Part shown: positions 1 to 64,000 of the stretch, one piece after another
Numbering within the stretch: the stretch's first letter is position 1
Layout of the letters: the number at the start of each line of letters is the position of its first letter
NCBI GenBank assembly: GCA_038231275.1
Contig: JBBRLQ010000025.1
Location: 49,973 to 113,972 of the forward strand
DNA: 64,000 nt
DNA from: Polyangiales bacterium
GTDB taxonomy: Bacteria; Myxococcota_A; Polyangia; Polyangiales; Polyangiaceae
Direction of reading: 5' to 3'
Translations under genes and position numbers: made by a program
Notes under the pieces: model-generated
Database searches by the model: none
Seen by the model: the letters and a program-made list of their open reading frames with translations, nothing else
What the model was told of the DNA's origin: nothing

Positions 1-189
1 ATCAAGGACTCGCAGGCCATGAAGGACATGGGCGCGCGTGACTGGAAGCTGCGCTGGAACGAAGCCGAGGCGTACGCGCGCACCGGCAAGAAGGTGGAGG
101 CCCGCGCCTCGTTCACGCAAATCCAGGGCGACCCGTCGCTCCACGTCGACGTTCGCAAGCGCGCGAAGCGGGCCGCCGGCGCGGTGTAG
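1..189 (+). CDS. 3' end of a partial CDS, helical/TPR-like C-terminus
   Basis: Frame 1 is open from the window edge to TAG at 187-189 (IKDSQAMKDMGARDWKLRWNEAEAYARTGKKVEARASF...), with G/C-ending codons. Confidence 0.6.
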   Translation: MKDSQAMKDMGARDWKLRWNEAEAYARTGKKVEARASFTQIQGDPSLHVDVRKRAKRAAGAV

Positions 190-278
190 TAGCGGCTCGG
201 AGTCAGCATCAAGACGGACCGTCGCGCTCGAGGCTCGCGGCAACGGTCAGAGGCCGGCTGCGCCTCTTGGAAAGCCGA

Positions 279-542
279 TCATGACGAACCGTATTCTCGC
301 GCCTCGTACAGGCGTTGGAGACCGAAGCGGTCGAATGCCTCCCGCGCCGAGATGTCGCTGGCCGAGCTCGCCGGATCCGCCCAGAGGCGCTTGCCGTCCG
401 TGAAGTAACGCAGCGTCGATCGCCCCGCGATCGACTGGATCTCCGGCGCAGGCACCTCGACCTGCATGTCCGCGTTCGACAACGCTTCGGGCAGCGCGGC
501 CGAGCCGAACGCATGGATGATCATCCAGAGGGGAGAACTCAT
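279..542 (-). CDS. Small protein, candidate immunity protein for the upstream PAAR toxin
   Basis: 87-aa ORF starting 9 nt after the PAAR-toxin stop on the same strand. Function is inferred from position only. Confidence 0.55.
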   Translation of the reverse strand: MSSPLWMIIHAFGSAALPEALSNADMQVEVPAPEIQSIAGRSTLRYFTDGKRLWADPASSASDISAREAFDRFGLQRLYEAREYGSS

Positions 543-551
543 GACGTGGGG

Positions 552-2990
552 TCACCTGCCATTGTAGGGCATGACGGGCCGTACTTTGATCCCCGCGGCC
601 TCGAAGACTTCGATCGTTGCAGCCCACTCTTCGGGGCTTCGAGGCCCATAGCGACCAGAACCTCCGTTGATGATCGCTTCGGGTTGTGCGCCAGGTTCGT
701 GGACAAATCGCATTTCCCCGGCGGAAAACGCGCCCTGGTCCGGGGGACTCAGGTTGCTGTGGACGACGTTCCCGCGCGGGGTGGTAAACGGAATCCCTTC
801 GCGAGCGATGTTCAGGCCGCCTTGGTCCACCGTGTAGAGGTAGACGCCGTTGGGGTCTGCCCGGTTTGTGACCGTGAGATCGCCCTCCGGAACCGGGGAC
901 CTCACCACGTCGTCGGGGACGGGGCTGTCAGGACTGACGCGGAACGCTTGCGACAGCTCCTTGTTCGTGCCCTGTTCGACGAGCGCATCGAGCTCGCCGG
1001 GCGGCATGTCGGGATTCGCCTTCGTGAGGTTCGCCCGCAGCCGCGCGGCCACCGCAGCGCGCCCCTCGGCGGAGAAGAGGGCGACGTCTTCGTTCGGAAG
1101 GATCTCGCGGTTCGGCGCGCGCGGCGCGCCGCCAACGGCCTCTTGCAGCGCGTTCATGCGCGCGGCCAGCTTCGTCGGGGCGGGCGGCGTTGCCTCGGCG
1201 GCCGTAATCTCGCTGGCCTTCGGCGCCGTGGCGGCGCCCTCGCACGTCGCGCAGGCGTTTTCTTTCGCGCCTCCGCCACCGCCAAGAGCGTCCTCTAGCC
1301 CCTTCGGCACTTCGGGGAGCTTCGGTCCGATCTCGCCCTTCCAACCCGGCGGCCGATAAATCTCGTGAACGTACCCCTTGCCGTACACCTCACCGATCGC
1401 AAATTCGTCGATCGGAATCCCCTCGGGAGCCGCATCGTGAGGGAAGCGGATGACGCCCTTCTGCCCGTTGAGGCCGACTCCAGGCTCGCCCCCCAGCTCG
1501 ATGAGTCGCGCCTTGGGGATCGCGAGGACGATGCCGTCACGGTAGAACGGCGTTCCCTCGGCGAACCAGATGTTGTCCGCGTTGACACCTTGCTTGCCGA
1601 ACGCGCGGCCGGACTTGAGACCCCCCTCGAGCACACCCGGCAGCGCTTCGTCCGGAATGACCGAATAGGCCATCTCCGGGTTGACCGCCGTCGGATGCCC
1701 GTCGGCGTACAGCTGCTCGAACACTGCGTCCTGATCCGAAGCGCGTCGCACGTTGTTGGCGTTCGCGAGCATCTCTTCGGCGCTTGGCCGCGGAGTAGGC
1801 GCCACTTCTCCGGCGACGGGCTCGGGTGAACCGCCCTCGAGAAGCTTGGGGCCGGTTCCGCCCTCCAGAAGCTTGGGGCCGGTTCCGCCTTCGAGAAGCT
1901 TGGGTCCCGTTCCGCCCTCGAGAAGCTTGGGGCCGGTTCCGCCCTCGAGAAGCCGGGGTCCGCCTGTGCCGACCGGCTCGGTCCCCTTCATGACCCAGAC
2001 GCCTTCCGAGTTCTGGACCATCTCGATCGGCTCGTTCACCCGCGCCGCGGGTCCTTCGAGCATCGGCCGTGCTTCGGGCGAGAGCACTTCGACGCCGGGC
2101 TTGCCGCCGCCGGTGAACCCTTCGAGAAGCTTGCCGCCCCCCTCCATGAGCTTGCCGCCTGCCGCACCCGCGACGAGACCGCCGCTCGTATGGAAGAACT
2201 GCTCGAAGCGATGGTCGCTGTAGCCCGCGGCGCTGTCGATCGCGGCGCCGCCTACCCCGCCGAGGTACGAGCCGCCCTTGAAAATTCCGAACCCCGCGCC
2301 GAGCTGGAGTGCCCCCTTGAAGAACGCGCCGAGACCCGTGCCGATGCTGCCCGCCGTCATCCCCGCGGCGACGCCGCCCACGACCACGGTGAGCGCCGCG
2401 GCGCCGAGGCCGATCATTCCGAAGATCATTCCGACGTCGTGCAGCGCGGTGCCGATGTTGTGGAGCTTGGACGCGAACGTCTCCTCGTAAGGAACGTCGC
2501 TCGCGACCTTGGGGCCGTTCAAATACGTGTACTGCGTCTGCGGCAGGCACTGGCCGGTGCACGTGACCGTGTCCGTGTGACGCGCCGCCGGGAGCTGCCC
2601 GATGCCGATGAACTTCGCGCCCTCTTTGATCTGGCTGCTGGAGCTGCATCCGGCCGGATCGGTCATTCGCGCGGCCATCTTGTTTTCGATGAAGACGGTC
2701 TCCAAACCCTTCTTGATCGCGCCGCAGACCGAGCCGCTGACGTGATCTTCGTCGAAGTGCTCGCCGAGTCGCTCGCCGGCCCAGCCGCCCAAATAGAATG
2801 CGGACACCGCTCCAGCGCCTACGGCGACGGCCGCGAGAATGGTGAGGCTCACCGGCGCGGTGATGATGATGACCGCCGCGATGATGGCCCCGAGGATGAG
2901 CCCGCCGACGAGACCCCAGAACGCGCCCCAGCCGGACGAGTGGCTCCCGACGTTGTCCCCCATGCGCGCGGCGAAGAGGACGTCGCTCAC
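552..2990 (-). CDS. prePAAR-TMD-PAAR T6SS effector with C-terminal toxin domain(s)
   Basis: GTG at 2990 after a GAGGAG SD. N-terminal AARMGDNVGSH (prePAAR-like), hydrophobic helices, PAAR-type motifs MAARMTD and LPAARHTD...C, a second hydrophobic region, a repeat linker, then globular C-terminal domains. Confidence 0.85.
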   Translation of the reverse strand: MSDVLFAARMGDNVGSHSSGWGAFWGLVGGLILGAIIAAVIIITAPVSLTILAAVAVGAGAVSAFYLGGWAGERLGEHFDEDHVSGSVCGAIKKGLETVFIENKMAARMTDPAGCSSSSQIKEGAKFIGIGQLPAARHTDTVTCTGQCLPQTQYTYLNGPKVASDVPYEETFASKLHNIGTALHDVGMIFGMIGLGAAALTVVVGGVAAGMTAGSIGTGLGAFFKGALQLGAGFGIFKGGSYLGGVGGAAIDSAAGYSDHRFEQFFHTSGGLVAGAAGGKLMEGGGKLLEGFTGGGKPGVEVLSPEARPMLEGPAARVNEPIEMVQNSEGVWVMKGTEPVGTGGPRLLEGGTGPKLLEGGTGPKLLEGGTGPKLLEGGTGPKLLEGGSPEPVAGEVAPTPRPSAEEMLANANNVRRASDQDAVFEQLYADGHPTAVNPEMAYSVIPDEALPGVLEGGLKSGRAFGKQGVNADNIWFAEGTPFYRDGIVLAIPKARLIELGGEPGVGLNGQKGVIRFPHDAAPEGIPIDEFAIGEVYGKGYVHEIYRPPGWKGEIGPKLPEVPKGLEDALGGGGGAKENACATCEGAATAPKASEITAAEATPPAPTKLAARMNALQEAVGGAPRAPNREILPNEDVALFSAEGRAAVAARLRANLTKANPDMPPGELDALVEQGTNKELSQAFRVSPDSPVPDDVVRSPVPEGDLTVTNRADPNGVYLYTVDQGGLNIAREGIPFTTPRGNVVHSNLSPPDQGAFSAGEMRFVHEPGAQPEAIINGGSGRYGPRSPEEWAATIEVFEAAGIKVRPVMPYNGR
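1831..1965. repeat. 27-bp tandem repeat, about 5 copies, encoding (LLEGGTGPK)n in the PAAR effector
   Basis: Unit CCGCCCTCGAGAAGCTTGGGGCCGGTT repeated with synonymous variation; the last copy is degenerate. Confidence 0.95.
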
Positions 2991-3059
2991 GTGGAGCTCC
3001 TCTCGCCGAGGACGACGACGCACGCATGGAGGTGGGAGGGGGCTTGGGTCATTCGTTCT

Positions 3060-3617
3060 TCAGCGGCGACCGCCGCGGTAGCCGGGCATGGGGACGAGGG
3101 GCGGCGCGGACGGGTCTTGTGGGGTCTGACTGGGTCGCGCGACGCTGGGCGGCGGACCGCCCGACGGCACGGGCGGCGGCGTGTCGAAGCGGACCGTCTT
3201 CAGGATCTCGTCGAAGAGCGGCCGCGACGAGGCACCGTCCTTCGCGGGCGCCGTGGTCGTGAACGACGTCGCGACGCGGCCGGTCTCGATCGTGCGCTCC
3301 ACGAACGTCACGGTTTGCTCGAGCTGCCCCGTGTGACCAATCCAAGTGTACCGGAGAAAAATTGCCGGCTGCCCGCCGAGCTGGGTCTCTTTGCTCTCGA
3401 GGAGATCGAAATCCTTCAGGTGCCGTCCGAGCTGGAGGAGCTGGCGGTCGGCGTGGCTCCGCAACGAATCGGCTTCCCGAATCGCCTCGCGCGTCATCAC
3501 GAAGTTCGGCGCCGCGTCGCTAGAGGGTCCGACAGGAGCGGTGTAGGCCACGATGGTTCGGTCGACCCAGTTCGCAGGTGTTTCGAAGAAGGCATCTCGA
3601 TCTTGGTGACGCGGCAT
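3060..3617 (-). CDS. DUF1795/DcrB-like (Eag-type) effector chaperone with Pro-rich tail
   Basis: PANWVDRTIVAY...NFVMTRE...L.S.ADRQL..L pattern; GAGGAGG SD; directly upstream of a prePAAR-TMD effector. Confidence 0.8.
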   Translation of the reverse strand: MPRHQDRDAFFETPANWVDRTIVAYTAPVGPSSDAAPNFVMTREAIREADSLRSHADRQLLQLGRHLKDFDLLESKETQLGGQPAIFLRYTWIGHTGQLEQTVTFVERTIETGRVATSFTTTAPAKDGASSRPLFDEILKTVRFDTPPPVPSGGPPPSVARPSQTPQDPSAPPLVPMPGYRGGRR

Positions 3618-3817
3618 GAAGTGGTCGTCCTCCTCGGGTTTCCTTGATCCCCCATGGTAGCGAGGGAGGGCAGATCTAGGGACGACGAAAAATCTGCCCG
3701 ACCTCTAATGGATACGCCGGCCGAGGTGCGCCGCTCCCCTCCCCGTTCGAGGCGGGCGCGGGTCGACGCGGGCGCGTTCCGTTAAGAGAAGTAATTTTGA
3801 GTAGATAGCCGACGATT

Positions 3818-5038
3818 TCAGCGGCCGTGGATCGTAAAATACGAGAGCGGGCGCGTGTCGTTCGCGGCGTAGGTCACGAAGAGCTCACGCTTGTCGAACG
3901 GATAGACGGCGGTGGCGAGCGGTGCGTCGAAGAGGTCGACGTAGTGCGGCACACCGAGCCCGTACCAACGCGATAGGTCGTAGTGGCTCAGTTGGAACCT
4001 CGGAACGAGGATGACGCGCGGCATCAGGTGGTTCGCGCCGAGCACGGGTTCCCGGAGCTCCACCCACGAGAAGGGCCCCTCGTCGAGGAGCGCCGCGCGC
4101 ACCGAGAGGAACGGATTTTCGACGACAAGCGGGCGCGGCGCGAGCTCCACCTCGAACGTCCGGCCGATGCTCTCGACGTCGATTACCGGGAGCCCGCGAA
4201 TGCGCTCCAGCACGTCGAGAATGTCGGGGGTCAGCGTCCCCGGAACGAGCGTCTGCGGAGGGACGAACGCCTTCGCGAGGTTGTCGGCGAGGAGCGGCCC
4301 CTCCGCGTCGCGAAAATTGCGCGCGAGCGGGCCGTCGGGCGAGAGGCCGATGGCGTCGATCGCGAGCGGGAGCGGTTCGCCGTTGCGCCGGAAGATGTCG
4401 AACGCCTCGACCTGCATCCCACGAAGCCCGGGGCCGCCGATGTCAGGGCCGCCCGCGAAGAGGATCTCGTCACGGACGATGGCCTGCTCGAGCGCGGCGT
4501 GTCCCCAGCGGCGCATCAGGAATACTGCGTTGTCGTGCAAGAAGGCGGGCGAAGCCGGATCGAGCGCAGGCAGCGGGTCGGCGACCACGTTCGCGTACGC
4601 GATGGAGTGGACGAGGCGCCCCGTGAAGGCTCCGCGCGATCGCGCATCCAGTGAGATCGTGTGCGGCCCTTTGCGGCACCCGGCGCCGAAGCCGGACGCG
4701 GCGAGCTCCACGACCCAACCGGCGCGCAGGGCCTGATCGAGCAGCCGAACGAACGTCCCCGATCGCCGCGCGAGGCCGAGCGCGAGACCGACGTCCGGCG
4801 GTCCCGACGGCGCGGCGACGGGCGGGTCGGCGAGATCCCAGCGGATCGGCCTATAATTTTCGGCAGATCGTGCCTCGGCCGGCCTTCCCTGGGAGTCGAT
4901 ACGGCCGCCCGTGGCGCTGAAGTACTCGGCGCTGGGGCCGCGTGGGTTGCTGGGCTCGCCTTGTCCGCGTTTCAGCTTCAGCCGGGGGCGGCCTTCGGAA
5001 TCCGCGATGAGGCGCGGCGGCGTGCGGGGCGACCCCAT
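3818..5038 (-). CDS. Multidomain hypothetical protein: degenerate toxin-like domains plus an immunity-like C-terminal domain
   Basis: 406-aa ORF. Start supported by TGtTATCCT 7 nt upstream. Contains LVHSIAYA and IVRDEILFAGGPDIG, resembling a metallopeptidase toxin lacking HExxH. Confidence 0.6.
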   Translation of the reverse strand: MGSPRTPPRLIADSEGRPRLKLKRGQGEPSNPRGPSAEYFSATGGRIDSQGRPAEARSAENYRPIRWDLADPPVAAPSGPPDVGLALGLARRSGTFVRLLDQALRAGWVVELAASGFGAGCRKGPHTISLDARSRGAFTGRLVHSIAYANVVADPLPALDPASPAFLHDNAVFLMRRWGHAALEQAIVRDEILFAGGPDIGGPGLRGMQVEAFDIFRRNGEPLPLAIDAIGLSPDGPLARNFRDAEGPLLADNLAKAFVPPQTLVPGTLTPDILDVLERIRGLPVIDVESIGRTFEVELAPRPLVVENPFLSVRAALLDEGPFSWVELREPVLGANHLMPRVILVPRFQLSHYDLSRWYGLGVPHYVDLFDAPLATAVYPFDKRELFVTYAANDTRPLSYFTIHGR

Positions 5039-5090
5039 GCGCCGGAGGATAACAGCTGCAGACTCCGAGGGGGGAGGTTACCCTGGCCGC

Positions 5091-5684
5091 GTGAGCGCCG
5101 CCGATGACGAGGTCGACACGTCGCAGCAAGCCGGCGTCGGGCCGCTCAACTACGACGAGCTCCCCGGCCTGGAAGACATCCTGCTCGAGGACAGCCTCGT
5201 CCGCGAGATCGTCGAGTCGCCGAGCTCGCTCCGCTTCGTCCTCGCCGCCGCGCTGAAGCGGGCCCATCCCTTCTACCAGCGCCCGCGCGCCGGCGATCGT
5301 CACTGCTACCGCCCCGCGACGCTGACGTTCCACGGCGCACAAATCGTGTGGTCGAAGAAGACGACGCTCCGCTTCACCGACGCGGCCGCAGCCGTCGATC
5401 TCGGCAACATCGACACATTCGTCGCCCCACCCGAAGGCGGCTACCACCTCGAAGGGGATTTTGGCGTCGTCGACGTGCGCCGCTCGCGCGCGCCGGTCTT
5501 CACGGTCCTCGGCGCGGCACCGGAGGAGCGCGCATACTTGCGCGAGGCGATCTCGGCGTGGGTCGCCCACCGTCCCCCGACGCTCGAGCGCCCCGCCGGG
5601 ATGGCCGGTGCCGACGAGGGGCGCGACGGAGTGGAGCACGGCCACCTCCACCCCCACGGCCACCATCACCACCATCGGCACTGA
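5091..5684 (+). CDS. Orphan immunity-like protein with His-rich C-terminal tail
   Basis: YDELPGL...LEDS.V..I...HP.Y..P..G..HCY...D.GNID...LEGDFG pattern, which I recall from genes next to polymorphic toxins. Ends HGHLHPHGHHHHHRH. GTG start with TACCCT 6 nt upstream. Confidence 0.6.
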   Translation: MSAADDEVDTSQQAGVGPLNYDELPGLEDILLEDSLVREIVESPSSLRFVLAAALKRAHPFYQRPRAGDRHCYRPATLTFHGAQIVWSKKTTLRFTDAAAAVDLGNIDTFVAPPEGGYHLEGDFGVVDVRRSRAPVFTVLGAAPEERAYLREAISAWVAHRPPTLERPAGMAGADEGRDGVEHGHLHPHGHHHHHRH

Positions 5685-5693
5685 GCCCGAGCG

Positions 5694-6122
5694 ATGACGC
5701 GGCACGTCTTCGACGACACGACGCTGGAGTGCGGCGACGACTTCGTCCTCACGACGATCGTCGCGCAACGCGCGAAAAAGGGCGATTTCGCCCCAAATTT
5801 GGTGCTGACACGAGGCCCCCTTCGCGACGAGGAGACCCTCGAGACCTACGTCGCCCGCCAGCTCGTGGAGCTGGCCAAGAGCCTGAAGAGCTTCAAGCTG
5901 CACGGGCGCACCGAAGTAGAGCTCGCGGGCCGACCGGCCCGTCGCATCGCGTGCGGATGGCAAGGCACGCAGGGTCACGTCGAGCAACGCATGACGATGG
6001 TCGCGATCGACGGGCGCGTCCTCACGTTCACCGTCACCGTGCCAAAGGCCAAGGCCGACGAGCTCTTTCCGCTGTTCGACGGCATCCTCGCGACCGTCGC
6101 CATCGGCGCGATCGCCGGCTGA
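5694..6122 (+). CDS. Second DUF1795/DcrB-like chaperone
   Basis: APNLVLTR...ETLETYVARQLVELAK.L..F; visibly paralogous to 3060-3617. Confidence 0.75.
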   Translation: MTRHVFDDTTLECGDDFVLTTIVAQRAKKGDFAPNLVLTRGPLRDEETLETYVARQLVELAKSLKSFKLHGRTEVELAGRPARRIACGWQGTQGHVEQRMTMVAIDGRVLTFTVTVPKAKADELFPLFDGILATVAIGAIAG

Positions 6123-6214
6123 CGCCCAAGCAAGGGGCATTCCGGAGCACATCGCTCACCATGGGTGCTTCCGAGGGGGGCGTCGCGCCTGGTTGGGAGT
6201 ATCATTAAGGAAGA

Positions 6215-8050
6215 ATGGCGCGCTCGCTCTCCATCGCTCCCTGCGAGTCGTTCAGCCCTGCCCTATTGCGCTCCGAGCCGGCCGCGCTCGCGTCGTGGAT
6301 CCGCTACCGCCTCGCGAAGTGGCTGCTGAACGCCCCCGTGCGCAAGTCCGGGTGGACCTACCCGAGCACGTCGCACTACGCGTCCGGCAACATCCTGGTC
6401 GGCCGCGATCAGGCGACGTTCGCGCTCGAGCGCGAGGACCAGAAGGTCGAGATCGTCTACCACTTCGCCGGCGCCGGCTTCATGATCGGCTCGCGAATTC
6501 CGTTCACGATGATGCAGACGATGCCGAGCCCCAAGGGCTCGAACGATCTCTTCATCCTGGGCGAAGTGACCGGTGACGGCGATCAGGAGAACCTCGATCG
6601 GCTCGGCATCACGAACAAGAACTGCATGCTGATCGATCTGCGCACGCTCCTCGACGCCGAGGTGACGCATCGCGGTCACGGCATCGCGGGCTCGGCGCTC
6701 CTCCTCGGCGTGTCGCCGTCGCTCCAGGCGGATTTCTCACGCCTCGCCGCGTACTCGCGCCGCCTCTCGAACCTCGCGAACCAGCCCATTTCGCGCCAGA
6801 CCGTCTACACCCCGGGCCTGCGCTCGGAGTGGAATCCGACGAACGTGATGGGCATGGGCGGCGTCGACCCGCGCGCCATCTACGAGGACGTCGAGATCAT
6901 CTTCAGCCACCACGACTTCCGCGCGGTCCTCTTCTTCGGCGGCCTCCAGGGCACGGCGAACACCGGCTCCGTCGCGTTCATGGGCCAGATCACCAACGCC
7001 GCGAACGACGACAAGGGCGCGCTCCCGAAGGCCGTCAGCACCATCGGCAAGGCGCTGCTCGCCAACCTCAACCAGGGCAGCAAGGGCCTCCAAGCCGGCC
7101 TCATCGATCAGGCGAAGGGCATGGTCGCCAAAGCCATCCCCGACGCGAACGTGCGAAAGGCCGTCAGCTTCGGCCTCGGCGAGATCGGCAAGAGCAAAAA
7201 GGAGATCGAAGCGGACCTCATCGGGAAGGGTAAGGGGTTCATCGACTCCAAGCTCCCCGACGGCTTCGGCAAGAAGGCGTTCGACTTCGCCGTCGATCAC
7301 ATCGGCAAGAGCAAAAAGGAGATCGAGAAAGATCTCTTCCACGACGTCGTCGGCGGCTTCAAAGGCAAGATCGACGGCAAGCTCCCCGATGGGTTCATGA
7401 AGAAGGTGGTCGATTTCGGTATCGACCACGCCGGCGAGAACCTGAAAGAGCTGAAGGCCTCGGCCGTCGGCGTTCTCAAGGACAAGGCGTCGGAGCTCGG
7501 CAAGGCGTACTGGGACGCCCACCAAGACCAGCTCCTGCAGTACAAATTCCCGGCCCTCGCGACTGCCGCGATCGCGATCGCGTCGAACAAGAACGCGCGA
7601 ACGTTGGCCGGTCAGTTCCCGTCCGTCGAGCGCGCGATCTTCAGCGAGCTCGGCGACAAGCTCAACCTGCCGCCGGTCGCCAGCACGTTCCTCAAGGACA
7701 ACGCGGCCGCGATCGTCTCGGGCGACTGGAAGGGCGTCGCGCAGGTCGCGATCAGCAACGAGCTCGGCGGGGGCGGCTTCGGCAACCAGGCGGCGGCCGT
7801 CGCCCTCGAAAAATTGACCGGCCAGCCAGTGACGTCGACGGCGCTGAAGTTGCTCGGCGGGCAAGGGCTCAAGACACTCTTCGACGGCGGCGCGCCCGTG
7901 GTCGCGTCGGGCAAGGCGGGCGACGCCGCGGTAACCGGAGTGTCCGCGACCCACGTCAACGTGAAAGGGCCGACCGGTCTCGCCAAAGTGCTGTCCCACG
8001 GGGACTTCTTCGGGGCGTACGATATGGTTGCATCGCCTGGCGTCCAGTGA
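6215..8050 (+). CDS. Hypothetical 611-aa protein with internal helical repeats; candidate T6SS cargo
   Basis: AAGGAAG SD, strong codon bias, three ~39-43-aa repeats, Gly/Ala-rich C-terminus. Confidence 0.75.
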   Translation: MARSLSIAPCESFSPALLRSEPAALASWIRYRLAKWLLNAPVRKSGWTYPSTSHYASGNILVGRDQATFALEREDQKVEIVYHFAGAGFMIGSRIPFTMMQTMPSPKGSNDLFILGEVTGDGDQENLDRLGITNKNCMLIDLRTLLDAEVTHRGHGIAGSALLLGVSPSLQADFSRLAAYSRRLSNLANQPISRQTVYTPGLRSEWNPTNVMGMGGVDPRAIYEDVEIIFSHHDFRAVLFFGGLQGTANTGSVAFMGQITNAANDDKGALPKAVSTIGKALLANLNQGSKGLQAGLIDQAKGMVAKAIPDANVRKAVSFGLGEIGKSKKEIEADLIGKGKGFIDSKLPDGFGKKAFDFAVDHIGKSKKEIEKDLFHDVVGGFKGKIDGKLPDGFMKKVVDFGIDHAGENLKELKASAVGVLKDKASELGKAYWDAHQDQLLQYKFPALATAAIAIASNKNARTLAGQFPSVERAIFSELGDKLNLPPVASTFLKDNAAAIVSGDWKGVAQVAISNELGGGGFGNQAAAVALEKLTGQPVTSTALKLLGGQGLKTLFDGGAPVVASGKAGDAAVTGVSATHVNVKGPTGLAKVLSHGDFFGAYDMVASPGVQ

Positions 8051-9006
8051 GGCCCGGCATGCCCGGCCTGCAATCCACGATGACCTCGACCGACCTCGTC
8101 GCAAAGATCGCGAGCGCCAAAGAAGGCGCGACGGTGGTTCTGCCGCCGGGCCGGCATGACGTCTTCTCGCCGATCGTCCTCACCAAATCGGTGCGCGTGC
8201 GCGGCGCCGACGATGGGTCGACGGTCCTCGACGGTGGCAACGAGGGTGCGATCTTCATGCTCCTCGGCAACCGCAACCGCTACGGCTTCGAGACGCTCAC
8301 GTTCCAGTCGGCGGGCGGGAGGCAAGGCGGCGCGATCGTGGCCCCCAACCGCAACGAGGTGGAGTTCGAGGGCTGCCGCTTCGCCGACAACCACACGACG
8401 GTCGGCGGCGGAGCCGGCGTCCTCTATCACGCGCGCGGCGTCTTCCGTCGCTGCGTCTTCGAGCGCAACGTGTCGATGTGCGGCGGCGCGCTCGGCATCG
8501 GCAAGGACTGCGACCTCGCGCTCGACCGCTGCGTCTTCATCGACAACCGCGCGGACGCTGGCGGCGCGCTCTTCGTCGACGACACCGCGGCGCTCGAAAT
8601 CAAGAGCTGCACCTTCGTCCGCAACGTCGCCATCCAAGAGGCGTGCGGCGCGGCGCTCTACGTCTTCGGCACCGCGCAGGAAGGGCCCAGCGCCTTCATC
8701 GCGAACACCATCTTCACCGAAGAGGGCGCGCTGTCGGGCGACACCGGCGGGGGCATGGTCTTCGTGACGCACTCGGTCGTCCCGAAAGACGCGTTCCCCC
8801 GAAAAGGGTTCAAGGACGTCGGGGGCAACCACGCCGGCGCCGTGGAGCTCGTCGACCTCGGCGGCGGCGCCTTCGCCCTCTCGCGCTCGAGCCCCGCCGC
8901 AGGTATCGCCGATCTCAAACGCCTCGACCCCCGCGCGATCGACATCCGTGGGGAACCGCTGATCCAGGGCAGCCGCGCGAGCCCTGGCGCCCTCGCACCC
9001 GCGTAA
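8047..9006 (+). CDS. Right-handed parallel beta-helix (pectin-lyase-like, GGA/FxxN repeats) protein
   Basis: GATVVLPPG start motif; repeated C.F..N...GGAL/GGAI. GTGA overlap with the upstream stop; ATG 8059 or 8080 are alternative starts. Confidence 0.75.
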   Translation: MRPGMPGLQSTMTSTDLVAKIASAKEGATVVLPPGRHDVFSPIVLTKSVRVRGADDGSTVLDGGNEGAIFMLLGNRNRYGFETLTFQSAGGRQGGAIVAPNRNEVEFEGCRFADNHTTVGGGAGVLYHARGVFRRCVFERNVSMCGGALGIGKDCDLALDRCVFIDNRADAGGALFVDDTAALEIKSCTFVRNVAIQEACGAALYVFGTAQEGPSAFIANTIFTEEGALSGDTGGGMVFVTHSVVPKDAFPRKGFKDVGGNHAGAVELVDLGGGAFALSRSSPAAGIADLKRLDPRAIDIRGEPLIQGSRASPGALAPA

Positions 9007-9154
9007 CTCGGCGGAGAGAGGTAGGACCTCCTGCGCCCCAGTACGGCGATGGCACGTCTGCGGGGGAAAGCCGGCACCGGCGACGTATATCCTTAGTAGA
9101 CCCCTTCTATTTCACGTTCGGGAGACCGCCGCCGCGTACCAATGAGGGAGCCGA

Positions 9155-11851
9155 GTGTCCGTCACGTCCAATAACCTCAAGCTGGCGTTCGCCAATGGGA
9201 ACGAGTCGCTCGACGTGCGGCAGTTCTCCGTGCACGAGGGGATGAACGAGCTCTTCGAGGTGACGCTCCTCGCGATCTCGGACGACGCGGACGTCGACAT
9301 CAACGGCATCGTCGGCAAGGGCGCCGCGTTCAAGCTCGAGACGCCAAACCACCTCGCCGCGCACAGCGTCCGCGTCTGGGCCGGCGTCGTCGCGCAGATG
9401 TCGCAGGTCCACTCGGAGCGCGCGCCGGGCCAGTCGATGTACCAGCTCACGATCGTCCCCGACGTGTGGCGGACGACGCTTCGCAAGAACAACCGCATCT
9501 ACCAGCACAAAGACACGCCGACGATCGTGAAGGAGCTGCTCACGGAGTGGCAGATCACACCCGTCGACAAGCTGAAGAACAAATACGCGTGGCACGAGTA
9601 CGTCGTGCAGTACGGCGAGACCGACTTCGCGTTCATCTCGCGCCTCCTCGAGGACGCGGGCATCTCGTATTATTTCAGCCACGACAAGACGAGCGGCAAG
9701 GGCGCCGACATCACGAAGCTCGTCTTGTCCGACGAGCCGACGAACAAAGAGAACCTGCGGAGCGGCCCGCTCTCCTACGCCGGGCATCAAACGCCGCGCT
9801 TTGGCGCGGACATGGACTTCTGCGCGACGGTCACGCTCACGCAGCGCATGAAGCCCGGCAAGCAGACGATCCGCGACTACAACTTCCGCACGCCCCTCCT
9901 CAAGTCGTACAAGACGTCGAAGTCCGGCAAGAAGGACGAGGACAACTACGAGGAGTACCGGTACCAACCCGGCGGCTTCTGGTGGGACACGAAGAAGCCC
10001 GAGAAGGACGTCGCGGATCGCGATCACGCGCCGAACAACGACGAGCCCGGCGAGGGTCAGGCGCTCGCGAAGCGCACGATGGAAGCAGAGCGCCGCCGGC
10101 GGCTCCTCGTCGCCTTCCACACGAACGCGCTCGATCTCGCGCCTGGCAAGATCGTCGGCATCAACCAGGAGTCGGAGCACAAGAACCATCCGCGCAAGGA
10201 TCTGGCGCCCGACAAGAAGATCCTCCTGCTCGAGACGAACCTCGAGGGCGAGCACAACGGCGACTGGTCGATGACGTCGACCGGCGTCTTCGCCGACGTC
10301 CCGTACCGCCCCGAGCGTAAGACCCCGCGGCCGAAGGTCTACGGCCTGCAGAGCGCGTTCGTGGTCGGACCCCAGGGGCAAGAGGTCTTCACCGACGAGT
10401 ACGGCCGCGTCCGCGTGCAGTTCCACTGGGACCGCGAGGGCAAGTACGACGAGAACAGCTCGTGCTGGGTACGCGTGAGCCACGGCTGGGCGGGCGGCAA
10501 ATTCGGCATGATGGCGATCCCGCGCGTCGGCCACGAGGTGCTCGTCGAGTTCTTCGAAGGCGATCCCGATCACCCGGTCATCGCGGGGCGTGTCTACAAC
10601 GAGACGTCGCCCGTTCCGTGGACACTGCCCGCCGAAGCGACCAAGAGCGGCTGGCGCACCAACTCGCTGCCGTCGTCGCAGCCCGGCTACAACGAGCTCG
10701 TCTTCGAGGACGCGGCGGGCAAGGAAGAGATCCACTTCCAGGCGCAGAAGACGCTCTCGTCGATCATCAAGAACAACCAGTCGTCGAACATCGGCGGCAT
10801 GCGCACCGCGGCGATCAAGACCGCCGACTCTCTCGACGTCGGCGAGACGATGACGGTGCACGTCGGCGAGAACTACACCGAGGGCATCGGCCAGCACTAC
10901 ACGCTGTCGATCGGCAAGACGACGGGGATCGAGATCTCCGATCAGAAGATCGTTCTCTCGACCGGCGACGCCAGCCTTCAGCTCGAGAAGGACAAGATCA
11001 CCATCCAGGCGAAGGGCAACCTCCACTTCCACGCCGGGACCGGGATGGAGATCGGCTCCAAGAAGCCGGGCATGGTCATCCTTCAGGGGGGCAAGAACAT
11101 TCGCGTGAATGACGGCACGGCAGGCCCGAAGCCGACCGTCGCCACGGTCCCGCAACGCGATCCGCCGAAGCCCGCGACCGGCGGTCCGGACGGCACGCCG
11201 CCGGTCATCCCGAGCGGCGGTGGCAAGATCGACCCGCCCGGCAAAGTCGACGACGTCAAGGTCGACATGCCCGAGGAGAAGACCAGCGCGGCAAAGCAAG
11301 ACGAGGCCGCGAAGAAGGGTCCGAAGCCGCCGCCCGCGGCGCCGGACACATGGGTCAAGGACCACCCCGACGACATCAATGCGGCGCTCAAGGCGCAGCG
11401 CGACCTCTTGACCGCGAAACAGACCGAGCTGAAGACCTGGGACGACCCCGCAAAGGCGAATTTCAAGAAGTACTTCGGCACGACCTCCGACGAGGCGAAA
11501 ACGAAGATCTCCGACCGCATCGACAAGGAGCTGGATCTCAACTCCAAAATGACGAAGGACAACTTCCTCCAGGCGGAGAAGCACGAGGACGGGACGTTCG
11601 CGTACGTCTACCCCGACGACGCGACGCACAAGGTCTACCTCGACAGCGCGTTCGAGAGCGCGCCGCTCACCGGCAAGGACTCGAAGGCCGGCACGCTGGG
11701 CCACGAGATGAGCCACTTCAACGACATCGGCGGCACCAAGGACGTGATCTACGGCATCGGCCCCGCCATCAAGCTCGCGAAGAAGGACCCGACCAAGGCG
11801 CTCAATAACGCGGACAGCTTCGAGTACTACCTCGAGGGAGCGAAGTGGTGA
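9155..11851 (+). CDS. vgrG: Evolved VgrG (TssI) with C-terminal M35-like (aspzincin/Lys-specific) zinc metallopeptidase
   Basis: YVVQYGETDFAFISRLLEDAGI, TDEYGRVRVQFHWDR, PRVGHEVLVEFFEGDPD. C-terminus GTLGHEMSHF..IGGTKD..YG...NNADSFEYY. Confidence 0.93.
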   Translation: MSVTSNNLKLAFANGNESLDVRQFSVHEGMNELFEVTLLAISDDADVDINGIVGKGAAFKLETPNHLAAHSVRVWAGVVAQMSQVHSERAPGQSMYQLTIVPDVWRTTLRKNNRIYQHKDTPTIVKELLTEWQITPVDKLKNKYAWHEYVVQYGETDFAFISRLLEDAGISYYFSHDKTSGKGADITKLVLSDEPTNKENLRSGPLSYAGHQTPRFGADMDFCATVTLTQRMKPGKQTIRDYNFRTPLLKSYKTSKSGKKDEDNYEEYRYQPGGFWWDTKKPEKDVADRDHAPNNDEPGEGQALAKRTMEAERRRRLLVAFHTNALDLAPGKIVGINQESEHKNHPRKDLAPDKKILLLETNLEGEHNGDWSMTSTGVFADVPYRPERKTPRPKVYGLQSAFVVGPQGQEVFTDEYGRVRVQFHWDREGKYDENSSCWVRVSHGWAGGKFGMMAIPRVGHEVLVEFFEGDPDHPVIAGRVYNETSPVPWTLPAEATKSGWRTNSLPSSQPGYNELVFEDAAGKEEIHFQAQKTLSSIIKNNQSSNIGGMRTAAIKTADSLDVGETMTVHVGENYTEGIGQHYTLSIGKTTGIEISDQKIVLSTGDASLQLEKDKITIQAKGNLHFHAGTGMEIGSKKPGMVILQGGKNIRVNDGTAGPKPTVATVPQRDPPKPATGGPDGTPPVIPSGGGKIDPPGKVDDVKVDMPEEKTSAAKQDEAAKKGPKPPPAAPDTWVKDHPDDINAALKAQRDLLTAKQTELKTWDDPAKANFKKYFGTTSDEAKTKISDRIDKELDLNSKMTKDNFLQAEKHEDGTFAYVYPDDATHKVYLDSAFESAPLTGKDSKAGTLGHEMSHFNDIGGTKDVIYGIGPAIKLAKKDPTKALNNADSFEYYLEGAKW

Positions 11852-12279
11852 GCGACACGCAGCCCAACGTCCACGTCACGCTCTCGCTGCACTCCTCGGA
11901 GCAGCAGCTGGTGGCCACGCTCGTCTACAAGAACGCCGGGACGAACGTGGCGTTCATCGATCTCATCAACGGGTGCATCAAGGGCGAGCTGAAGAACGAC
12001 GTGTTCGAGATCGTCGCGCAAGTGGCGGGCGCACCGGCGAAGGAGCCGATTCGTTACAAGGGGCCGCGCCTGAAGCGTCGCCAGCCGACCCTCCCGGATT
12101 TTTTGCGCCTCGAGGCGGGCGCGGCCGCCGAAGCCAACGTCCGCCTCGACACGGGCTACGCGTTCCCGGCCGGCCGCGGCACGTACAAGATCGTCTACTC
12201 GTCTGTCCACCAATTCCCGCACAACGACGACTATTGGGAGCTCACGTCGAACGAGCTCACCGTCACGTTTCCGAAGTGA
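11848..12279 (+). CDS. Candidate immunity protein resembling an M35 peptidase pro-domain
   Basis: GTGA overlap with the vgrG stop; motif FEI...IRYKGPRLKRRQP...DFLRLEAG...VRLD.GY.F...GTYKIVY. Confidence 0.75.
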   Translation: MSDTQPNVHVTLSLHSSEQQLVATLVYKNAGTNVAFIDLINGCIKGELKNDVFEIVAQVAGAPAKEPIRYKGPRLKRRQPTLPDFLRLEAGAAAEANVRLDTGYAFPAGRGTYKIVYSSVHQFPHNDDYWELTSNELTVTFPK

Positions 12280-12305
12280 GAGTCCCCGGAGCGAGCACCT
12301 AGAAG

Positions 12306-15095
12306 ATGACCGCCACGTCCAACAACCTGAAGCTCGCGTTCGCCCACGGCGAAGACGCGCTGGACGTGCGTCATTTCTCCATCCACGAAGGGATGAGCGA
12401 GCTCTTCGAGGTGAGCGTCCTCGCCATTTCGGACGACGCGAACATCGACATCGACGATCTCGTCGGCCAAGGCGCCGCGCTGACCATGGTGATGCCGAAC
12501 TACCAGGCGCTCCACAAGAAGCGCGTCTGGACCGGCGTAGTGGCGCACGCGTCGCAGGTGCACGCCGAGGAGCACCCCGGCCAGTCGATGTACCACGTGA
12601 TGATCGTCCCCGACTTCTGGCGGACGACGCTCCGGCGCAACAGCCGCATCTACCAGCACAAGGACGTGCCGACGATCGTGAAGGAGATGCTCCTCGAGTG
12701 GGGGATCACGCCCGACACGAGCAACCTCAAGGCGAAGTACCCGCAGCTCGAGTACTGCGTGCAGTACGGCGAGACCGACTTCGCGTTCATCTCGCGCCTG
12801 CTCGAAGAGGCGGGCATCACCTACTTCTTCAAGCACGACGGGACGAGCGGCACCGGCACGAGCATCACGATCCTGATGCTGAGCGACACGCCGACCGACA
12901 AGGCGAACGAGCGCGGCGGCGTCCTCGCCTACGCGGGGCACCAGACGCCGGCGTTCGGGCGCGACAAGGACTTCTGCTCGACGGTGCTGGTCACGCAGCG
13001 CATGAAGCCGGGCAAATTCACGGTCCGCGACTTCAACTTCCGGACGCCGCTCCTCAAGTCGTACCAGACGGTCCCCTCGGGCAAAGCCGACGAGGACAAG
13101 TACGAGCAGTACGACTACGTCCCCGGCGCGTACTGGATCGATACCAAGCGCATCGAGAAGCCGGTGGCCGACGGCGGCACCGGACCGAACAACGACGAGC
13201 CGGGCGCAGGCAAAGACTTCGTGCAGCACGGCATGGAGGGCGAGCGCCGCCGCCGCCTCCAGGTCGCCTTCAACACGAACGCGACGGATCTGGCGCCCGG
13301 CAAGATCATCGGCATCAACCAGGAGTCGGACTCCAAGGACCATCCGCGCAAGGATCTCGCGCCCGCGAAGAAGATCCTCCTCATCGAGACGACCCTCGAG
13401 GGCGAGGCGACCGGCGAGTGGACGATGACGTGCAGCGGCGTGTTCGCGGAGTTCCCGTACCGCCCCGAGCGCCGGACACCGAAGCCGCGCATCTACGGCG
13501 TGCAGAGCGCGTTCGTCGTCGGCCCCGCCGGGCAAGAGGTCTACACCGACGAGTACGGCCGCGTCCGCGTTCAGTTCCACTGGGACCGCGAAGGCAAGTA
13601 CGACGAGAAGAGCTCGTGCTGGATGCGCGTCAGCCAGGGCTGGGCGGGCGGCAGCTTCGGCATGGTCAACCTGCCGCGCGTCGGTCACGAGGTGATGGTC
13701 GAGTTCTTCGAGGGCGATCCCGATCGTCCGATCGTGACCGGCCGCGCGCACAACGAGACCTCGCCGGTCACGTGGACGCTGCCTGAGCAGCAGACCAAGA
13801 GCGGCTGGCGCACCAACACGCTGCCGTCGTCGGCCAAGCTCGGTTACAACGAGATGGTCTTCGAGGACGCGGCGGCGAACGAGCTCATCCACTTCCAAGC
13901 GGAGAGCCTGCTGTCGTACGTCGTGAAGGACAGCGAGTCGGCGAGCATCGGCAAGGGCCGCTCAGTGACCATCGGCGGTCCCGACAAGAACGGTCAGCCG
14001 GTCGGCCTCGATACGCTCGACGTCGGCAAGACCGTGAGCCTCAACGTCGGCAAGACGTACGTGATCGGCGTCGGCAAGCAGTACTTGCTCTCGCTCGGGC
14101 AGACGACCGGCATCCTCATCACCGACAAGCGCATCGCGATGACGACGGGTCAGGCGAGCGTCACGCTCAACGGCACGAGCATCAACATCATGGCGCTCGG
14201 ATCCATCATCTGCAACGCCGGGGGTGCCGTCGAAATCACGTCGCAGAGCAACCCGATCCTGATTCAGGGCGGGGAGACCGTGCACTTCAACCCCGTGGGG
14301 AGCGGCCCGGCGCCGACCCCTGTGCCGGTACCGCCCGCGCATCCGCCCGCGCCGCCCGACGGCGGACCCGTGGGCACGCCGCCCGTGATCCCGAGCGGTC
14401 GCACGCCGGTGGATCCGCCGGGCCCGATCGAGGACGCGACGCTGGGAGGTCCGCCGCCGCCCAAGCCCTCCGCGGGCGGTGGCTCGGCCGATTCCCGCGA
14501 CAGCAAAGCGGGCACGCCGCCCGCCGCGCCGCCCCCGGCCGCGAAAGACGCCGTCACCGACTTGGGCGGTGGCATGAAGGCCAAGGGCACGCCGGGGTTC
14601 GTGTCGGCGGTGAAGGATCGCCTGACGACGATCGGAAAGACCACGACCGGCAAGGCGCTCCTCGGCGACATCGCGGCGAGCGGGCACACGGTCACGTTCG
14701 AGGAAACGGGCGACGACAACTCCTACTGCAGCCCGGTCGACCCCGTCGCGGCCGGCGGCAAGGGCAAGCCGACCAGCGTGGACGGGGTGGTCGGGACCGG
14801 GAAGGGCTCCGACTCCACCCTCGAGCTCAACCCCAATTTCACGATGCCGAACCCCGCAGGGAAACCCGAGCCGAACGACGGCGTCTTGTTCCACGAGCTC
14901 GTTCACGCCGACGACAATGCTCGCGGTCAGCGCGACCGGACGCTTGATCCGGTATGGGGCAATCTGGCCGAGAAGCACGCCCTGACGGCGGAAAACGGCT
15001 ACCTGAAAGAAATCGGCTACGGCTTTCACAACATCAATCACGAGGGGGGCTGGGCGCCGGACGCTCCCCCGCCCGCCCCGGTGAAAAAACCATGA
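12306..15095 (+). CDS. vgrG: Evolved VgrG with C-terminal M91-like zinc metallopeptidase
   Basis: Same VgrG core motifs. C-terminus L..I..TTTGKALL..I...G.GSDS...NP...LFHELVHA....G...E. Confidence 0.92.
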   Translation: MTATSNNLKLAFAHGEDALDVRHFSIHEGMSELFEVSVLAISDDANIDIDDLVGQGAALTMVMPNYQALHKKRVWTGVVAHASQVHAEEHPGQSMYHVMIVPDFWRTTLRRNSRIYQHKDVPTIVKEMLLEWGITPDTSNLKAKYPQLEYCVQYGETDFAFISRLLEEAGITYFFKHDGTSGTGTSITILMLSDTPTDKANERGGVLAYAGHQTPAFGRDKDFCSTVLVTQRMKPGKFTVRDFNFRTPLLKSYQTVPSGKADEDKYEQYDYVPGAYWIDTKRIEKPVADGGTGPNNDEPGAGKDFVQHGMEGERRRRLQVAFNTNATDLAPGKIIGINQESDSKDHPRKDLAPAKKILLIETTLEGEATGEWTMTCSGVFAEFPYRPERRTPKPRIYGVQSAFVVGPAGQEVYTDEYGRVRVQFHWDREGKYDEKSSCWMRVSQGWAGGSFGMVNLPRVGHEVMVEFFEGDPDRPIVTGRAHNETSPVTWTLPEQQTKSGWRTNTLPSSAKLGYNEMVFEDAAANELIHFQAESLLSYVVKDSESASIGKGRSVTIGGPDKNGQPVGLDTLDVGKTVSLNVGKTYVIGVGKQYLLSLGQTTGILITDKRIAMTTGQASVTLNGTSINIMALGSIICNAGGAVEITSQSNPILIQGGETVHFNPVGSGPAPTPVPVPPAHPPAPPDGGPVGTPPVIPSGRTPVDPPGPIEDATLGGPPPPKPSAGGGSADSRDSKAGTPPAAPPPAAKDAVTDLGGGMKAKGTPGFVSAVKDRLTTIGKTTTGKALLGDIAASGHTVTFEETGDDNSYCSPVDPVAAGGKGKPTSVDGVVGTGKGSDSTLELNPNFTMPNPAGKPEPNDGVLFHELVHADDNARGQRDRTLDPVWGNLAEKHALTAENGYLKEIGYGFHNINHEGGWAPDAPPPAPVKKP

Positions 15096-15742
15096 GCGGC
15101 ACTACGTCCGCGCGACCGCTGAGGATGACGGCGCTCCCAGGCTCAGCCAGCGGAGTGCAGCTCGCGGCCGATGTCTCGCTCGGCGACAGTGAGCTCAATC
15201 TCCACGCGCGGGTCGAGAACAAGGGGCGTGCTGCCATCTACGTCCTCCACGAGCTGTGGAGGATCGGGCCCGACAGGAACCCCGTGCGCGATCCCGAGCG
15301 CGCGTATCGCTCGCTCGCGCGCGACACTCTGCGCGTGCTGCTCGGAGTTCCGACGCTGCCCATCGACCGAACCGTACGTCTTCATATGAAGCCCTTCGCG
15401 GCGCGCGTCGAGCCGGGCGGTGCCCTCGATCTGCGCCTCGGGCTTCCGCTACCGACGCGCGAGTACAACCCCTACTACACCGACAAGCCCGAGACCGAGT
15501 ACCACGACGTAACCGCGAACGCGGTGGAGCTCTACGTCCAGCTCGTCACTCAGGGCGACGGCATCCACGCGCAGCCTGCCGGTTGGCCGTGGGCCGCGGG
15601 GCTCTACGACGTCGGTCCCGCGTTCGAGCTCGGCGGCCAGCATCGAGGGGAGTTCGTCGCCGCAGCCACGCAGCTTCCGGGATTCCGCGCGCTGCGGCGC
15701 GTCGGGGATTTCGCCCGCATGTCGAGAGAGGCAACGCCATGA
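15092..15742 (+). CDS. Candidate immunity protein for VgrG2
   Basis: ATGA overlap with the vgrG2 stop; 216 aa, beta-rich (L.L..RVEN.G...IYV). Confidence 0.7.
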   Translation: MSGTTSARPLRMTALPGSASGVQLAADVSLGDSELNLHARVENKGRAAIYVLHELWRIGPDRNPVRDPERAYRSLARDTLRVLLGVPTLPIDRTVRLHMKPFAARVEPGGALDLRLGLPLPTREYNPYYTDKPETEYHDVTANAVELYVQLVTQGDGIHAQPAGWPWAAGLYDVGPAFELGGQHRGEFVAAATQLPGFRALRRVGDFARMSREATP

Positions 15743-15770
15743 AGACCTCCATCGGTCGCGGAGGGCTGCG

Positions 15771-18533
15771 ATGAGCGCCACGACGAACAACCTCAAGCTC
15801 ACGTTCGCGAACGGCAACGACTCGCTCGACGTCCGCCATTTCTCCGCCCACGAGTCGATAAACGATCTCTTCGAGCTGAGCATCCTCGCGATCTCGGACG
15901 ATCCGGACATCGACATCACCGGCCTCGTCGGCAAGGGCGCCATCTTCAAGCTCGAGACGCCGAACCACCGTGCGCTCTATCCGACGCGCGTGTGGGGCGG
16001 CGTCGTCGCGCACATGTCCCAGGTGCACGCGCAGCCCCCGCCGGGCCAGTCGATGTACCACCTCATGATCGTCCCCGATCTTTGGCGGACGACGCTGCGC
16101 GTGAACAATCGCATCTACGAGCACAAGGACACGCCGACGATCGTCCGCGAAGTCCTTTTTGAGTGGAAGATCGACGTCGTCAACAAGCTCAAGGACAAGT
16201 ACGCGCTGCACGAGTACGTCGTGCAGTACGGCGAGACTGACTACGACTTCGTTAGCCGGCTCCTCGAGGACGCCGGCATCACCTACTTCTTCCATCAGGA
16301 CGCCGACAGCGGCAAGGGCCAGGCGATCACGAAGCTCGTCCTCACCGACAAGCCGACCGACAAGGAGTTCGAGCGCCCCGGCATCCTCGCCTACGCGCAC
16401 CACACGACCCCGCGCTTCGGCGCCGACCCCGACTACTGCACGACGGTCACGCTCACGCAGCGGAACAAGCCCGGCAAGTTCATCCAAAGGGACTTCAACT
16501 TCCGCACGCCGCTTCTGAAGTCGAAGATCGAGTTCGGTTCGGGCGATCCGATCGAGGACAAATACGAGCAGTACGACTACCTGCCGGGCGCCTTCTGGTG
16601 GGACACGAAGAAGCCCGAGAAGGACGTCGCCGACGTCGACAACGCGCCCAACAACGACGAGCAGGGTGAGGGCCCCAAGCTCAGTAGGCGCATCCTCGAG
16701 GCCGAGCGTCGCCGGCGCATCCTCGTCTCGTTCCACACGAACGCCACCGATCTCGCACCCGGAAAGATTGTCGGCGTCAATCAGGACTCGCCGCACAAGA
16801 ACCACCCGCGCGCGGATCTGGCGCCCGACAAGAAGATCCTCCTCATCGAGACCCACATCGAGGGGCAGCACAACGGCGAGTGGACGATGACCGCCAACGG
16901 GGTCTTCGCCGCCGAGCCGTACCGCCCCGAGCGAAAGACGCCGAAGCCGCGCATCTACGGCATGCAGAGCGCGTTCGTCGTCGGCCCGCCCGGGCAGGAG
17001 ATCTACACCGACGAATACGGCCGCGTGCGCGTGCAGTTCCACTGGGACCGCGAGCACAAGTACGACAAGGCGTCGTCGTGTTGGGTCCGCGTCAGCCAGA
17101 ATTGGGCGGGCGGCAGCTTCGGCATGATGAACATCCCCCGCGTCGGGCACGAGGTGCTCATCGGCTTCTACGAGGGAGATCCCGATCGCCCGGTCATCAT
17201 GGGCCGCGTCTACAACGAGACCTCGCCGGTGCCGTGGACGCTGCCGGACAACGCCACCAAGAGCGGCTGGCGCAGCAACTCGCTGCCGACCAAGACCAAG
17301 CTCGGCTACAACGAGCTCTCGTTCGAGGACGCCGCCGGCAAAGAAGAGATCCACCTCCAGGCCGAAAACGACCTGTCGTACGTCGTCAAGAGCACCGAGA
17401 CGATCAACATCGGCAACTCACGCTCCGCCAAGGTCGGCAAGACGGAGAAGCTCGACGTCTTCAAGTTCAAGGCGTCGCACATCGGCGAGTCGGAGACCAT
17501 CGGCGTCGGTGAGCACTTCGTGCTGTCGGTCGTCACGGACACTGGGTACGAGATCAAGGACAAGTCGATCGCGTCATCGACCGGCAAGGAGCAGGCGAGC
17601 CTCACCCTCGTCGGGGGAGACATCTCGTTCAACGCCGCGGCGCAGCTCGTCATGCGCGCGGGCAAGGGCATCCAGATCACGTCGTCGGGCGGCGACATCA
17701 AGGTGCAAGGCGGCTCGCAGGTCCGCGTGAACGATCACGAGGAGGGCGGCGACCCGAAGCTAGACCACGTGCCGCCGTACGATCCGCCGGCCGCTCCGAA
17801 GGGCGGACCCAACGGCACCAAGCCGGTCATCCCGAGCGGGCAAGGCTCGTTCGACAAGCCGGGGCAGCTCGAGGACGTCAACACGGATCCCAAGCCGCCG
17901 CCGGAGACCACTGCGAAACCAGGGGCGCCCGGGGACGCGGCGGCGGCCGGCGCGGCGGCGCCCGCAGCAGCCGCGGACGGGAAGAAGACCATTTCGTTTC
18001 CGGACAACGTCTGCAAGCAGTTCGGACAGCAGATGAAGGACAGCTTCCCCGGCGGGAAGAGCCAGGAGCACGGCGGAATTCTCGTCACAGACGCCGATGG
18101 GAACATGCAGCTACGAAACGCCGGGGCGGGTCTGGACCCGAAAGGCGGATCGTGGTCGCCGAACCGCACCGTGGAGAAGGGCGACACGACCCTCGGCCTC
18201 TTCCACACCCACCCGTACGACAAGAGCGAGGGCGGCTACTCCAACGTCTCGTTCAGCGGTCAGGACGCGGCGCTCGTGGCCAACTCGTCTCCCGAGACCA
18301 TGACCGTCGTAAGGAGCGGGGATGGCCTCTTCGTCCTCAAGCCTACGGCGAAGACTCCGCACGACATCGACTACGAAAAGACGAACAACGATACGAACCG
18401 GCGGATTCAAGAGCTCGTCACCGGCGGGATGGCCTTCGATGCCGCGAGCCGCAAGGCGACCTTGGAGAACGCGAACAAGCTGAACATGGAATACTATGAG
18501 GGGCAGAACTGTACCGCGACGCAGGTCAATTAG
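15771..18533 (+). CDS. vgrG: Evolved VgrG with C-terminal JAB/MPN-like (JAMM motif) domain
   Basis: VgrG core motifs. C-terminus EHGGIL...GLFHTHPY...SFSGQD fits E...HxH...S..D. Confidence 0.92.
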   Translation: MSATTNNLKLTFANGNDSLDVRHFSAHESINDLFELSILAISDDPDIDITGLVGKGAIFKLETPNHRALYPTRVWGGVVAHMSQVHAQPPPGQSMYHLMIVPDLWRTTLRVNNRIYEHKDTPTIVREVLFEWKIDVVNKLKDKYALHEYVVQYGETDYDFVSRLLEDAGITYFFHQDADSGKGQAITKLVLTDKPTDKEFERPGILAYAHHTTPRFGADPDYCTTVTLTQRNKPGKFIQRDFNFRTPLLKSKIEFGSGDPIEDKYEQYDYLPGAFWWDTKKPEKDVADVDNAPNNDEQGEGPKLSRRILEAERRRRILVSFHTNATDLAPGKIVGVNQDSPHKNHPRADLAPDKKILLIETHIEGQHNGEWTMTANGVFAAEPYRPERKTPKPRIYGMQSAFVVGPPGQEIYTDEYGRVRVQFHWDREHKYDKASSCWVRVSQNWAGGSFGMMNIPRVGHEVLIGFYEGDPDRPVIMGRVYNETSPVPWTLPDNATKSGWRSNSLPTKTKLGYNELSFEDAAGKEEIHLQAENDLSYVVKSTETINIGNSRSAKVGKTEKLDVFKFKASHIGESETIGVGEHFVLSVVTDTGYEIKDKSIASSTGKEQASLTLVGGDISFNAAAQLVMRAGKGIQITSSGGDIKVQGGSQVRVNDHEEGGDPKLDHVPPYDPPAAPKGGPNGTKPVIPSGQGSFDKPGQLEDVNTDPKPPPETTAKPGAPGDAAAAGAAAPAAAADGKKTISFPDNVCKQFGQQMKDSFPGGKSQEHGGILVTDADGNMQLRNAGAGLDPKGGSWSPNRTVEKGDTTLGLFHTHPYDKSEGGYSNVSFSGQDAALVANSSPETMTVVRSGDGLFVLKPTAKTPHDIDYEKTNNDTNRRIQELVTGGMAFDAASRKATLENANKLNMEYYEGQNCTATQVN

Positions 18534-19224
18534 CCTCCTCGCCGCTGTGATTGCGTCGGCCGCATGTGCCGCCGGCGCGCCGAGCCCCCCCACCGCGGGC
18601 GAAGGACCGAAGATGCTCCCCAACGACATCACGAAACTGGAGCTTGTCACACGGCGGGGCAACTTCCGCGAGGTGACGGAGATCTCACCGAAGGAGCTCG
18701 TCCTTGTCGCGGAGGACGTCGACGACGGCGCCCTTCCCGTCGTACGGACTACCTGGAAGGGGGACTACCTCCACGGCCTTCCCGCAACGCTAAAGGACCT
18801 GAAGAGCGCCCGCGAGGAGACCGACCCGGAGTACTGGCACGAGCTGAAGTTGACGTTCTCCGCCGAACATCCCGTGGGCTTGCTATGGGGGAGCGGCTCC
18901 GAGGACGCGGGGCACCGCGCGTTCCGAGAGGCGATCGCAACCGTGGCCGGCCTCCGGTACAAGGAGGCCGAACGCCTTCTCGAGTCGGGGCGCAAGGCTA
19001 GCGCGGCCGGTAAGTTCGAGGATGCCTCCCTGGAGTTCAAGCGGGGCATTCGGGTCCTTGGCAACCTCTATTGGGAGCCGAAATCGCTGGACCACACCGG
19101 CCAAAAGCTCGTCGCGGCCTACGCCCTCGCCCGCGACGGCCACAAGGACGTCGCCGCCTCGACGCAAGAGCGAGTGCTCGAGACGCGCCTGAAGGGATAC
19201 CTGGCACGTCAGCTCCCGCACTGA
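18496..19224 (+). CDS. Candidate immunity protein for VgrG3, probable lipoprotein/exported
   Basis: Overlaps the vgrG3 3' end. Basic N-terminus, hydrophobic stretch, then ASAAC; helical C-terminus. Start uncertain. Confidence 0.65.
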   Translation: MRGRTVPRRRSISLLAAVIASAACAAGAPSPPTAGEGPKMLPNDITKLELVTRRGNFREVTEISPKELVLVAEDVDDGALPVVRTTWKGDYLHGLPATLKDLKSAREETDPEYWHELKLTFSAEHPVGLLWGSGSEDAGHRAFREAIATVAGLRYKEAERLLESGRKASAAGKFEDASLEFKRGIRVLGNLYWEPKSLDHTGQKLVAAYALARDGHKDVAASTQERVLETRLKGYLARQLPH

Positions 19225-19252
19225 CGCGCGGAGAGCTATAAGAGGGCCGTCG

Positions 19253-20251
19253 ATGCCCTTCGCTAACGCCACCCCCTTCGCGGCCCTCGACGTCCCGATG
19301 CTCGATCGCACCGGGCGCGAGATGGTCGTCGTCATCGTCAAGGCGACGTTCACGCTGGGCAAGGGGGCCAAAGAGGGCAAGCTCGTCCCCGCCGACGAGC
19401 CCGCGCCGGTTCGCGTCACCGACGTGCTGCGCGATCCCAAGAACGCCGAGCGATCGAGCGCGCTTTACCCGAGCGATCTGTGCCTCGAGAAGCGCGGTAC
19501 CGATCTCGTCATCGTCGGCAAGGCGGTGTCGAAGAAGAAGGTCACCTACGTCGACGTTGGCATCTCGGCGAAGGCCAAGACCGTCACCTTGCGCGTGCAC
19601 GGCATGCGCGAGTATTTCCGCGGGCTGATGGAGGTCGCGATCAGCGCACCGGTGCCGTTCGAGGAGATGCCCATCGAATGGGAGCGCGCGTACGGCGGGG
19701 CGAGCGAGGACTTCGGCGTCGTCGAGCAGCGCAATCCCGCCGGCGTGGGCGTGGCGAAGAGCGACAAGACGCTCGTAGGCAAGCTCGCACCGCAGATCGA
19801 GCACCCCGGCGCGCCGCACAAGACGTCGAAGGACAAGCACCCGCCCGCCGGCATCGGCTCGATCCTTCCGCATTGGTCGCCGCGCCTCGAGCGCGCGGGG
19901 ACGTTCGACGCGGAGTGGAAGAAGACGAAGATGCCGCTCATGCCGCCGGACTTCGACGTGCGGCACTACAACGTCGCGGCGGCGCCTCTGGTGTTCGAGC
20001 AAGGGCTCGCGCCGGGAGATCCCATTTCGATCTTGGGGATGAGCCCCGATTTGTTCGCCTTCGCCCTCCCTGCCCTGCCGATCTTCATCGAGGCGCGGTA
20101 CGACGAGAAGACCGAGACCGCGCGGCCGCAGGTGGACACCATCTTGATCGAGCCATCAAAAGGGCAAATCGAGCTCGTCGTTCGCAAGGCGTTCCCGGTC
20201 GGGCGCGGACGGTCGGCGCTGCGCGAGCTTCGGGCCGACGTCGATGCCTGA
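19253..20251 (+). CDS. DUF2169 family T6SS adaptor
   Basis: N.TPF...D..GRE..VVIVKATF; SD....K.GTD; WERAYGG; NP.GVG; W.PR...AGTFD..W; P.DFD...YN.A; DTILIEP. Confidence 0.9.
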   Translation: MPFANATPFAALDVPMLDRTGREMVVVIVKATFTLGKGAKEGKLVPADEPAPVRVTDVLRDPKNAERSSALYPSDLCLEKRGTDLVIVGKAVSKKKVTYVDVGISAKAKTVTLRVHGMREYFRGLMEVAISAPVPFEEMPIEWERAYGGASEDFGVVEQRNPAGVGVAKSDKTLVGKLAPQIEHPGAPHKTSKDKHPPAGIGSILPHWSPRLERAGTFDAEWKKTKMPLMPPDFDVRHYNVAAAPLVFEQGLAPGDPISILGMSPDLFAFALPALPIFIEARYDEKTETARPQVDTILIEPSKGQIELVVRKAFPVGRGRSALRELRADVDA

Positions 20252-21329
20252 GCGTGCGATCCACGGGCTGACGGTGCAGGCCTACGCCGCAGTGTACGGC
20301 GCGACCGGCGAGGGGTTCCCGCTCGAGCTCGTGCTCGATCACCTCGGCATCCGGCAAGGGGACTGGCCGGCGATCGACGAGGCGTGGGCCGATGCGCTCG
20401 CCGAGGACGTGGAGGTCGTCGGGCCGCTCACCGGGGAGCTCGAGGCGGCGCTCATGATGGAGCAGGACGCGTACCGCCGCCCGATCCCGCCGCTCGACGA
20501 CGACCTCTCGGCGTGGATTCGCTTCTTTCGTGCGTGGACCGCCGCGGAAGATGGCTCGGTGTTCCTCAAGGCGCGGGGCCTCGAACCGAACGACATGATC
20601 CGCCTCCAGCGCGCCTGGTCGCGCCGCATCGAGGACGAGCCGGCGCTCCAAAAAGATTTGCCGACGCTGATGGAAGAGAAGCTCGGCGCGCCTCCTCATT
20701 TCAAAAAACCCGCGCCCCTCGAGCTCCGCCTCGCGCCACGACGCGCGACGGGCACCATCCGCATGGAGATGCCGAAGCCTCCGCCCCCCGGCGCTCCGTC
20801 GATGCTCGCCGCGATGCCCCCGTCGGCGGAAGGTCCGCTCTTCATTCCGGCTGTGCGCGTCGCGCCGTCGATCGGCATCGACGACGGGCTCGCGACGGCG
20901 GTCGAGACGCGCGCGCTCGTCATCGAAGAGGATCCGACGGAGTCGACGAACGCCTTCGCGCCGGATGCAGTCGACTCGACCGTGACGTTGCCGGGAGAGT
21001 CGAGCCCCTTCGACGCGGTGCGGCTCGGCGACGACTTCGAGCTGCCGCCGCCCGAGAGCGTCATGATGCCGATCCCCGACTCGGTCTCCGAGGAGCTGAC
21101 GCTGACACAGTACTCGTCGCTGCGCGCGGAGCTCGAGGTGTTTCCCGAGAACGAGGAGGCGATCTTCGCCAAATACGGCCTCGCCTCGATGGATCGCCGC
21201 GCGCGCGTCGAGGAGGCGTGGCAGGACCGCCTGGGCAACCAGACGGACACCTACGCCGAGTGGCGTCAGCTTTACCGCCATTTTTCCGAGCATTGGGCCG
21301 CCGTCGCGCGCGCGCAGAGTCCGTCTTAA
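20244..21329 (+). CDS. Hypothetical DUF2169-associated protein with three helical repeat domains
   Basis: 8-nt overlap with the DUF2169 gene; three copies of an L....Y/W.......L/F...GL/GI......W..R/A.L/I module. Confidence 0.75.
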   Translation: MPERAIHGLTVQAYAAVYGATGEGFPLELVLDHLGIRQGDWPAIDEAWADALAEDVEVVGPLTGELEAALMMEQDAYRRPIPPLDDDLSAWIRFFRAWTAAEDGSVFLKARGLEPNDMIRLQRAWSRRIEDEPALQKDLPTLMEEKLGAPPHFKKPAPLELRLAPRRATGTIRMEMPKPPPPGAPSMLAAMPPSAEGPLFIPAVRVAPSIGIDDGLATAVETRALVIEEDPTESTNAFAPDAVDSTVTLPGESSPFDAVRLGDDFELPPPESVMMPIPDSVSEELTLTQYSSLRAELEVFPENEEAIFAKYGLASMDRRARVEEAWQDRLGNQTDTYAEWRQLYRHFSEHWAAVARAQSPS

Positions 21330-21368
21330 CTGGGCATTGTTCCGGGGGCTTCGGCTATCATGGGGGCG

Positions 21369-24300
21369 ATGGCTGATCCGCAGCTCGCGCGGACAATCGA
21401 CCTTCTGACGACCCAGCTTTTGATCCACCCGAACGATCCGCACAAGCGGTTCCAGCTCGGGATGGCCTATCGAAACAGCGGGAACCTTCAGGAGGCGATC
21501 AAGGCGTACAAACGCGCGATCACCGCGAAGCCGGATCACGCCGAGGCGCACTACAACCTCGGCGTCACCTACAAGATGGCCGGCGATTGGGCGAACGCCA
21601 CCGACGCGTGGAAGGAGTCGGTGCGTCACAAGCCCGAGCACGCCGAGGGGCACGCGCAGCTCGCGCTCGGGTTGACGCACCTCGGCAAGGGCGACGAGGC
21701 GATCGACGAGTACGCGCGGACGTTGGAGCTGAACCCCGAGCACGTCGCGGCGCGGCGCGAGATCGGCCTCCTCCAGTACCGTCAGGGAAAGTACGCGGAG
21801 GCGGCGGAGCGCTTATACAAGGCCGCGGAAGCGGAGCCGGAGAACGCGGAGCTCTTCTTGCGCCTCGGGCAGTCGTACAACCGGCTCAAGCGCTACGCGC
21901 CCGCGAAGGCGGCGCTCAAAGAAGCGCTCATCTTGAACGAGGCGTCGCCCGAGACGTACAAGGCGCTCGTCGAGGCCTACGCGCGAACCGGCGAGCACAA
22001 CGACGCCGTGATCGCGGCGCGGAAGGCGGTCCAGCACGATCCCAACGACGCCGAATCGCACGCCGAGCTCGCGAAGAACCTCGCGGCGCTGGAGCGCGAC
22101 AAGGAGGCGATCGTCGCCATCAAGCGCGCGCTGGAGCTGACGCCGGAGGATCCGCAGCTTCACGTGGCGCTCGGCGCGTGCTTGATGCGCCTCAAGGATC
22201 CGACCGCGGCGGAGGCGGCGTACCATGAGGCCGTTCGTCTCGCGCCCGACTCGGCGCCGCCGCACGCGGGCCTCGGCACCGCGATGAACGCGCTCGAGAG
22301 GTGGACCGACGCGCTCGACGAGCTGGAGCTGGCGACCAAGATCGACGCGACCTCGGCCCTCGCGTTCACGAGCCTCGGCCTGACGTACAAGAAGCTGGGG
22401 CGCGTGCCGGAGGCGGTCGCCGCGCTCCATCGCGCGGGAGAGCTCGATCCGGCGGACGTCGATCTGCGGTACTCGATCGCGCTGCACCACATCGAGCTCG
22501 GGCAGAACACCGAGGCGATGGACGCCCTCGCGAAGGTCCTCGAGCTGAAGAAGGACCACGCCGACGCGCTGATGAAGCTCGGCGAGATGCGCGTAGCCGC
22601 CGAGCAATGGGCGGAGGCGATCGATCCGCTCAAGATGGCGGTGAAAATCCGCGCGGAGTTCGGGCACGCGTACCAGCTCTTGGCTACGGCGCTGCGCAAG
22701 CTCGGCCGGCACGCGGAGGCGATCGAAGCGTACAAGCACGCGGCGACGAGCGCGCCCAACGACTTCGACGCGGTGCTCGAGATGGGGCGCAGCCAGGCCG
22801 CCGCCGGGAACGACAAAGAGGCGGCGGCGACCTTCGAGCGCGCGCTCGTGATGAAGGCCGATCAGCCGGACGCGCTCTTCGAGCTCGGAATGGCCTGCGC
22901 GCGCATGCGCGATCACGCCGACGCAATCGACGCCCTCGAGCGGGTCGTCAAGATTCGGCCGACGGACCAGCCCGCCGTGTACCAACTCGGCATCGAGTAC
23001 CACGCCCTCCACCGCCACGAAGACGCGGCCAACGCGATTGAGCGGTCGCTCAAGCTGAAGCCCGGAGACTTCGACGCGCAGCGCCTCCTCGGAATGATCC
23101 AATCCGACGCAGGCAAGGATCAGCTCGCGGTCGACGCGTTCGAGAAGGCCCACTGGCTGAAGCAGAACGACGCCGAGATAAGGCGGCGCACGGGCCGCAG
23201 CCTCCTCAAGCTGGGGCGCACGCGCGAGGCGGTGCAGGCGCTCGAGGACGCGGCGCGCATCGATCCGAACGACGCCGAGACGCACTTCACCCTGGGCCTG
23301 GCGATGAAGGAGCTGAACCGCCCGGCCGACGCGAAGGCGCGCTTCGAGAAGACCGTCGCGCTGGCGCCGACGCGCGCGGAGGCGCACATCGAGCTGGGGA
23401 AATTGCTCGACCACTTCGGCGAGACCGCGCGCGCGACCGAGGCGTTCCGCGAGGCGACGCGCCTGAGTCCCGAAGACGCCGACGCCTACGAGCTCGCCGG
23501 ACACGCGTTCATGAAGATCTCGTCATACGTGGAGGCGGCGGCTGCGTTCAAGCACCTCACGCGCCTGCGCCCCGCCGACGCGGTCTCGCTCTTCGATCTC
23601 GGCAACGCGCTCACGCACACCGAGCAGGATCACGAGGCGGTCGACGCGTTCGAATACGCGGCGCGGCAGCGGCCGAACCACACCGCGACGCACGGCGAGC
23701 TCGCGCGGGCGTACGCGCGGGTCGGGCGCGTCGAGAACGCCATCGATTCGTACCGAAGGGTCCTCGCGCTAGAGCCCGGGACGACGTACGCGAGCCTCGA
23801 GCTCGCGGCGCTCCTCGAGAGCGTGGGCCTCCACCAGGACCGCGTCTCGGCGCTCCTCGCGAGCGTGAAGGCGTCGCCGCACGACGTCCAGGCGCGGCTC
23901 AAGCTGGGCATCGCCTACGACGAGCTCGGCCAGGTGCCCGAGGCGATCGCCGCGCTCGAGGCGGTCGTCTCACGCGATCCGTCGGTCGTCGACGCGCAAC
24001 GCCGCCTGGCGCGCCTGCACAAGAACTCCGGCCAGTACGAAAAAGCGATCCTGGCGTGCGAAGCGCTCTTGCGCCTCGGCGCAGAGGACGCCGAGATGCT
24101 CGTGGATCTCGCGGAGAGCCGCCGCCAGCTCAAAGACAATAACCGCGCCCTCGACGCCCTCCATCAGGCGGTGAAGCTCTCGCCCGATCACGTGCCGGCG
24201 TACCGCCTCCTCGCGGACATCTACGTCGAGCTGGGGATGCACGCGGAGGCCGCGCAGGCGTTCGAGAACGTCCTGCGCCGCGAAAAGACCGACATCCCGG

Positions 24301-26567
24301 CGTTGTATGGCGCCGCGCTCGCGTATGGGCTTCTGAGGCGACGAGGCGAGGCGATCACTGCGCTGCGCACGATCACCGAGCTCGATCCCGATCACGCCGA
24401 GGCCTACATGCAGCTCGGACGCACGTACCACGCGATGCGCGAGCTCCGCGACGCGAGCACCGCGTACACACAGGCGGCGAGAATCGACGCGGATCCCGAG
24501 GCGTACTACCAGCTCGCGGTCTGCCAGCACGAGCTGGGGCGCCTCGAGGACGCGATCACCTCGCTCCGCCACGTCTTGCGGCTCAAGGCCGACGACGCGC
24601 GCGCACACCTCGACCTCGGATCGATCCTCGCGGAGCTTGGGCGCGATCCGGAGGCCGTTTCTAGCCTCGAGCGCGCGCTCGAGCACAACCCCAAGCTGGT
24701 GGAGGCGCACCGGCGGCTCGCGGTCCTCTACGGCAAGCTCGGGGACAAGCGCAGGGCCGCCGCGTCGCTCATGGCGCTCGAGAAGGCGAACGCCCACGGC
24801 TACGAGACGCTCCTCGAGCTCGCGCGCAACGAGCAGTCGCTCGGGCGCACGAAAGAGGCGCTCGAGGCGGTGCGACGCGCGGTGCAGATGGCGCCCGACG
24901 ATCTCGCGGTGCACGCGCTGCGGGCAGAGCTGGCGGCGAAGCTGGACCTCCACCAGGAGGCGGCGACGGCATTCGAGGAGGTGCTCGAGCAAGAGCCGGA
25001 GAACCCGAGCGCGCTGTACGGCCTCGGCGTCGCCCGCCTGGCGCTCGATCGGCCGCGTGATGCGCTTTCGCCGCTCCGCACGCTCGTGCGCGTCGATCCG
25101 GAGAATTCGGACGGACATCGCAGGCTCGCGTCGGTCCTCGTCGCGCTCGAGCGGCACGACGAGGCGATCCCCGCGCTCGAATCGCTCGCGCGCCTCGAGC
25201 ACAACGACGCGAAGGTGCTGCTCGGCCTGGCCATTTCGTACCGAGCGGTGAAACGGCTCGACGACGCGGTCGGCATCCTGGAGCGCTGCGTCCTCCTCAC
25301 GCCCCACGCGGCGGCGCCGTGGCGCGAGCTCGGTCTGTCCTACGTGGAGCTCGGTCGCGACGCCGAGGCGGTCGATGCCCTCGAGAGCGCGGTGGAGCGC
25401 GATCCGAAGATGCTCGACGTGCGCGCCGAGCTGGGAAAGCTGTACACGCGCCAGGGTCGCCACGCCGACGCGGTCTCGACGCTTGGACCCGTCGCGCGCA
25501 CCGGTGTCCCCGATGCGGCGATCCTAGTTCACCTCGCGACCTCGCAGCGCTCCCTCGGCCTCCTCCGCGAAGCCGTGCAGAGCGTCCAGCACGCGATCGA
25601 GGCGGATCCACGGCGGCGCAAGGCGCGTCGGCTCCTCGCGGATCTCTACGCCGATCTCGGCGAGCACGAGACGGCAGTGCAGATCTACCAGGAGATCGTG
25701 CAGCGCGATCCGATCGACACGATCTCCCTGCACGGCCTCGCGAGCGCGCTCATGGCGCTGCGCCGCCACGACGACGCGCTGCCGATCATCCGCCAAGCCG
25801 TCGATACGGACGCGTCGAATCCCGACCATCACCTCCTCCTCGGCAATGTCTTGAGCGCGCTCGATCAACCGCAAGCCGCGGCCGGCGCGTACCTCGAGGC
25901 CGCGCAGCTTCGGCCGACCGACCCCGAGGCGGCGTTCAAGCTCGGCGTCGCCCTCGAGCGCATCGGCCGCCTCGCCCAAAGCCATCATGCCCTCGAGCGC
26001 GCCGTCGCCCTGCGCCCCTCGGACGCGCGCGTCCGGTTCGCCTTCGGCGTAACGCTGATGAAGCTCGGTCGGGCGCAGGAGGCCGTCGATCAATTCGAGC
26101 ACGCCGTCGCGCAGTCCCCCGAGGAGGGCCGCTTCCGCGGAGCCCTCGCCGTCGCCTACGCGCAGATCGAGCGCGTGCAAGACGCCGTGGAGCAGTACGA
26201 GGAGGCTATCCGCCTCGGCACCAGCGACGCCGATCTCCGCTACAACTATGCCGTCATGCTCGAGAAGATGGGACGCTCCCACGACGCCATCGACGCCTTC
26301 GCGCACGCGGCGCAAGAGCGCCCGAACCACGTCGAGAGCCACCGCCGCCTCGGCAAGCTCCTCGCCGAGCAAGCGCGCGACCGCGAGGCCGCAGAGGCCT
26401 ACAAGAACGCCGTCCGCTACGATCTCAACGATCCGGAGCTCCGCTACGAGCTCGGCGCCTGCTTCGCGCGCATGGGCGAGCGCGCCGCGGCGATGGAGCA
26501 GCTGCGCATCCTCCAGGCGATGGACCGCGCCGCCGCGACGCGCCTCCAGCGCATCATCCCGCGCTGA
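21369..26567 (+). CDS. Giant tetratricopeptide-repeat protein (~1730 aa, roughly 50 TPRs)
   Basis: Continuous 34-aa A...LG.......G...EA...Y..A..L.P periodicity throughout. ATG 21369 chosen because TATCAT lies 7 nt upstream; ATG 21360 is the alternative. Confidence 0.92.
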   Translation: MADPQLARTIDLLTTQLLIHPNDPHKRFQLGMAYRNSGNLQEAIKAYKRAITAKPDHAEAHYNLGVTYKMAGDWANATDAWKESVRHKPEHAEGHAQLALGLTHLGKGDEAIDEYARTLELNPEHVAARREIGLLQYRQGKYAEAAERLYKAAEAEPENAELFLRLGQSYNRLKRYAPAKAALKEALILNEASPETYKALVEAYARTGEHNDAVIAARKAVQHDPNDAESHAELAKNLAALERDKEAIVAIKRALELTPEDPQLHVALGACLMRLKDPTAAEAAYHEAVRLAPDSAPPHAGLGTAMNALERWTDALDELELATKIDATSALAFTSLGLTYKKLGRVPEAVAALHRAGELDPADVDLRYSIALHHIELGQNTEAMDALAKVLELKKDHADALMKLGEMRVAAEQWAEAIDPLKMAVKIRAEFGHAYQLLATALRKLGRHAEAIEAYKHAATSAPNDFDAVLEMGRSQAAAGNDKEAAATFERALVMKADQPDALFELGMACARMRDHADAIDALERVVKIRPTDQPAVYQLGIEYHALHRHEDAANAIERSLKLKPGDFDAQRLLGMIQSDAGKDQLAVDAFEKAHWLKQNDAEIRRRTGRSLLKLGRTREAVQALEDAARIDPNDAETHFTLGLAMKELNRPADAKARFEKTVALAPTRAEAHIELGKLLDHFGETARATEAFREATRLSPEDADAYELAGHAFMKISSYVEAAAAFKHLTRLRPADAVSLFDLGNALTHTEQDHEAVDAFEYAARQRPNHTATHGELARAYARVGRVENAIDSYRRVLALEPGTTYASLELAALLESVGLHQDRVSALLASVKASPHDVQARLKLGIAYDELGQVPEAIAALEAVVSRDPSVVDAQRRLARLHKNSGQYEKAILACEALLRLGAEDAEMLVDLAESRRQLKDNNRALDALHQAVKLSPDHVPAYRLLADIYVELGMHAEAAQAFENVLRREKTDIPALYGAALAYGLLRRRGEAITALRTITELDPDHAEAYMQLGRTYHAMRELRDASTAYTQAARIDADPEAYYQLAVCQHELGRLEDAITSLRHVLRLKADDARAHLDLGSILAELGRDPEAVSSLERALEHNPKLVEAHRRLAVLYGKLGDKRRAAASLMALEKANAHGYETLLELARNEQSLGRTKEALEAVRRAVQMAPDDLAVHALRAELAAKLDLHQEAATAFEEVLEQEPENPSALYGLGVARLALDRPRDALSPLRTLVRVDPENSDGHRRLASVLVALERHDEAIPALESLARLEHNDAKVLLGLAISYRAVKRLDDAVGILERCVLLTPHAAAPWRELGLSYVELGRDAEAVDALESAVERDPKMLDVRAELGKLYTRQGRHADAVSTLGPVARTGVPDAAILVHLATSQRSLGLLREAVQSVQHAIEADPRRRKARRLLADLYADLGEHETAVQIYQEIVQRDPIDTISLHGLASALMALRRHDDALPIIRQAVDTDASNPDHHLLLGNVLSALDQPQAAAGAYLEAAQLRPTDPEAAFKLGVALERIGRLAQSHHALERAVALRPSDARVRFAFGVTLMKLGRAQEAVDQFEHAVAQSPEEGRFRGALAVAYAQIERVQDAVEQYEEAIRLGTSDADLRYNYAVMLEKMGRSHDAIDAFAHAAQERPNHVESHRRLGKLLAEQARDREAAEAYKNAVRYDLNDPELRYELGACFARMGERAAAMEQLRILQAMDRAAATRLQRIIPR

Positions 26568-26607
26568 GCTTCTTCAGAGAGATGCGGCGGTTCGAGGCGC
26601 CGTCGCG

Positions 26608-27708
26608 TCAGTTCGCAGGACGGGGGCACGCCTGCTTGCATGTCGTGCGCTTCTGCGACGGCGGGCTCGGCAGGTTCTCGTCGCAGCACCCGTAGCTCGG
26701 CTTCAAGTTGTCGCCGCCCGCGGCGCCGCCGGTCCCAGGCTTCTTCGGATCTTCCGCGGGCGCGTCGGGATCGCCCTTCGCGCCCTTGGGGTAGATATGC
26801 GGCCACAGCGAGTCCTCGTTCGGAACGAGCTCGATGTCGCGGAGGGTGAAGATGCGCTCGATCTCGGCGTGGCGCAGCTCGCGGCCACCGTCGTCCTTCG
26901 CGCTCATCTGCTCGTACACGCGCACGCCTTCTTTGATGTAGCGAGCGGAGCTGGTGAGACGGTACTCGATGCGGCCGTAGGAGCCGGGCTCGCCGACGTC
27001 CATGTAGTCGCGGCGATCGGCGGTGAACGCGGTGAGGCGAACGAGCTCGCCGCGGCGCGGCATGAAGATGCTGGTGACGCTGCGGCACGGCTCGAGCTTC
27101 GTGTTGCCGGAGCACCCTTCGTCCTGGACGGTGACGACGACCTCCGGGCCGATGCGCTCCAGCGCGAAATACGGGCGCTTCGTGATGCCGCGGTAGATGC
27201 CGACCGCGTACACCTCGGCGGCGTCCTCTTTCGGACGAACGAGCGCGAGCGGCCCGGCCTCGGTGCCGTCGGGGAAGCGGTGTGTGCGCATCCAGAGCGC
27301 CTTCAGGCGATCGCCGCCGGTGCCGAGCGTGATCTCCCCTTCTTCGACCGCGACCGGATAGCGACGAATCCACTCGCCGCCCTTGAGCGCCGGGTCGGCG
27401 AGCACGTTGCGGCCCGTGCACGGCACCGCGTCCTCGGGGAGCGCGAGCTTCTCGGTGTCGAACGTCGGAAACACGAGGCGCCAGTAGCCGGCCTCCGACA
27501 TGTTGCGCGCCAGGCCTGTCTTCACACGCCTCACGGGGAGCCGCATCACGCATGCGGGGACCGGCGCGAGGAGGCGCGTCGGATCCTCGAAGTGCGGCTC
27601 CTTCGCAGCAGCGGCGCCGCACCCGCTCGATCCGAAGGCGGAGCCCAGGACCACGATCGCCAAAAAAAACAGCCTCTTAGAAGCGGTGAGCACACTCATC
27701 GGCCACAT
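26608..27708 (-). CDS. Hypothetical lipoprotein
   Basis: Signal peptide ending SSGC, coding-like codon bias, Cys-containing tail. Confidence 0.7.
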   Translation of the reverse strand: MWPMSVLTASKRLFFLAIVVLGSAFGSSGCGAAAAKEPHFEDPTRLLAPVPACVMRLPVRRVKTGLARNMSEAGYWRLVFPTFDTEKLALPEDAVPCTGRNVLADPALKGGEWIRRYPVAVEEGEITLGTGGDRLKALWMRTHRFPDGTEAGPLALVRPKEDAAEVYAVGIYRGITKRPYFALERIGPEVVVTVQDEGCSGNTKLEPCRSVTSIFMPRRGELVRLTAFTADRRDYMDVGEPGSYGRIEYRLTSSARYIKEGVRVYEQMSAKDDGGRELRHAEIERIFTLRDIELVPNEDSLWPHIYPKGAKGDPDAPAEDPKKPGTGGAAGGDNLKPSYGCCDENLPSPPSQKRTTCKQACPRPAN

Positions 27709-27774
27709 CCTGGAGCGATCGTACAGGCCGCCCCCGCGGCGGGCCCAATCTTGCGCGGATTCAGAGGCAGAAGA

Positions 27775-28350
27775 TCAGAGCTCGAAGTAACCGCCCGGCA
27801 CGACGAACGTGTCATCGAGCCCGGCCATCGTGAGGACGCCCCAGCACGCAAGCTTCGTCTTGACGGCGAACGTCACCACCTCGTTCGGATCGCCAATCGG
27901 CGCCAGGACGGCGAGGTTCGAGCGGTGCACGCCCCACGATCCGGGGCCGTGCTGGAGGATCGCCTCGTGCAGCTCCAGCCCCGCCGCCGGCGGATCGTTC
28001 AGGATGGCGACGCGGAGGCGCACCGGGTGATCGCCGGCGTTCATCACGTCGACGTAGACGAGGTCGCTGCGCGCGCGAACCGTGCGCGACTCGTAGCCGT
28101 GCGCGGTCAAGAAGCGGACGAGCGCCCCTTCGTTGAGCGGCGTGTAGTCGGGCTTCAGCGGCTCTCCCTGGCACGCCGCGGGCTTCAGCCGCATGTACCC
28201 TGGCGAGAGCGAGCCCTCGACGTTCGCTTCTGCGTTGCCGCCACCGGTGTTCAAGTTCACCGCCCCCGTCGCCTGCAGCTGAGAGCCGCCACAGCTCGGG
28301 AGCACGGTCGCGCCGCTCGCCAACGCGAGGGCCGCAAGGAGTCGGGTCAT
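27775..28350 (-). CDS. Hypothetical lipoprotein
   Basis: MTRLLAALALASGATVLPSC lipobox-like N-terminus. Confidence 0.75.
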   Translation of the reverse strand: MTRLLAALALASGATVLPSCGGSQLQATGAVNLNTGGGNAEANVEGSLSPGYMRLKPAACQGEPLKPDYTPLNEGALVRFLTAHGYESRTVRARSDLVYVDVMNAGDHPVRLRVAILNDPPAAGLELHEAILQHGPGSWGVHRSNLAVLAPIGDPNEVVTFAVKTKLACWGVLTMAGLDDTFVVPGGYFEL

Positions 28351-28436
28351 GCAGGAACTTTAGAGCACGCGCGCCGTCTGGACGAGTTTTCGCTCCTTCT
28401 TTGCGTTTCCTTCGGGCCGCCTAGTACGCTTTCACC

Positions 28437-29099
28437 ATGATGCGCACGGTCTCGTTCGCCCTCGCGGCGGGCGCTGCAATCGCCGGCCTAGGCGGGATCT
28501 TGAGCGGGCTCGGGTGCGGCGGGCAAATGCCCGACCCGATCGCCTTCCAGAACCGCGTCTTTTACAACTACGACGATCCGAACGCCGATCTGTCCGCCTT
28601 CGAGCAGCGCTACCCGCCGCTGGACCTCGCCGAGGCCCTGCCGAACCCCGAGTACCTCGGCGTCAGCGTCATCGGCTCGAACATCCACCTGTCGCGCCCC
28701 AAGAACTGGGTCGTCCGCACCGCGAGCAACAAAGAGACGGAGCGCTACATCGAGTACGTCTCGCCCAACGAGTACGTCTTCTCGATCTACGAGCGCGTCG
28801 ACTCGCCCGAGGACGTGTGGCGCGAGGTGATGGCGCGCTACGAAGAAGGCGTGAAGGCCGACGGCGCCGAGCTGCTCGGTCAGCGCGTGCCGGTGTCGAC
28901 GTGGAACGCGCAAGGTCGCGCCTACGTCGTCCGCCGACAGGTCAAGGCCGCCAAGTCCCCGTTCATCAGCGTGAGCCGCGAGTATTTGGCGCGCAGCGAT
29001 CACCGCATCGTCCTCGTCCAGATCCTCCACCAGACTGCGACCCTCAAGCCGGTGTCCGACGAGCTCCTCCGCGTCATCGCGACGCTCGAGCTCAATTGA
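28437..29099 (+). CDS. Hypothetical lipoprotein
   Basis: Hydrophobic N-terminus ending GLGC; divergent from the gene starting at 28350. Confidence 0.75.
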   Translation: MMRTVSFALAAGAAIAGLGGILSGLGCGGQMPDPIAFQNRVFYNYDDPNADLSAFEQRYPPLDLAEALPNPEYLGVSVIGSNIHLSRPKNWVVRTASNKETERYIEYVSPNEYVFSIYERVDSPEDVWREVMARYEEGVKADGAELLGQRVPVSTWNAQGRAYVVRRQVKAAKSPFISVSREYLARSDHRIVLVQILHQTATLKPVSDELLRVIATLELN

Positions 29100-29115
29100 C
29101 GCTGAGCTAGAGGCG

Positions 29116-30195
29116 TTACGGCATCCTCGAGTCGGCGGGGCGGTCCTCGTCGAGGATCGTCGGGCGCGCGTTGGTCATGTCGTCGCTCATTACGAAGCGG
29201 GCGGTCATGGGCTTGCCGCTGGTGGGGCGCAGGGTGGTCGTGACGCCGAGGCGGGCGCCGCGCTCGACTCCGAGCTCGAAGCGCGGCGCGTCGTGCTCTG
29301 CAAGCGTCACCTCGCACTCGATCTCGAGGACGCCGCGCGAGAACTGATCGATGACCTTGCGCAGCGTCGGGTGCAGCCGTCCGCCCGGCATGAGCCCCTC
29401 GAAGGTTTCGTAGTCCACGGGGCCGATCCCGACGCGGAAGCGGCCCGACCGATCGATGACGGAGCGCCCGATCGTCAGATCCATCCCGAGCATGCTGTTC
29501 TGCGTGCCGAGCTTCGCGATCTGATCGTCGTTCAACATCACGCGACGCGCGATGAAGCTCTTCGTGGTGATCCCGGCGCCCGGAAACAGGCGCTCCAAAA
29601 TGATCTGGAGCGAGCGCGCCGGCCTCGTCTTGATGGCCAGCAGCGGCGCGAGCGCGAGCAAGCTGAGCGGCGGCAGACCGTCCTTGGGCGGCGCGACGGC
29701 ATCGACGCCCACGAACGACAGCGCGCGTCGCGTGAAGGGATCGCTCCCGTCGAGCCGAAATCCCGCGGCAAAACGGTACTTTTTCCACGCTCGAAAAAAG
29801 AGCGACAGGAGCCGATGGTGGAAGACGTCGTAGAACGCCTTGAGCGACTTCTCGTCCGAGCGCTCGGCGTCGATGACCTCTTCGCTGATGAACGACGCGA
29901 GCGGCGACACGGCGCCGATGAGGCCCATGAAGTTCGAGCGGATCTCGGAGAAGGGCACGCCGTCGCGGATCACGCGCGGTGTGATCGACGTGATGTCGGC
30001 CGAGTGGAAGATGAGGTCCGGATCGTGCACGAAGCGGATCGACTCGCGGCGCACCGGCCCGAGGTTCCCCACTGGGATCGCGTGCGGCGCGGTCCGCTGC
30101 AAGAGCTGCACGGCCCGGAAGAAGCTGAACTTCCAGGGCTCCGTCGCCAGCTCTTGGATCAGAGCAGCGTCAGATTTCCCGTGCGTGGCGGCCAT
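29116..30195 (-). CDS. tssG: T6SS baseplate subunit TssG
   Basis: PWKFSFFRAVQLL, FMGL.G..SPL, FYDVFHHRLLSLFFRAW.KYR; directly downstream of tssF. Confidence 0.93.
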   Translation of the reverse strand: MAATHGKSDAALIQELATEPWKFSFFRAVQLLQRTAPHAIPVGNLGPVRRESIRFVHDPDLIFHSADITSITPRVIRDGVPFSEIRSNFMGLIGAVSPLASFISEEVIDAERSDEKSLKAFYDVFHHRLLSLFFRAWKKYRFAAGFRLDGSDPFTRRALSFVGVDAVAPPKDGLPPLSLLALAPLLAIKTRPARSLQIILERLFPGAGITTKSFIARRVMLNDDQIAKLGTQNSMLGMDLTIGRSVIDRSGRFRVGIGPVDYETFEGLMPGGRLHPTLRKVIDQFSRGVLEIECEVTLAEHDAPRFELGVERGARLGVTTTLRPTSGKPMTARFVMSDDMTNARPTILDEDRPADSRMP

Positions 30196-31925
30196 GCGAA
30201 CCGGACCTTCGAGTTGACGCCGTGGATCGTGGTCTTGGAGAACGAGTTGAGGGACACGTAGCTCGAGTAGAGCTGCTCGAGGACCGCCGAGAACAGGTAC
30301 AGATCGCCGTCGCCGATGAACGCGCTCTCTTCGATGTCGATATCGAGAGAGACGCCGCGCACGAGCGAGCCGCGGAAGAGGCGCTCGCTGGGCGTCACGC
30401 GGATGTCCTGCACGGCGGCGATGCGCAGCTCATTCGCGCGCGCCGCTTGGCGATCGACGAGCGCGTGGAGGTTGTACACGTCGAGGACGGCCTTCAGGAC
30501 CTGCAGCTCGGCGAGCGAACGCAGACCCATCGCCGCGTGGGCCACGACACGCCACTGAAGCTCGCGCCCGAGCGGCGCCGACACGTGCTGCGTCACCGCC
30601 AAGATGTTCTTGAACGTCGCCGACGATGGCGAGCTCGGCGTCGGTACGCAGATCTCTCCCGCGCGGAGCACGTTCGCCAGCTTCCCGTTCGTCGCGAGGA
30701 GATCGACCGACACGACGTCGGCGTCGGGGAGCACGCCTGCGTCTTCCGGCGTACCGAACGAGAGCATCGTGTCGACCCCGTCGGCCACGACGCTCGGGTG
30801 CAAGTGCATCGTGTAAAACGTGCGCGTACTGTCGGTGGAGTTCTCCGCGTGGGAGAAATCGTAGAAGGCCGGAATCACCACGCGATCGGTCGTCCCCAGC
30901 GGGATCGTCATCACGCGCTCGATCGCGTACACCTCCGCGTGCCCCGGCGGCAGCCCGGCGGGCCTCACCAAGAACTCTTCGCGCGCGACGTTGAGCCGGA
31001 TCGGCTCCGCGCTCGTCTCGAAGATGTTCACGACCGGCACGCAGTGGAGCTTCACCGCCTCGTGCATCGACTGCGGCGCGTCCTTGTACGGCGCGTCGAA
31101 GCGAAGGCCGAGCACGAACGTCTGCAGGTCCTTGCCGATCTCCTGCGCGCGGAGGAGGCCCGCCACGTCGACGAACGCGAACTTCTGCGGGATGACGTAG
31201 TACTCCTCGAGGAGCCGGTAGCCGGGGAAGGCCATGCGCCCGAACGGAAGGAGCGCCTCGTCGTCGTGGAAGCCCGCGTGCGAGAGCGCGCGCTTTCCGA
31301 GCGAGATCTCCTTCGTCTTTCCGGGAGCACTTTCGGTGAACAGCACGACGTCGTCGAGGTGCTCGTGGATCCACATGAGCAGCCCGAGCTGCGAGCGCTG
31401 ATCGCCGGCGAGGTAGAGCCGCGTCTTCTCGCCCGCGACCGCCGAGAGCTGTGCGCCGCCGAGGAGGCGAAACGTGATGCGGAGCATCTGCTTGCCGCGC
31501 GGCAAGAGCTCGAGCCGGATGTCGTCGATCGCCCACGGTGCGAGCTCGCACGGCCACACCGACTGGAAACGGCATGACGTCCCGTCTACCTCGACGCTCG
31601 CGAACTCCGCCCCCTTCGGCACTACCGTGCGCTCGCGGAGGACACCTGGAAGCGGCGTGATCTCGAGCATCGTCGCCGCAGGCAGCGGACGCAGGAGGTG
31701 CGGGAAGAGGAGCGACGCCATCCCGTGGATGACTTCGGGGATCTCGTCGTCGAGCTTCTCCCGGATGCGCCCGGTCAGGAACGCGACGCCCTCGAGCAGC
31801 CGCTCCACGTCGGGATCGCCGCCGCGGTCCGCCAGCATCGGCGCCAGCGCCGGATACGCCCCCGCAAACTCCTTGCCGAGCTCGCGCAGATAGACGATCT
31901 CGTCTTGGAAATATTTGTTGAACAC
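30159..31925 (-). CDS. tssF: T6SS baseplate subunit TssF
   Basis: YFQDE..YLRELGKEFA..YP..A, DPDVERLLEG.AFLT.RI..KLDDE.PE, C-terminal YVSLNSF...WPPR.G. Confidence 0.96.
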   Translation of the reverse strand: MFNKYFQDEIVYLRELGKEFAGAYPALAPMLADRGGDPDVERLLEGVAFLTGRIREKLDDEIPEVIHGMASLLFPHLLRPLPAATMLEITPLPGVLRERTVVPKGAEFASVEVDGTSCRFQSVWPCELAPWAIDDIRLELLPRGKQMLRITFRLLGGAQLSAVAGEKTRLYLAGDQRSQLGLLMWIHEHLDDVVLFTESAPGKTKEISLGKRALSHAGFHDDEALLPFGRMAFPGYRLLEEYYVIPQKFAFVDVAGLLRAQEIGKDLQTFVLGLRFDAPYKDAPQSMHEAVKLHCVPVVNIFETSAEPIRLNVAREEFLVRPAGLPPGHAEVYAIERVMTIPLGTTDRVVIPAFYDFSHAENSTDSTRTFYTMHLHPSVVADGVDTMLSFGTPEDAGVLPDADVVSVDLLATNGKLANVLRAGEICVPTPSSPSSATFKNILAVTQHVSAPLGRELQWRVVAHAAMGLRSLAELQVLKAVLDVYNLHALVDRQAARANELRIAAVQDIRVTPSERLFRGSLVRGVSLDIDIEESAFIGDGDLYLFSAVLEQLYSSYVSLNSFSKTTIHGVNSKVRFAWPPRTGNLTLL

Positions 31926-31954
31926 TGGCGCGAACGGGGGCGATCGGCGTGAAT

Positions 31955-32356
31955 TTACTTCACCGAGATCTTACGCGACATCTCCATGGTGGTCTCGAAT
32001 TTCATGGGCGTTTTTCCGTTCTCGGTCACCAGCGACGCGGCGATCTCGAAGCGGATGATGAGGTCGTCGTTGGGGATGAAGTTCACCCGCACGCCCGTGA
32101 GGCGGGGCTCGTAGGCCTCGATCGTGTGCTTCAGCGCCCGCTGCATCGTCGCGATGGCGTCGGGGAAGTTGTGCAGCATCTCGGTGACGTCGGGAATCCC
32201 GTAATCCGGCAGCGTCGCCATCGAGCCTTGCCGCGTGGACAGCATGCCCTGCAGGTGCTCGAGCAGGTTCTCGCGAAGCTCGCTCGCCGGGATGTTCCTA
32301 CGAGCCGTCGCCAGCTCGGGGTGCCTCACGCGGGAAAGGAGGGATGCGCGCTTCAT
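31955..32356 (-). CDS. tssE: T6SS baseplate subunit TssE (gp25-like)
   Basis: HL...L.TRQG......DYGIPD...I..YEPRL..VRV. Confidence 0.92.
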   Translation of the reverse strand: MKRASLLSRVRHPELATARRNIPASELRENLLEHLQGMLSTRQGSMATLPDYGIPDVTEMLHNFPDAIATMQRALKHTIEAYEPRLTGVRVNFIPNDDLIIRFEIAASLVTENGKTPMKFETTMEMSRKISVK

Positions 32357-32394
32357 GCTGTTTCCGACGATGCTACAACAGCCAACCGTGCTCC

Positions 32395-32432
32395 AAAGAA
32401 AAAGGCCCCGCTACGGTCATCGCAGCGGGGCC
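32395..32432 (-). terminator. Intrinsic terminator after hcp
   Basis: Minus strand reads GGCCCCGCTGCG-ATGAC-CGTAGCGGGGCC then TTTTTCTTT. Confidence 0.88.
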
Positions 32433-32454
32433 AAATCCTTCGAACGGGTCGGAC

Positions 32455-32973
32455 CTAGACGGTCGCTTCCGCGTTCCAGTCGTCGACCGCGGTCTTGCTG
32501 GCGAGGATGTGCTCCATCTGGATCTTGTTGAAGGCGATCGAGATGTCCTCGAGCTCCATCGTGTCGTAGATTCCAGGAGACTTGGCGTTCGAGCCCGTTG
32601 CCTCGTCCTCGTTGGTGCCCGTGTACTGGCGGACCTTGACGATGTGCGAGTCGGTCAGCGTGATGCGGTAGTAGTCCTCGTCCTTACCGGTCTTGTCCTT
32701 CTGTTGGAAGGTGATGGTGAAGGTCGAGATCTTTTCGTTGCTCGTGCAGGCCGACCAGAACTGAACCGAAGTGGCGTCCCACTCCTTGGTCAGGATGATG
32801 TTCTTGTGCTGCCGCTTCCCCTTGGCCTTGTTCGTCGAGACGTCGAACGCAGCAAGAACTTCGTACTGGAATCGGATGCAGGGGAACTCGTCCTTGTGCT
32901 TGTCGCGCGGGCTGGTTCCAGCCGATGCACCCTGCTTGTCGAACTTGCACTTCGCATTAAATTCGTATGCCAT
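32455..32973 (-). CDS. hcp: T6SS tube protein Hcp (TssD)
   Basis: KQG...G.S.......GKRQHK.I..TKEWD..S...; YY.I.L.D..I; E.ISI.F.KI; GGAGG SD; lies between tssC and tssE. Confidence 0.92.
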   Translation of the reverse strand: MAYEFNAKCKFDKQGASAGTSPRDKHKDEFPCIRFQYEVLAAFDVSTNKAKGKRQHKNIILTKEWDATSVQFWSACTSNEKISTFTITFQQKDKTGKDEDYYRITLTDSHIVKVRQYTGTNEDEATGSNAKSPGIYDTMELEDISIAFNKIQMEHILASKTAVDDWNAEATV

Positions 32974-33102
32974 TTGTCTGCCTCCAGGTCTTGGCGAGCG
33001 CTTCCGGCGACTAGCGCCTTTCCCGTTTCAAATTAAGTCTACCCGACTGGGTGGCTTTTTCTCCCCTCATCGTTGTCCCCCGAACGGGCGACGAGGGAAG
33101 CA

Positions 33103-33128
33103 GATCCCGCGGCTAACTCCGCGGGATC
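33103..33128. repeat. Perfect 10-bp inverted repeat in the tssC-hcp intergenic region
   Basis: GATCCCGCGG-CTAACT-CCGCGGGATC. Confidence 0.85.
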
Positions 33129-33171
33129 CGGTCGAACGACGCCACCAGGCGCATCGGGGAGCCAGGAAACG

Positions 33172-34656
33172 TCAGGCCTTATCGAGCTTGCCGACGAGGG
33201 AGAGGGTGAAGAACGCGCCCATGTACTTGAAGTGCGGGCGCACCTTCATGTCGACTTTGTACCAGCCGGCGTTCCCCTCGACGTCCTCGACGGTGATCGA
33301 CGCGGCGCGGAGCGGGCGCTTACCCCTGACCTCCGCCGATGCGTTGTCCATGTCGACGACGTACTGCATGATCCACTTGTTCAGATCGTGCTCGAGATCG
33401 CCGCGCTCCTTCGTGGAGCCGAGGGCCTCGCGCTGGAGCACTTTGATGTAGTGCGCGAGACGGCTGATGATGAACATGTACGGCATCTGGGTGCCGAGGC
33501 GGTAGTTGAGCTCCGCTTCGCGTCCCTCCGCCGATTGGCCGAAATACTTCGGCTTTTGGCAGCTGTTCGCGGAGAAGAACGCGGCGTTGTCGGAGTCCTT
33601 GCGGAAGGTGAGGGCGATGAACCCCTCCTCCGAGAGCTCGAACTCGCGACGCTCGCTGATCATGACCTCGGTCGGGATCTTCGTCTGGATCTCGCCCATC
33701 GCCTCGTACTGGTGGAGCGGCAAGTCCTCGACCGCGCCGCCCGCCTGGGGTCCGATGATGTTCGGGCACCAGCGGTACTTGGCGAAGCTGTCGGCGATGC
33801 GCGTCGCGAACGCGTACGTGCAGTTTCCCCAGAGGTAGGTCTCGTGCTGGCCGACCGTCTCCTCTTGGTAGTTGAACGAGCGGACGGGCACCGTGGCCGG
33901 GCCGAACGGGATGCGCAGCAGGAACCGCGGCATCAGGAGGCCGACGTAGCGTGAGTCCTCGGACTCGCGGAAGGATTGCCACTTGGCGTACTGAGGGCCC
34001 TCGAAGATGGCCTTCAGGTCCTTCAAGTTCGGCAGCTTCATGAAGTCTTTGTCGCCGAAAAACTGCGGTGCCGCGGCGGCGAAGAACGGCGCGTGCGACA
34101 TGGCAGAGACGGCGGCGCACTTCTGGAGGAGCAGGATGTCCTGCGGGCCGGGGCCGAACTCGTAGTTCGCGAAGATGGCGCCATACGGCTTGCCGCCGAA
34201 CTGCCCGTATTCCGCGGTGTAGACGGTCTTGTAGAGACCGCTCTTCATGATCTCGGGCGCGTCCTCGAAGTCGTTCAGCAAGTCTTCCTTGCTGCAGTTG
34301 AGGAGCTCGCAGTGGATGTTCTCGCGGAAATCAGTGCGGTCGACCGTGAACTTCAGGCCGCGCCACGCGCTCTCGAGACGCTGGAAGTCCGGGTGGTGGA
34401 GGATGGCGTCGAGCTGCTTCGAGATCTTCCCGTCGATCTCCGCGATGAGCGCGTCGGCGAAGGCGCGATCGACCTTCTCGCGGCGACCCGGTGCGAGGAG
34501 CTCCGAGATGAACGCCTGAACTCCCTTGCGGGTGACGTCGTATCCTTCATCGGTCGGCTTCAGCTGGGTTTCGCTGAGGATGTCGTCGAGCAGCGAGGTC
34601 TCGGTGGTGGTCTCTGCGGCGGCGGCTGCACCAGGCGCGGCTTTCGTGTCGGCCAT
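33172..34656 (-). CDS. tssC: T6SS contractile sheath large subunit TssC (VipB)
   Basis: ILHHPDFQRLESAWRGL, EYGQFGG.PYG, PRFLLR.P, YLWGN, SRLAHYIKVLQRE. Confidence 0.98.
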   Translation of the reverse strand: MADTKAAPGAAAAAETTTETSLLDDILSETQLKPTDEGYDVTRKGVQAFISELLAPGRREKVDRAFADALIAEIDGKISKQLDAILHHPDFQRLESAWRGLKFTVDRTDFRENIHCELLNCSKEDLLNDFEDAPEIMKSGLYKTVYTAEYGQFGGKPYGAIFANYEFGPGPQDILLLQKCAAVSAMSHAPFFAAAAPQFFGDKDFMKLPNLKDLKAIFEGPQYAKWQSFRESEDSRYVGLLMPRFLLRIPFGPATVPVRSFNYQEETVGQHETYLWGNCTYAFATRIADSFAKYRWCPNIIGPQAGGAVEDLPLHQYEAMGEIQTKIPTEVMISERREFELSEEGFIALTFRKDSDNAAFFSANSCQKPKYFGQSAEGREAELNYRLGTQMPYMFIISRLAHYIKVLQREALGSTKERGDLEHDLNKWIMQYVVDMDNASAEVRGKRPLRAASITVEDVEGNAGWYKVDMKVRPHFKYMGAFFTLSLVGKLDKA

Positions 34657-34657
34657 C

Positions 34658-35161
34658 TCAGCTACCCTCTCCTTCGTCGCCCTTGATGCCGAGCTCCTTC
34701 ACGAGCTTCTCGCGTTGGCCGCTGTCGTTCAGGAGCGCCTGGATCTTGCGCTTGAACGCCGGCACGTTGCCGAGCGGGCCCTTCAGGGCGGTCAGTGCCT
34801 TGCGTAGCTCGAGGAGCCTCTTCAGCTCGGGGACCTGCTCGGCGACCGACTCGGGACCGAAGTCCCCGAGGTTCTTGAACTTCAGGTTGACGGAGAGGAA
34901 CGCGTCCTTTTCGCCCGAGAGTTGGTCGGGCACCGACATGTCGAGCGAGAGGTTCTGCTCGGCGAGGACCTGCTGGAAGTTGTCCTTGTCGATGTTGATC
35001 GGCTTGCGATCTTCCAGCGGGCGCGGATCGGGCTTGCCGGTGTAATCGCCGATGAAGAGCATCTGGAGGGGGAGCTCGACCTCTTCACGCGCGTCGCCGA
35101 TCGCCGGCTTGTACACGACGTTGATGCGCTCTTTCGGAGCGACTGATCCTTGTTTCGCCAT
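34658..35161 (-). CDS. tssB: T6SS contractile sheath small subunit TssB (VipA)
   Basis: SVAPKERINV.Y, ELPL, IDKDNF, DF.PE.VA.QVPEL..LLELR.AL..LKGPLGNVPAF. Confidence 0.97.
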   Translation of the reverse strand: MAKQGSVAPKERINVVYKPAIGDAREEVELPLQMLFIGDYTGKPDPRPLEDRKPINIDKDNFQQVLAEQNLSLDMSVPDQLSGEKDAFLSVNLKFKNLGDFGPESVAEQVPELKRLLELRKALTALKGPLGNVPAFKRKIQALLNDSGQREKLVKELGIKGDEGEGS

Positions 35162-35221
35162 TCGAGTTCCTCTTTTGACTACGCGTGCCTAAGCCGCGTT
35201 CTCCCTGATTGCCCTGGCCGC

Positions 35222-35237
35222 TGCATTAGTGGCGCCT
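35222..35237 (-). promoter_or_regulatory. Possible sigma-54 (-24/-12) promoter for tssB-tssC-hcp
   Basis: Minus strand AGGCGCC-ACTA-ATGCA gives GG-N10-GC; imperfect match to TGGCACG-N4-TTGCW. Confidence 0.3.
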
Positions 35238-36855
35238 AGAGACCCATGCGAACCGCCAAGGCAGGATCCAGGCGACATATCTTCTCAATTATGACCGCCT
35301 CCCGGTGCTCCGCGTCAACAAATGGGGGATTTGTTGCACGCAGAGAAGACAGGAGCGCAGCATACACGGACACACACAACTCGGGATCCCACGTCTCGAG
35401 CGAGCGGACGTCGATCTGCCGGAGGAGCCCTTCGAGGATGGGGCGTGACACGCCCGGCTTCTGCGCTTCGAGGGCCAGCTTCGCCGCGTCGAGCTCGAGT
35501 CGGAAGGCCGTTCGCGCGTCGGGGGAGCGGCGCGCGAGCTGCACCATGAGGCCCACGCCGTCGCCGATGCGGCCCGCCGCGATCGCCTCGCGCGCGACCG
35601 CGAGCTTTGCTTCGCGATCGGCCTTGTCGGCCTCGAGGGCCGCGTCCGACGCGCCGCCGCCGCCGCCCTTGCTGCGCAGCGCGTTGAGCCACTCGGAGGT
35701 GTCGGGCCCCGCGAAGGGCATGCCGCCGGAGAACTGGAGGTTCACGAGGTTCGGAAAGCGATCGACGAAGCCGAGGGTCATGTGGGCGACGACCGCCGCC
35801 GCGGGCTTCGAGCTGCCCCCGATCGTGTCGAGGGCGCGGGCGACCCAGAAGTGGAGATCGAGCCAGAACGGGTACTCGCCGACAGCGCCCTCCGCCTGAC
35901 GCAGGAGGTCGGCCCAGCGCGCGTTGCCGGCGTGGGCTTGGAGGTCCGCGACGACGCCGGGATCGGGCGGCGGCACGAACGTCGTGCTGCCTTGCGCCTC
36001 GGGCAGCTCGCCGATCGTGAGCCACGCGCCCGTGCGCGAGAGGAAGTACGCCCATGCGCGCGCGGGGTCCTGCTGGAAGAGGGCCCGCGCGGCGCTCAGG
36101 ATGGCCTTCTCGCACTTGCTGAGCGCGGCGTCGACGTCGGCGACGCTCGAGACGGTGCCGACCTGAGGCGGCGCGACGCGGATGACCTGCCCAGAGCCCC
36201 CGCCCTGCGACGCACCGGACGTGCCCGCCATCGTGCGGTCGGGCGACTCGGTCGCAGGGCCTCCCGCTTCGTCGGCAGGCGTGGGCTCGGGCGGCTTGGG
36301 GACGCTCGCGAGGCGCGTCGCGATGAGGCGCCGAACGACGCCGAGGCCAGGATGCATCTCGCCGAGCTGCTTGCCGAGGATGTCGTCCAGATCCTTGAAA
36401 AGGATCTCGCACGCAGCGAGCGAATCGCCGTCGGAGATCGTGACGTCCTTGTTTTCTTGGGCGTTCGCGACTTGCTCGATGAGCCAGCCGAACAGATTTG
36501 CGCGCGCGCGCGGGCGGCGCTCGGGGAACATCGTGTCCCAGTATTTGTCGCAGTGCGCGCGCAGGACGACGAGCCCGTCGGCGAGGCCCGTCCAGCTCTG
36601 ACGGTGCATGCGCGCGACGCAGTTCCACGTCGCGAGGCGCATGTCTTTCGTGCGCGTCGAGAGGAGCTTGGAGCTGATCGTGGCGACGACCTCCCAGTTG
36701 GGCTGCCCCGTCACTGCGCCGAGCTTCTCGACCTCCGCCTTGACCTTCTCGAACTCGGTGTCGAAGGAGAGATCGTCGCCGCCCGGCTTCGCGCCGGGTA
36801 TCGGCGCCGTCAGCGCGCTGTTGCGCGCTTCGATCGGTTCGACGACGTCGGCCAT
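35236..36855 (-). CDS. tssA: T6SS TssA (ImpA_N + VasJ-like)
   Basis: L..PI.G..PGG.D.....F; W..V......LL..RTKD.R.A.W; PFWLDL; L..W.P. Confidence 0.88.
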   Translation of the reverse strand: MADVVEPIEARNSALTAPIPGAKPGGDDLSFDTEFEKVKAEVEKLGAVTGQPNWEVVATISSKLLSTRTKDMRLATWNCVARMHRQSWTGLADGLVVLRAHCDKYWDTMFPERRPRARANLFGWLIEQVANAQENKDVTISDGDSLAACEILFKDLDDILGKQLGEMHPGLGVVRRLIATRLASVPKPPEPTPADEAGGPATESPDRTMAGTSGASQGGGSGQVIRVAPPQVGTVSSVADVDAALSKCEKAILSAARALFQQDPARAWAYFLSRTGAWLTIGELPEAQGSTTFVPPPDPGVVADLQAHAGNARWADLLRQAEGAVGEYPFWLDLHFWVARALDTIGGSSKPAAAVVAHMTLGFVDRFPNLVNLQFSGGMPFAGPDTSEWLNALRSKGGGGGASDAALEADKADREAKLAVAREAIAAGRIGDGVGLMVQLARRSPDARTAFRLELDAAKLALEAQKPGVSRPILEGLLRQIDVRSLETWDPELCVSVYAALLSSLRATNPPFVDAEHREAVIIEKICRLDPALAVRMGL

Positions 36856-36856
36856 C

Positions 36857-37864
36857 TCACGCTTCGAGGAGCCCGAGCAGCTCGGCGACCGGCGCGTCTC
36901 CCCCCTCGAGCAGCATTCCGAGCGGCCTCGGAAAGCTCGAGATGAGCTGCGGCCGGTGCTCGTTCGCGGTGACGCCCAGGAGGTTCACGACGTGATCACT
37001 GTCGGGATCGGGGGACCACAGCTCGGCGAGCGCGCTCGGCGTGACTTGGCCCAGCTGAATCAAGATGGAGCCGTCGTCGCCGTCGAACGACCAGAAGCAC
37101 GTCGGCGTCGTCGCCCGCCACCTGGCGACGCGGCGCACGATGTCGAGCCAGAACACCGCCGCAGCGATCCCCGCTGAACCGAGGCGCAGCCGCACCGCGA
37201 GCGGCGTCGTGAGGTTCTCGCGCTCGCCGAACGGACCGAGCGCCTCGCGGATCGCTTTCAGCGCGCCCAGCGGCGCGTCCGATTCGGCGCTCCCGTAGAT
37301 GGCCGCCCAGGCGACGCTCACCGGCGTGCTCCGCGTCCACGCGTCGTATTCCGTGGCCACCGCGTCGGTGTAGACAGACGGCAGCGCGACCCGCGCGATG
37401 CGCTCCTGGTACTCCGACGCGCTCGTCACCGCGTTTGCGTCAACGGACGCCGCGGTGGCCGACTCGAGGAAATCACCGAGTAGCAGCGGCAAGAGGTGGG
37501 GGTACGGCGAGACGTCGCGCTCGCCGATCTGCGCGAACACGACGAGCGGGAACTTACGACCGACCGAGTCGTGGCTCGGCTTCAGGACTCCGACGAGCAG
37601 CCCGCCGTCGCGCACCGGCGGCTTGAACACGAACGCGTGGATGGGGCCTTTGCCATAGACGCCGGGCCACGCCGCCGCGTGCTTCTTCTCGCCGGCGGCC
37701 ATGCCCGCCTCGAGCCACTGCTCGAAGGCCGGGTGCGGCTTGGCCCCCGCGCGGACGAAGTCGCCCATCTTGGGGACCTTGCCGTACGCGCCGACGGCCA
37801 CTGGCACCGGCGGCAGCGTCGACGCGGCGTCCTTCTTGTCTTTCTTGAAGAACGGGAACGGCAA
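36857..37864 (-). CDS. tagF: T6SS-associated TagF (DUF2094)
   Basis: YGKVP..GDFVR, W...G, GV..PS.D.VGR.FPL. Confidence 0.9.
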   Translation of the reverse strand: MPFPFFKKDKKDAASTLPPVPVAVGAYGKVPKMGDFVRAGAKPHPAFEQWLEAGMAAGEKKHAAAWPGVYGKGPIHAFVFKPPVRDGGLLVGVLKPSHDSVGRKFPLVVFAQIGERDVSPYPHLLPLLLGDFLESATAASVDANAVTSASEYQERIARVALPSVYTDAVATEYDAWTRSTPVSVAWAAIYGSAESDAPLGALKAIREALGPFGERENLTTPLAVRLRLGSAGIAAAVFWLDIVRRVARWRATTPTCFWSFDGDDGSILIQLGQVTPSALAELWSPDPDSDHVVNLLGVTANEHRPQLISSFPRPLGMLLEGGDAPVAELLGLLEA

Positions 37865-37867
37865 GCG

Positions 37868-40800
37868 TCACCTGACGCCGACGGCGATGACGCGCGGACA
37901 GGTGTACGGCTTGAACACGCGCGATTTGCGCGTGATGTACGACGGGAACACGCTCTCGTCCTTCGTCGGCCGAATGTCCACCTTGACCACCCCCTGCTGC
38001 GAGCGCAGCACCCACGTCACCACGATCGTCTGAGGCGCGCCGCGCTTGCCGCCTTCGGTGCCGGGCTCGATCTTGCTCGCGGCGTCGAAGAGGCGGAAGA
38101 GGCCCCACTCGCCGGGCCGCAAGATCTCCTCGTCGAGGCTGTTGTAGCCGTGGATCTTCACGCGGCTCTGCTCGCTCTTCGGATCCTTGGCGGGCCACTG
38201 GACGGTGATCCACTCCTCGGGCTCGTTCTTGTACGTGTGGCTCACGCCGTTGATGTCGAAGGTGACGTCGGCGATGTTGTCCGAGATGCTGTGGAGGTTC
38301 AGATCGAACTCCACGAGCGGCTTGTCGCTCTTCTCGGGGAACGTCGCCTTCGAGATCTCGAGCCCGCGGTCGTAGCACTTGAGGAAGCCGCCGGTGTAGC
38401 CGGGCGTATGGCCGAAGCGCGTGCCCGGCACGAAGTGATCGCCGACCTTGTCGATCGAGCCCTTGAGGCTCGTATCGTAGAAGCCGAAGAGGACACCGCC
38501 GGGTCGGAAGAACTCGGTGTAGTCCTGGACCTTGACGTCCTTCCAGGTGTCGGCGAACGGGTAGCCGTCCTCGAGCTTGCTGTGCCATTTGGCCCAGACG
38601 TCGGACTCCCAGTTGCCGCCCTCGGTGCCGATGGCGCTGGTTTTGTACCCGGCCCACGCCATCTCCAGCGGGTTCAAGAGGAGCGGCGAGATGATGGGGC
38701 GCGTGAAGCCGCTCTGCGACGGCGACAGGAGCTCGTTGGTCGTCCGGATCGCGTTCTCGAACGCGGCGGTCACGGCCTTTGGATCGACGCCCTTGCCCTT
38801 GCTGTCGCGGAGATCGGTGAGGATGGCGACGACGTTGGCGACGATGCGATCCTGGTAGTGCGCGAGCTGCGTGTCCGACGGCTTGTTCGGATCGACGGGG
38901 CCGGGCTTCACGCCGAAGCGAACCATCGGCTGGAACGCGATCTCGGGCGGCATCGGCTGGCGGGCGGCCGGCAAAGGATCGATCAGACCCGCGTCGACCA
39001 GGATTTGCGTCGACGGGTTGTTCTGCAGGATCTTTCGCTTCGCTTCGTTCTCGAGAACCTGCTCGGCGAACTCGCTCGCGGGCGGGTCGAGGCGCGTATT
39101 TTCCTCGAGCGTCCGCTCTAGACGCAGGTACGGCCACGGCACCTCGCTCAGCGCCTGAAGCTCCTCGAGCGCCTCGTCGTTGCTCGTCGGCTTGCGAACG
39201 TCGAGGTCCTTGAGGAAGTCCGCCCACGCGCGGATGTAGGCGTTGAAGTAGCGCTCGCGAAGCTCTTTGAGCTGCTTCTCCATCTGCGCGAGGCCGAGCT
39301 GATCGGTCTCGCCGAGGACCCAGCGCTCGAGCGCGAGCTGCTTCGCGCGGTCTTTCCCGAGCCGATCGCGCACGTACGTCTCCCAGCCGATCTTCGTGAA
39401 CGCGCCGGTGACGACGATCTCGGGGCTGCTCTTGGAGGTGACGTACGAGCCGAACGCTGTGTTGAGGAAAATAGACTCACGCGTGATCGGCGGGACGTTC
39501 TCGTTCGCGTCGCGGATGAGGCCGCTGTACTCGCGATCGGCCGCCGAGACGCGCTTGAGGAAGGACCTCACGCGGTTCTTCAGGTTCTCGTCGCACGTCC
39601 ACGGAGGGATCTCCTTCCGCTTCATGAGCTCGAGGTAGTAGTTCACGTGCGGGCGGAGGACTTCCTTCTCGCCCTTGCCGCTCGCGCCGAGCGCGCGGCC
39701 CCAGCCGTCGGTGAGCGCGCCGGTCTCCCACTCGACGTCGAGACGATCGACGTCGCACGCCTGGAGGTAGGCCTTCAGGCGGTTGAAGTAGGTGTTGTAC
39801 TCGTCGGTGGTGAGCGAAGTCTTGTCGACGATCGCGCGGAGCTCGTCCTCGATCCGGCCCTTGGTGGGCCGAGCGAATCCCTCTTGGAGGTTCGAGATGT
39901 AGACGGCGCGCGTGGGCTCGTAGAGATCGTCGCCGACGTACATGCCCCAGCGGTACGCGATGGGCGCGCCATCTTGCTTCCACGCGTCGAGTTGCTTCAG
40001 CTGCGCGCGCAGATCGTCGAAGCGGCGGACCTTGTCGACGATCGTCATCGTGCGATCGTTCCATGGCACCTTGGTCGCCTCTGCCGCGACCTGCTCGGTC
40101 TGCGCGAGGAGCTGGCGGTTCTTGAGGAACGTGCACGACGACGGCAGGACGAGGATGCTCGCGAGGAGGAGGCACGCGATCGCGAAGGCGATGCGGTTGA
40201 TCAGCTGGCGGCGCAGCTCACCCTTGGTGCGACCGGCGTAGTTCTGATCGGGGAAGACGATGCGGCGGAAGACGTCGGTGACGAAGTAGCTCTTCGACTC
40301 GGTGGTCTGCTGCGGCGGCTGGATGGGCTGGGCGCTTCCGATGTTGAAGACGCGAAGCATTCCGCCGATGACGCGATCGATCGGGCTGCCCTCTTGCGTG
40401 CCGCTCGTGAAGTACACGCCGCGGAGGATCGGGGTCTCCTGGAACGCGTTCGGCGCGAAGAGCGACGTGACGAAGTCGGAGAGGTTCTCCCGGAGGGACT
40501 GGAACTCGAGCGGGAAGTGGAAGACGGCGCGGCGCGCGTCGGGCGAGCGCTCGTTGCCGATGCGGCGGACGGCGCGCGCGTGGAGCGTCAGCGCGAGCTG
40601 ATCGAACTCGTCCTCGAACTGGGCGGCCGCCGCCTGCTGCATCGGTCCCATGAGCGGGAACGTCACGCCCCACGTCTGCGAGCGCTCGCTCTTGCGGAGA
40701 TCGTTCCAGAACTCCACGAAGCCGGCGACGAGATCCATCTTGGTGAAGACGACGTAAATCGGCACCACCATGCGCAGGCGCGTCATCACCTCGTCGATGC

Positions 40801-41482
40801 GGCCGCGGATTCGCTTCGCCTGCGCGTCGATCTCCTCCTCGGTCGCCTGCATCAGATCGGTGACGCTGATGGCGACGAGGATGCCGTTCACGGGCTTACG
40901 TGAGCGGTATTTCAGCAGCATTCCGAGGAAGGCGAGCCACTCTTCGTGGTCGTCGGCCTCGGTGGTGTAGCGGCCGGCGGTGTCGAGGAGGATGCCCTCG
41001 TTCGTGAACCACCAGTCGCAGTTGCGCGTGCCGCCGATGCCGCGCACGCCTCCGCCCTTGGGATCCAAGAACGGGAACGCGAGGCCCGAGTGCTTGAGGG
41101 CCGTCGTCTTGCCGGCGCCCGGCGGGCCGATCATGAGGTACCAGGGCAGCGAATAGAGCGCCGTCGCGCCGGTCTGCCCGAGCTTGCTCGCCTTCAGCGA
41201 CGCGATGCCGCGCTGGAGCTGGACCTGCAGCTCCATGATCTCGGCGCGGCGATCGGGGCGGGCGTTGGCGGCTTGCTCCTCGGCCTGCTTGAGCATGTCG
41301 CGCTCGAGCTTCTTCGCCTGCATCACCATGCGGATGCGTCGGAAGAGGATGGCCGCGACGACCATCAGGACGATGAGGACGGTGAGGAGGATCTTCAGCC
41401 ACAGCGCCCAGCCGAGGAAGAAGCCGCCCAGCCACGTCCCGACGAGGAGGAAGAGCGCGAGGATGATTGACCAGAGGACCAT
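37868..41482 (-). CDS. tssM: T6SS membrane complex subunit TssM (IcmF)
   Basis: LY.LPWY..IGPPGAGKTT, GT.NCDWWF, DTAGRY, RG.YFTSGTQEG, C-terminal G.WGLFRL. Confidence 0.97.
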   Translation of the reverse strand: MVLWSIILALFLLVGTWLGGFFLGWALWLKILLTVLIVLMVVAAILFRRIRMVMQAKKLERDMLKQAEEQAANARPDRRAEIMELQVQLQRGIASLKASKLGQTGATALYSLPWYLMIGPPGAGKTTALKHSGLAFPFLDPKGGGVRGIGGTRNCDWWFTNEGILLDTAGRYTTEADDHEEWLAFLGMLLKYRSRKPVNGILVAISVTDLMQATEEEIDAQAKRIRGRIDEVMTRLRMVVPIYVVFTKMDLVAGFVEFWNDLRKSERSQTWGVTFPLMGPMQQAAAAQFEDEFDQLALTLHARAVRRIGNERSPDARRAVFHFPLEFQSLRENLSDFVTSLFAPNAFQETPILRGVYFTSGTQEGSPIDRVIGGMLRVFNIGSAQPIQPPQQTTESKSYFVTDVFRRIVFPDQNYAGRTKGELRRQLINRIAFAIACLLLASILVLPSSCTFLKNRQLLAQTEQVAAEATKVPWNDRTMTIVDKVRRFDDLRAQLKQLDAWKQDGAPIAYRWGMYVGDDLYEPTRAVYISNLQEGFARPTKGRIEDELRAIVDKTSLTTDEYNTYFNRLKAYLQACDVDRLDVEWETGALTDGWGRALGASGKGEKEVLRPHVNYYLELMKRKEIPPWTCDENLKNRVRSFLKRVSAADREYSGLIRDANENVPPITRESIFLNTAFGSYVTSKSSPEIVVTGAFTKIGWETYVRDRLGKDRAKQLALERWVLGETDQLGLAQMEKQLKELRERYFNAYIRAWADFLKDLDVRKPTSNDEALEELQALSEVPWPYLRLERTLEENTRLDPPASEFAEQVLENEAKRKILQNNPSTQILVDAGLIDPLPAARQPMPPEIAFQPMVRFGVKPGPVDPNKPSDTQLAHYQDRIVANVVAILTDLRDSKGKGVDPKAVTAAFENAIRTTNELLSPSQSGFTRPIISPLLLNPLEMAWAGYKTSAIGTEGGNWESDVWAKWHSKLEDGYPFADTWKDVKVQDYTEFFRPGGVLFGFYDTSLKGSIDKVGDHFVPGTRFGHTPGYTGGFLKCYDRGLEISKATFPEKSDKPLVEFDLNLHSISDNIADVTFDINGVSHTYKNEPEEWITVQWPAKDPKSEQSRVKIHGYNSLDEEILRPGEWGLFRLFDAASKIEPGTEGGKRGAPQTIVVTWVLRSQQGVVKVDIRPTKDESVFPSYITRKSRVFKPYTCPRVIAVGVR

Positions 41483-41489
41483 GGCGCTC

Positions 41490-42182
41490 TTAGGGTTTCG
41501 CCGGGGACTGAGCCGCGGTGATCGTGGACGACTTGGTCATTCTGCTCGATGTGGCCGATGTGCCGATGAGCAGGGTCACCTTGAGGGCGACAAACAAGGC
41601 GAGTGCCAGGCCGAAGAAGATGAGCGAGAGCATCACGATCGGGCGCTCTTGCTGGACGAGCGAGCGCACTCCGTCACGCGGCTCGCCGTGGGGGCTGATG
41701 ACGTCGCTTGGGGGCAGCGCGCGAGAGACTTCGGCGCCGACCTGGTCCATGAGCGGGCCCATGCCCTCCCCTTGCCGGACCGCGTACTTTCCGAGGAATC
41801 CGAGCTCGAGGCACCAGTAAAAAATCTCGAGGACGTGCGCCTTGTGCGTCTGGCCTTGGAGCGCCTGCATGCGCTGGAAGAAGCCTTCGCCGGCGGTGTT
41901 CTCGTTGAAGTAGAGAAACTGCAGCGGGCGCGAGAGCCACTGGTTGCGGCCCGGCCAGTCGTTGCGCAGGACCTGCTCGTCCATGAACGCGGCGATGGCG
42001 TAGCGCGCCTCGTTGAAGTCCTCCTCCGGGATCCCGACGTCGCGGCAGCGGCGCGACATCTGATCGAACATCGAGGAGATGCGGCGCTGAAGCTCGTCGG
42101 CCGGCGGGAGCGCGTGGGAGAGCCCGATCTGCGTTGCGAGCGAGAGAGCGCCGGCACATGCCCAGTACATCTTGTCGATCAT
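41490..42182 (-). CDS. tssL: T6SS TssL (DotU), no OmpA domain
   Basis: ARYAIAAF.DE, W...PLQ..YF.E..AGEGFF, CL.LGF.GKY, C-terminal TM helix. Confidence 0.94.
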   Translation of the reverse strand: MIDKMYWACAGALSLATQIGLSHALPPADELQRRISSMFDQMSRRCRDVGIPEEDFNEARYAIAAFMDEQVLRNDWPGRNQWLSRPLQFLYFNENTAGEGFFQRMQALQGQTHKAHVLEIFYWCLELGFLGKYAVRQGEGMGPLMDQVGAEVSRALPPSDVISPHGEPRDGVRSLVQQERPIVMLSLIFFGLALALFVALKVTLLIGTSATSSRMTKSSTITAAQSPAKP

Positions 42183-42237
42183 GCCCGCCTCCTTTCGCTC
42201 ATTCCGAATCCATCAAATGCGTATAGGAACAAGGTGA

Positions 42238-43602
42238 TCATCGCAAATTCGCGGGGTCTACCGCAAAAAGCTGGAGCGTGATCGCGTCGGGCTCGATCGG
42301 CTGGTAGATGGCGACCGTTCCCGTTCCGGCGATGTCGTTCCAGAAATCCGGGGTCTTCGTCAGCTTGAAATAAATGATGCCGCTGCGCACGGGCAGCGCC
42401 CCCGGGGGCCGGTACTCGAGCTCGAGCTTGGCTCCGTTGACGGCGCTGTTGAGGATCGAGTTGATGTGGTTCCAGGAGGCCACCTTGGTCAGCTTGGGCA
42501 ACCGCTCGCGGACTTGCCCTTCGGGGACGGCGTTGGTGGCGCGGACCGCCACGAAGAACTCGCACTTGAGGAGGGCGCGATCCTCGATCTGGCCGAGGTA
42601 CATGCCGTCCTCGCGCTTGGTGAGCGGAATTTCGATGTATTTCTCCGCCACGACGGCGTCGAGGAGCGTGTACGCGCGCTGGAACATCGGCGCGAAGGTC
42701 TCGCCGAGGTCCTGGAAGTTAAAACGCGGGATCGTGGTCGGATCTCCCTCGACGGCGAACGTACAGAGGAGACCGATGAGCTGCGCGAGCGCGATGTAGG
42801 CGTCCTCTGGGTGGCTGGTGCCTTGATCGGCGAGGTGCGCGAACGGCGGGATCGTCAGGTTGAGGGCATTGAGGAGCCAGAATTTGGCGGCGTCGCTCGC
42901 CTGGAACTCGACCGCGGCCGCGGTGCGCTGGCGGCGCGTATCGGCGAGGCTCCGCTGCTTGGCGGTCATCGCCTCGAGGAGACGCGTGAAGCCGGTCATC
43001 AAGAACTGCGACGCCGAGATGCGGAGCGCCGGCGGGACGAACCCCTCCTTCACGATGATCGTGCCGGTCGCCGAGCGCGTGAGCTGCGCGACGCGGATGA
43101 GATCGAGCGCGTCCTTGCGCTCCTCGCCGATGATGATGCGGTAGTTGCGGCGGGCGAACTGCATCGGCTGCTCGCCCTGCCCGAGGTTGAAATCGAGCTG
43201 CGAGCCGTGCTCGCGGATGAAGCGGGTGAGCGCGCCGGGACGCGCGTCGAGGTCCACGTTCGCGCCGGTGTCGCTCTCGGTCTGGAGGCCGACGAAGATG
43301 TCGAGCGTGCGCGTCTGCGCGGTGAGCGCGTTCTCGATCGGCCGCGCGGGGAGCGTGTCGTCGGTGTTCTCGCCCACGAAGATCGGCGTCCCGTCCGGCA
43401 AAATGGCGCTCAAGCGCTGGAGGCGAAACTGCCCGGTCGCGAGCGCGCGCTCGTCGATTTCGATGTCGGTGACGCCCCAGCCGTAGGGCTGCGCGGCGGC
43501 GATGCGGTCGTGGAGGAGCTGTTCGTGGTAGCGATCGAGCTGCTGAAGGTGGTGCTGCGTGATGAACAGCCCTTCGGTCCAGATCAGCTTCTTCGCCCTC
43601 AT
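42238..43602 (-). CDS. tssK: T6SS baseplate subunit TssK
   Basis: MRAKKLIWTEGLFITQHHLQQLDRY, YGWG, ILPDGT. ATG overlaps the tssJ stop. Confidence 0.94.
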   Translation of the reverse strand: MRAKKLIWTEGLFITQHHLQQLDRYHEQLLHDRIAAAQPYGWGVTDIEIDERALATGQFRLQRLSAILPDGTPIFVGENTDDTLPARPIENALTAQTRTLDIFVGLQTESDTGANVDLDARPGALTRFIREHGSQLDFNLGQGEQPMQFARRNYRIIIGEERKDALDLIRVAQLTRSATGTIIVKEGFVPPALRISASQFLMTGFTRLLEAMTAKQRSLADTRRQRTAAAVEFQASDAAKFWLLNALNLTIPPFAHLADQGTSHPEDAYIALAQLIGLLCTFAVEGDPTTIPRFNFQDLGETFAPMFQRAYTLLDAVVAEKYIEIPLTKREDGMYLGQIEDRALLKCEFFVAVRATNAVPEGQVRERLPKLTKVASWNHINSILNSAVNGAKLELEYRPPGALPVRSGIIYFKLTKTPDFWNDIAGTGTVAIYQPIEPDAITLQLFAVDPANLR

Positions 43603-44279
43603 TTCTCGGTCTTTCCGGGCACGTCGTCCGGTGACGAGTAGGGCATCGTGGCGCCGTTGTGGCGGCCCGGCGCGGGGAAGTCCTCGATGTGGTCCGAGCC
43701 TTCGTCGACCTTGGAGCCGTCGATCCACACGTAGAAATGCGGGTTCAGCGGAATCCCCGCCTCGGCGCCGCCTTCGCCGCAGTCGCCGCTCGGGCAGCCG
43801 GCGAAACACTCGCCCTTGCCGGGCGGCGGCGGGAGTTCGAAGATCGTGAACCAGCTGCGCCCTTTGGGCGTGCGGAAGAGCGCGACGACCCCGACGTAGT
43901 TCGCCGCCGCGTCGCGCTCGAATTTGATGTCGGTGCGCGAGTCCGGGTAGATCGTCATCTGCTCGGTCTTGATGACGCTGTCCTTGAGGGTGTCCTTGGG
44001 ATCCTTCCAGACGTCGTAGAACTTCGCGTTCTGGAGGCGGATGTCGGTCGCGAGCTGGTAGACGAAGAGCTGCACCGGCCGCGGCTCACCGTTGTCGCTC
44101 GGGTTGATGCGGTTGGACGCGATGATCATCATGTCGATCATCTGGAGCGTGCACTTCTGGGGTTCCTTCGGCGCGACGATCGTGGGTCCGCAGGCGACGA
44201 ACGCTCCGAACGCGAGCGCGACGGGCAGCGCGAGCACGAGGACCGCGAGGAGAGACCGAAAGAACCCGAGTCTTGCCAT
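43599..44279 (-). CDS. tssJ: T6SS lipoprotein TssJ
   Basis: Lipobox FVAC; INP...GEPRPV...VYQL; YVGVVA.FR. Start 44279 overlaps the tssH stop. Confidence 0.88.
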   Translation of the reverse strand: MARLGFFRSLLAVLVLALPVALAFGAFVACGPTIVAPKEPQKCTLQMIDMMIIASNRINPSDNGEPRPVQLFVYQLATDIRLQNAKFYDVWKDPKDTLKDSVIKTEQMTIYPDSRTDIKFERDAAANYVGVVALFRTPKGRSWFTIFELPPPPGKGECFAGCPSGDCGEGGAEAGIPLNPHFYVWIDGSKVDEGSDHIEDFPAPGRHNGATMPYSSPDDVPGKTEK

Positions 44280-46933
44280 CAGCCCGATCCCTCCGTGATC
44301 ACGATGTCGCCGTTGCCGTCGATCGTGAGGCGCATGCCTTCCAGCGATTTTTCGGCGGCCATTCGCTGCAGGATCTCGCTCGAGACGAGCGGGAGAACGG
44401 TGCCGCGCAGGATGTGATCGACGTTGCGCGCGCCGCTCTCGACCTCGCGGCAGCGCGCCGCGACCGCGTCGACGACCGAGTCGTCGATCAAGAGCTTGAT
44501 GCCGTGCGACTCCATCGCGCGGCGCGCGACGCCGTTCAGCTTCATGCGCGCGATGCCTGCGAGCGCCTCGGGGCCGATCGGGATGTACGGCACCACGGTC
44601 ATGCGGGCGAGGAGCGCCGGCTTGAAGTGCGCCGTCAGGGTCGGCTTGATGAGCGAGGTGAGGTCCTCGAGGGACGGGATCTCGCCGCCGGGCGGCGCGG
44701 CGCTCGTGAGGAGATCGGTCCCGAGGTTGCTCGTGAGGATGATGACGGTGTTCTTGAAGTCGATGACGCGACCTTCGCCGTCGGCGAGCATTCCCTTGTC
44801 GAACACCTGGTAAAAGATGTTCAGGACTTCCTTGTCCGCCTTCTCGCACTCGTCCAAGAGGACGACCGAGTACGGGCGCTGGCGAACGGCCTCGGTGAGG
44901 ACGCCGCCTTCGCCGAAGCCCACGTAGCCGGGCGGCGAACCGATGAGGCGCGACACGGTGTGGCGCTCCTGGAACTCGCTCATGTTGATGGTGACGACGA
45001 AGCGCTCGCCGCCAAAGAGCAGATCGGCGAGGCCGAGCGCGGTCTCCGTCTTTCCGACGCCGGACGGGCCGACGAGGAGGAAGACGCCCATCGGCTGCGC
45101 GGTGGGCTTGAGGCCGGCGCGCGCCGCGCGAAGCTCGCGCGCGATGACGCCGAGCGCGGGATCCTGGCCGCGAACGCGCTGGCGGAGGCGCTCCTCGGTG
45201 TTGAGGATGCCCTGGATGTCGTCCTTGACCATCTTGCCGACGGGGATGCCGGTCCAGTCGGCGACGATGCTCGCGACGAGACCTTCGTCGACGTCGGCGT
45301 GGACGAGGAGATCCTCGTGCTTGATGGCCTTGAGCTTGTCGATCTCCGCGCGAAGCTCGGGGCGCTTCGCTTCGGCGCCGCCAGCCAGCTCTTTGCGGAG
45401 CTCGTCGATCTTGGTGATGATCTCGCGCTGCGAGGCGGCCTTGGCCTCGAGCTCGGCCGCGCGGATCTTGATCTCACCCTGCTTCGTTTCGGCGATTTTC
45501 TTCGCCTCTTCGTCGATCGAGAGGCCGGCCTTGTAGTCGCGGGCGTACGCCTCGAGCTCGCGCTCGACGGCGGCCAAGGCGGCGCGCGTGTCCTCGAGGA
45601 CCGCGGGGGGTGCGCCGCGGACGACCTTCACGCGCGCGGCGCTGGTGTCGAGGAGATCGACGGCCTTGTCGGGGAGAAGTCGGCCGCTGATGTAGCGGCT
45701 CGAGAGCGTGACCGCCGCGCGCACCGCCTCGTCTTGGATGACGATGCCGTGCGCCTCTTCGAAGCGACCGGCGAGGCCGCGCATCATGACGATGGCGTTC
45801 TCGACCGACGGCTCGTCGACCTTGACCGGCTGAAACCGGCGCTCGAGCGCCGCGTCCTTCTCGAAGTAGCGCTTGAACTCGGCCCACGTCGTCGCCGCGA
45901 TCGTACGGAGCTCGCCGCGCGCGAGGGCGGGCTTCAGCAGGTTGGCCGCGTCGCCGCCGCCTTGTTGTCCGCCGGCGCCGATGATCGTGTGCGCCTCGTC
46001 GATGAAGAGGACGATCGGCTTCGGCGAGGCCTTCACCTCGGCGATGACGCCCTTCAAGCGATTCTCGAACTCGCCCTTCACGCCAGCGCCGGCTTGGAGC
46101 GCGCCGAGATCGAGGACACAGAGGTGCACGTTCTTCAGCTGGTCGGGGACGGTGCCCTCGGCGATGCGGACCGCGAGCCCTTCGACGAGCGCGGTCTTTC
46201 CGACGCCGGCCTCGCCGACGATGATCGGGTTGTTTTTGCGGCGTCGGCCGAGGATGTCGACGATCTGGCGGATCTCCGCCTCGCGGCCGAAGACCGGATC
46301 GATCTCGCCGGCGCGCGCGCGCTCGGTGAGATCGGTCGTGAACTTGGCGAGCGGGCCGTCGGGTTTGCCGAGGCCGGTCGTGCCCTTTTTGCCTTCGCCC
46401 TCGCCGTCGACCCCGCCGCCGCCGCCGCCTTCTTTTCCTGCGGTTTTGATGTCGTCGGCGGCCTCACCGCTCGCGCCGGCGATCGTCGCCAGGTTGCGGC
46501 GAACCTCGTCGCGCGGGAGACGCTCGAGCAGCGCCATCTCCGTCGGGAGATACCGCGTCTGCGCCATGAGCAACCGCACGAGGAGCGCGCCGGAGCGGAC
46601 CTTTTCCTCGCCGAGCTCGGTCGACGTGTAGAGCCACGCGTCCTGGACCCAGTCCCAGAGGAGCGTGTCGAACACGGGCTTGCCGGCGTTGCCGCTGCGA
46701 AGCTCGCTCAGGTAGCGCTGCAAGTACGAGCGCATCCCGCTCGCGTCGATGCGGAAGTGCGTGAGCACCTCGTTGATGTCGCTATACGGATCGTCGACGA
46801 GCGCGAGCAGGACGTGCTCGACGGTGACCTCGTAGTGCCTGGACGACATGCACATCCCGGCCGCCGTGTTGAGGGCGCGGGTGCAGGTCTCGTTCAGCTT
46901 GCGGGCAAGGTTCTTCGGTTCAGCGACGAGCAT
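44279..46933 (-). CDS. tssH: T6SS AAA+ ATPase ClpV (TssH)
   Basis: GEAGVGKT and GPSGVGKT Walker A motifs, RRRKNNP, KDAALERRFQ; position at the head of the T6SS operon. Confidence 0.97.
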   Translation of the reverse strand: MLVAEPKNLARKLNETCTRALNTAAGMCMSSRHYEVTVEHVLLALVDDPYSDINEVLTHFRIDASGMRSYLQRYLSELRSGNAGKPVFDTLLWDWVQDAWLYTSTELGEEKVRSGALLVRLLMAQTRYLPTEMALLERLPRDEVRRNLATIAGASGEAADDIKTAGKEGGGGGGVDGEGEGKKGTTGLGKPDGPLAKFTTDLTERARAGEIDPVFGREAEIRQIVDILGRRRKNNPIIVGEAGVGKTALVEGLAVRIAEGTVPDQLKNVHLCVLDLGALQAGAGVKGEFENRLKGVIAEVKASPKPIVLFIDEAHTIIGAGGQQGGGDAANLLKPALARGELRTIAATTWAEFKRYFEKDAALERRFQPVKVDEPSVENAIVMMRGLAGRFEEAHGIVIQDEAVRAAVTLSSRYISGRLLPDKAVDLLDTSAARVKVVRGAPPAVLEDTRAALAAVERELEAYARDYKAGLSIDEEAKKIAETKQGEIKIRAAELEAKAASQREIITKIDELRKELAGGAEAKRPELRAEIDKLKAIKHEDLLVHADVDEGLVASIVADWTGIPVGKMVKDDIQGILNTEERLRQRVRGQDPALGVIARELRAARAGLKPTAQPMGVFLLVGPSGVGKTETALGLADLLFGGERFVVTINMSEFQERHTVSRLIGSPPGYVGFGEGGVLTEAVRQRPYSVVLLDECEKADKEVLNIFYQVFDKGMLADGEGRVIDFKNTVIILTSNLGTDLLTSAAPPGGEIPSLEDLTSLIKPTLTAHFKPALLARMTVVPYIPIGPEALAGIARMKLNGVARRAMESHGIKLLIDDSVVDAVAARCREVESGARNVDHILRGTVLPLVSSEILQRMAAEKSLEGMRLTIDGNGDIVITEGSG

Positions 46934-46958
46934 TCAGACCTCTAGATGTGGGTCCGTA

Positions 46959-48758
46959 CTACTTATCATCTCGGCGGCCGTGATCGGCTCGCTTGGTGGT
47001 GCGGGCCGGCCTCGGGACGTCCGGGGCCGCCGCGGCGCCTTTGGCGGGGGACGGAGGCGCGACGTCCGGCGCACGAGGCGCGCCGCGGGGGGTGGCGAGG
47101 GCGTAGCCGCGAAGCACGTCGCCGTCGTCGCTCGACGCCTTCTTCCTCGGCACGACGGTGTCGCCCGGCTGGAGATCCTCCGCGTCGGACTGCGCTTCTT
47201 GCTGCTCGAGGCGCGCCTGGGCACGCTTCTTCGCGATCCGTCCCATCACGTCACCGCGGACGTTCAAGGAGAGGAGCATCCCCTTCTGCAGCTTCGCGGA
47301 GGGGTCGAGGTAGTTGCCGTCGAGGATTTCCTGGACGCTGACGCCGAACATCTTCGCGACGTCTTGAAGCGTCTCGTGGTCGCCGACGCGGTAAAATACG
47401 GTGCGCCCGGCGGTCGCGGGGGCGTCGTCGGCGTCGAGCGGCCACTGGCGCGCGGCGCGGCGAGGAGCCCGCGGGGCGTCGAGGAGATCGTCGCCGCCCT
47501 GGCGCGCCGAGAGATCGCGGCGCGGGATCTCGTCTTTGCCCCAGTCGAAGCCGCGACCCACCTCTTGCTCGAGGCCGTCGCGCTCGCGCTGATCGAGGAG
47601 GCGCGGCAGCATCGCGTGCGCGCGGGCGAGGCCGCTCGACGGGATGTGCGCCAGGAACGATTTGCCGCGATCGGGGATCTGGTCGCCGACGAGCTCGGGG
47701 TTCAAATCGTGGAGGTGTTGGATGCTCGTGCCGGCCGCGCGGGCGACGACGGCGAGATCGATGCCGGGGGGAACTTCGAGGTTGGAGACGGCGATCGGCA
47801 CGTCGACGTGCGTGTCGTCGAAGCCGAAGCGCTCCAGGTTATTGAGGAGGATGGCGACCGCCACGATCTTCGGGACGTAGAGCTGGCTCTCGCGCGGCAG
47901 GGCGCCGTTGATCTTCGCGAGCGTCCAGAAGTCGTTGCTCCCGGTGTCGCGCACGCGATCGAGCATGCCTTTGTAGCCCATGTTGTAGGCCGCGAGGGCG
48001 AGCTCCCATGAGCCGAATTTCTCGTACAAATCGGACAGGTGCCGCGTCGCGGCGTCGCTCGCGCGGGCGATGCTCCGGCGCTCGTCGTAGTCGGCCTCGA
48101 CGGCGAGCCCGTACGCGCGCGCGGTGTCCGGCATGAACTGCCAGAGGCCGACGGCGCCGGCGTGCGACGTCGCGAACGGCGAGAACCCGCTCTCGATGAA
48201 GACGAGCGCCATCAAATCGCGCGGGAGCATGCGCTCGCGAAGCGCGGTCTCCACGACCTGGCGATAGCGGCCGCTGCGCTTGAGCCACATGCGGAAGATC
48301 TTCCGGCCCTGGGGATTTTGGGTGAAGTAGTGGACGAAGCGCGCCACCTTCACGTCCGCGTGGACCGGCAAGTCCGGCATGCGGAGGCCGGTCATCCAGT
48401 CGGAGCTGCCCTCGTCTTCGCGGCACGCCGTCCCGTCCTGACAGACATCGGGCTCGGTCGGCGTGGGAAGCGACGCCTGAGCCTTCGCCTTCGGCAGGTC
48501 ACCAAACAGCTGTTTTTCGGCCTGACGGAGCGCGCGGAGCTCCGGCGACTCGGCGCCGTCTTGCGCCGCGGGCATCGGCTCGAGGCCAGGCATGCCGAGC
48601 GCGTCGGTCTCGAGCGCGCCGGCGACAGGCTCTGCCGTTTCGGCCACAGGCGCGGCCTCCTTCGAGGCCCACCCGGGACGCGGGAGGCTGAAGCCGATCA
48701 CGAGTCCGCCCGCTACGACAGCGCCGTAGGTAATGAAATCTCGCCTAAGGGAACGCAT
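46959..48758 (-). CDS. MltD-like lytic transglycosylase (SLT + LysM)
   Basis: IESGF...A.S.AGAVGLWQFMP.TA, LA.AAYN.G, YVPK; LysM-like segments (L..LNPEL; YRV...ETL..VA..FGVS). Start approximate. Confidence 0.88.
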   Translation of the reverse strand: MRSLRRDFITYGAVVAGGLVIGFSLPRPGWASKEAAPVAETAEPVAGALETDALGMPGLEPMPAAQDGAESPELRALRQAEKQLFGDLPKAKAQASLPTPTEPDVCQDGTACREDEGSSDWMTGLRMPDLPVHADVKVARFVHYFTQNPQGRKIFRMWLKRSGRYRQVVETALRERMLPRDLMALVFIESGFSPFATSHAGAVGLWQFMPDTARAYGLAVEADYDERRSIARASDAATRHLSDLYEKFGSWELALAAYNMGYKGMLDRVRDTGSNDFWTLAKINGALPRESQLYVPKIVAVAILLNNLERFGFDDTHVDVPIAVSNLEVPPGIDLAVVARAAGTSIQHLHDLNPELVGDQIPDRGKSFLAHIPSSGLARAHAMLPRLLDQRERDGLEQEVGRGFDWGKDEIPRRDLSARQGGDDLLDAPRAPRRAARQWPLDADDAPATAGRTVFYRVGDHETLQDVAKMFGVSVQEILDGNYLDPSAKLQKGMLLSLNVRGDVMGRIAKKRAQARLEQQEAQSDAEDLQPGDTVVPRKKASSDDGDVLRGYALATPRGAPRAPDVAPPSPAKGAAAAPDVPRPARTTKRADHGRRDDK

Positions 48759-48900
48759 CGTAGGGAAAGGGTCGCACACCCCAACGGGCGGGCCCAAGAA
48801 ACCGGCTGTGCCCTCGCGTCGCGCGCGCGACGTGCGATCGCGCGCGGCGGAGCGGCCCACAAATGGTGGTCCACGGCCTGGCTCTGATAGGCTGCTGGTC

Positions 48901-50316
48901 GTGTTCGGTCTGGACGTAAAGATCATCAACACCCAAGAAGGCACGTCCACCGAGCGGAGGTTCGAGCGCTTCCCGATTCGCATCGGGCGCAACGCCTTGA
49001 ACGATCTTCAGATCGACTCGGGCTACGTCTCGCAATTTCACGCAATCATTCAGCTGTCCGGCGACGAAGTGCACCTCGTCGACCTCGGAAGCCGCAACGG
49101 AACACTGCTCCCGGGAATGGGACGCGTGCAGCCCAACGCGATCGTCGATCTGGCGACGAGCAACTTCGAGTTCGCGATCGCGATGACGATCTTCCGCGTC
49201 AGCCTCGTGAATCTCGACGCCGCGGCGCTGTCACGTCGGCGCGGCGGTGTGCACGACATCGCCGAGGAGATGACGCGTCCGCACGGCACCGACGTCGGCG
49301 CTGCGATGGTCACCCACCTGAAGCCGCTGTACGAGACCTACCGCCAAGCGTGGGGGCGGCTCTATCAGGAGATCCAGAGCACGATCGGCACCTACGACGC
49401 GGAGATGCGCCAGCGCTTCTGCGAAGACCTGATGATCGCGCACCCGAACGTCGCCGCGGAGCCGGATTTCAAGCGGCTCGCCAACATCAGCCCGTCGTCG
49501 ACGCCGTCGGGCTCGCACCAGATCCATGTCGACATCGAGGCGAGCCACTCCGCGCTCGATCCGCCGCGCGAAGAGGCGGTCGCGCTGCACGGATTGAAGC
49601 AGCTCGCACAGTGGTACATGCCGGGCGTGGCGCCGCCGGCCGGCGTCGAGGACATCATCGGCTTCTTGCAGACGATCCAGGATTCGCTCGACGTCTTCCT
49701 CAAGTGCTTCGTGCCGCTTCGCGACGGGTACAAGCAGTTCGAGGTGCAGATGGACATCCAACGCGTGCGCAGCGACGGCGTGCGCGTCGGCAGCTCGGTG
49801 GAGGTCGCGCGCGATCCGCGGGAGCTGGCGCGCGCGATGCTCGATTGGCGCCTCACGGTCGGGGACGAGCCGCGCATCGTCGAGAACACGTTCGCGGATC
49901 TGATGACCCACCAGGTCGCGATGCTCAACGGCATCATGAAGGGGGTCAAATCGCTGCTGAACGAGCTCGCGCCTGAGGCGATCGAGAAGACGCTCGACGA
50001 TCCGCGCAAGAACCGCGGGCGTCAGGGCCTGCAGATCGGCCCGTTCCGCTACAAGCAGCTGTGGGAGCTGTACATGGAGCGCCACGGCGATCTGTCGTCC
50101 GAGGACAAAGAAGCGTTCGCGCTCATCTTCGGCCCGCAGTTCGCGCAGGCGTATTCGCAGTTCCAGGAAGGCGTGGGCGCGATGCCGACGACCGCGACGG
50201 TGGAGCTCTCCACCGTGAGCGCCGCGCTCGCCGAGGGCCAGCGCGGCCTTCACAACCACACGCAACCGCCGCCGCCGCCGGGGCCGCCGGGGCCGTACTG
50301 GCCGCCCCGGCGTTGA
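48901..50316 (+). CDS. tagH: FHA-domain T6SS-associated protein (TagH-like)
   Basis: IGRNALND, VSQFHA, DLGSRNGT (FHA); C-terminal F.DL..HQ.A...G...L..L.P...W..Y...FG..FA.AY. Confidence 0.85.
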   Translation: MFGLDVKIINTQEGTSTERRFERFPIRIGRNALNDLQIDSGYVSQFHAIIQLSGDEVHLVDLGSRNGTLLPGMGRVQPNAIVDLATSNFEFAIAMTIFRVSLVNLDAAALSRRRGGVHDIAEEMTRPHGTDVGAAMVTHLKPLYETYRQAWGRLYQEIQSTIGTYDAEMRQRFCEDLMIAHPNVAAEPDFKRLANISPSSTPSGSHQIHVDIEASHSALDPPREEAVALHGLKQLAQWYMPGVAPPAGVEDIIGFLQTIQDSLDVFLKCFVPLRDGYKQFEVQMDIQRVRSDGVRVGSSVEVARDPRELARAMLDWRLTVGDEPRIVENTFADLMTHQVAMLNGIMKGVKSLLNELAPEAIEKTLDDPRKNRGRQGLQIGPFRYKQLWELYMERHGDLSSEDKEAFALIFGPQFAQAYSQFQEGVGAMPTTATVELSTVSAALAEGQRGLHNHTQPPPPPGPPGPYWPPRR

Positions 50317-50389
50317 GCGCCGATCGTAAGGTGGAGTGCGTTTTCTTGGCCCGGTCGTCGTTTCATTGCGACGCTTGCATCAAGGAACG

Positions 50390-51058
50390 ATGAGCTTGCG
50401 CACCGTCTTCGCGACCTTCTTGCTATGCGCCACCATGCTCGTGGCCACCTCGGCACACGCGCAAGCGGTGAGCCCAACGCCCGACCGCGATAAAACGTGG
50501 GCCGCAGTAACCGGCATCACGATGATCGCCGGCGCGGGCACGCAGCTGTTCATGCCGCGCGTCTTCTACTCGGATCCCGAGGTGACCGTCGGCTGGAAGG
50601 GCCGCTGGCACGTCTCGGTGCTCGCGCCGTTCATGACGCTCACCGTCCTGACGACGCTGAACGAGATCGCGCTGAAGGACGCGCTCCAGGGCAACCGCCC
50701 CGGATGCGACGACACCAACCGCGGAGTCGTCTCGCACTGCGACTCGTACGGCATGATGTCGACGCATACCTTCGCGGCGGCGTCGGCCCTCGGGCATGGC
50801 GCCGGCGTCTTCATCTTCGACACGCTCAAGTGGAGCGGCGGGCGGGTCAACGGCTACGGGCTCACCGGCAACGTCATCGCGCCGTTCGTGTTCGGGATGA
50901 TCACAGCGGTCGGCCGCAGCCTCGGAAACTGGGAAAATGCCGGGCAAATCGTGCTCGGCGGCGTCACCGGCCTGACCTTCGGCTTCCTCAGCGGGATGAC
51001 GTACGCGCTGATGCAGCGCCCCGAGTGCGGGTACACCGGCAGCCTCATCTGCTGGTAG
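50390..51058 (+). CDS. Exported/membrane hypothetical protein, weakly PAP2-like
   Basis: Signal peptide ending AHA and several TM segments. LK......RP...MMSTHT...GR loosely parallels PAP2 motifs. Confidence 0.6.
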   Translation: MSLRTVFATFLLCATMLVATSAHAQAVSPTPDRDKTWAAVTGITMIAGAGTQLFMPRVFYSDPEVTVGWKGRWHVSVLAPFMTLTVLTTLNEIALKDALQGNRPGCDDTNRGVVSHCDSYGMMSTHTFAAASALGHGAGVFIFDTLKWSGGRVNGYGLTGNVIAPFVFGMITAVGRSLGNWENAGQIVLGGVTGLTFGFLSGMTYALMQRPECGYTGSLICW

Positions 51059-51067
51059 CCTGACGGG

Positions 51068-52963
51068 GTGAGCGACTCCCCCATCAAGAGCTTCGGCGTA
51101 GGGTTCGGTTCCGGCTCGGCCGCAGGCAAGGGCGGCAAGGGCGGCGGGCAGAGCGGGGATGGACCGTCACGCGGTCCGTTTCGCGTAGTCCTGGTCTCTG
51201 CGCTCGCCGCGGGCGAGCAGTGGACGACGCGCAGCCGACCGCCGGCCGACGCGGTGCCGGTCGACAAGTCGTCGTTCGAAAAAGTGATGGCGAAGCTCGC
51301 GCCGTCGCTGGCCGTCGAGGTGCGCGATCCCTTCACGCCGGACGGCGAGCCGCTGAAGATCGATCTCCGCTTCGCCGATCTGAAGTCGCTTCGCGCCGAT
51401 GGGATCGTGGAGCAAGTCCCCGTTCTCCGCGCGCTCGTGGAGGCCCGCAAGGTCGTCGCGCAGATCAAGGAGCGGAAGCTCGGAGTCGACGACGGGCGCA
51501 ACCAGCTCGCCCGCATCCTGCCGCGCGCCGCGTGGGCAGACGCGCTCACCGGAGAGGTGACGACCGCCCCAACCGCTGCGGCCCCCGCCGAAAAGCGCCC
51601 GAAAGGGGCGCCGCCGAAAGTGCCGCCCGCTCCCGACACGCTCGACGCGCTGTTCGACAAGGTCGGGGTGAAGGATCCCGACGCCACTGCCGAGCCGCCG
51701 CCCGTCGCGCCGCTCACGGCGGCGAAGGAGCCGGTGCCGTCCGAGTTCTCGAACCTGATCGCGCAGGTGGCGCGCGGCGGAAAAGCGCCGCCTCCCGCGC
51801 GCGCAGCGGCGGTCGTAGGCTCGGCGATCGAGAAGACCGAGCGCGCCTTCGGGCGAATCCTCGTCGAGGTGCTGCATCACCCGGAGATCCGGCGCCTCGA
51901 GCGGGCCTGGCGCGGCTTCAAGCTGCTCGTAGACGGCGTCGACATGCGCCTCGGCGTCGAGCTCGACGTGCTGCCCGTAGAGAAGGAAGGCACCGCCGCC
52001 GCGATCACCGCGCTCTCGGAACGAAACGGCATCGAAGCGTCGAGGTCGCCGGTAGATCTCTTCGTGGCGGATCACGACGTGGAAGGCACCGCGGAGGACA
52101 CCGCGCTCTTGGCGACGTGGGCGAAGGCATGCGCGGATTGCCACGCGCCGATCGTCGTCAACGGCCGCCCGAGCATGCTCGGCGTGACGCAGATGACCGA
52201 TCTCCCCAAGGCCATGCGCGCGCTCGGGGCGACGGCCGATCCGCGCCCCGAGGCGTCGCGTGCCCTCTCGAGCGACGACGCGACGCGCTGGGTGACGGTG
52301 GCGATGAACGGTCCCCTCGTGCGCGCGGCGTACACGTCGTCGTCGTCGCGCCTGCGTGAGATCGCGTTCAGCGAGAACCCGAAGGATCCGGCGAGCCACG
52401 TCTTCGCGGGGGCGTCGGTGGCGATCGGGATCTTGTGCGCGCAGAGCCACGTGCGCATCGGGTGGCCCACGGCGATCGTGGGGCCGCGCGAAGGTGCCGT
52501 CGAGAACCTCGCGGTCCACGAGGTCGAAGAAGGCGGGCAGTCGTACGCGATCCCCCTCGAGGTGATGGTGGGCGACGACGTGCTCAAGGAAGGCGCGCGC
52601 GCTGGCGTCGCACTCTTTGGATGTGGCGCGAACCACGACGCGGCGTTCCTGCTCCGCGCGCCGACGTTCCACGAGCGCGCGCCGCGGGCGGGGCACGGCA
52701 CGCTCGGCGATCAGCTCTTCATCGGGCGGTTCGCGAGCGCGGTGCAGCAAGTGGCCGCGGCGCTCCCGAGCGACGTCGACGGGCACGCAGGCGCCGAAGC
52801 CGCAAAAATCGCCTTGAGCGAGCTCTTCGAAGGCGCAGGCCCCTCGGGCCCCGAGCTCTCCGCGCGCATCGCCTCGGGCACCCTCGAGGTCAAGGTCCGC
52901 CCCCGCCGCTTCGCCGGCGTCGCCCTCGAAGAGCTCACCCTCTCCGCCCCCCTCGGCGCTTAA
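51068..52963 (+). CDS. Fused TssB-like + TssC-like sheath protein (divergent)
   Basis: N-terminal VDKSSFEKV...LRFADL.SLRADGIVEQVPVLRALVEARK aligns to TssB. After a Pro/Ala linker, VLHHPEIRRLERAWRGFKLLV aligns to TssC. Confidence 0.82.
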   Translation: MSDSPIKSFGVGFGSGSAAGKGGKGGGQSGDGPSRGPFRVVLVSALAAGEQWTTRSRPPADAVPVDKSSFEKVMAKLAPSLAVEVRDPFTPDGEPLKIDLRFADLKSLRADGIVEQVPVLRALVEARKVVAQIKERKLGVDDGRNQLARILPRAAWADALTGEVTTAPTAAAPAEKRPKGAPPKVPPAPDTLDALFDKVGVKDPDATAEPPPVAPLTAAKEPVPSEFSNLIAQVARGGKAPPPARAAAVVGSAIEKTERAFGRILVEVLHHPEIRRLERAWRGFKLLVDGVDMRLGVELDVLPVEKEGTAAAITALSERNGIEASRSPVDLFVADHDVEGTAEDTALLATWAKACADCHAPIVVNGRPSMLGVTQMTDLPKAMRALGATADPRPEASRALSSDDATRWVTVAMNGPLVRAAYTSSSSRLREIAFSENPKDPASHVFAGASVAIGILCAQSHVRIGWPTAIVGPREGAVENLAVHEVEEGGQSYAIPLEVMVGDDVLKEGARAGVALFGCGANHDAAFLLRAPTFHERAPRAGHGTLGDQLFIGRFASAVQQVAAALPSDVDGHAGAEAAKIALSELFEGAGPSGPELSARIASGTLEVKVRPRRFAGVALEELTLSAPLGA

Positions 52964-53095
52964 AATTCAACGCCCCAGGTGGCCGCCGTGCCCCGCACGG
53001 CTTCGCCCGCAGGGCGAGGCAGGGAGGCTCCTAACGCGTCCGCGTTTGGAGGGACCGCAGGTCCTACACGACCGAAGTAGTCGAGCCCCGCTCGA

Positions 53096-54070
53096 CTACG
53101 GACCGACCCCGGTGCAGGCGTTGGTCGTCGCGATCACGTTCTTTAGGCAGATCTTCGCGACCGGATCGCACAGCCCGGACTTGCACTCGCTTCCGTCCGC
53201 GCAGGCCGCCGGGGAGATCTTCTTGTCAACGCAGGTCTTGGTGCCTGGATCGCACAGCGTCGACGTATCGCACTCGACCGACGACGCGCACGGCGCGCCT
53301 TGCGAACCGACCGCCGCGCAGAGACCGGCGCTCGGCCCGGACGAGACGCAATACGCCGTCGGCAGGCACGAGCTCGGCACCGACGCGAGGCACGGGCCCG
53401 CGACGTCTTGCTGCGGGAGGCACGTGAGCGACGCGGGATCGCAGAAGAGGTTCATCCCACCCTCGCACCCGTGCGGTGGCGTGACCTTGCACGGCGCGCC
53501 CTGCGGAGGCACCGGCGACGCGACGCACACCGGCTCGCTGAAAGGCTGCGCGAGCGGGAGCTGACCGCCGCCGTCCGAGCCCGGAGGCAGCGGCGAGCAG
53601 GATACGACCTGCCCGTCCACCGGCGCGCACTCTGCGTTGGAGTTGCACGCCGCGCCGGGCGGCTTCTTTCCCGAATAAATCTGCTGACACCTATCGCGCG
53701 CCGCCGAGATGCTCCCGGGCTCGGGGGCGCAGCTCGTCGTCTTCGCGTCGCGGACCTGCGCGATGCAGTCGCTGGCGGCCTTCGCATCGTAGTTCGCGAG
53801 GGCGGAGTTGTCGGCCACGACGCGGGTGCGAATCAGCGAGTTCCAGCCCGCGGTGCATGCGTTGTAGTCGAAGCGGACGGTGTTCTCGGCGCAGCAATGC
53901 TGAAGGCTCGTGCAGAGCGCCTCCGCGTACGCCGACGGAAAACGATCGGCCGATATGTAGATGCTCTTCAAGCTGGTTCCGCAGCCCGTCGGCGCGGTCG
54001 CCACGAGGGCCGCGGCGGCCGCAAGGGCGAGCGCGCACGCGGTGGACTTCGAGAAGCGCATGAGGTTCAC
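53096..54070 (-). CDS. Cys-rich myxobacterial-type lipoprotein
   Basis: Signal peptide ending PTGC; repeated G.AC....EC....C motifs. Confidence 0.78.
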   Translation of the reverse strand: MNLMRFSKSTACALALAAAAALVATAPTGCGTSLKSIYISADRFPSAYAEALCTSLQHCCAENTVRFDYNACTAGWNSLIRTRVVADNSALANYDAKAASDCIAQVRDAKTTSCAPEPGSISAARDRCQQIYSGKKPPGAACNSNAECAPVDGQVVSCSPLPPGSDGGGQLPLAQPFSEPVCVASPVPPQGAPCKVTPPHGCEGGMNLFCDPASLTCLPQQDVAGPCLASVPSSCLPTAYCVSSGPSAGLCAAVGSQGAPCASSVECDTSTLCDPGTKTCVDKKISPAACADGSECKSGLCDPVAKICLKNVIATTNACTGVGP

Positions 54071-54115
54071 GAGGAAGTGTAGGAGGCCGGGCGAGTGAGG
54101 TCCACAAAGCTGGGG

Positions 54116-54928
54116 TCAGCTTCCATTTCGGCCGAGGATCCCTTCCGCGAGCGCGCGACGGACGACGGTGTGCGTCGCGGCGTGCCCGGGGCGAATCGCG
54201 CGCACGGAGCCGACCGGCGGACCTCCGTAAAGGTAGAGATCGCCGAGGAGATCGAGCAGCTTGTGACGCGCGGGCTCGTCGGCCGAGAACGGCGCGCCCG
54301 CGGAGTGAACGGCGTCGGGCGCGATGACCACGACGCTCTCCTTGGCGACGTGCGACGCGAGGCCACGCGACGCGAGATCTCCAACGTCGTGCGCGAACGC
54401 GAAGGTGCGCGCCAGGGCAATGCGCGGGAAGTCGGCGGGCTCGCCCGACCAGGATGCCTCCGCGACGAGACGGGGATCCTCGGTCTCGAAACGAACCGTT
54501 ACCTCGCGCCCCGTGGTGGTGAACGCGTACGTGCTCCGGCCGACGCGAAGCTCGGCGTCGCGGAGGACGACGAGCGACGGTGGCGAGCAGGGGACCTCCA
54601 GCGACGCCACCGCACGCATCCATTCACCGGCCGCGCCGTCGAGCAATGGGAGCTCGTCGCCTTCGATCTCGATCGCGAGTCCGCCGCGAACGCCCAATCC
54701 CGCCAGCGCGGCGAAGAGGTGCTCGACGGTCGCGACGCGCAGCTCTGCGTTGGAACGGGCGACGGTGGTGGCGCGATCGGTCCCGACGACCTCGAGCTCC
54801 TCGATGCGCGCGCTCACCTCGCCACGACGCATCGTCACGGCCGCCGCCTCCGGTTCGCGTGAGAGCGTCACCTTCGCGGGCCGACCGCCGTGCAGCCCCG
54901 GTCCTTCGAGCACGACGCGCGCGCTCAC
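54116..54928 (-). CDS. lpxC: UDP-3-O-acyl-GlcNAc deacetylase LpxC (short, divergent)
   Basis: G.GLH.G, TVEHLFAAL.GL, ELP.LDG, ARTF, HKLLDLLGDL, GH. GTG start overlaps the upstream stop. Confidence 0.85.
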   Translation of the reverse strand: MSARVVLEGPGLHGGRPAKVTLSREPEAAAVTMRRGEVSARIEELEVVGTDRATTVARSNAELRVATVEHLFAALAGLGVRGGLAIEIEGDELPLLDGAAGEWMRAVASLEVPCSPPSLVVLRDAELRVGRSTYAFTTTGREVTVRFETEDPRLVAEASWSGEPADFPRIALARTFAFAHDVGDLASRGLASHVAKESVVVIAPDAVHSAGAPFSADEPARHKLLDLLGDLYLYGGPPVGSVRAIRPGHAATHTVVRRALAEGILGRNGS

Positions 54929-55584
54929 GCCTTCTTCTTCCGCGCGAAGAGCGCGAGAGTAAGGAACGCCAGGACCCCGCCCGCGACGCCCCACGCGGCA
55001 TAGAGCCACGCCGGCGCTTTGGGCGCGCGGGTCGCAACGCCGGTCGCGCTCAGGATTGACGCGTCCAGCTTCGGCTCCCAATCCGTCATCTCTTGCGCCG
55101 GCACCGACGCGGTGACGAGCGCGGCGCCGGTGTCGATGGGGAACACGATCTGCAGGACACGCTTCTTCGAGCCGGACTGCGTCAGCTCGCCGTCGATGAT
55201 CCCGACACGCGTTCCGTCGGGGCGCCGTCGCGTCTCGTGGCGCACCTCGGTCCACGTGGAGCCTTGCGCCGTGAACACGGCGGGCATTCCTGCGGCGAGC
55301 GCGCGCAGATCTTCTTCGTCGAGCTGCGGCGACTGCTTCGAGAACGTCAGGGTGATGTTCGGCGTCACCGGCGAGCCCGGCGTCACGACGATCCAGACCT
55401 TCCCCAGGTCGGGCACCGTCCCGAGCGCCTTTACGACGTCCTCGTTCGCCGGCACGAAGCCCGGAGGCGGCGTGAACACGAACAGGGCGTTGGCCGGTTT
55501 GTCGCGCGGCGTCGTGGCGAGCGGACCGACGAGCGCGGCGGCGGCAGCGACGACGAGGACCGGCGTGAGGCGAACCTTCTCCAT
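54925..55584 (-). CDS. Hypothetical membrane-anchored protein
   Basis: N-terminal hydrophobic segment, F.PP.GF, C-terminal TM helix then RKKK; lies between rho and lpxC. Confidence 0.72.
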   Translation of the reverse strand: MEKVRLTPVLVVAAAAALVGPLATTPRDKPANALFVFTPPPGFVPANEDVVKALGTVPDLGKVWIVVTPGSPVTPNITLTFSKQSPQLDEEDLRALAAGMPAVFTAQGSTWTEVRHETRRRPDGTRVGIIDGELTQSGSKKRVLQIVFPIDTGAALVTASVPAQEMTDWEPKLDASILSATGVATRAPKAPAWLYAAWGVAGGVLAFLTLALFARKKKA

Positions 55585-55592
55585 CGCGTCCC

Positions 55593-56747
55593 TCAGTCGT
55601 TCATCGACGCGAGAAAGGCCGCGTTGTCTGGCGTCTTCTTCAGCTTCTCGAGGAGGAACTCCATGCTGTCCGTGACGCCGAGCGGGTGGAGCAGTTGCCG
55701 GAGGAGCCACACGCGCGTCAAATCCCGCTCGGGGATGAGCAGCTCCTCTTTGCGGGTGCCGCTCTTCGCGATGTCGAGGCAGGGAAAAATCCGGCGTTCC
55801 ATGAGCTTCCGATCGAGGTGGACCTCGCAGTTTCCGGTGCCCTTGAACTCCTCGAAGATGACCTCGTCCATGCGCGATCCGGTCTCGACGAGCGCCGTCG
55901 CGATGATGGTCAGGCTCCCGCCCTCCTCCACGTTGCGCGCGGCCCCGAAGAAGCGCTTCGGTTTGTGGAGCGCTTGCGAGTCGAGCCCGCCCGAGAGCAG
56001 CTTTCCGCTGGGCGGCACGACCGCGTTGTACGCGCGGGCGAGGCGCGTGATCGAGTCGAGGAGGATGACGACGTCGTGCTTCTGCTCGACGAGGCGCTTG
56101 GCCTTCTCGAGCACCATCTCGGCGACCTGGACGTGGCGGGCTGCCGGCTCGTCGAACGTCGAGGAGACGACCTCCGCGTCGACGGTGCGCTGCATGTCGG
56201 TCACCTCCTCGGGCCGCTCGTCGATGAGCAAGACGAGGAGGTCGACCTTGGGGTGATTGGCCCGAATCGCGTTGGCGAGGCTTTGCATCAGCACCGTCTT
56301 GCCGGCGCGCGGCGGCGAGACGATGAGGCACCGCTGGCCCATCCCGATGGGGACGACGACGTCGAGCGCGCGGAGCGGGAGGTTCTTCGCCGGCGTGAGC
56401 GCCGCTTGCTCGAGGGCGAATTTGCGGTTCGGGTAGAGCGGCGTCAGATCGTCGAAGACGATCTTGGCGCGGTCCGGAACCGCCGCCTCCCCGTTGATGC
56501 GATCGACCTTCACGAGCGCGAAGTACCGCTCGCCGTCCTTGGGGGGCCGGATCGCGCCGGCGACGGTGTCCCCCGTGCGGAGGCCGAAGCGCCGGACCTG
56601 CGTCTGGGAGACGTACACGTCGTCGGGTCCGGGCAGGTAGCTCGCGGCGCTCGCGCGGAGAAAGCCGAAGCCGTCGCCCACGCACTCGAGCACCCCTTCC
56701 CCTTCGCGGGGCTCGGTCGAGTCGGGCTTTGGGCCGGTGACGTGCAT
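55593..56747 (-). CDS. rho: Transcription termination factor Rho, lacking the N-terminal helical subdomain
   Basis: GVLE...[58 protein letters not shown]. Confidence 0.93.
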
Positions 56748-56851
56748 GGATGACCGGGCGTGCTCGTACTACAGGCATCGCCCTCGCGCCATGCTCCGCG
56801 TTTGCCGGAAAGGTTGCCCCGCGGGGTGCGATTGGGTAGACACCGGAGGAG

Positions 56852-57130
56852 ATGGCGAACAAGCGTGTTCAGCTCGTCATTCGCGGGCGCGTTCAGGGCG
56901 TTTTTTTCCGTGCGGCGGCGCAGCGGGAGGCCAAGCGCCTCGGCGTCACCGGCTGGGTGAAGAACCGAACCGACGGCAACCTCGAGATCCTCGCCGAGGG
57001 GGACGAGGACGCGGTGAAAGAGATCTCGATTTGGGCCAGCCACGGCCCCTCCGCGGCGCGCGTCGATCACGTCGACCAGCGCTGGCGCGGCTACACCGGT
57101 GAATTTCCCGACTTCACCATCATCGAATAG
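56852..57130 (+). CDS. acyP: Acylphosphatase
   Basis: GRVQGVFFR, GWVKN..DG, GP.AARV; GGAGGAG SD. Confidence 0.95.
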   Translation: MANKRVQLVIRGRVQGVFFRAAAQREAKRLGVTGWVKNRTDGNLEILAEGDEDAVKEISIWASHGPSAARVDHVDQRWRGYTGEFPDFTIIE

Positions 57131-57173
57131 GCTTCATCCCGGGCGCGTTCAGGATCATCGCGGAGGACCGGTC

Positions 57174-58625
57174 GTGAAGAAGCGGGTTGGCATCGGGGCC
57201 GTGTTGGCCGTCACCGTGGCGTGGGGCCTGCCCGCCGGGGCCGGTCCGACGCCCGCTCCATCGGCCTCGCCTTCCCCCGCGACGACGACGTCGGCCGCCG
57301 CGCCCGATGACGCCGAGATGACCGTCGCCGAGCTCGATCGCATGCTCGCGCCGCTCTCCGATCCGGACACGACGAAGCGCGCCGCCGCCGCAAAGGCGCT
57401 CCTCGAGCTCGGCACCGACGCGACGCGCGCGATCGAGAAGAAGCTCTCCGAGTACCGCAGGAGCACCCTCGAGGTTCAGCCCGTCGTCAAAATGGTGCGC
57501 GACACCAACCCCGGTAAGCTCGGCGAGAACTGGGACCTCGGCGAGGGCCTCCTCAAGCTGAAGGCCGACGGCCCGGCGTTCCGGATGACGATCGGCGCGG
57601 TCATCCTCGTCCGCGCACTCGCGCACATCGGCACGATGCCGGCGGTGCGCTTGATGGTGCCGGTGGCAATGGATCACGGCAAGGCGCTGATGACCGACGT
57701 GCAGCTCCAGCTGCGCGCGCTCGGCGACAAGGCGGTCGCGGCGTTGATCGAGTCGCGAAAAGATCCGTCCGGCGAGGTGCGACATTTTTCGACCGCGCAG
57801 CTCGAGGCGATGCAGAAGCGCCTGCCCGGCGAGGCCATTCAAACGAAGAGCAACCAGGTGCTCGCCGACGTCCTCCGCGCGTTCGGCGACGTGCGCGACA
57901 TGGACGCGATGAGCGTCATCCTCTCGTTCGTCAGCTCCGACCGCGCCGAAGTGCGCGCGGCAGCACGCGACGCGCTCGCGGCGTTCGGCCAAGACGCGAT
58001 CTGGAAGCTCCGCGAGGCGTACACGAACCTCATCGGAAAGCCGGCGCCCGAGGCGTGGACCGCCGATCAGGTCGCCAAAGAGCTGTTTGGCGCGTACGAC
58101 CGCTTCCGTTTGCAGGAGGTCTACTCACTCCTCGAGGACGGCCTGCACCGATACAACGAAGGCAAGCTCGAGGACGCGACGGCTGCGTTCGACAAGGTGC
58201 TCGCGCGACAGCCGCTGCTCGATCGGCGCGCGGAGATGGTGCCGGCGTACGTGGGCCTCGCGCAGCAGATCGAGGACAAGGATCGCCCGCGCGCGCTCGC
58301 GCTTTTTCGCAAGGCGCTGCGCCTCGATCCGGAGGGGCCGCGCGTCGGGCAGGTGCAGAGCGAGATCGCGTACCTCGAGGGGATGGATCTCCTCGGACGC
58401 GGGATCGCCGACGCCGACACGTTCCGACGCGCCCTGGCGCTCGATGGCGGCAACGCCAAGGCGCGCGCCGAGCTCGATCGCTTGGAGGCCGCGAGCGAAG
58501 TGCGCCAGGAAAAAACGCGCCGCTGGGCCGCGGGCGGCGCAGTGATCGCGCTCGCGCTCGCGTGCATCGTGCTGTTCGGCGGCGGCGGCAAGAAGAAGAA
58601 GCCCGCGGCGACGGCGCGCGCGTAG
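57174..58625 (+). CDS. Exported HEAT/TPR-repeat protein with C-terminal membrane anchor
   Basis: GGAGG SD, signal peptide, HEAT-like (EVRAAARDAL) and TPR-like repeats, TM helix plus poly-Lys tail. Confidence 0.78.
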   Translation: MKKRVGIGAVLAVTVAWGLPAGAGPTPAPSASPSPATTTSAAAPDDAEMTVAELDRMLAPLSDPDTTKRAAAAKALLELGTDATRAIEKKLSEYRRSTLEVQPVVKMVRDTNPGKLGENWDLGEGLLKLKADGPAFRMTIGAVILVRALAHIGTMPAVRLMVPVAMDHGKALMTDVQLQLRALGDKAVAALIESRKDPSGEVRHFSTAQLEAMQKRLPGEAIQTKSNQVLADVLRAFGDVRDMDAMSVILSFVSSDRAEVRAAARDALAAFGQDAIWKLREAYTNLIGKPAPEAWTADQVAKELFGAYDRFRLQEVYSLLEDGLHRYNEGKLEDATAAFDKVLARQPLLDRRAEMVPAYVGLAQQIEDKDRPRALALFRKALRLDPEGPRVGQVQSEIAYLEGMDLLGRGIADADTFRRALALDGGNAKARAELDRLEAASEVRQEKTRRWAAGGAVIALALACIVLFGGGGKKKKPAATARA

Positions 58626-58628
58626 CCG

Positions 58629-60053
58629 TCAGTAAAACGAGCCGAAGAACGCCGGCAGGGTGAGCTTCTGCGACGTCTTTCGCGCTTCGAAGCGCGCCAC
58701 CTTCGTCGTGCCCTGATCGGGCATGAAATAGACGAAGCGACCGTCGAACAAGGAGCCGCCGACCGGACCCGCGCTCATGGGGGTCATGTCGAACACCGTC
58801 CAGGACGTCGCCGTCGCAAAATCCGCGGTCACGTCGTAGCGGACCAGCAGCCGGTTCGGTTTGAAGTTCCTCGCGCCCCATGGCGTGAAGTAGACGAAGC
58901 GCCCGTCGAACGCAGCGCCCTGGAAGCTGCCGAGCGTCTTCGAGAGCGTGCCCAGATCCATGGCGGCCCACGACGCCTGCGTCGTGAACGTCCCCTGCGT
59001 GTCGTAGCGAACGACGAACGCCTCGGCGCCTCCCGGGCTCAGGTAGACGAAACGGCCGTCGAACGCGCCGCCTTCGAACGAGAGGCCGAGCGAGTTGAAC
59101 ACCTTGGTGTCGAACTTCGACCATGACGTCGTCGACGCAAATGGCTTGGCGGGCTCGTAGCGAACGACCACCCCGTCGTTCGGGGCGATGTAGACCGCGG
59201 TGCCGTCATAGACGCCGCCCCAGAACGACGTGAGCACCGAGGACTGCACCTGTTTGACGTCGAACGCCTCCCAGCCGGCGTTGCCCGCGAGGCGCGTGTC
59301 GTGACGAAGGAGCGTGGTGTGATCGCGCGGCACCAGATACGCAAATTGCCCGTCGAAGGTCGCGCCCGCGAAGCCGGTCAGGTTGGCGGCGACCGGGGTC
59401 GGATCGAACGTCGACCACGACGCGGCGTCGGTGAAGGTGGTCGTCGTGTCGAAGCGGACGACGAGGGGGCTCGACGCGTACGGCACGAACGTGACGTAGC
59501 GACCGTCGAACATCGCGCCGGAGAAGTGCGGCTGAAACCCCAACTTCGCCTTCACGTCGAAGCTGGACCACGAGCCGGCGTCGGCGAAGGGCAGGTTCGC
59601 GTCGTAGCGAAATACGATCGCGCCGGGCTGAGGTGCAATGTACAAATATCGGCCGTCGAACGCGACGCCCTCCGACCCCGGGTCCGCGGCGATGCCGGCG
59701 TTCACGGCGGTCAGATCGATCGTGGACCAGCACGCGGGCGACTTCAAATCGCCGGCGCCGGTGCCATCGAAGGGGCAGTTGCTGGGCGGCGCGTCGGGAC
59801 CGCCATCGAGCGCGCTCGCCTCGTCGCCGCCGTCGTCGACGGGCGCGCCGTCGGGCAAGAGCGCGGGGCCGTCGCCGGTGTGCGCGCCGTCGGTCGAAGT
59901 CGATCCATCGGAATCGCCGAGCTGGCGATCGTGGAGGCCGAGGAGGCCGTTGCAGCTCGTGGCGGAGACCGCGAGCCCGCCTGCGACCAGGACGAAGCGC
60001 GCGACGCGCGCCCGCGGGGAAGTTGTATTACCAATTTGTAATACAACTTTCAT
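58629..60053 (-). CDS. Lipoprotein with 7 G..FDGR..Y..P repeats (predicted beta-propeller)
   Basis: Lipobox ATSC, Asp/Gly linker, seven ~50-aa repeats. Confidence 0.82.
   Translation of the reverse strand: MKVVLQIGNTTSPRARVARFVLVAGGLAVSATSCNGLLGLHDRQLGDSDGSTSTDGAHTGDGPALLPDGAPVDDGGDEASALDGGPDAPPSNCPFDGTGAGDLKSPACWSTIDLTAVNAGIAADPGSEGVAFDGRYLYIAPQPGAIVFRYDANLPFADAGSWSSFDVKAKLGFQPHFSGAMFDGRYVTFVPYASSPLVVRFDTTTTFTDAASWSTFDPTPVAANLTGFAGATFDGQFAYLVPRDHTTLLRHDTRLAGNAGWEAFDVKQVQSSVLTSFWGGVYDGTAVYIAPNDGVVVRYEPAKPFASTTSWSKFDTKVFNSLGLSFEGGAFDGRFVYLSPGGAEAFVVRYDTQGTFTTQASWAAMDLGTLSKTLGSFQGAAFDGRFVYFTPWGARNFKPNRLLVRYDVTADFATATSWTVFDMTPMSAGPVGGSLFDGRFVYFMPDQGTTKVARFEARKTSQKLTLPAFFGSFY
60020..60049. promoter_or_regulatory. 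AT-rich perfect 12-bp inverted repeat; candidate operator or RNA hairpin
   Basis: AAGTTGTATTAC-CAATTT-GTAATACAACTT. Confidence 0.65.
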
Positions 60054-61109
60054 CTAGAACGCTCCTTCGAGGAGCGCCGCGCTCGGAAGGAGCCGGACGC
60101 GCAGGGCCGCCCGTGAAGGTGCGGCCGATCCCGACGGCGCCGTCAGCCAGAGCACCGCGCCACCGACCGCCATCACCGCGCCGACGCCGAAGACGACCGT
60201 AGCGATCGTCCCGAGGCGGCGCGCGGCGTCGGTGTCCTCTTTCCCTTGCAGATCGCACACGTCACCGGTGCAGTGGCCGCCGGTGCCGTTGTACTTGGAG
60301 AGCGCCATCAGACCGAGGACGCCGCTCGTGCCGACCGCCGCGAGGCCCACGCCGAAGACGACGATGCCGACGGTGCGTCGCGTGCCCGATGGCGAATCGG
60401 CGGGCGGCGGCGCAGCTTCACGCGTCGCCGGCGGAGGCGCGGCGGTCGGCGACCCGGCGACGGCGTTGGGAGCGGGTCCCGGAACGGGGACCGGCGGCGT
60501 GGCGACCGGCGCGTCCACGAGCGCGGGGACGCGGACGACCGCGGACTCTCCCGCCTTCGTGATCGTGACCTCGCCCTTCCACGCGATCTTGCCAGGCGCC
60601 GACGCGGTGACGTGCGCGGTTCCGCGATCGATTGGGATCTTCGCGCCCCACTGCGCGGTGCCGACGACGACGTCGTCACGACGGACCTCGAGCCCCGCGA
60701 GCGTGGGTGTGGCGACGACGATCTCGAGGCGGCACAGGCTCGGCTCGAGGCGCGTCGCGCGCTCGCGCGCGACTTTTTCGCGGCTCGCCTGTCCGCTGGC
60801 GCGCGCGAGATCGGCAACCTCGACGTAGCCGGCCCACGCGCTCGCCGTCTTGCCGACCGCCTCGTAGCACTCGGAGAGGCGGAAGCGCGTCCCCATCGCC
60901 GGATCGAGGCGCAGGCTCTCTTCGAGCTTTGGACACGCCTGCGCGTGCTTGCCGCCGGTCATGAGCTTGAGGCCCTCGTCGAAGAGCGCCTGCGCGGCCG
61001 CCTTGTCGCCCGCGGTGGGTGTCGGTGCCGCGAACGCCACGCGCGCGGGCACGGCACCGCACGCGACAGCGGCGGCGACGGCGAGCGAGCAGGCGAGACG
61101 GCTTCGCAT
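60054..61109 (-). CDS. Exported TPR + PEGA-like protein (myxobacterial kinase-associated type)
   Basis: AAAQALFDEG..L......ACPKLEES.RLDP..GT...L..CYE..G.TASAW; beta-sandwich region; C-terminal hydrophobic segments. Confidence 0.82.
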   Translation of the reverse strand: MRSRLACSLAVAAAVACGAVPARVAFAAPTPTAGDKAAAQALFDEGLKLMTGGKHAQACPKLEESLRLDPAMGTRFRLSECYEAVGKTASAWAGYVEVADLARASGQASREKVARERATRLEPSLCRLEIVVATPTLAGLEVRRDDVVVGTAQWGAKIPIDRGTAHVTASAPGKIAWKGEVTITKAGESAVVRVPALVDAPVATPPVPVPGPAPNAVAGSPTAAPPPATREAAPPPADSPSGTRRTVGIVVFGVGLAAVGTSGVLGLMALSKYNGTGGHCTGDVCDLQGKEDTDAARRLGTIATVVFGVGAVMAVGGAVLWLTAPSGSAAPSRAALRVRLLPSAALLEGAF

Positions 61110-61132
61110 GGAGACGTTGGACCTCGGGAGGA

Positions 61133-62593
61133 TCAGTTGCGCGAATTGCCGAACGGATCGGCCGGATGGGCGGGCGAGACCGCGCGCGGGTGAGGCGCGC
61201 TCGGCGGCGAGCCATCGGCAGCCACACGCGCGGCCGCCGGCGACGGAGCGGCGGCGTCGATCGCCTCGCGGGCAGGCGTCGGCTCGGGAGGCGCGACGGC
61301 GGACGTGGGCGTCGACGGCGACGGCGAAACGGCGGCGGTCGCGAGCGCCAGAGATGGCGGCGGGCTTGCGGAGCGGGCTTTCCAGGCGATTCCTGCTGTC
61401 GCGAGCACGGCGAAGGCCGCGAGCGCCAGCAGCGCGCCGATCGCCGCGCTGCGTCGTGAAGGCTGCCGCGCCACCTCGCCGCGCGGAGCCGGTGGGAGCA
61501 CGCTCTCGATGGGATCAGGCCCCGCAGCGCGGATCGCGACGAGCTCTCTCGCGACCGTCGCGCAGTCCGCAGGTCGCGCGTTGGGATCGCGGCTCAGCAT
61601 GCGCTGCACGAGATCGTCCAGCGCCGCCGGCACGTTCACCGCGAGGCTCCCGAGGCGAGGCACCGGCTCGGTGAGGAGCTTGGCGAGCACCTCCACCGCG
61701 TGCGCCCCCGCGAAGAGGCGGCGACCCGACACGCACTCGAAGATCACGCACCCCAGCGAGAACACGTCCGCGCGCGCGTCCGCGGTCTTCGCGCCGAGCG
61801 CCTGCTCCGGCGCCATGTACCCCAGCGTCCCAAGCAGCATCCCGGTGCGCGTCGCCAACGACCCGTCGCCGAACGCCTGCCGCGCGACGCCGAAATCGAT
61901 CACGGTCGCCCCCTGCACCTCTCCGCGCTTCAGGAAGATGTTGCTCGGCTTGACGTCGCGATGGATGATCCCGAGTGCGTGCGCGGCGGCGAGCGCACCC
62001 GAGACGCGGATCCCGAGGGCGAGGCACTCGGCGATCGTTAGCGGCGCGCGCTTGAGGCGGGCGGCGAGATCTTCTCCCTCGAGCCACTCCATCGCCAAGA
62101 ACGGCGTCTCGTCCGGCAGCCGACCATTGGACGTGTGCTTCACGATCGCCGTGTGCGAGAGCTGCACGAGCAGCTTGGCCTCGCGCTCGAAGCGCGCGCG
62201 ATCCTCGGCGCCGTAGCCGAGCGTCACTTTCACGGCGACCTTGCCGTCCGTCTCGCGATCGTGCGCGCGGTAGACCTCCGCCATTCCGCCCGCGCCGACG
62301 AGGCCCTCGACCACGAAGCGCCCCGCGAGGACGTCACCGGCCGTGAGGCGCGACGACGGCGGGAGCGACGACTTCGGGCCCGACTCGTTCTTGATCTCCT
62401 GCTCGAGGCCCGGCGAGTAGAGCGTCGCCGAGAACGGCCCGGCGTTCACCTCGTGCGCGGCGATGCTCGAGAGGAGCACGCGGCAGTCGCTGCACGTGTC
62501 GATGTGCGCGTCGATCGCCGTGAGCTCCGCCGACGAGAGCTTCCCGCCGAAGAACCCGTCAATCGTGTTTTCGTCGAGGCAACCCGCGCGCAC
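61133..62593 (-). CDS. Membrane Ser/Thr protein kinase with N-terminal zf-HC2-like zinc finger
   Basis: HIDTCSDC; GAGGMAEVY, VAVK, HRDVKPSN, DFG, YMAPEQ, DVFSLG; TM helix. Confidence 0.93.
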   Translation of the reverse strand: MRAGCLDENTIDGFFGGKLSSAELTAIDAHIDTCSDCRVLLSSIAAHEVNAGPFSATLYSPGLEQEIKNESGPKSSLPPSSRLTAGDVLAGRFVVEGLVGAGGMAEVYRAHDRETDGKVAVKVTLGYGAEDRARFEREAKLLVQLSHTAIVKHTSNGRLPDETPFLAMEWLEGEDLAARLKRAPLTIAECLALGIRVSGALAAAHALGIIHRDVKPSNIFLKRGEVQGATVIDFGVARQAFGDGSLATRTGMLLGTLGYMAPEQALGAKTADARADVFSLGCVIFECVSGRRLFAGAHAVEVLAKLLTEPVPRLGSLAVNVPAALDDLVQRMLSRDPNARPADCATVARELVAIRAAGPDPIESVLPPAPRGEVARQPSRRSAAIGALLALAAFAVLATAGIAWKARSASPPPSLALATAAVSPSPSTPTSAVAPPEPTPAREAIDAAAPSPAAARVAADGSPPSAPHPRAVSPAHPADPFGNSRN

Positions 62594-62635
62594 GACCTAC
62601 ATTATCACACGCTCGCGGGTGCGCCGGTCGCCGAC

Positions 62636-62680
62636 AAAAAGCGAAGCGCGGACGAAGCTCTCGCCTCGCCCGCGCGTTCG
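62636..62680 (-). terminator. Intrinsic terminator of the rpoA-rplQ operon
   Basis: Minus strand GCGCGGGCGAGGC-GAGA-GCTTCGTCCGCGC (GNRA loop), then TTCGCTTTTT. Confidence 0.8.
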
Positions 62681-62710
62681 TACCGACTTCGTTCCGAAAC
62701 GACGTGAGGC

Positions 62711-63274
62711 TTACTCCGCCTTCACGCCTTCCTTCGGCGCCGCCGCGGTCGCCTTCTTCGAAGACTTCACCGACGTCTTCGCCTTCGCCTTCGGCTTCTT
62801 CTCGCCGTCGTCCGCCGCCGCATCGCCGTCTGCGATGAGCTCGATCAGCACCATCGGCGCGTTGTCGCCGCGACGCGGGCCGTACTTCACGGTGCGCGTG
62901 TACCCACCCGGGCGCGACGCGAACCGCTTCGCCAGATCGAGGAGGACCTTCTCGACGAGGTCGACCTTCTTCTGCTCTCCGCCCTTCTCGGTGCGGACAC
63001 CGAAGCGGGGGATGTACGCGCCGACGAGACGCGCGACGTGGAGGCGTCGCGCCTTGTCCTTCGGCGTGAGCTTGTCCTGCGCCGTGTACGCCACCTCACC
63101 GAGGCGCTTGGCCTTGGTGATGAGGCGCTCGGCGACGCGACGGAGCTCCTTCGCCTTCGCGTCGGTCGTCTCGATCGCCTCATGGAGAAAGAGGTTCGCC
63201 GTGAGGCTACGGAACATGGCGCGGCGCGCGCTGGTGTTGCGGTCGAACTTACGACCCGAATTACGATGACGCAT
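62711..63274 (-). CDS. rplQ: 50S ribosomal protein L17 with insertions and a Lys/Ala-rich tail
   Basis: MRHR..GRK..R...R.AM.R.L, I.TT..KAKELR...E.LIT, RPGGYTR, RRGDNA.M. Confidence 0.97.
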   Translation of the reverse strand: MRHRNSGRKFDRNTSARRAMFRSLTANLFLHEAIETTDAKAKELRRVAERLITKAKRLGEVAYTAQDKLTPKDKARRLHVARLVGAYIPRFGVRTEKGGEQKKVDLVEKVLLDLAKRFASRPGGYTRTVKYGPRRGDNAPMVLIELIADGDAAADDGEKKPKAKAKTSVKSSKKATAAAPKEGVKAE

Positions 63275-63312
63275 GACGGTTTCCTATTTCCAGTAAAAGA
63301 CTGGGGAGTGAA

Positions 63313-64000
63313 TTAGGCCTGCGCCTGCTGCGCCTTCCAGCGCTCGAGCATCTGCGGCCAGTTGTCGATCTTCATGCCGAGGGAGAGGCCCATGTTCGCG
63401 AGGATCTCTTTGATCTCCTTGAGCGACTTGCGGCCGAAGTTCTTCGTCTTGAGCATGTCCTGCTCGGTGCGCTGCACGAGCTCGCCGATCAGGGTGATGT
63501 TCGCGTTCTGGAGGCAGTTCGCGGAGCGCACGCTGAGCTCGAGCTCGTCGACGCTGCGGAACAGGTTCTCGTTGAGCGGCTCGTCTTCGGCGGCGCCGAC
63601 GACGTAGCTCGTCTCCTCGGTCTCCTCGAAGTTGATAAAGATCGTCAGCTGCTCCTTCAGGATCTTCGCCGCGTAGGCGACGGCGTCCTGCGGCTTCACG
63701 CTGCCGTTGGTCCACACCTCGAGCGAGAGCTTGTCGTAATCGGTGACCTGCCCGACGCGCGCGTTGGTGACCGTGTAGTTCACCTTGCGGACGGGCGAGA
63801 AGAGCGAGTCGATCGGGATCGTTCCGATCGGCATCGTCGGCGTCTTGTTCTTGTCGGCGGGGACGTAGCCGCGGCCCACGTTTACCGTGAGCTCCATCGC
63901 GAGGGGGCCCTTCTTGTCGAGCGTCGCGATGAGGTGGTCCGGGTTGAGGACCGAGAGGCCGTCGAGGAGGGTGACGTCCTTCGCGTAGACGGGGCCAGGG
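63313..64000 (-). CDS. rpoA: RNA polymerase alpha subunit (3' part; runs off the window)
   Basis: [39 protein letters not shown]. Confidence 0.98.

Follow-up and report, generated by a model that had tools for sequence, protein, structure and literature searches.

A conserved fusion of two toxin-derived domains lacking catalytic motifs with an immunity-type domain beside a type VI secretion system: a possible docking subunit

The fusion gene and its surroundings

Within the window, i.e., the whole stretch of 64,000 nucleotides that was analyzed, one gene encodes a protein of 406 amino acids (P0001) with an N-terminal (N), a middle (M) and a C-terminal (C) domain, and a divergent neighbor, here called Y, lies next to it. 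The features concerned are the following:

552..3023, minus strand: PAAR effector with a variable tip; a different tip is found at the same site in genome G236
3060..3617, minus strand: DcrB-family gene downstream of the fusion gene
3818..5038, minus strand: fusion reading frame P0001, 406 aa; putatively inactive nuclease-like tip, putatively inactive zincin and zincin-immunity-type domain
3821..4237, minus strand: C domain (aa 268-406), belonging to the family whose genes directly follow those of intact zincin tips
4253..4801, minus strand: M domain (aa 80-262), zincin-fold relative of the HExxH...E domains at VgrG, PAAR and RHS tips, catalytic motif lost
4412..4444, minus strand: motif DIGGPGLRGxQ (aa 199-209) of the M domain
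4502..4510, minus strand: RWG (aa 177-179), at the position of the DEG third-ligand motif
4595..4609, minus strand: HSIAY (aa 144-148), at the HExxH position
4826..5029, minus strand: N domain (aa 4-71), related to a PT7-like polymorphic toxin tip but truncated, with S36 and Y62 replacing both His of the tip
5046..5054, minus strand: extended -10-like element
5091..5684, plus strand: Y, 197 aa with a His-rich tail, homologue of the gene after intact N-type toxin tips and predicted partner of the N domain
5694..6122, plus strand: DcrB-family gene immediately following Y; a DcrB gene likewise borders Y in the subfamily II genomes described below
29116..46933, minus strand: core cluster of a type VI secretion system (T6SS) with TssG, F, Hcp, C, B, A, TagF, M, L, K and ClpV

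The reading frame of P0001, described as uninterrupted in a first-pass annotation made from the letters alone, is indeed open over 406 codons and has coding-type base use (GC3 of 0.86 as compared to GC2 of 0.51), and contigs of run X1, which may be the source sample, showed no differences to it over most of its length. The extended -10-like element lies 6-7 nt before the ATG, also occurs at locus L001 and is accompanied by no obvious ribosome-binding site; a leaderless start of the transcript is possible. The genome holds no second copy of the gene. Eight homologues with 42-60% identity were found among 7999 scored candidates, and a search of 1.84 billion cluster representatives returned 38 matches. 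Eighteen full-length family sequences align end to end with open frames at 31-60% identity, and the N-domain profile detected the family in 6 of the 201 host-family genomes, in three genera, these carriers being kin and hence not independent observations. Subfamily I, to which P0001 belongs, has the architecture N-M-C; in subfamily II an N-M protein has C either fused to it (G1003, P0051, P0061) or encoded by the adjacent downstream gene (G280), and fused (G1003) and adjacent (G280) forms of M and C occupy one site within one genus. P0001 matched no family in Pfam, NCBIfam or PADLOC (the PADLOC profile search returned no family for eight proteins), and sequence matches to the known T6SS adaptor and chaperone families DcrB/Eag and DUF2169 were absent in Pfam and NCBIfam. 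With the whole model Foldseek returned nothing at E 0.001, and the one cluster obtained from the ESM Atlas, at 0.78, is unnamed and no more than a lead. Neither an output domain, a signal peptide or a membrane helix nor a carrier domain (VgrG, PAAR, RHS) was detected in P0001.

On the strand of the fusion gene the DcrB gene and then the PAAR effector gene follow, and the divergent run consists of Y, DcrB, three VgrG genes, DUF2169 and a gene for a 1735-aa TPR protein; FHA and kinase-like genes lie nearby. The PAAR effector (552-3023) contains a short tandem repeat of the GPKLLEGG type, and its C-terminal domain may have a counterpart in the PAAR protein of G236. The three tandem VgrG genes (9155-18533) carry an M35 peptidase, an M91 peptidase and an unnamed tip, each followed by a small, likely immunity gene. 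A 611-aa protein encoded at 6215-8050 has no match in Pfam, NCBIfam or PADLOC, is 72% identical in L001 and has a likely counterpart elsewhere in the G236 locus. Positions 1-189 of the window are the end of a gene for a TPR protein of about 480 aa (G000:C25:48716-50158), and in G280 and G1003 this gene adjoins that of subfamily II; the TPR protein was rejected as a dedicated partner, being present in 65 of 201 family genomes.

Descent of the three domains and family-wide loss of catalytic residues

Comparison of the M domain with intact HExxH domains by hhalign gave a probability of 99.7% (E 1.3e-26) and placed HSIAY on HExGH and RWG on DEG, and the model of P0001 showed zincin-level fold matches over residues 78-240. 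The distant matches of the protein are HExxH...E domains that end VgrG or PAAR proteins or stand alone, with weak scores for DUF6782. HExxH was found in none of the 29 M domains of the family as compared to 34 of 34 other relatives, and a tree of 63 rows, built without fragments (P0011, L046, L060, L063, L065), weak matches (L051-L058) and L067/L068, separates the 29 motif-less domains from the 34 HExxH domains at a branch with support of 99/95. The motif-less clade sits on a long branch, distant from all sampled intact toxins. Of the M domains in 18 full-length members, 12 retain the first His, three the catalytic Glu, one the third Glu and none the second His; subfamily II has RExxR in 6/7 M domains and keeps the third Glu in 7/7. 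Compared with intact zincin tips, M thus shows homology and a likely cognate immunity partner directly downstream, here fused, and lacks HExxH, the third Glu and a terminal position on a VgrG, PAAR or RHS carrier. The motif [GA]P[GS]LRGxQ is present in 23/23 subfamily I proteins, LRGxQ occurs in 0/14 intact zincins, and subfamily II does not share the motif; the invariant GPGLRGxQ may represent a new binding surface. For the intact zincin family, the toxicity of which is presumed, no named Tox-MPTase model matched and a PDB sequence search gave nothing significant.

Searched with the broad C profile A5, 16 of 21 loci have a C-type gene immediately after the intact zincin tip, as compared to 10 of 21 with the fusion-only profile, the latter count being given alongside as A5 included some neighbors later scored with it. 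These loci have an intact zincin near the end of the reading frame and DNA downstream; the misses were L050, L059, L062, L064 (one genome) and L022, and two contig ends, eight weak matches, one partial sequence, the fusion itself and two giant repeat proteins had been dropped beforehand. The C profile of the fusions matched a profile built from neighbors only with 98.2% probability (E 6.4e-14; cross-controls 0.3% and 1.5%), and the neighbor-only profile also detected L060 and L069, neither of which was used to build it. Because of this synteny with intact zincin tips, C is likely the cognate immunity domain of the zincin. The C domains of the carriers group apart from the immunity genes of intact toxins (SH-aLRT 94, unstarred) and share a changed loop. 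The best fold match of C was YjgB (4YGT; Z 8.0, rmsd 3.8, 125 aligned), which indicates no function, and a PDB sequence search found no significant match. The AF2 model of P0001 reached a pTM of 0.78 with residues 1-73 unconfident, and M and C are therefore predicted to form one body, with M packed against C in a fixed arrangement. In the same genome, contig C28 carries an intact zincin gene (L027) and its immunity gene followed by DcrB and PAAR, which is the order of fusion, DcrB and PAAR in the window. The zincin gene is co-directional there (L027:7232-8286), whereas in G236 the intact zincin gene (L107:8144-9363) is inverted and divergent from the immunity-DcrB-PAAR operon; these two genomes, members of one genus, differ by inversion of the toxin gene.

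Separately built profiles of the N domain and of toxin tips aligned with 98.9% probability (E 2.5e-17), with Y62 at the terminal His. The N profile detected 14 proteins that end in an N-type domain, including RHS-HINT, filamentous haemagglutinin and WXG/T7SS proteins, and the domain is therefore regarded as a polymorphic toxin tip. Both His are kept in 14/14 tips as compared to the first His in 16/26 and the terminal His in 0/26 N domains of the family. Moreover, N lacks the first helix and strand of the tip, its matches beginning at positions 69-73 of the 132 in the profile. When modeled, an intact tip matched PT7 (8OWU) with Z 10.7 and an rmsd of 1.6 over 76 aligned residues (next match 4.2; Foldseek E 1.1e-4); both His align, and by our reading the first His of the tip corresponds to PT7 H47. 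N was thus found to share homology and a PT7-like fold with these tips and to lack their two His and N-terminal helix. No Pfam or NCBIfam toxin domain matched the tips, Ntox30 (PF15532) gave no signal anywhere, controls included, and neither plasmid searches nor a PDB sequence search of the tip returned anything, or anything significant, respectively.

According to the available parts of the reports, PT7 needs metal for its DNase activity (10.1101/2021.10.19.465003) and attacks rRNA as well (PMC13675652), and its single mutants retain some DNase activity in vitro (10.1101/2021.10.19.465003). In view of the latter, the absence of enzymatic activity in N and M is something we infer from the lost residues. 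That the domains are still active, with N as a weak nuclease or nucleic-acid binder or M with a new metal-free activity, and with C and Y as ordinary inhibitors, appears very improbable. The activity kept by the PT7 mutants in vitro would fit this alternative, as would the conservation of K23, R19 and R46 in N, the H-x-H kept in many members and the retention of inhibitors, which is expected of an active toxin; however, the polar residues that are retained differ between members, P0001 has neither His, the first helix and strand of the tip are missing from N, and the two subfamilies have no alternative catalytic set in common.

Taken together, the origin of the three domains and the loss of catalytic residues throughout the family are well supported by these profile and motif comparisons. 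They agree with the first-pass annotation in its three-part layout, each part having aligned separately with toxin or immunity profiles in hhalign, in its reading of the middle part as a toxin-like metallopeptidase domain with HSIAY for HExxH and the downstream Glu missing, and in the likeness of the N-terminal part to nuclease-toxin tails with Tyr in place of His; the immunity-like nature ascribed to the C-terminal part has become likely. The absence of the first tip His (S36) and the divergent neighbor Y had been overlooked.

The divergent neighbor, selection and the type VI secretion system

A homologue of Y was found directly after intact N-type tips in 4/4 loci whose sequence extends past the tip (L025, L031/L036, L032, which is weaker, and L081, with a remnant; the weak N matches L033 and L034 were not counted), and Y is a homologue of the likely immunity protein of the tip. 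Y is present in 6/6 carrier genomes, and in 6/301 genomes of the order overall, namely three carriers, two genomes with intact tips and one with an orphan. It is divergent from and adjacent to the fusion gene in G000, G236, G951, G952 and the metagenome locus L028 (L001 and L084, apparently a single locus, were counted once; L029 has no upstream DNA). In G280 and G1003 it is unlinked to the motif-less gene and follows TPR and DcrB among orthologues of the T6SS accessory genes of the window; it adjoins DcrB in both subfamilies, after VgrG-TPR-DcrB in G1003. The six Y proteins associated with carriers, unlinked ones included, cluster together (98/94), and the second Y of G280 falls outside this group. 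Co-retention and co-descent of both immunity-type partners with the fusion family are thus apparent from gene content and trees.

A complex prediction for N (residues 1-74) with Y gave an ipSAE of 0.77 as compared to 0.00 for the best of three controls, with a pLDDT of the partner of at least 80 and at least 91% of contacts shared between runs; the ipSAE mark is reached by 116/157 solved and 2/215 mismatched pairs, counts that are only roughly valid with our own alignments. Binding of Y by the N domain is therefore a prediction of the model, and since close cousins of true partners also pass the mark (10/12 colicin pairs), the result could reflect ancestry rather than present binding. Y had no sequence match to any chain of 8OWU at E 10 and none of significance in the PDB, and a likeness of its fold to the solved PT7-PIM7 pair is possible. 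The His-rich tail of Y (5630-5684) occurs in the subfamily I loci of the window, L001, L017, L028 and L117; Y proteins beside intact tips and in subfamily II lack it, and metal binding by the tail is possible.

No intact tip was found in 5/5 carriers searched (genomes 83-97% complete), in which Y accordingly stands as a putative orphan immunity gene. It is nevertheless unlikely that Y and C are simply stored immunity, which would protect against incoming toxins with the inactive domains as stabilizing placeholders until an intact toxin displaces them. The retention of Y in these five carriers is in line with such a store, as are orphan Y genes elsewhere (L078, L080, L082, L083) and the circulation of intact zincin tips in the class. 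Contrarily, a bound placeholder would compete with the incoming toxin, the C domains of the carriers stand apart from the immunity genes of intact toxins and have a changed loop, the intact zincin of the same genome already has its own immunity gene (L027), and Y is fixed in a T6SS accessory operon and not in an immunity array.

As judged from codon changes, the family is under purifying selection. The dN/dS of P0001 versus L001 was 0.44, similar to the neighboring genes Y (0.39) and DcrB (0.38), with dS probably underestimated at this GC content and values of 0.63-0.67 for more distant pairs. In one related strain, 24 synonymous and one non-synonymous changed codons were counted among the differences listed (40 of 47); runs X3 and X4 of this comparison belong to one study. 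Simple decay of a toxin cassette, with fusions arising by chance read-through, is hardly credible. The M-C order does equal that of the ancestral toxin-immunity operon, and in G192 a single stop separates an intact pair that otherwise shares one frame, but 18 full-length open frames at such divergence, the 24:1 excess of synonymous changes and three congruent trees all speak against decay, and we conclude that domestication has taken place. The view of the first-pass annotation that the gene is not a decayed one is upheld by the conserved loss of the motifs, the full-length frames, the synonymous excess and the congruent trees. It had asked for catalytic loss and dN/dS to be compared across orthologs and named active HExxH orthologs with a fusion unique to this genome as the contrary outcome; HExxH in 0/29 M domains, a dN/dS of 0.44 and a family in 6/201 genomes show that such an outcome does not apply.

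Because Y is fixed beside DcrB, TPR and VgrG genes, P0001 may be an accessory docking piece of the T6SS effector-loading apparatus, and a non-toxic docking subunit of the adjacent T6SS is the explanation that we tentatively favor, with confidence slightly short of even. Following this, M would be capped by the fused immunity-type C domain and the nuclease-like N tip would dock on Y, encoded divergently next door, yielding a soluble complex of the two proteins P0001 and Y. The retained function would be the tight binding between toxin and immunity protein without the catalysis, and the N-Y link might tether the capped M-C module and its invariant motif to the effector-loading proteins of the DcrB/TPR/VgrG/PAAR type. 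Against docking it has to be considered that the putative link to the T6SS comes from gene neighborhood, that in subfamily II the motif-less gene is located away from the T6SS cluster, flanked by a kinase-like gene and the widespread TPR gene, and that 16/26 N domains keep the first His and 12/18 M domains the first zinc His. Since only 6/201 family genomes in three genera carry it, the family is no general T6SS component.

Two further functions had been proposed together with domestication when the sequence was first annotated, namely those of a decoy and a sensor; a domesticated protein fits best, and the decoy is weakened. As a decoy effector, injected P0001 would titrate the immunity proteins of a rival, which would then be poisoned by toxins of its own or of the attacker, with the fused C and Y shielding the producer's own immunity. 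The co-orientation of the gene upstream of DcrB and PAAR in the window and in G236, an intact zincin-immunity pair in the producer that would need shielding (L027, L107) and the toxin folds retained by the inactive domains are compatible with this role. However, as the protein's own immunity-type partners are predicted to occupy both inactive surfaces, the motif-less M clade sits on its long branch without tracking any sampled intact toxin and a carrier domain is missing, the proposal loses ground; in addition, C is covalently attached in most members, and G280 has neither an intact zincin nor an intact tip. We therefore hold a decoy to be improbable. An attack sensor, in which an intact toxin strips off Y or C and the exposed invariant motif signals to T6SS assembly or a kinase, with counter-attack as the outcome, is also rather improbable. 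Two independent bait-like pairs predicted within one complex, the invariance of the motif in subfamily I and its absence from intact zincins, and the FHA and kinase-like genes close by are what one might expect of a sensor, but P0001 has no output domain, signal peptide or membrane helix, subfamily II does not share the motif, and kinase genes are frequent in genomes of this kind.

More speculatively, and possible although on the unlikely side, the protein could be a two-bait device built from captured toxin-immunity pairs, in which the inactive toxins hold the antidotes as a latch on the T6SS; either an incoming intact toxin would trip the latch and elicit counter-attack, or the injected inactive domains would strip a rival of its antidotes, upon which the rival succumbs to its own toxins.

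Relation to known systems and significance

For the N-type tips, the close solved system is PT7 with its immunity protein PIM7 (PDB 8OWU; 10.1101/2021.10.19.465003; PMC13675652), the likeness being the match of the intact-tip model (Z 10.7, rmsd 1.6). The intact tips are about 20% identical to PT7 and have Lys at its D37, and the N domain of P0001 differs further in being N-terminal, truncated and without His, and its neighbor Y in having no sequence match to the 8OWU chains. M is a clear homologue, with the same fold, of the HExxH...E zincins at VgrG, PAAR and RHS tips (weak Pfam DUF6782; cf. the Tox-MPTase clades in the accessible text of PMC3482391), and the immunity-type family downstream of those tips is that of the C domain; P0001 has lost HExxH and the third Glu, has no carrier domain and has the immunity domain fused to it.

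Retention of a toxin-type enzyme domain after catalytic loss is also described, in the accessible sections of PMC3482391, for the inactive transglutaminase domains of polymorphic toxins and the inactive GHH nuclease of teneurins, which are proposed there to be binding modules. These are single inactive domains on RHS proteins, and a retained immunity partner is not mentioned in those sections, whereas P0001 combines two such domains with both partners. The polyimmunity proteins and orphan immunity genes treated in the same sections (PMC3482391) resemble the present case in that immunity-type genes are kept without an intact cognate toxin. A polyimmunity protein consists of several immunity domains and no toxin domain; P0001 has one immunity-type domain fused to two toxin-derived domains, is not an array and is conserved rather than variable.

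The putatively inactive zincin of the fusion can furthermore be set beside a distant case of reuse. The N-terminal domain of anthrax lethal factor is a catalytically dead zincin used for docking. Its fold was matched (3KWV_C; Z 5.8, rmsd 5.3, 114 aligned) at a score that is generic for zincins; no sequence link was found, and lethal factor belongs to another system and has no fused immunity domain. In the titles and abstract openings returned by searches of the open-access literature, no natural fusion of a dead toxin with its cognate immunity protein is described, and P0001, read as a domesticated conflict protein, has an architecture and a retention of partners that were not met with there.

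Toxin-immunity pairs are usually viewed as disposable ammunition with fast turnover; here, two of them appear to have lost their activity, become partly fused and remained under selection in three genera, and the second putative antidote gene, Y, is fixed in the T6SS cluster even where it is unlinked from the motif-less gene. The family thereby offers a traceable case of weapons becoming machinery in which intermediates persist, split versus fused and with the third Glu kept versus lost, and P0001 allows a direct test of decoy and sensor roles for pseudo-effectors. Additionally, two toxin-immunity families are defined, the PT7-like tip with Y and the zincin tip with C, for which no Pfam or NCBIfam match above cut-off was obtained except for the borderline DUF6782. 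T6EC12 (10.64898/2026.09.28.754971) was considered as a relative of M and rejected, being an M35-type effector of another family according to the available part of that report. Two giant Burkholderia proteins (L067, L068), one of which is annotated with an LWXIA domain, contain three or more internal HExxH copies that belong to the zincin family of the intact tips.

Follow-up and report, generated by a model that had tools for sequence, protein, structure and literature searches.

A free-standing M35-propeptide-like protein encoded directly after a VgrG-borne M35 peptidase: a candidate T6SS immunity protein

The window (the whole stretch of 64,000 nucleotides of Polyangiales DNA that was analysed) holds a full T6SS core cluster. 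Its VgrG1 protein, whose N-terminus is similar to those of the next two VgrGs, comprises the Pfam domains Phage_GPD, Phage_base_V, Gp5_trimer_C and Aspzincin_M35 (PF14521, aa 765-893, E 7.5e-29, scoring 101.4 bits where the cut-off is 30). Among PDB sequences, the peptidase domain best matches the catalytic part (residues 208-338, E 3.6e-25) of AsaP1, an aspzincin (M35) that Aeromonas salmonicida makes as a zymogen (PDB 2X3A/2X3B/2X3C; Bogdanovic et al. 2016, FEBS Lett 590:3280), followed by the Lys-N peptidase 1g12 (E 3.7e-22) and deuterolysin 1eb6 (1e-4). The M35 assignment of the C-terminus is based on this Pfam score and on the presence of both elements of the aspzincin motif, given in the text of PMC12924839 as HEXXH plus GTXDXXYG; the T, D, Y and G of GGTKDVIYG are invariant in alignment A2, and D863 is assigned as the third zinc ligand by the family rule. 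The acidic S1' residues are kept, D887 and E890 of VgrG1 corresponding to D154 and E157 in the aligned Lys-N enzyme from Grifola (1g12), of which E157 is stated to govern the choice between Lys and Arg at P1' (PMC11985622). Lysine specificity of the VgrG1 peptidase is predicted from these residues.

Overlapping the TGA stop codon of vgrG1 (11849-11851) is the start of an ORF in frame +1, which is open from GTG 11845 (7 nt overlap) or GTG 11848 (4 nt overlap, GTGA) to TGA 12277-12279. The latter is the likelier start because a Shine-Dalgarno-like GAGGGAG lies 7 nt upstream of it, versus 4 nt upstream of GTG 11845; residues are numbered here from GTG 11845. The ORF has no signal peptide, and just 12 further codons are open upstream. 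No promoter-like site, and nothing above shuffled sequences, was found in a promoter and terminator scan of positions 8800-19200, and neither Pfam nor NCBIfam contains a match to the ORF at E <= 1. Its residues F54-x-I56, Y71-x-G73-x3-K77-R78-x2-P81-x3-D85-F86-x2-L89-x2-G92, L101-x3-Y105-x-F107 and G112-x-Y114-x-I116-x-Y118 coincide with conserved columns of its family. A sequence-only reading of the locus had described this motif, placed the start at 11848, coupled the gene to the vgrG1 stop and held that the VgrG-fused protease lacks a pro-region, all of which agrees with the present results: no pro-region was detected in the VgrG1 frame by a profile search at E <= 10 with filters off, and a genome-wide profile search in all six frames yielded just two pro-like matches, one being the ORF and the other lying on a different contig. 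The coordinates of these features are collected in Table 1.

Table 1. Features of vgrG1 and the gene that follows it (numbering from the first nucleotide of the window)
Feature	Position	Strand	Size, content or basis
VgrG1, evolved T6SS spike	9155..11851	+	898 aa: VgrG core, Pro-rich linker, C-terminal M35 toxin domain
M35 (aspzincin) peptidase domain of VgrG1	11342..11848	+	aa 730-898, without pro-domain
HEMSH zinc-binding/catalytic motif	11702..11716	+	VgrG1 850-854 (H850, E851, H854); read from sequence
GGTKDVIYG aspzincin motif	11729..11755	+	VgrG1 859-867; read from sequence
S1' pocket residues, D887 to E890 of VgrG1	11813..11824	+	alignment to 1g12
Shine-Dalgarno-like GAGGGAG, within the end of vgrG1, before the ORF	11834..11840	+	inferred from sequence
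ORF, candidate immunity protein (free-standing M35-propeptide-like beta-sandwich)	11848..12279	+	143 aa (144 from GTG 11845)
Loop R70-P81 (RYKGPRLKRRQP), predicted active-site plug	12052..12087	+	interface residues 70-81 of complex model

The motif goes well beyond what chance would give: a search of 1.84 billion library representatives gives 141 homologues of the ORF at E <= 1e-3. N-terminal extensions are absent from 82 and present in 44 of 138 confirmed family representatives, and among ten members of nine clusters the only name is one 'hypothetical protein'. Across 73 sequences, nine residues (N30, F54, Y71, G73, K77, L101, Y105, F107 and Y118) each reach at least 90% conservation. A profile built from the ORF and 72 free-standing homologues, none of which contains M35 (A1), matches one PDB protein only, AsaP1, in the propeptide of its precursor (E 6e-17; residues 31-149 against profile positions 14-133 of 137), the single sequence matching it weakly (E 0.16). 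The top phmmer match of the single sequence in the PDB, the repeat protein BurrH (E 2e-6), is a repeat-sum artefact of eight to nine weak repeated stretches; BurrH does not appear in the profile search, and the ORF model is all-beta.

The predicted fold leads to the same protein. AlphaFold from the single sequence gave an unusable model (pLDDT 33.9), and AF2 from the alignment gave one of pLDDT 95.1, for which Foldseek gave four matches at E <= 1e-3, every one an AsaP1 entry (E 5e-7 to 9e-6). When this predicted model was compared with the solved AsaP1 chain (residues 23-153) by VIA-align, Z was 14.8, 14.5 and 14.3, with 114-120 residues superposed at an rmsd of 1.7-1.9 A and 23-25% identity, the next-best structural entry being 3ISY at Z 9.3. 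Profile and fold thus bear out the earlier proposal that the ORF resembles an M35 pro-domain. Since it is a separate gene 3' of the catalytic domain and has no signal peptide, it is a free-standing homologue and not a propeptide.

The ORF contains the loop Y-x-G-x3-K-R-x2-P (Y71, G73, K77, R78 and P81), of which the lysine is present in 59 of 60 fused and 43 of 43 free domains (102 of 103 in all) and the arginine in 99 of 103. Single-chain prepro-M35 proteins align with both the ORF and the VgrG1 C-terminus; one of them, P0040, is 35% identical to the former and 34% identical to the latter. A region search with P0040 found P0040 alone, and a search for longer homologues of the ORF found none among 7996 candidates, a result of little weight. 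The pro-like domain also follows fn3 domains in four proteins without M35, and the fold is therefore not confined to pairing with M35.

Comparative genomics indicates that the pairing of a free pro-like gene with a pro-less M35 gene recurs. The second pro-like gene of the same genome (L002) lies directly 3' of a pro-less M35 toxin. Across 401 genomes of the phylum, scanned by genome search and a degenerate DNA pattern, six of ten pro-like matches directly follow a pro-less M35 ORF, one is fused to M35, and three (L003, L004 and L010) lie more than about 1.5 kb from any M35; conversely, three of ten strong M35 matches (L013, L016 and L017) have no pro-like neighbour. The linkage is not universal. 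The partners in other genomes are pro-less M35 toxins, two of which carry an eCIS_core domain, and in another toxin clade the immunity genes, unlike the ORF, have signal peptides while the toxins do not. In common with T6SS effector-immunity pairs, the ORF adjoins its putative effector gene, its start overlapping the stop, and the pairing is repeated across genomes.

An N-terminal pro-domain is encoded by 56 of 69 M35 genes from named genomes (profile A1, E 4e-10 to 6e-23). Directly downstream and on the same strand, 12 of these 56 fused prepro-M35 genes (13 if L091 is counted) have a free pro-like ORF, two of them in Aeromonas, and all 13 downstream products have a hydrophobic or lipobox N-terminus by eye. 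The order of a catalytic gene followed by a pro-like gene thus exists without any reversal. Twelve of the 13 downstream inhibitors form their own clade across taxa (support 93), and are therefore old paralogues. An initial tree of 147 rows was star-like, with three fused rows that did not group. In the pro-domain tree, the ORF falls in a group of 25 rows (SH-aLRT 98) that also holds free-standing representatives and the fused proteins P0040 and P0122, and in the M35 tree the catalytic domain of VgrG1 groups with those of the same two proteins (SH-aLRT 97). Immunity and toxin halves fall into matching clades of the mirrored trees (SH-aLRT 98/97 and 99/100), which are unrooted and in which the links among the four clades are weak (support 59).

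The sequence-only reading had proposed that a zymogen was split, its catalytic half becoming the toxin and its propeptide the antitoxin, in reversed gene order. The reversal is not required, given the free pro-like genes downstream of prepro-M35 genes. Both halves are kin to P0040 and P0122, but the trees are compatible with fission first or fusion first, and a split zymogen with reversed order is one of two possible origins. A different history for the same function is that the pair was taken from an operon of a prepro-M35 gene and a free pro-like inhibitor gene, and that fusion of the catalytic domain to VgrG came with loss of the N-terminal pro-domain. The downstream genes of the 12 (or 13) fused prepro-M35 genes already have the right order for this, but the ORF lies outside their clade and with P0040 and P0122 (98 for the ORF, 97 for the toxin); this course of events may well have occurred, although the balance tilts slightly against it.

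In the complex model of the ORF with the M35 domain, the score was 0.89 versus 0.13 for the best of three controls, on a scale whose calibration mark was reached by 116 of the 157 complexes with solved structures and by 2 of the 215 mismatched pairs. Three runs had at least 96% of contacts in common, and the pLDDT of the partner was at least 91. The modelled K77 (codon 12073-12075) contacts residues 814-817, T847, H850, E851, A886 and D887 of VgrG1, and E890 is in the interface list; Lys77 is thus placed at the HEMSH zinc site, beside the residues aligned to the S1' pocket of 1g12. The loop with K77-R78 enters the active site in the model, as the sequence-only reading had suggested it might, although the score may reflect memory of the solved AsaP1 zymogen, that is, likeness and not binding. 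In AsaP1, a propeptide lysine is said to fill S1'. A lysine that enters S1' oriented like a substrate might be cut instead of inhibiting. We infer binding to and inhibition of the M35 domain, both as modelled, together with the site of action and the role in immunity.

Pro-domains of proteases are often intramolecular chaperones. The ORF might thus serve as an in-trans folding helper of the VgrG-borne peptidase, with protection as a by-product, and its homology to the pro-domain, the equal amounts that translational coupling would give, and the effects of pro-peptides on peptidase expression and folding described in PMC11985622 all suit such a role. It would be compatible with inhibition, and the present results do not part the two; however, the most conserved feature of the family is the K-R loop that the model places in the active site, which favours inhibition, and the combination of immunity genes with signal peptides and toxins without them in the other clade fits protection against an incoming toxin better than co-folding. 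A helper role in place of inhibition appears improbable. That the ORF is an unrelated beta-sandwich which happens to lie beside vgrG1 and to share a generic Ig-like fold is hardly credible: many beta-sandwich domains reach Z 7-9 against the model and the domain also follows fn3 domains, but a profile match at E 6e-17 was obtained with AsaP1 only, Z falls from 14.8 to 9.3 after it, the signature loop is common to both, and adjacency to M35 is recurrent.

Homologous in sequence and predicted fold to the AsaP1 pro-domain, genetically coupled to vgrG1, recurrently paired with M35 toxins and matched to them in its tree, the ORF product is probably a cytoplasmic inhibitor of the C-terminal M35 domain of VgrG1 that protects the producer. 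It would act as the pro-domain of AsaP1-type zymogens does, but in trans, guarding the producer and any sister cells struck by the spike from the toxin. Its beta-sandwich would cover the active-site cleft, the loop Y71-x-G73-x3-K77-R78-x2-P81 pairing antiparallel with the edge strand T814-Y819 of the peptidase, and Lys77 would enter the Lys-specific S1' pocket beside the zinc site.

On a broader view, it seems reasonably likely that the M35-propeptide-like family, to which no Pfam or NCBIfam model gave a match, supplies both periplasmic lipoproteins encoded after secreted zymogens (including the AsaP1-type genes of Aeromonas) and immunity proteins for pro-less M35 toxins borne on T6SS spikes or carried as eCIS cargo, with a single lysine as the S1' bait and the cassettes being re-used zymogen modules. 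If so, immunity to M35 protease toxins, a class only now emerging in T6SS, would have both a mechanism and an origin, the immunity protein being the built-in safety device of the zymogen in detached form. The family, which comprises at least 141 representative clusters without a Pfam or NCBIfam match, could serve as a guide to M35 toxins in genomes; peptidases of the Lys-N type, which have a use in proteomics, are predicted to have specific natural protein inhibitors among its members, and an overlooked inhibitor gene is suggested to lie beside well-studied secreted M35 proteases. A link between propeptides and immunity proteins was not found in the literature searched, including the available text of PMC3482391, PMC8213781 and PMC9846239 and the main text of preprint 10.64898/2026.09.28.754971.

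Among the closest known systems is the AsaP1 propeptide, which has the same beta-sandwich, the same Y-x-G-x3-K-R-x2-P loop and a partner of the same enzyme family; it is, however, an N-terminal fusion to a secreted peptidase and is removed on activation, whereas the ORF is a separate gene 3' of the peptidase of a T6SS spike toxin and has no signal peptide. The M35 T6SS toxin T6EC12 of Methylocaldum szegediense is neutralised by the product of its neighbour gene, T6IC12, which is modelled over the cleft; according to the preprint text (10.64898/2026.09.28.754971), T6EC12 is toxic in both cytoplasm and periplasm of E. coli and the neighbouring gene rescues the cells. T6EC12 differs from VgrG1 in being a cargo effector and not a VgrG fusion, and its HELSH motif, together with a D seven residues further along, as judged from residue numbers in that text, would fit the second toxin clade. 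The words 'propeptide', 'prodomain' and 'pro-domain' are absent from the main text of the preprint. VgrG2b of Pseudomonas aeruginosa likewise ends in a metallopeptidase toxin, labelled M35 in PMC10673891 (citing Wood et al. 2019), and has an immunity gene alongside, PA0261; its immunity protein is called 'totally different' in the same preprint (10.64898/2026.09.28.754971), and no VgrG2b chain is among the PDB sequence hits of the VgrG1 M35 domain at E <= 0.01 or E <= 0.001.

Outside secretion systems of this kind, staphostatins (PMC2873492) and the intracellular proteinase inhibitor of Bacillus subtilis (3ISY) are small beta-rich inhibitors with which the producer guards itself against its own protease, as the ORF would. 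3ISY (rmsd 3.5 A over 113 residues) is the second-best structural match to the ORF model, within the generic beta-sandwich range; neither inhibitor has a detectable sequence relation to the ORF, and the protease classes are different. In Streptococcus pyogenes, the gene of the protease SpeB adjoins that of its specific inhibitor Spi, 'a propeptide analogue' with a proposed role in protecting the producer (PMC2873492; Kagawa et al. 2005), although SpeB, unlike the M35 domain of VgrG1, is a C10 cysteine protease of unrelated fold, a secreted zymogen that is not injected. By analogy, immunity of the type proposed for the ORF would belong both with known propeptide-analogue inhibitors such as that of the SpeB-Spi pair and with T6SS effector-immunity pairs.

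The small gene at the vgrG1 stop is a real gene. Sequence, predicted fold, modelled interface and comparative genomics lend good support to the view that its product (the ORF) is a free-standing M35 pro-domain that would act as an antitoxin. GTG 11848 is favored as the start because of GAGGGAG at 11834-11840; residues are numbered here from GTG 11845. The motif quoted for the ORF in the sequence-only reading was found, and that observation was confirmed as a whole. Pfam and NCBIfam gave zero matches. When 1.84 billion representatives were searched exhaustively with phmmer, 141 homologs were obtained (E <= 1e-3; 39 with E <= 1e-10), most of them free-standing and of 130-190 aa. A profile confirmed 138 of the 141, comprising 82 with no N-terminal extension (among which the window ORF falls), 33 with a hydrophobic one, 11 with another kind, and 12 long proteins. 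An alignment (A1) of the ORF with 72 homologs (P0001-P0080 minus seven proteins longer than 200 aa and one 77-aa fragment) keeps each of N30, F54, Y71, G73, K77, L101, Y105, F107 and Y118 in at least 90% of sequences.

The resemblance claimed to M35 pro-regions was borne out when the family profile was run against the PDB. The single ORF sequence matched AsaP1, the M35 zymogen of Aeromonas salmonicida, weakly (E 0.16); the A1 profile, built without any M35-fused sequence, matched nothing in the PDB except the AsaP1 precursor (residues 31-149, E 6e-17). The AlphaFold model of the ORF (A1 as input) is a nine-strand beta-sandwich (pLDDT 95.1), for which all four Foldseek matches with E <= 1e-3 are AsaP1. 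VIA-align superposed it on AsaP1 residues 23-153 (Z 14.8/14.5/14.3; rmsd 1.9/1.8/1.7 A over 120/119/114 residues), followed by the Bacillus subtilis intracellular proteinase inhibitor (Z 9.3) and generic sandwiches (Z <= 8.4). Aspzincin_M35 lies C-terminal to the matched region in two of the 15 longer homologs scanned, P0122 and P0040, the latter a 346-aa lipoprotein named peptidyl-Lys metalloendopeptidase by its source (residues 38-142, 35% identical to the ORF; residues 186-344, 34% identical to the VgrG1 C-terminus).

Other long homologs differ in architecture. P0002 (7077 aa) has 28 partial matches to the ORF, mainly to residues 15-59 (E 3.7e-31), and is probably a repeated Ig-like module with its first strands in common with the ORF. 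P0067, P0102 and P0134 have two tandem pro-like domains (matching A1) and no peptidase domain, with a lipoprotein-like N-terminus in P0067 and a hydrophobic one in P0134, and may be two-headed inhibitors. P0068, P0116, P0110 and P0120 form a single clade (support 99, in a tree that took in both copies of the tandem-domain proteins as well) with the pro-like domain C-terminal to an fn3 domain and M35 absent.

The M35 domain of VgrG1 carries HEMSH at 850-854 and GGTKDVIYG at 859-867, and its PDB matches comprise only four distinct sequences, the best being the catalytic part of AsaP1 (208-338, E 3.6e-25), then Grifola Lys-N 1g12 (E 3.7e-22) and deuterolysin 1eb6 (1e-4). In the alignment with 1g12, D887 falls opposite D154 and E890 opposite E157; according to a review, the P1' choice between Lys and Arg is set by E157 (PMC11985622). 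As the sequence-only reading held, the VgrG-fused protease has no pro-region: the VgrG1 frame had no A1 match at E <= 10.

Complex prediction with VgrG1 residues 730-898 and the ORF scored 0.89 in all three runs, versus 0.13 for the best control, with at least 96% of contacts common to the runs and partner pLDDT of at least 91; calibration had placed 116 of 157 solved complexes, against 2 of 215 mismatched pairs, at or above the mark for this score. The modelled interface involves ORF residues 51-52, 70-81, 84, 121, 123 and 128-130, with residues 73-78 antiparallel to VgrG1 819-814. K77, in the loop for which the sequence-only reading had suggested this check, is placed at H850/E851 of HEMSH, and its modelled contacts also include 814-817, T847, A886 and D887. 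This result may reflect memory of a known structure, because AsaP1 is a solved zymogen of similar arrangement; the model thus supports likeness to the AsaP1 zymogen rather than binding by the window ORF copy. Among 103 domains compared, 102 retain the Lys equivalent to K77 (59/60 fused, 13/13 free beside zymogens, 6/6 free beside toxins, 21/21 representatives, 3/3 others) and 99 the next Arg.

A six-frame search of the whole genome found only two pro-like matches, one of them the window ORF. The other directly follows a pro-less M35 toxin (locus L002, contig C3, 1914-2726, minus strand; 270 aa, PF14521 E 2.2e-24) and makes up with it a second putative toxin-immunity pair of this genome. The L002 toxin is not fused to VgrG, and its catalytic domain is the one most closely related to that of VgrG1 (support 96). 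Pro-like matches occur in 9 of 401 genomes of the phylum, this one included, and in none of 29 of the same family. Six of the ten matches directly follow a pro-less M35 ORF (the window, L002, L006-L009), one is fused as a prepro-M35 (L005), and the remaining three (L003, L004, L010) lie in loci that lack M35. PF14521 is present in 13 of the 401 genomes; its ten matches at E <= 1e-16 comprise seven with a pro-like domain (the window, L002, L005-L009) and L013, L016 and L017, which have no pro-like neighbor. The pro-less toxins of L006 (55-1413) and L008 (13-1398) have an N-terminal eCIS_core (PF13699), and therefore the module travels with extracellular contractile injection systems too.

A wider scan, which may overlap that of the phylum, applied a degenerate pattern for AGT..HE.SH to a species genome collection (at least 125 stretches; 80 loci analyzed). 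Twelve loci lack M35, and the remainder hold 69 distinct M35 domains (E <= 1e-10) among the matches listed. Among these, 56 have an N-terminal in-frame pro-domain (Lysobacter, Aeromonas, Pseudoalteromonas, Archangium and others), and 18 of the 56 are followed on the same strand by a pro-like match, which is the next tandem prepro-M35 gene in six and a free-standing ORF in twelve (L025, L028, L051, L061, L075, L083, L084, L085, L089, L095, L099, L101); inspection added a thirteenth, L091. By eye, each of the 13 has an N-terminus that is hydrophobic or of lipobox type and retains the Y.G...KR..P loop. Besides the signal peptide or lipobox, a Cys pair is frequent in these genes, two of which are from Aeromonas (L075, L099). 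They constitute an old clade of paralogs, which may serve as periplasmic guardians. Thirteen of the 69 domains listed are pro-less, four with a downstream pro-like ORF (L027, L067, L076, L098); L064 and L076 end at contig edges. In L027 and L088 there is also a pro-like frame immediately upstream, which may stem from a frameshift or a split gene. Paralogous prepro-M35 genes form tandem pairs in the Lysobacter group (L045/L046, L048, L053/L054, L068/L069, L103/L104).

Quick unrooted IQ-TREE trees (SH-aLRT supports) were built from 103 pro-like rows (21 of the 138 confirmed representatives taken, identical segments merged) and 77 catalytic domains. The pro-like domains form four clades: the window, L002, all 21 representatives and fused P0040 and P0122 (98); four immunity proteins of HELSH-type toxins (99); 12 of the 13 free proteins encoded next to zymogens (93); and 52 fused pro-domains (86), with weak links among them (59). 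In the catalytic tree the window and L002 toxins are joined by P0040 and P0122 (97), and the HELSH toxins (100) and the classical zymogens (94) each make up a separate clade. The trees mirror each other, and co-evolution of the partners is therefore supported. They do not give the direction, fission or fusion; the split zymogen with reversed gene order proposed earlier is one of two live routes.

Features of the VgrG array and neighboring type VI secretion genes (window coordinates)
Feature	Position	Length	Remarks
VgrG1	9155-11851	898 aa	VgrG core; C-terminal Aspzincin_M35, aa 765-893, E 7.5e-29 (Pfam)
ORF	GTG 11845 or 11848 to 12279		start overlaps vgrG1 stop, 11849-11851
VgrG2	12306-15095		C-terminal Peptidase_M91, E 1.8e-12
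Second small ORF	15092-15742	216 aa	overlaps VgrG2 stop; no Pfam or NCBIfam match
VgrG3	15771-18533		C-terminal ~230 aa without Pfam match
DUF2169 protein	19253-20251
TPR protein	21360-26567	1735 aa
TssC	33172-34656
VipA/VipB frame	51068-52963	631 aa	matches both VipA (TssB) and VipB (TssC)

Three tandem evolved VgrG genes (9155-18533), each with a different C-terminal domain, share the window with a complete type VI secretion cluster (TssF, TssG, TssC, TssA, TagF, TssM, TssK, TssJ, ClpV, FHA protein). A small ORF adjoins the 3' end of VgrG2 as of VgrG1; that beside VgrG2 is a candidate immunity protein of unassigned family. The DUF2169 and TPR proteins lie between the array and the core genes (19253-26567). 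The single VipA/VipB frame, distinct from TssC, is perhaps a sheath gene fusion or a second sheath gene.

A September 2026 preprint (10.64898/2026.09.28.754971) reports a validated Aspzincin_M35 type VI effector together with its rescuing immunity gene, modelled over the cleft; the words propeptide and prodomain are absent from its main text. A statement equating the immunity protein of an M35 toxin with a pro-domain homolog was not found in the literature searches or the main texts covered. Judging by its title, the paper on the AsaP1 structure concerns intramolecular propeptide inhibition, and in the SpeB-Spi system the inhibitor adjoining the protease is described as "a propeptide analogue" (PMC2873492).

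Follow-up and report, generated by a model that had tools for sequence, protein, structure and literature searches.

A single-chain TssB-TssC paralogue, encoded with tagH in a complete type VI secretion locus, as a candidate accessory sheath protomer

The 64,000-nucleotide stretch of DNA analysed here (the window) contains a gene at 51068..52963 in which a TssB-like and a TssC-like sequence are joined in one reading frame, in addition to a canonical tssB-tssC pair. Such fused proteins form an unnamed family of accessory TssB-TssC paralogues, which are encoded in one frame, are separate from canonical TssC and occur beside canonical tssBC. The fused protein is a functional accessory paralogue and not the bulk sheath. 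Its part in sheath building or recycling may be that of an initiator, a cap or terminator, a contraction modulator or a ClpV decoy, all of which are candidates. We tentatively prefer, with a probability of about 0.4, the reading that the protein is an accessory protomer of a sheath end, inserted into the TssBC mesh, where it offers ClpV a handle and is tied to the Fha checkpoint. A full-text literature search found no paper describing a fused TssB-TssC family.

The gene starts with GTG and encodes 631 amino acids with 74-75% identity to the orthologues in L001 and L002, in which the N-terminus is kept from residue 2 on. Its parts are as follows.

51068..52963, plus strand: fused TssB-TssC paralogue, whole gene
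51083..51112, plus strand: N-terminal strand-like motif, aa 6-15 (I-K-S-F-G-V-G-F-G), majority-residue share 0.68 in alignment A1
51113..51175, plus strand: Gly/Ser-rich tether of variable length, aa 16-36, conservation 0.27
51176..51556, plus strand: TssB-like (VipA) part, aa 37-163, pLDDT 90-96
51566..51631, plus strand: Pro/Ala-rich variable linker, aa 167-188, length 8-36 across the family, conservation 0.41
51632..51670, plus strand: conserved helix motif, aa 189-201 (T-L-D-A-L-F-D-K-V-G-V), putative counterpart of the ClpV-binding N-terminal helix of TssC
51740..51778, plus strand: second conserved linker helix, aa 225-237, conservation 0.64, counterpart of the second N-terminal TssC helix (matched by eye to TssC aa 43-56)
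51809..52666, plus strand: TssC-like body, comprising the beginning of the inner domain plus the middle domain, aa 248-533 (PF05943; VIA-align Z 24-28)
52667..52900, plus strand: shortened inner domain (handshake, gp25-like) at the C-terminus, aa 534-611, assigned from the predicted structure
52901..52960, plus strand: C-terminal arm, aa 612-631, the best-conserved segment of the family, majority-residue share 0.78

Both halves of the chain were recognized by Pfam. PF05591 (VipA) scored 64.9 bits against a cut-off of 24 over residues 37-163, and PF05943 (VipB) reached 123.3 bits (cut-off 27) and matched best over residues 327-529; PF18945 (VipB_2) gave no match in the same search. The proposal of a single-chain TssB-TssC protein, made in the initial annotation from the letters alone, is borne out by these two domains in one ORF. 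In BLASTP, the fused protein is 33% identical to the window's own TssB over 81 residues (E 4e-10) and 25% identical to its own TssC over 302 residues (E 9e-20), and the three TssC motif pairs quoted earlier all lie inside the latter alignment. The scores against the NCBIfam equivalog models for TssC (TIGR03355, 121.6 bits; cut-off 271.5) and TssB (TIGR03358, 67.1 bits; cut-off 97.25) are both under the cut-offs. Therefore, the fused protein counts as a relative and not as an equivalog.

The AF2 monomer model had a pLDDT of 83.3 and a pTM of 0.80. Residues 248-619 of the model were aligned to solved TssC chains by VIA-align with Z of 24-28, and 367 of these 372 residues align to residues 61-477 of VipB (5myu). 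Single-chain sheaths match residues 32-620 with Z of 16-21, and the AFP, PVC and pyocin chains match the model with Z of 18-19. An analogy with the single-chain sheaths of phages had been drawn before; it holds for the fold and fails for the sequence, which is of the T6SS type and matched VipA and VipB alone and none of the phage or CIS sheath families in Pfam. In the model, residues 534-619 overlay the inner domain of TssC, so that the C-terminus, previously described as shortened and degenerate, reads as a shortened inner (handshake) domain followed by a C-terminal arm. It is indeed shortened, but the model predicts a TssC inner-domain fold for it, and no segment of the family is better conserved than its last 20 residues. 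The handshake assignment comes from the predicted structure, the similarity of this domain to canonical TssC C-termini being not significant in hhalign (E 0.29). The arm resembles the canonical TssC C-terminus by eye, and the conservation of the C-terminal domain within the window's subfamily is 0.69. Asp503 of the fused protein is the counterpart of Asp333 of VipB, which was reported to be required for contraction (PMC5797969), and the family keeps Asp or Glu at this position. At 25% identity to TssC, the lateral interfaces may or may not fit the canonical lattice.

The Pro/Ala-rich stretch between the two halves is present as originally described, but it is not a mere linker: it holds the counterparts of the helices at the N-terminus of TssC. 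The motif of the first helix was found in 53 of 62 non-redundant fused loci, compared with 2.1 expected from shuffles. It is the most widely retained feature outside the core and is kept even in the truncated form in G002. The TssC of the window has S-L-L-D-D-I-L at the matching relative place, and TssC's N-terminal helix is described as the site bound by ClpV (PMC5048182). By its sequence, the linker helix is a putative ClpV-type recognition motif, which keeps a ClpV-related role alive.

The N-terminal motif at residues 6-15 is likely the counterpart of the N-terminal arm of TssB. It is undocked in the monomer model, with a pLDDT below 50. The spacing between this arm and the core is 22 residues in the window and 11-22 residues in 32 family members, whereas it is 12-13 residues in 30 of 30 canonical TssB proteins of the same phylum. 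These values refer to the 32 of 46 fused sequences that fit the search pattern, the other 14 lying outside it. Some members have a spacing of canonical length (11-13 residues), the sf3 relatives carry a canonical-like arm motif, and the sf0 and sf4 members have no N-terminal arm at all. In work on VipA, the insertion of two or more residues at the N-terminal linker blocked contraction, which was reported to require the exact linker length, and the long-linker subunits co-assembled with the wild type (PMC5797969). The variable tether length fits a subunit that does not transmit force or a terminal subunit.

The principal features of the locus around the fused gene are the following.

33172..35161, minus strand: canonical tssC (33172-34656) and tssB (34658-35161), with VipA 183.5, VipB 430.1 and VipB_2 145.9 bits
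44279..46933, minus strand: clpV, presumed reader of the helix motif, with a putative tie to the fused protein
48733..50316, plus strand: tagH (FHA and T6SS_FHA_C), first gene of the likely operon
50336..51058, plus strand: ORF of 240 aa, membrane or secreted, which separates tagH from the fused gene and is kept in L001, L002 and L026

The canonical T6SS is complete, with TssA, B, C, Hcp, E, F, G, J, K, L, M, ClpV, TagF and three VgrG proteins. Its tssB-tssC pair is the only one in the genome and lies 16 kb from the fused gene, as expected for the extra copy beside a complete tssBC that had been suggested at the outset. TssE is encoded at 31955-32356, which rules out the fused gene as a replacement for it. 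The core operon is on the minus strand, and tagH, the 240-aa ORF and the fused gene are on the plus strand. The gaps between these three genes are 19 and 9 bases, and they likely form one operon with the fused gene last. No promoter-like sites were found in 48300-53300, and terminator-like sites numbered 3 against 2.7 expected. The 240-aa ORF matched no Pfam family and belongs to clusters in the Atlas that are confined to Myxococcota.

By raw count, 27 of the 62 non-redundant loci, spread over 5 of 14 subfamilies, have an FHA gene no more than 4 kb from the fused gene; none of the nine sf1 loci has such a neighbour. Kinase and phosphatase (PP2C) genes often adjoin fused genes. A strict co-occurrence with TagH was rejected: among 46 VipA-positive genomes, ten have both genes, seven have TagH without the fused gene, five have the fused gene without TagH, and 24 have neither. 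According to PMC6082577, Fha works between the basal complex and sheath assembly.

The family comprises at least 150 clusters at 50% identity. VipA and VipB occur together in 36 of 37 close homologues; among the relatives in the phylum, VipB is above its cut-off in 11 of 11 and VipA in 8 of 11. A second homologue search (word index, diverse alignment A2) gave essentially the same 38 proteins. The fused gene is present in 15 of the 46 VipA-positive, T6SS-bearing genomes sampled in the phylum, and 13 of these 15 encode canonical TssB, on the same contig in 10. In the tree, the fused proteins split from canonical TssC with a support of 100/100; therefore, the fused lineage is old. Between the same genome pairs, it diverges 4-7 times faster than canonical TssC. 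The dN/dS of the fused gene is about 0.25 in every region, compared with 0.06-0.14 for TssL, ClpV, TagH and MemX, and the reading frame is intact, with 46 invariant columns across 35 homologues. Two domains, conservation and purifying selection were found, and not the one-domain, non-conserved or neutrally evolving gene that the initial annotation had set out as the contrary case.

Several members depart from the architecture of the window's protein. The inner domain and C-terminal arm are absent from the proteins of G002 (497 aa), G103 (462 aa), G273 (475 aa) and G305-C91 (435 aa). Because these members lack the inner domain and C-terminal arm and others lack the N-terminal arm, no function common to all members can rely on the handshake. 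The sf4 relative in L034 carries a C-terminal tail motif, G-S-V-G-F-D-V-G (alignment A5). The relatives in G230, L079 and L145 are far from any T6SS gene; those of G230 and L145 are orphan copies, and L079 has two tandem fused genes amid unrelated genes. A canonical in-frame fusion in G173 was ruled out, its TssC being a separate 497-aa ORF.

In the preferred reading, one chain would be a complete sheath protomer, composed of the TssB-like part, two TssC helices in a flexible linker, the middle domain, a shortened handshake domain and the C-terminal arm. As a terminal or minor subunit, it would join the canonical TssB/TssC mesh through the arm and the handshake domain, and the retention of these two elements favours a subunit built into the mesh. 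The linkers of the sheath were described as running toward the baseplate, and TssE was proposed as the acceptor for the linkers of the first ring (PMC5813253). Because the sheath arms point to the baseplate, the baseplate-proximal end or a ring boundary would be the most natural site. At this site, the ClpV-type helix would be permanently exposed for binding by ClpV, and the fused protein might couple the starting, stopping or dismantling of the sheath to the Fha checkpoint. The co-encoding with TagH/Fha, and with kinase and phosphatase genes in other lineages, suggests this coupling. The analysis shows the fold, the architecture, the conservation, the gene neighbourhood and the co-occurrence with canonical tssBC; we infer from there that the protein would assemble with the sheath, where in it the protein would sit, and that ClpV would bind it and Fha control it. 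A more specific form, which we consider unlikely, has the fused protomer physically linking a threonine-phosphorylation/Fha checkpoint, the first sheath ring and ClpV, as a phospho-regulated primer or terminal subunit that gates sheath growth on the baseplate or disassembly without firing.

The same helix could instead serve a soluble regulator or adaptor outside the sheath, whose body is a scaffold for the ClpV-type motif and perhaps for phospho-sites read by FHA, and which titrates ClpV as a decoy or bridges Fha and ClpV. The presence of the motif in 53 of 62 loci including the truncated form, the existence of members without an inner domain, the FHA, kinase and PP2C neighbours, and the position of the helix in a low-confidence, probably disordered linker, where it would always be exposed, all agree with such a protein. 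However, a mere scaffold would have no reason to keep the C-terminal arm (0.78) and C-terminal domain (0.69), which are the best-conserved parts in the window's subfamily, and we regard this explanation as possible but doubtful. We find it improbable that the protein is a natural contraction brake, with subunits scattered in the sheath that interrupt or delay the contraction wave in the manner of the engineered VipA-N3/N5. The tether is longer and unfixed (22 residues against 12-13 in all 30 canonical TssB proteins), and VipA with two or more extra linker residues was reported to be non-contractile and dominant negative upon co-expression (PMC5797969). Nevertheless, some members have a spacing of 11-13 residues and others have no arm, the acidic residue at the Asp333 position is kept, and a constitutive brake would, unless its use were tightly controlled, work against the activator (tagH) with which it shares an operon. 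A T6SS-independent, phospho-regulated polymer, sharing its ancestry and, here, its neighbourhood with the T6SS, is just as improbable: the tandem pair in L079 and the orphans in G230 and L145 point that way, but short metagenome contigs give incomplete contexts, the fused gene is the last one of the tagH operon within a complete T6SS locus, and it shares a contig with canonical tssBC in 10 of the 15 genomes of the phylum.

An alternative bulk sheath, which polymerizes by itself around Hcp under different conditions, is very unlikely despite the complete protomer fold with handshake domain and arm and the retained counterpart of Asp333. The protein is below both equivalog cut-offs and has a divergence 4-7 times faster than that of canonical TssC, its gene lies among regulatory genes and not beside hcp and tssE, and the spacing of its N-terminal arm varies although contraction was reported to need an exact linker length (PMC5797969). 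The higher dN/dS relative to TssL, ClpV, TagH and MemX could be taken as a sign of a decaying duplicate without function. Decay is hardly credible, however, for an intact frame with a dN/dS of about 0.25 everywhere, with 46 invariant columns in 35 homologues, at least 150 clusters and an old lineage split from canonical TssC at 100/100.

If the fused proteins are real sheath subunits, many T6SSs have an unrecognised component in sheath nucleation, termination, contraction or ClpV recycling. If the link between Fha, the ring and ClpV is true, many environmental T6SSs run two sheath species. The association with FHA, kinase and phosphatase genes, the putative ClpV-type helix and the mesh-forming arm would then be handles on the action of Fha between basal complex and sheath and on what defines the sheath ends.

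Few contractile machines have been studied as well as the T6SS sheath, which is described as a polymer of two proteins. To our knowledge, no canonical-type T6SS uses a second sheath species. Extracellular contractile injection systems have several sheath paralogues per machine (Afp2/3/4 and Pvc2/3/4), some of which are confined to particular rings; the fused protein is similar to them in fold but does not belong to them by sequence. TagJ, TssA and TagA are lineage-restricted T6SS accessories that are thought to act on sheath assembly or ClpV recruitment. The fused protein is likewise accessory and lineage-restricted; however, none of these three has a sheath fold, and no homology to the fused protein was seen.

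The closest comparison is with canonical TssB/TssC (VipA/VipB and HsiB1/HsiC1), for which solved structures are available (3J9G, 5MXN, 5N8N and 5URW/5URX). The fused protein shares with them both Pfam domains, the TssC fold from about residue 61 to about 477, motifs of the ESAWRG type, the C-terminal hairpin with its arm, a helix resembling the ClpV-binding one and the acidic residue at the Asp333 position. In contrast to the canonical pair, it is one chain instead of two, with a predicted, shortened inner domain, a shortened segment of the middle domain and no sequence match to VipB_2. Its N-terminal arm motif differs from that of TssB, its tether length is not fixed, and its gene is encoded with tagH and not with hcp and tssE. 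An elongated N-terminal linker is also found in the engineered VipA-N3/N5 (Brackmann et al. 2017, PMC5797969; Nazarov et al. 2018, PMC5813253), which were reported in these sources to co-assemble with the wild type and to be joined to the previous ring by their C-terminal linker only. These variants are laboratory insertions of 2-7 residues in canonical VipA, whereas the fused protein is natural, old and divergent. It is a natural counterpart of the engineered long-linker VipA mutants with which sheaths are trapped in the extended state.

The fused protein is encoded by the last gene of a short forward-strand run.

48733–50316, + strand, tagH, first of three + strand genes ending in the fused gene
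50336–51058, + strand, 240-aa membrane ORF between tagH and the fused gene
51068–52963, + strand, fused TssB-TssC gene in the ORF listing (631 aa, GTG start)
31955–32356, − strand, TssE by domain annotation

The protein matches Pfam VipA (PF05591) at residues 37–163 with 64.9 bits (cut-off 24) and VipB (PF05943) with 123.3 bits (cut-off 27), with the best stretch at residues 327–529. The initial annotation had described a single-chain TssB-TssC protein beside a complete canonical tssBC, and this is borne out; both matches exceed the Pfam cut-offs, and the VipA and VipB scans that it proposed found both domains, not one alone. The NCBIfam equivalogs for the large (121.6, cut-off 271.5) and small (67.1, cut-off 97.25) sheath subunits scored below their cut-offs. 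In BLASTP, the window TssB aligned with 33% identity over 81 residues (E = 4e-10) and the window TssC with 25% identity over 302 residues (E = 9e-20); the latter alignment contains all three TssC motif pairs quoted earlier. At the sequence level, the protein is related to TssB and TssC without being an equivalog of either. A phage-type sheath identity by sequence was ruled out by the Pfam matches to VipA and VipB.

Domain annotation of the window indicates that the T6SS locus around the fused gene is complete. The − strand carries TssG, TssF, TssE, Hcp, TssC, TssB, TssA, TagF, TssM, TssL, TssK, TssJ, ClpV, and an SLT/LysM lytic transglycosylase (46959–48992), which is divergent from tagH. The longest TssJ ORF (43599–44849, − strand) overlaps the ClpV ORF (44279–46933, − strand) by about 570 bases; the real TssJ start is probably further downstream because the SciN domain begins at residue 238. 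Upstream of the core are three VgrG genes (9155–11851, 12306–15095, and 15771–18533, + strand), two of which encode C-terminal metallopeptidase-type domains (Aspzincin_M35 and Peptidase_M91), an 823-aa PAAR protein (552–3023, − strand), and a DUF2169 protein (19253–20251). The VgrG island and the core are separated by a gene for a 1735-aa protein consisting almost entirely of TPR repeats (21360–26567, + strand). The genome as a whole (9.28 Mb in 164 contigs, 94% complete) has one copy of canonical TssC besides the fused gene.

The gaps from tagH to the membrane ORF and from there to the fused gene are 19 and 9 bases, respectively. The membrane ORF, whose product has a signal peptide along with several hydrophobic stretches, is kept at the same place in the closest orthologous loci (L001 and L002) and in L026. 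No Pfam family was found for it; its Atlas clusters are restricted to Myxococcota and labelled "secreted protein" (0.94–0.96), and a PAP2-like assignment (0.86–0.88) is a weak lead. A 324-aa Cys-rich ORF with a lipoprotein-like N-terminus (53096–54070, − strand) converges on the fused gene. It is kept downstream in L001 and L002 with 62–71% identity, and no Pfam family was found for it.

The AlphaFold2 model, for which 35 homologues were used, had a mean pLDDT of 83.3 and a pTM of 0.80, with pLDDT below 50 only at residues 1–31 and parts of 179–240. Its best Foldseek matches were TssC chains (E = 8e-17 to 1e-11). Residues 248–619 superposed on TssC 61–477 with 361–367 residues aligned (VIA-align Z of 27.9 for 5n8n_B, 27.4 for 5myu, and 25.5 for Myxococcus xanthus 5urw_1B). 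Because 367 of these 372 residues aligned to TssC, the last 100 residues are, in the predicted model, the TssC inner (handshake) domain, shortened and not degenerate. The initial annotation called the C-terminus shortened and degenerate; the shortening stands, and the degeneracy does not, since this region folds as the inner domain in the model. Pfam gave no VipB_2 match in the protein, the PDB profile alignments end at the first helix of the inner domain, and hhalign of the fused and canonical C-termini was not significant (E = 0.29). By eye, the final 25 residues resemble the hairpin and arm of canonical TssC. In the linker, both N-terminal helices of TssC have counterparts, and the N-terminus consists of a strand-like motif (S-F-G-V-G-F-G), a Gly-rich tether, and the first core strand, in this order. 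D503 is an acidic residue at the position of VipB D333, which contraction requires according to PMC5797969. Conservation within the family, calculated as the majority-residue share, is highest in the C-terminal arm (0.78), followed by the C-terminal domain and the TssB-like core (both 0.69), the N-terminal motif (0.68), and the two linker helices (0.64–0.68); the tethers are variable in length and poorly conserved (0.27–0.41).

Among 401 genomes of the phylum sample, 46 had VipA matches, and Pfam-verified fused genes were present in 15 of these (G000, G002, G033, G071, G100, G103, G110, G120, G230, G273, G305, G315, G355, G365, and G380). Canonical TssB is also present in 13 of the 15 and absent from the G365 and G071 assemblies (93–95% complete). 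In 10 of the 15, the fused and canonical genes lie on one contig within 40 kb of each other. At least 150 fused-family proteins came from a profile search against 1.84 billion representatives; among the matches listed, all scored at least 325 bits, and nearly all were 500–690 aa long and spanned both halves. Atlas clusters with both domains have 281, 56, and 95 members, one member coming from a MAG labelled Cloacimonetes. The metagenome scan and the phylum loci together gave 62 non-redundant loci in about 14 subfamilies. The N-terminal arm motif is present in sf2 (the subfamily of the window) and in sf3, where it resembles the canonical TssB arm, and is absent from sf0 and sf4. Three sf4 members (L034:8381–10144, L035:8458–10242, and protein P0059) are extended at the C-terminus and finish with G-[SG]-[VI]-G-F-D-[VA]-[GS], which resembles the N-terminal motif of the window protein; it seems that the tethered strand has moved from one end to the other. 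The C-terminal domain is missing from four proteins of 435–497 aa, L031 (G002), L148 (G103), L149 (G273), and L151 (G305 contig 91, the truncated one of two copies, the other being full-length), which stop just after the VipB middle domain, without the inner domain and C-terminal arm.

As a raw neighbourhood count, 27 of the 62 loci have an FHA-domain gene no more than 4 kb from the fused gene, distributed among the subfamilies as follows.

sf0: 11/14, tandem-FHA protein directly upstream
sf2 (window): 5/8, TagH
sf3: 6/8, in the order fused gene, FHA-SLT protein, PP2C, kinase
sf4: 4/4, in the order TagH, lipoprotein, fused gene, with a kinase next in 2/4 (L034 and L035)
sf7: 1/2
other nine subfamilies: 0/26

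In the phylum sample, 10 genomes have both TagH and the fused gene, seven TagH alone, and five the fused gene alone. FHA and SLT are joined in one protein in a distant subfamily (L083:12179–13753 and L073:7902–9584), directly after the fused gene, with PP2C and a PEGA-domain kinase coming next. In L127 (sf0), a 272-aa double-FHA protein and a COMM-domain protein (9045–9860 and 12664–13284) flank the fused gene directly upstream and just downstream, respectively.

The tree of the TssC-like parts, with a canonical set spanning two subtypes and the long rows L031 and L032 omitted, separates fused (20) from canonical (15) sequences with 100/100 support (maximum likelihood). For the same genome pairs, the fused proteins differ by 0.57–0.68 substitutions per site, compared with 0.08–0.18 for canonical TssC. 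Between the window and L002, dN/dS is 0.06 for TssL, 0.12 for ClpV, 0.13 for TagH, 0.14 for the membrane ORF, and 0.23 for TssK.

The retained acceptor domain, C-terminal arm, and D503, together with the unfixed N-terminal tether and fast evolution, point to an accessory protomer in the TssBC mesh, with an exposed ClpV handle and a genetic tie to the Fha checkpoint, a tentative reading to which we give a probability of about 0.4. Such a protomer would plug into the mesh at an end or a ring boundary and not in the force-transmitting bulk, would expose a putative ClpV handle, and may be genetically coupled to the Fha checkpoint. PMC6082577 places Fha on the basal complex before sheath assembly, which requires it.

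A soluble ClpV/Fha adaptor, or a decoy, is the strongest alternative; it is favoured by the truncated members and the near-universal linker helix, and we consider it unlikely. The helix motif (hydrophobic-D-x-[IL]-[LF]-x-x-V, 35–125 residues before the ESAWRG-type anchor) occurs in 53 of the 62 loci (2.1 expected from shuffled segments) and in 90 of 112 representatives (3.5 expected). A contraction brake is improbable. According to PMC5797969, adding at least two residues to the VipA N-linker gave non-contractile sheaths, and subunits lengthened in this way co-assemble with the wild type. A T6SS-independent polymer is equally improbable, and some relatives (L079, G230, and L145) are distant from any T6SS gene. 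An alternative bulk sheath is more doubtful still. Decay of the gene is very improbable: there are 36 further homologues (40–75% identity, about 620 aa), 46 alignment columns are invariant, both Pfam domains occur in 36 of the 37 proteins listed, the window's included (the exception is a partial sequence), and dN/dS against L001 and L002 is 0.25–0.27 overall and 0.17–0.38 across every region. The initial annotation had named neutral evolution and non-conservation as refutations, and the gene proved conserved and non-neutral. The 39% GC metagenome contig L079 carries tandem fused genes (8193–9821, 543 aa; 9950–11794, 615 aa) next to a TetR regulator, a phosphate transporter, and glycosidases, with no other T6SS gene within 8–10 kb.

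A full-text search turned up no publication that describes a natural paralogue in which TssB and TssC are fused, many subscription journals being outside its coverage. The single-chain sheaths of phage, pyocin, AFP, and PVC match the fused model in fold over residues 32–620 (VIA-align Z of 16–21), and the linker motif is paralleled by the N-terminal helix S-L-L-D-[DE]-I-L of canonical TssC in the phylum. In VipA-N3 sheaths, successive rings are joined only through the C-terminal linker, according to PMC5813253. Arm and core lie 12–13 residues apart in 30 of 30 canonical TssB proteins, whereas 11–22 residues separate them in the 32 measurable fused members, with 14 of 46 outside the pattern.
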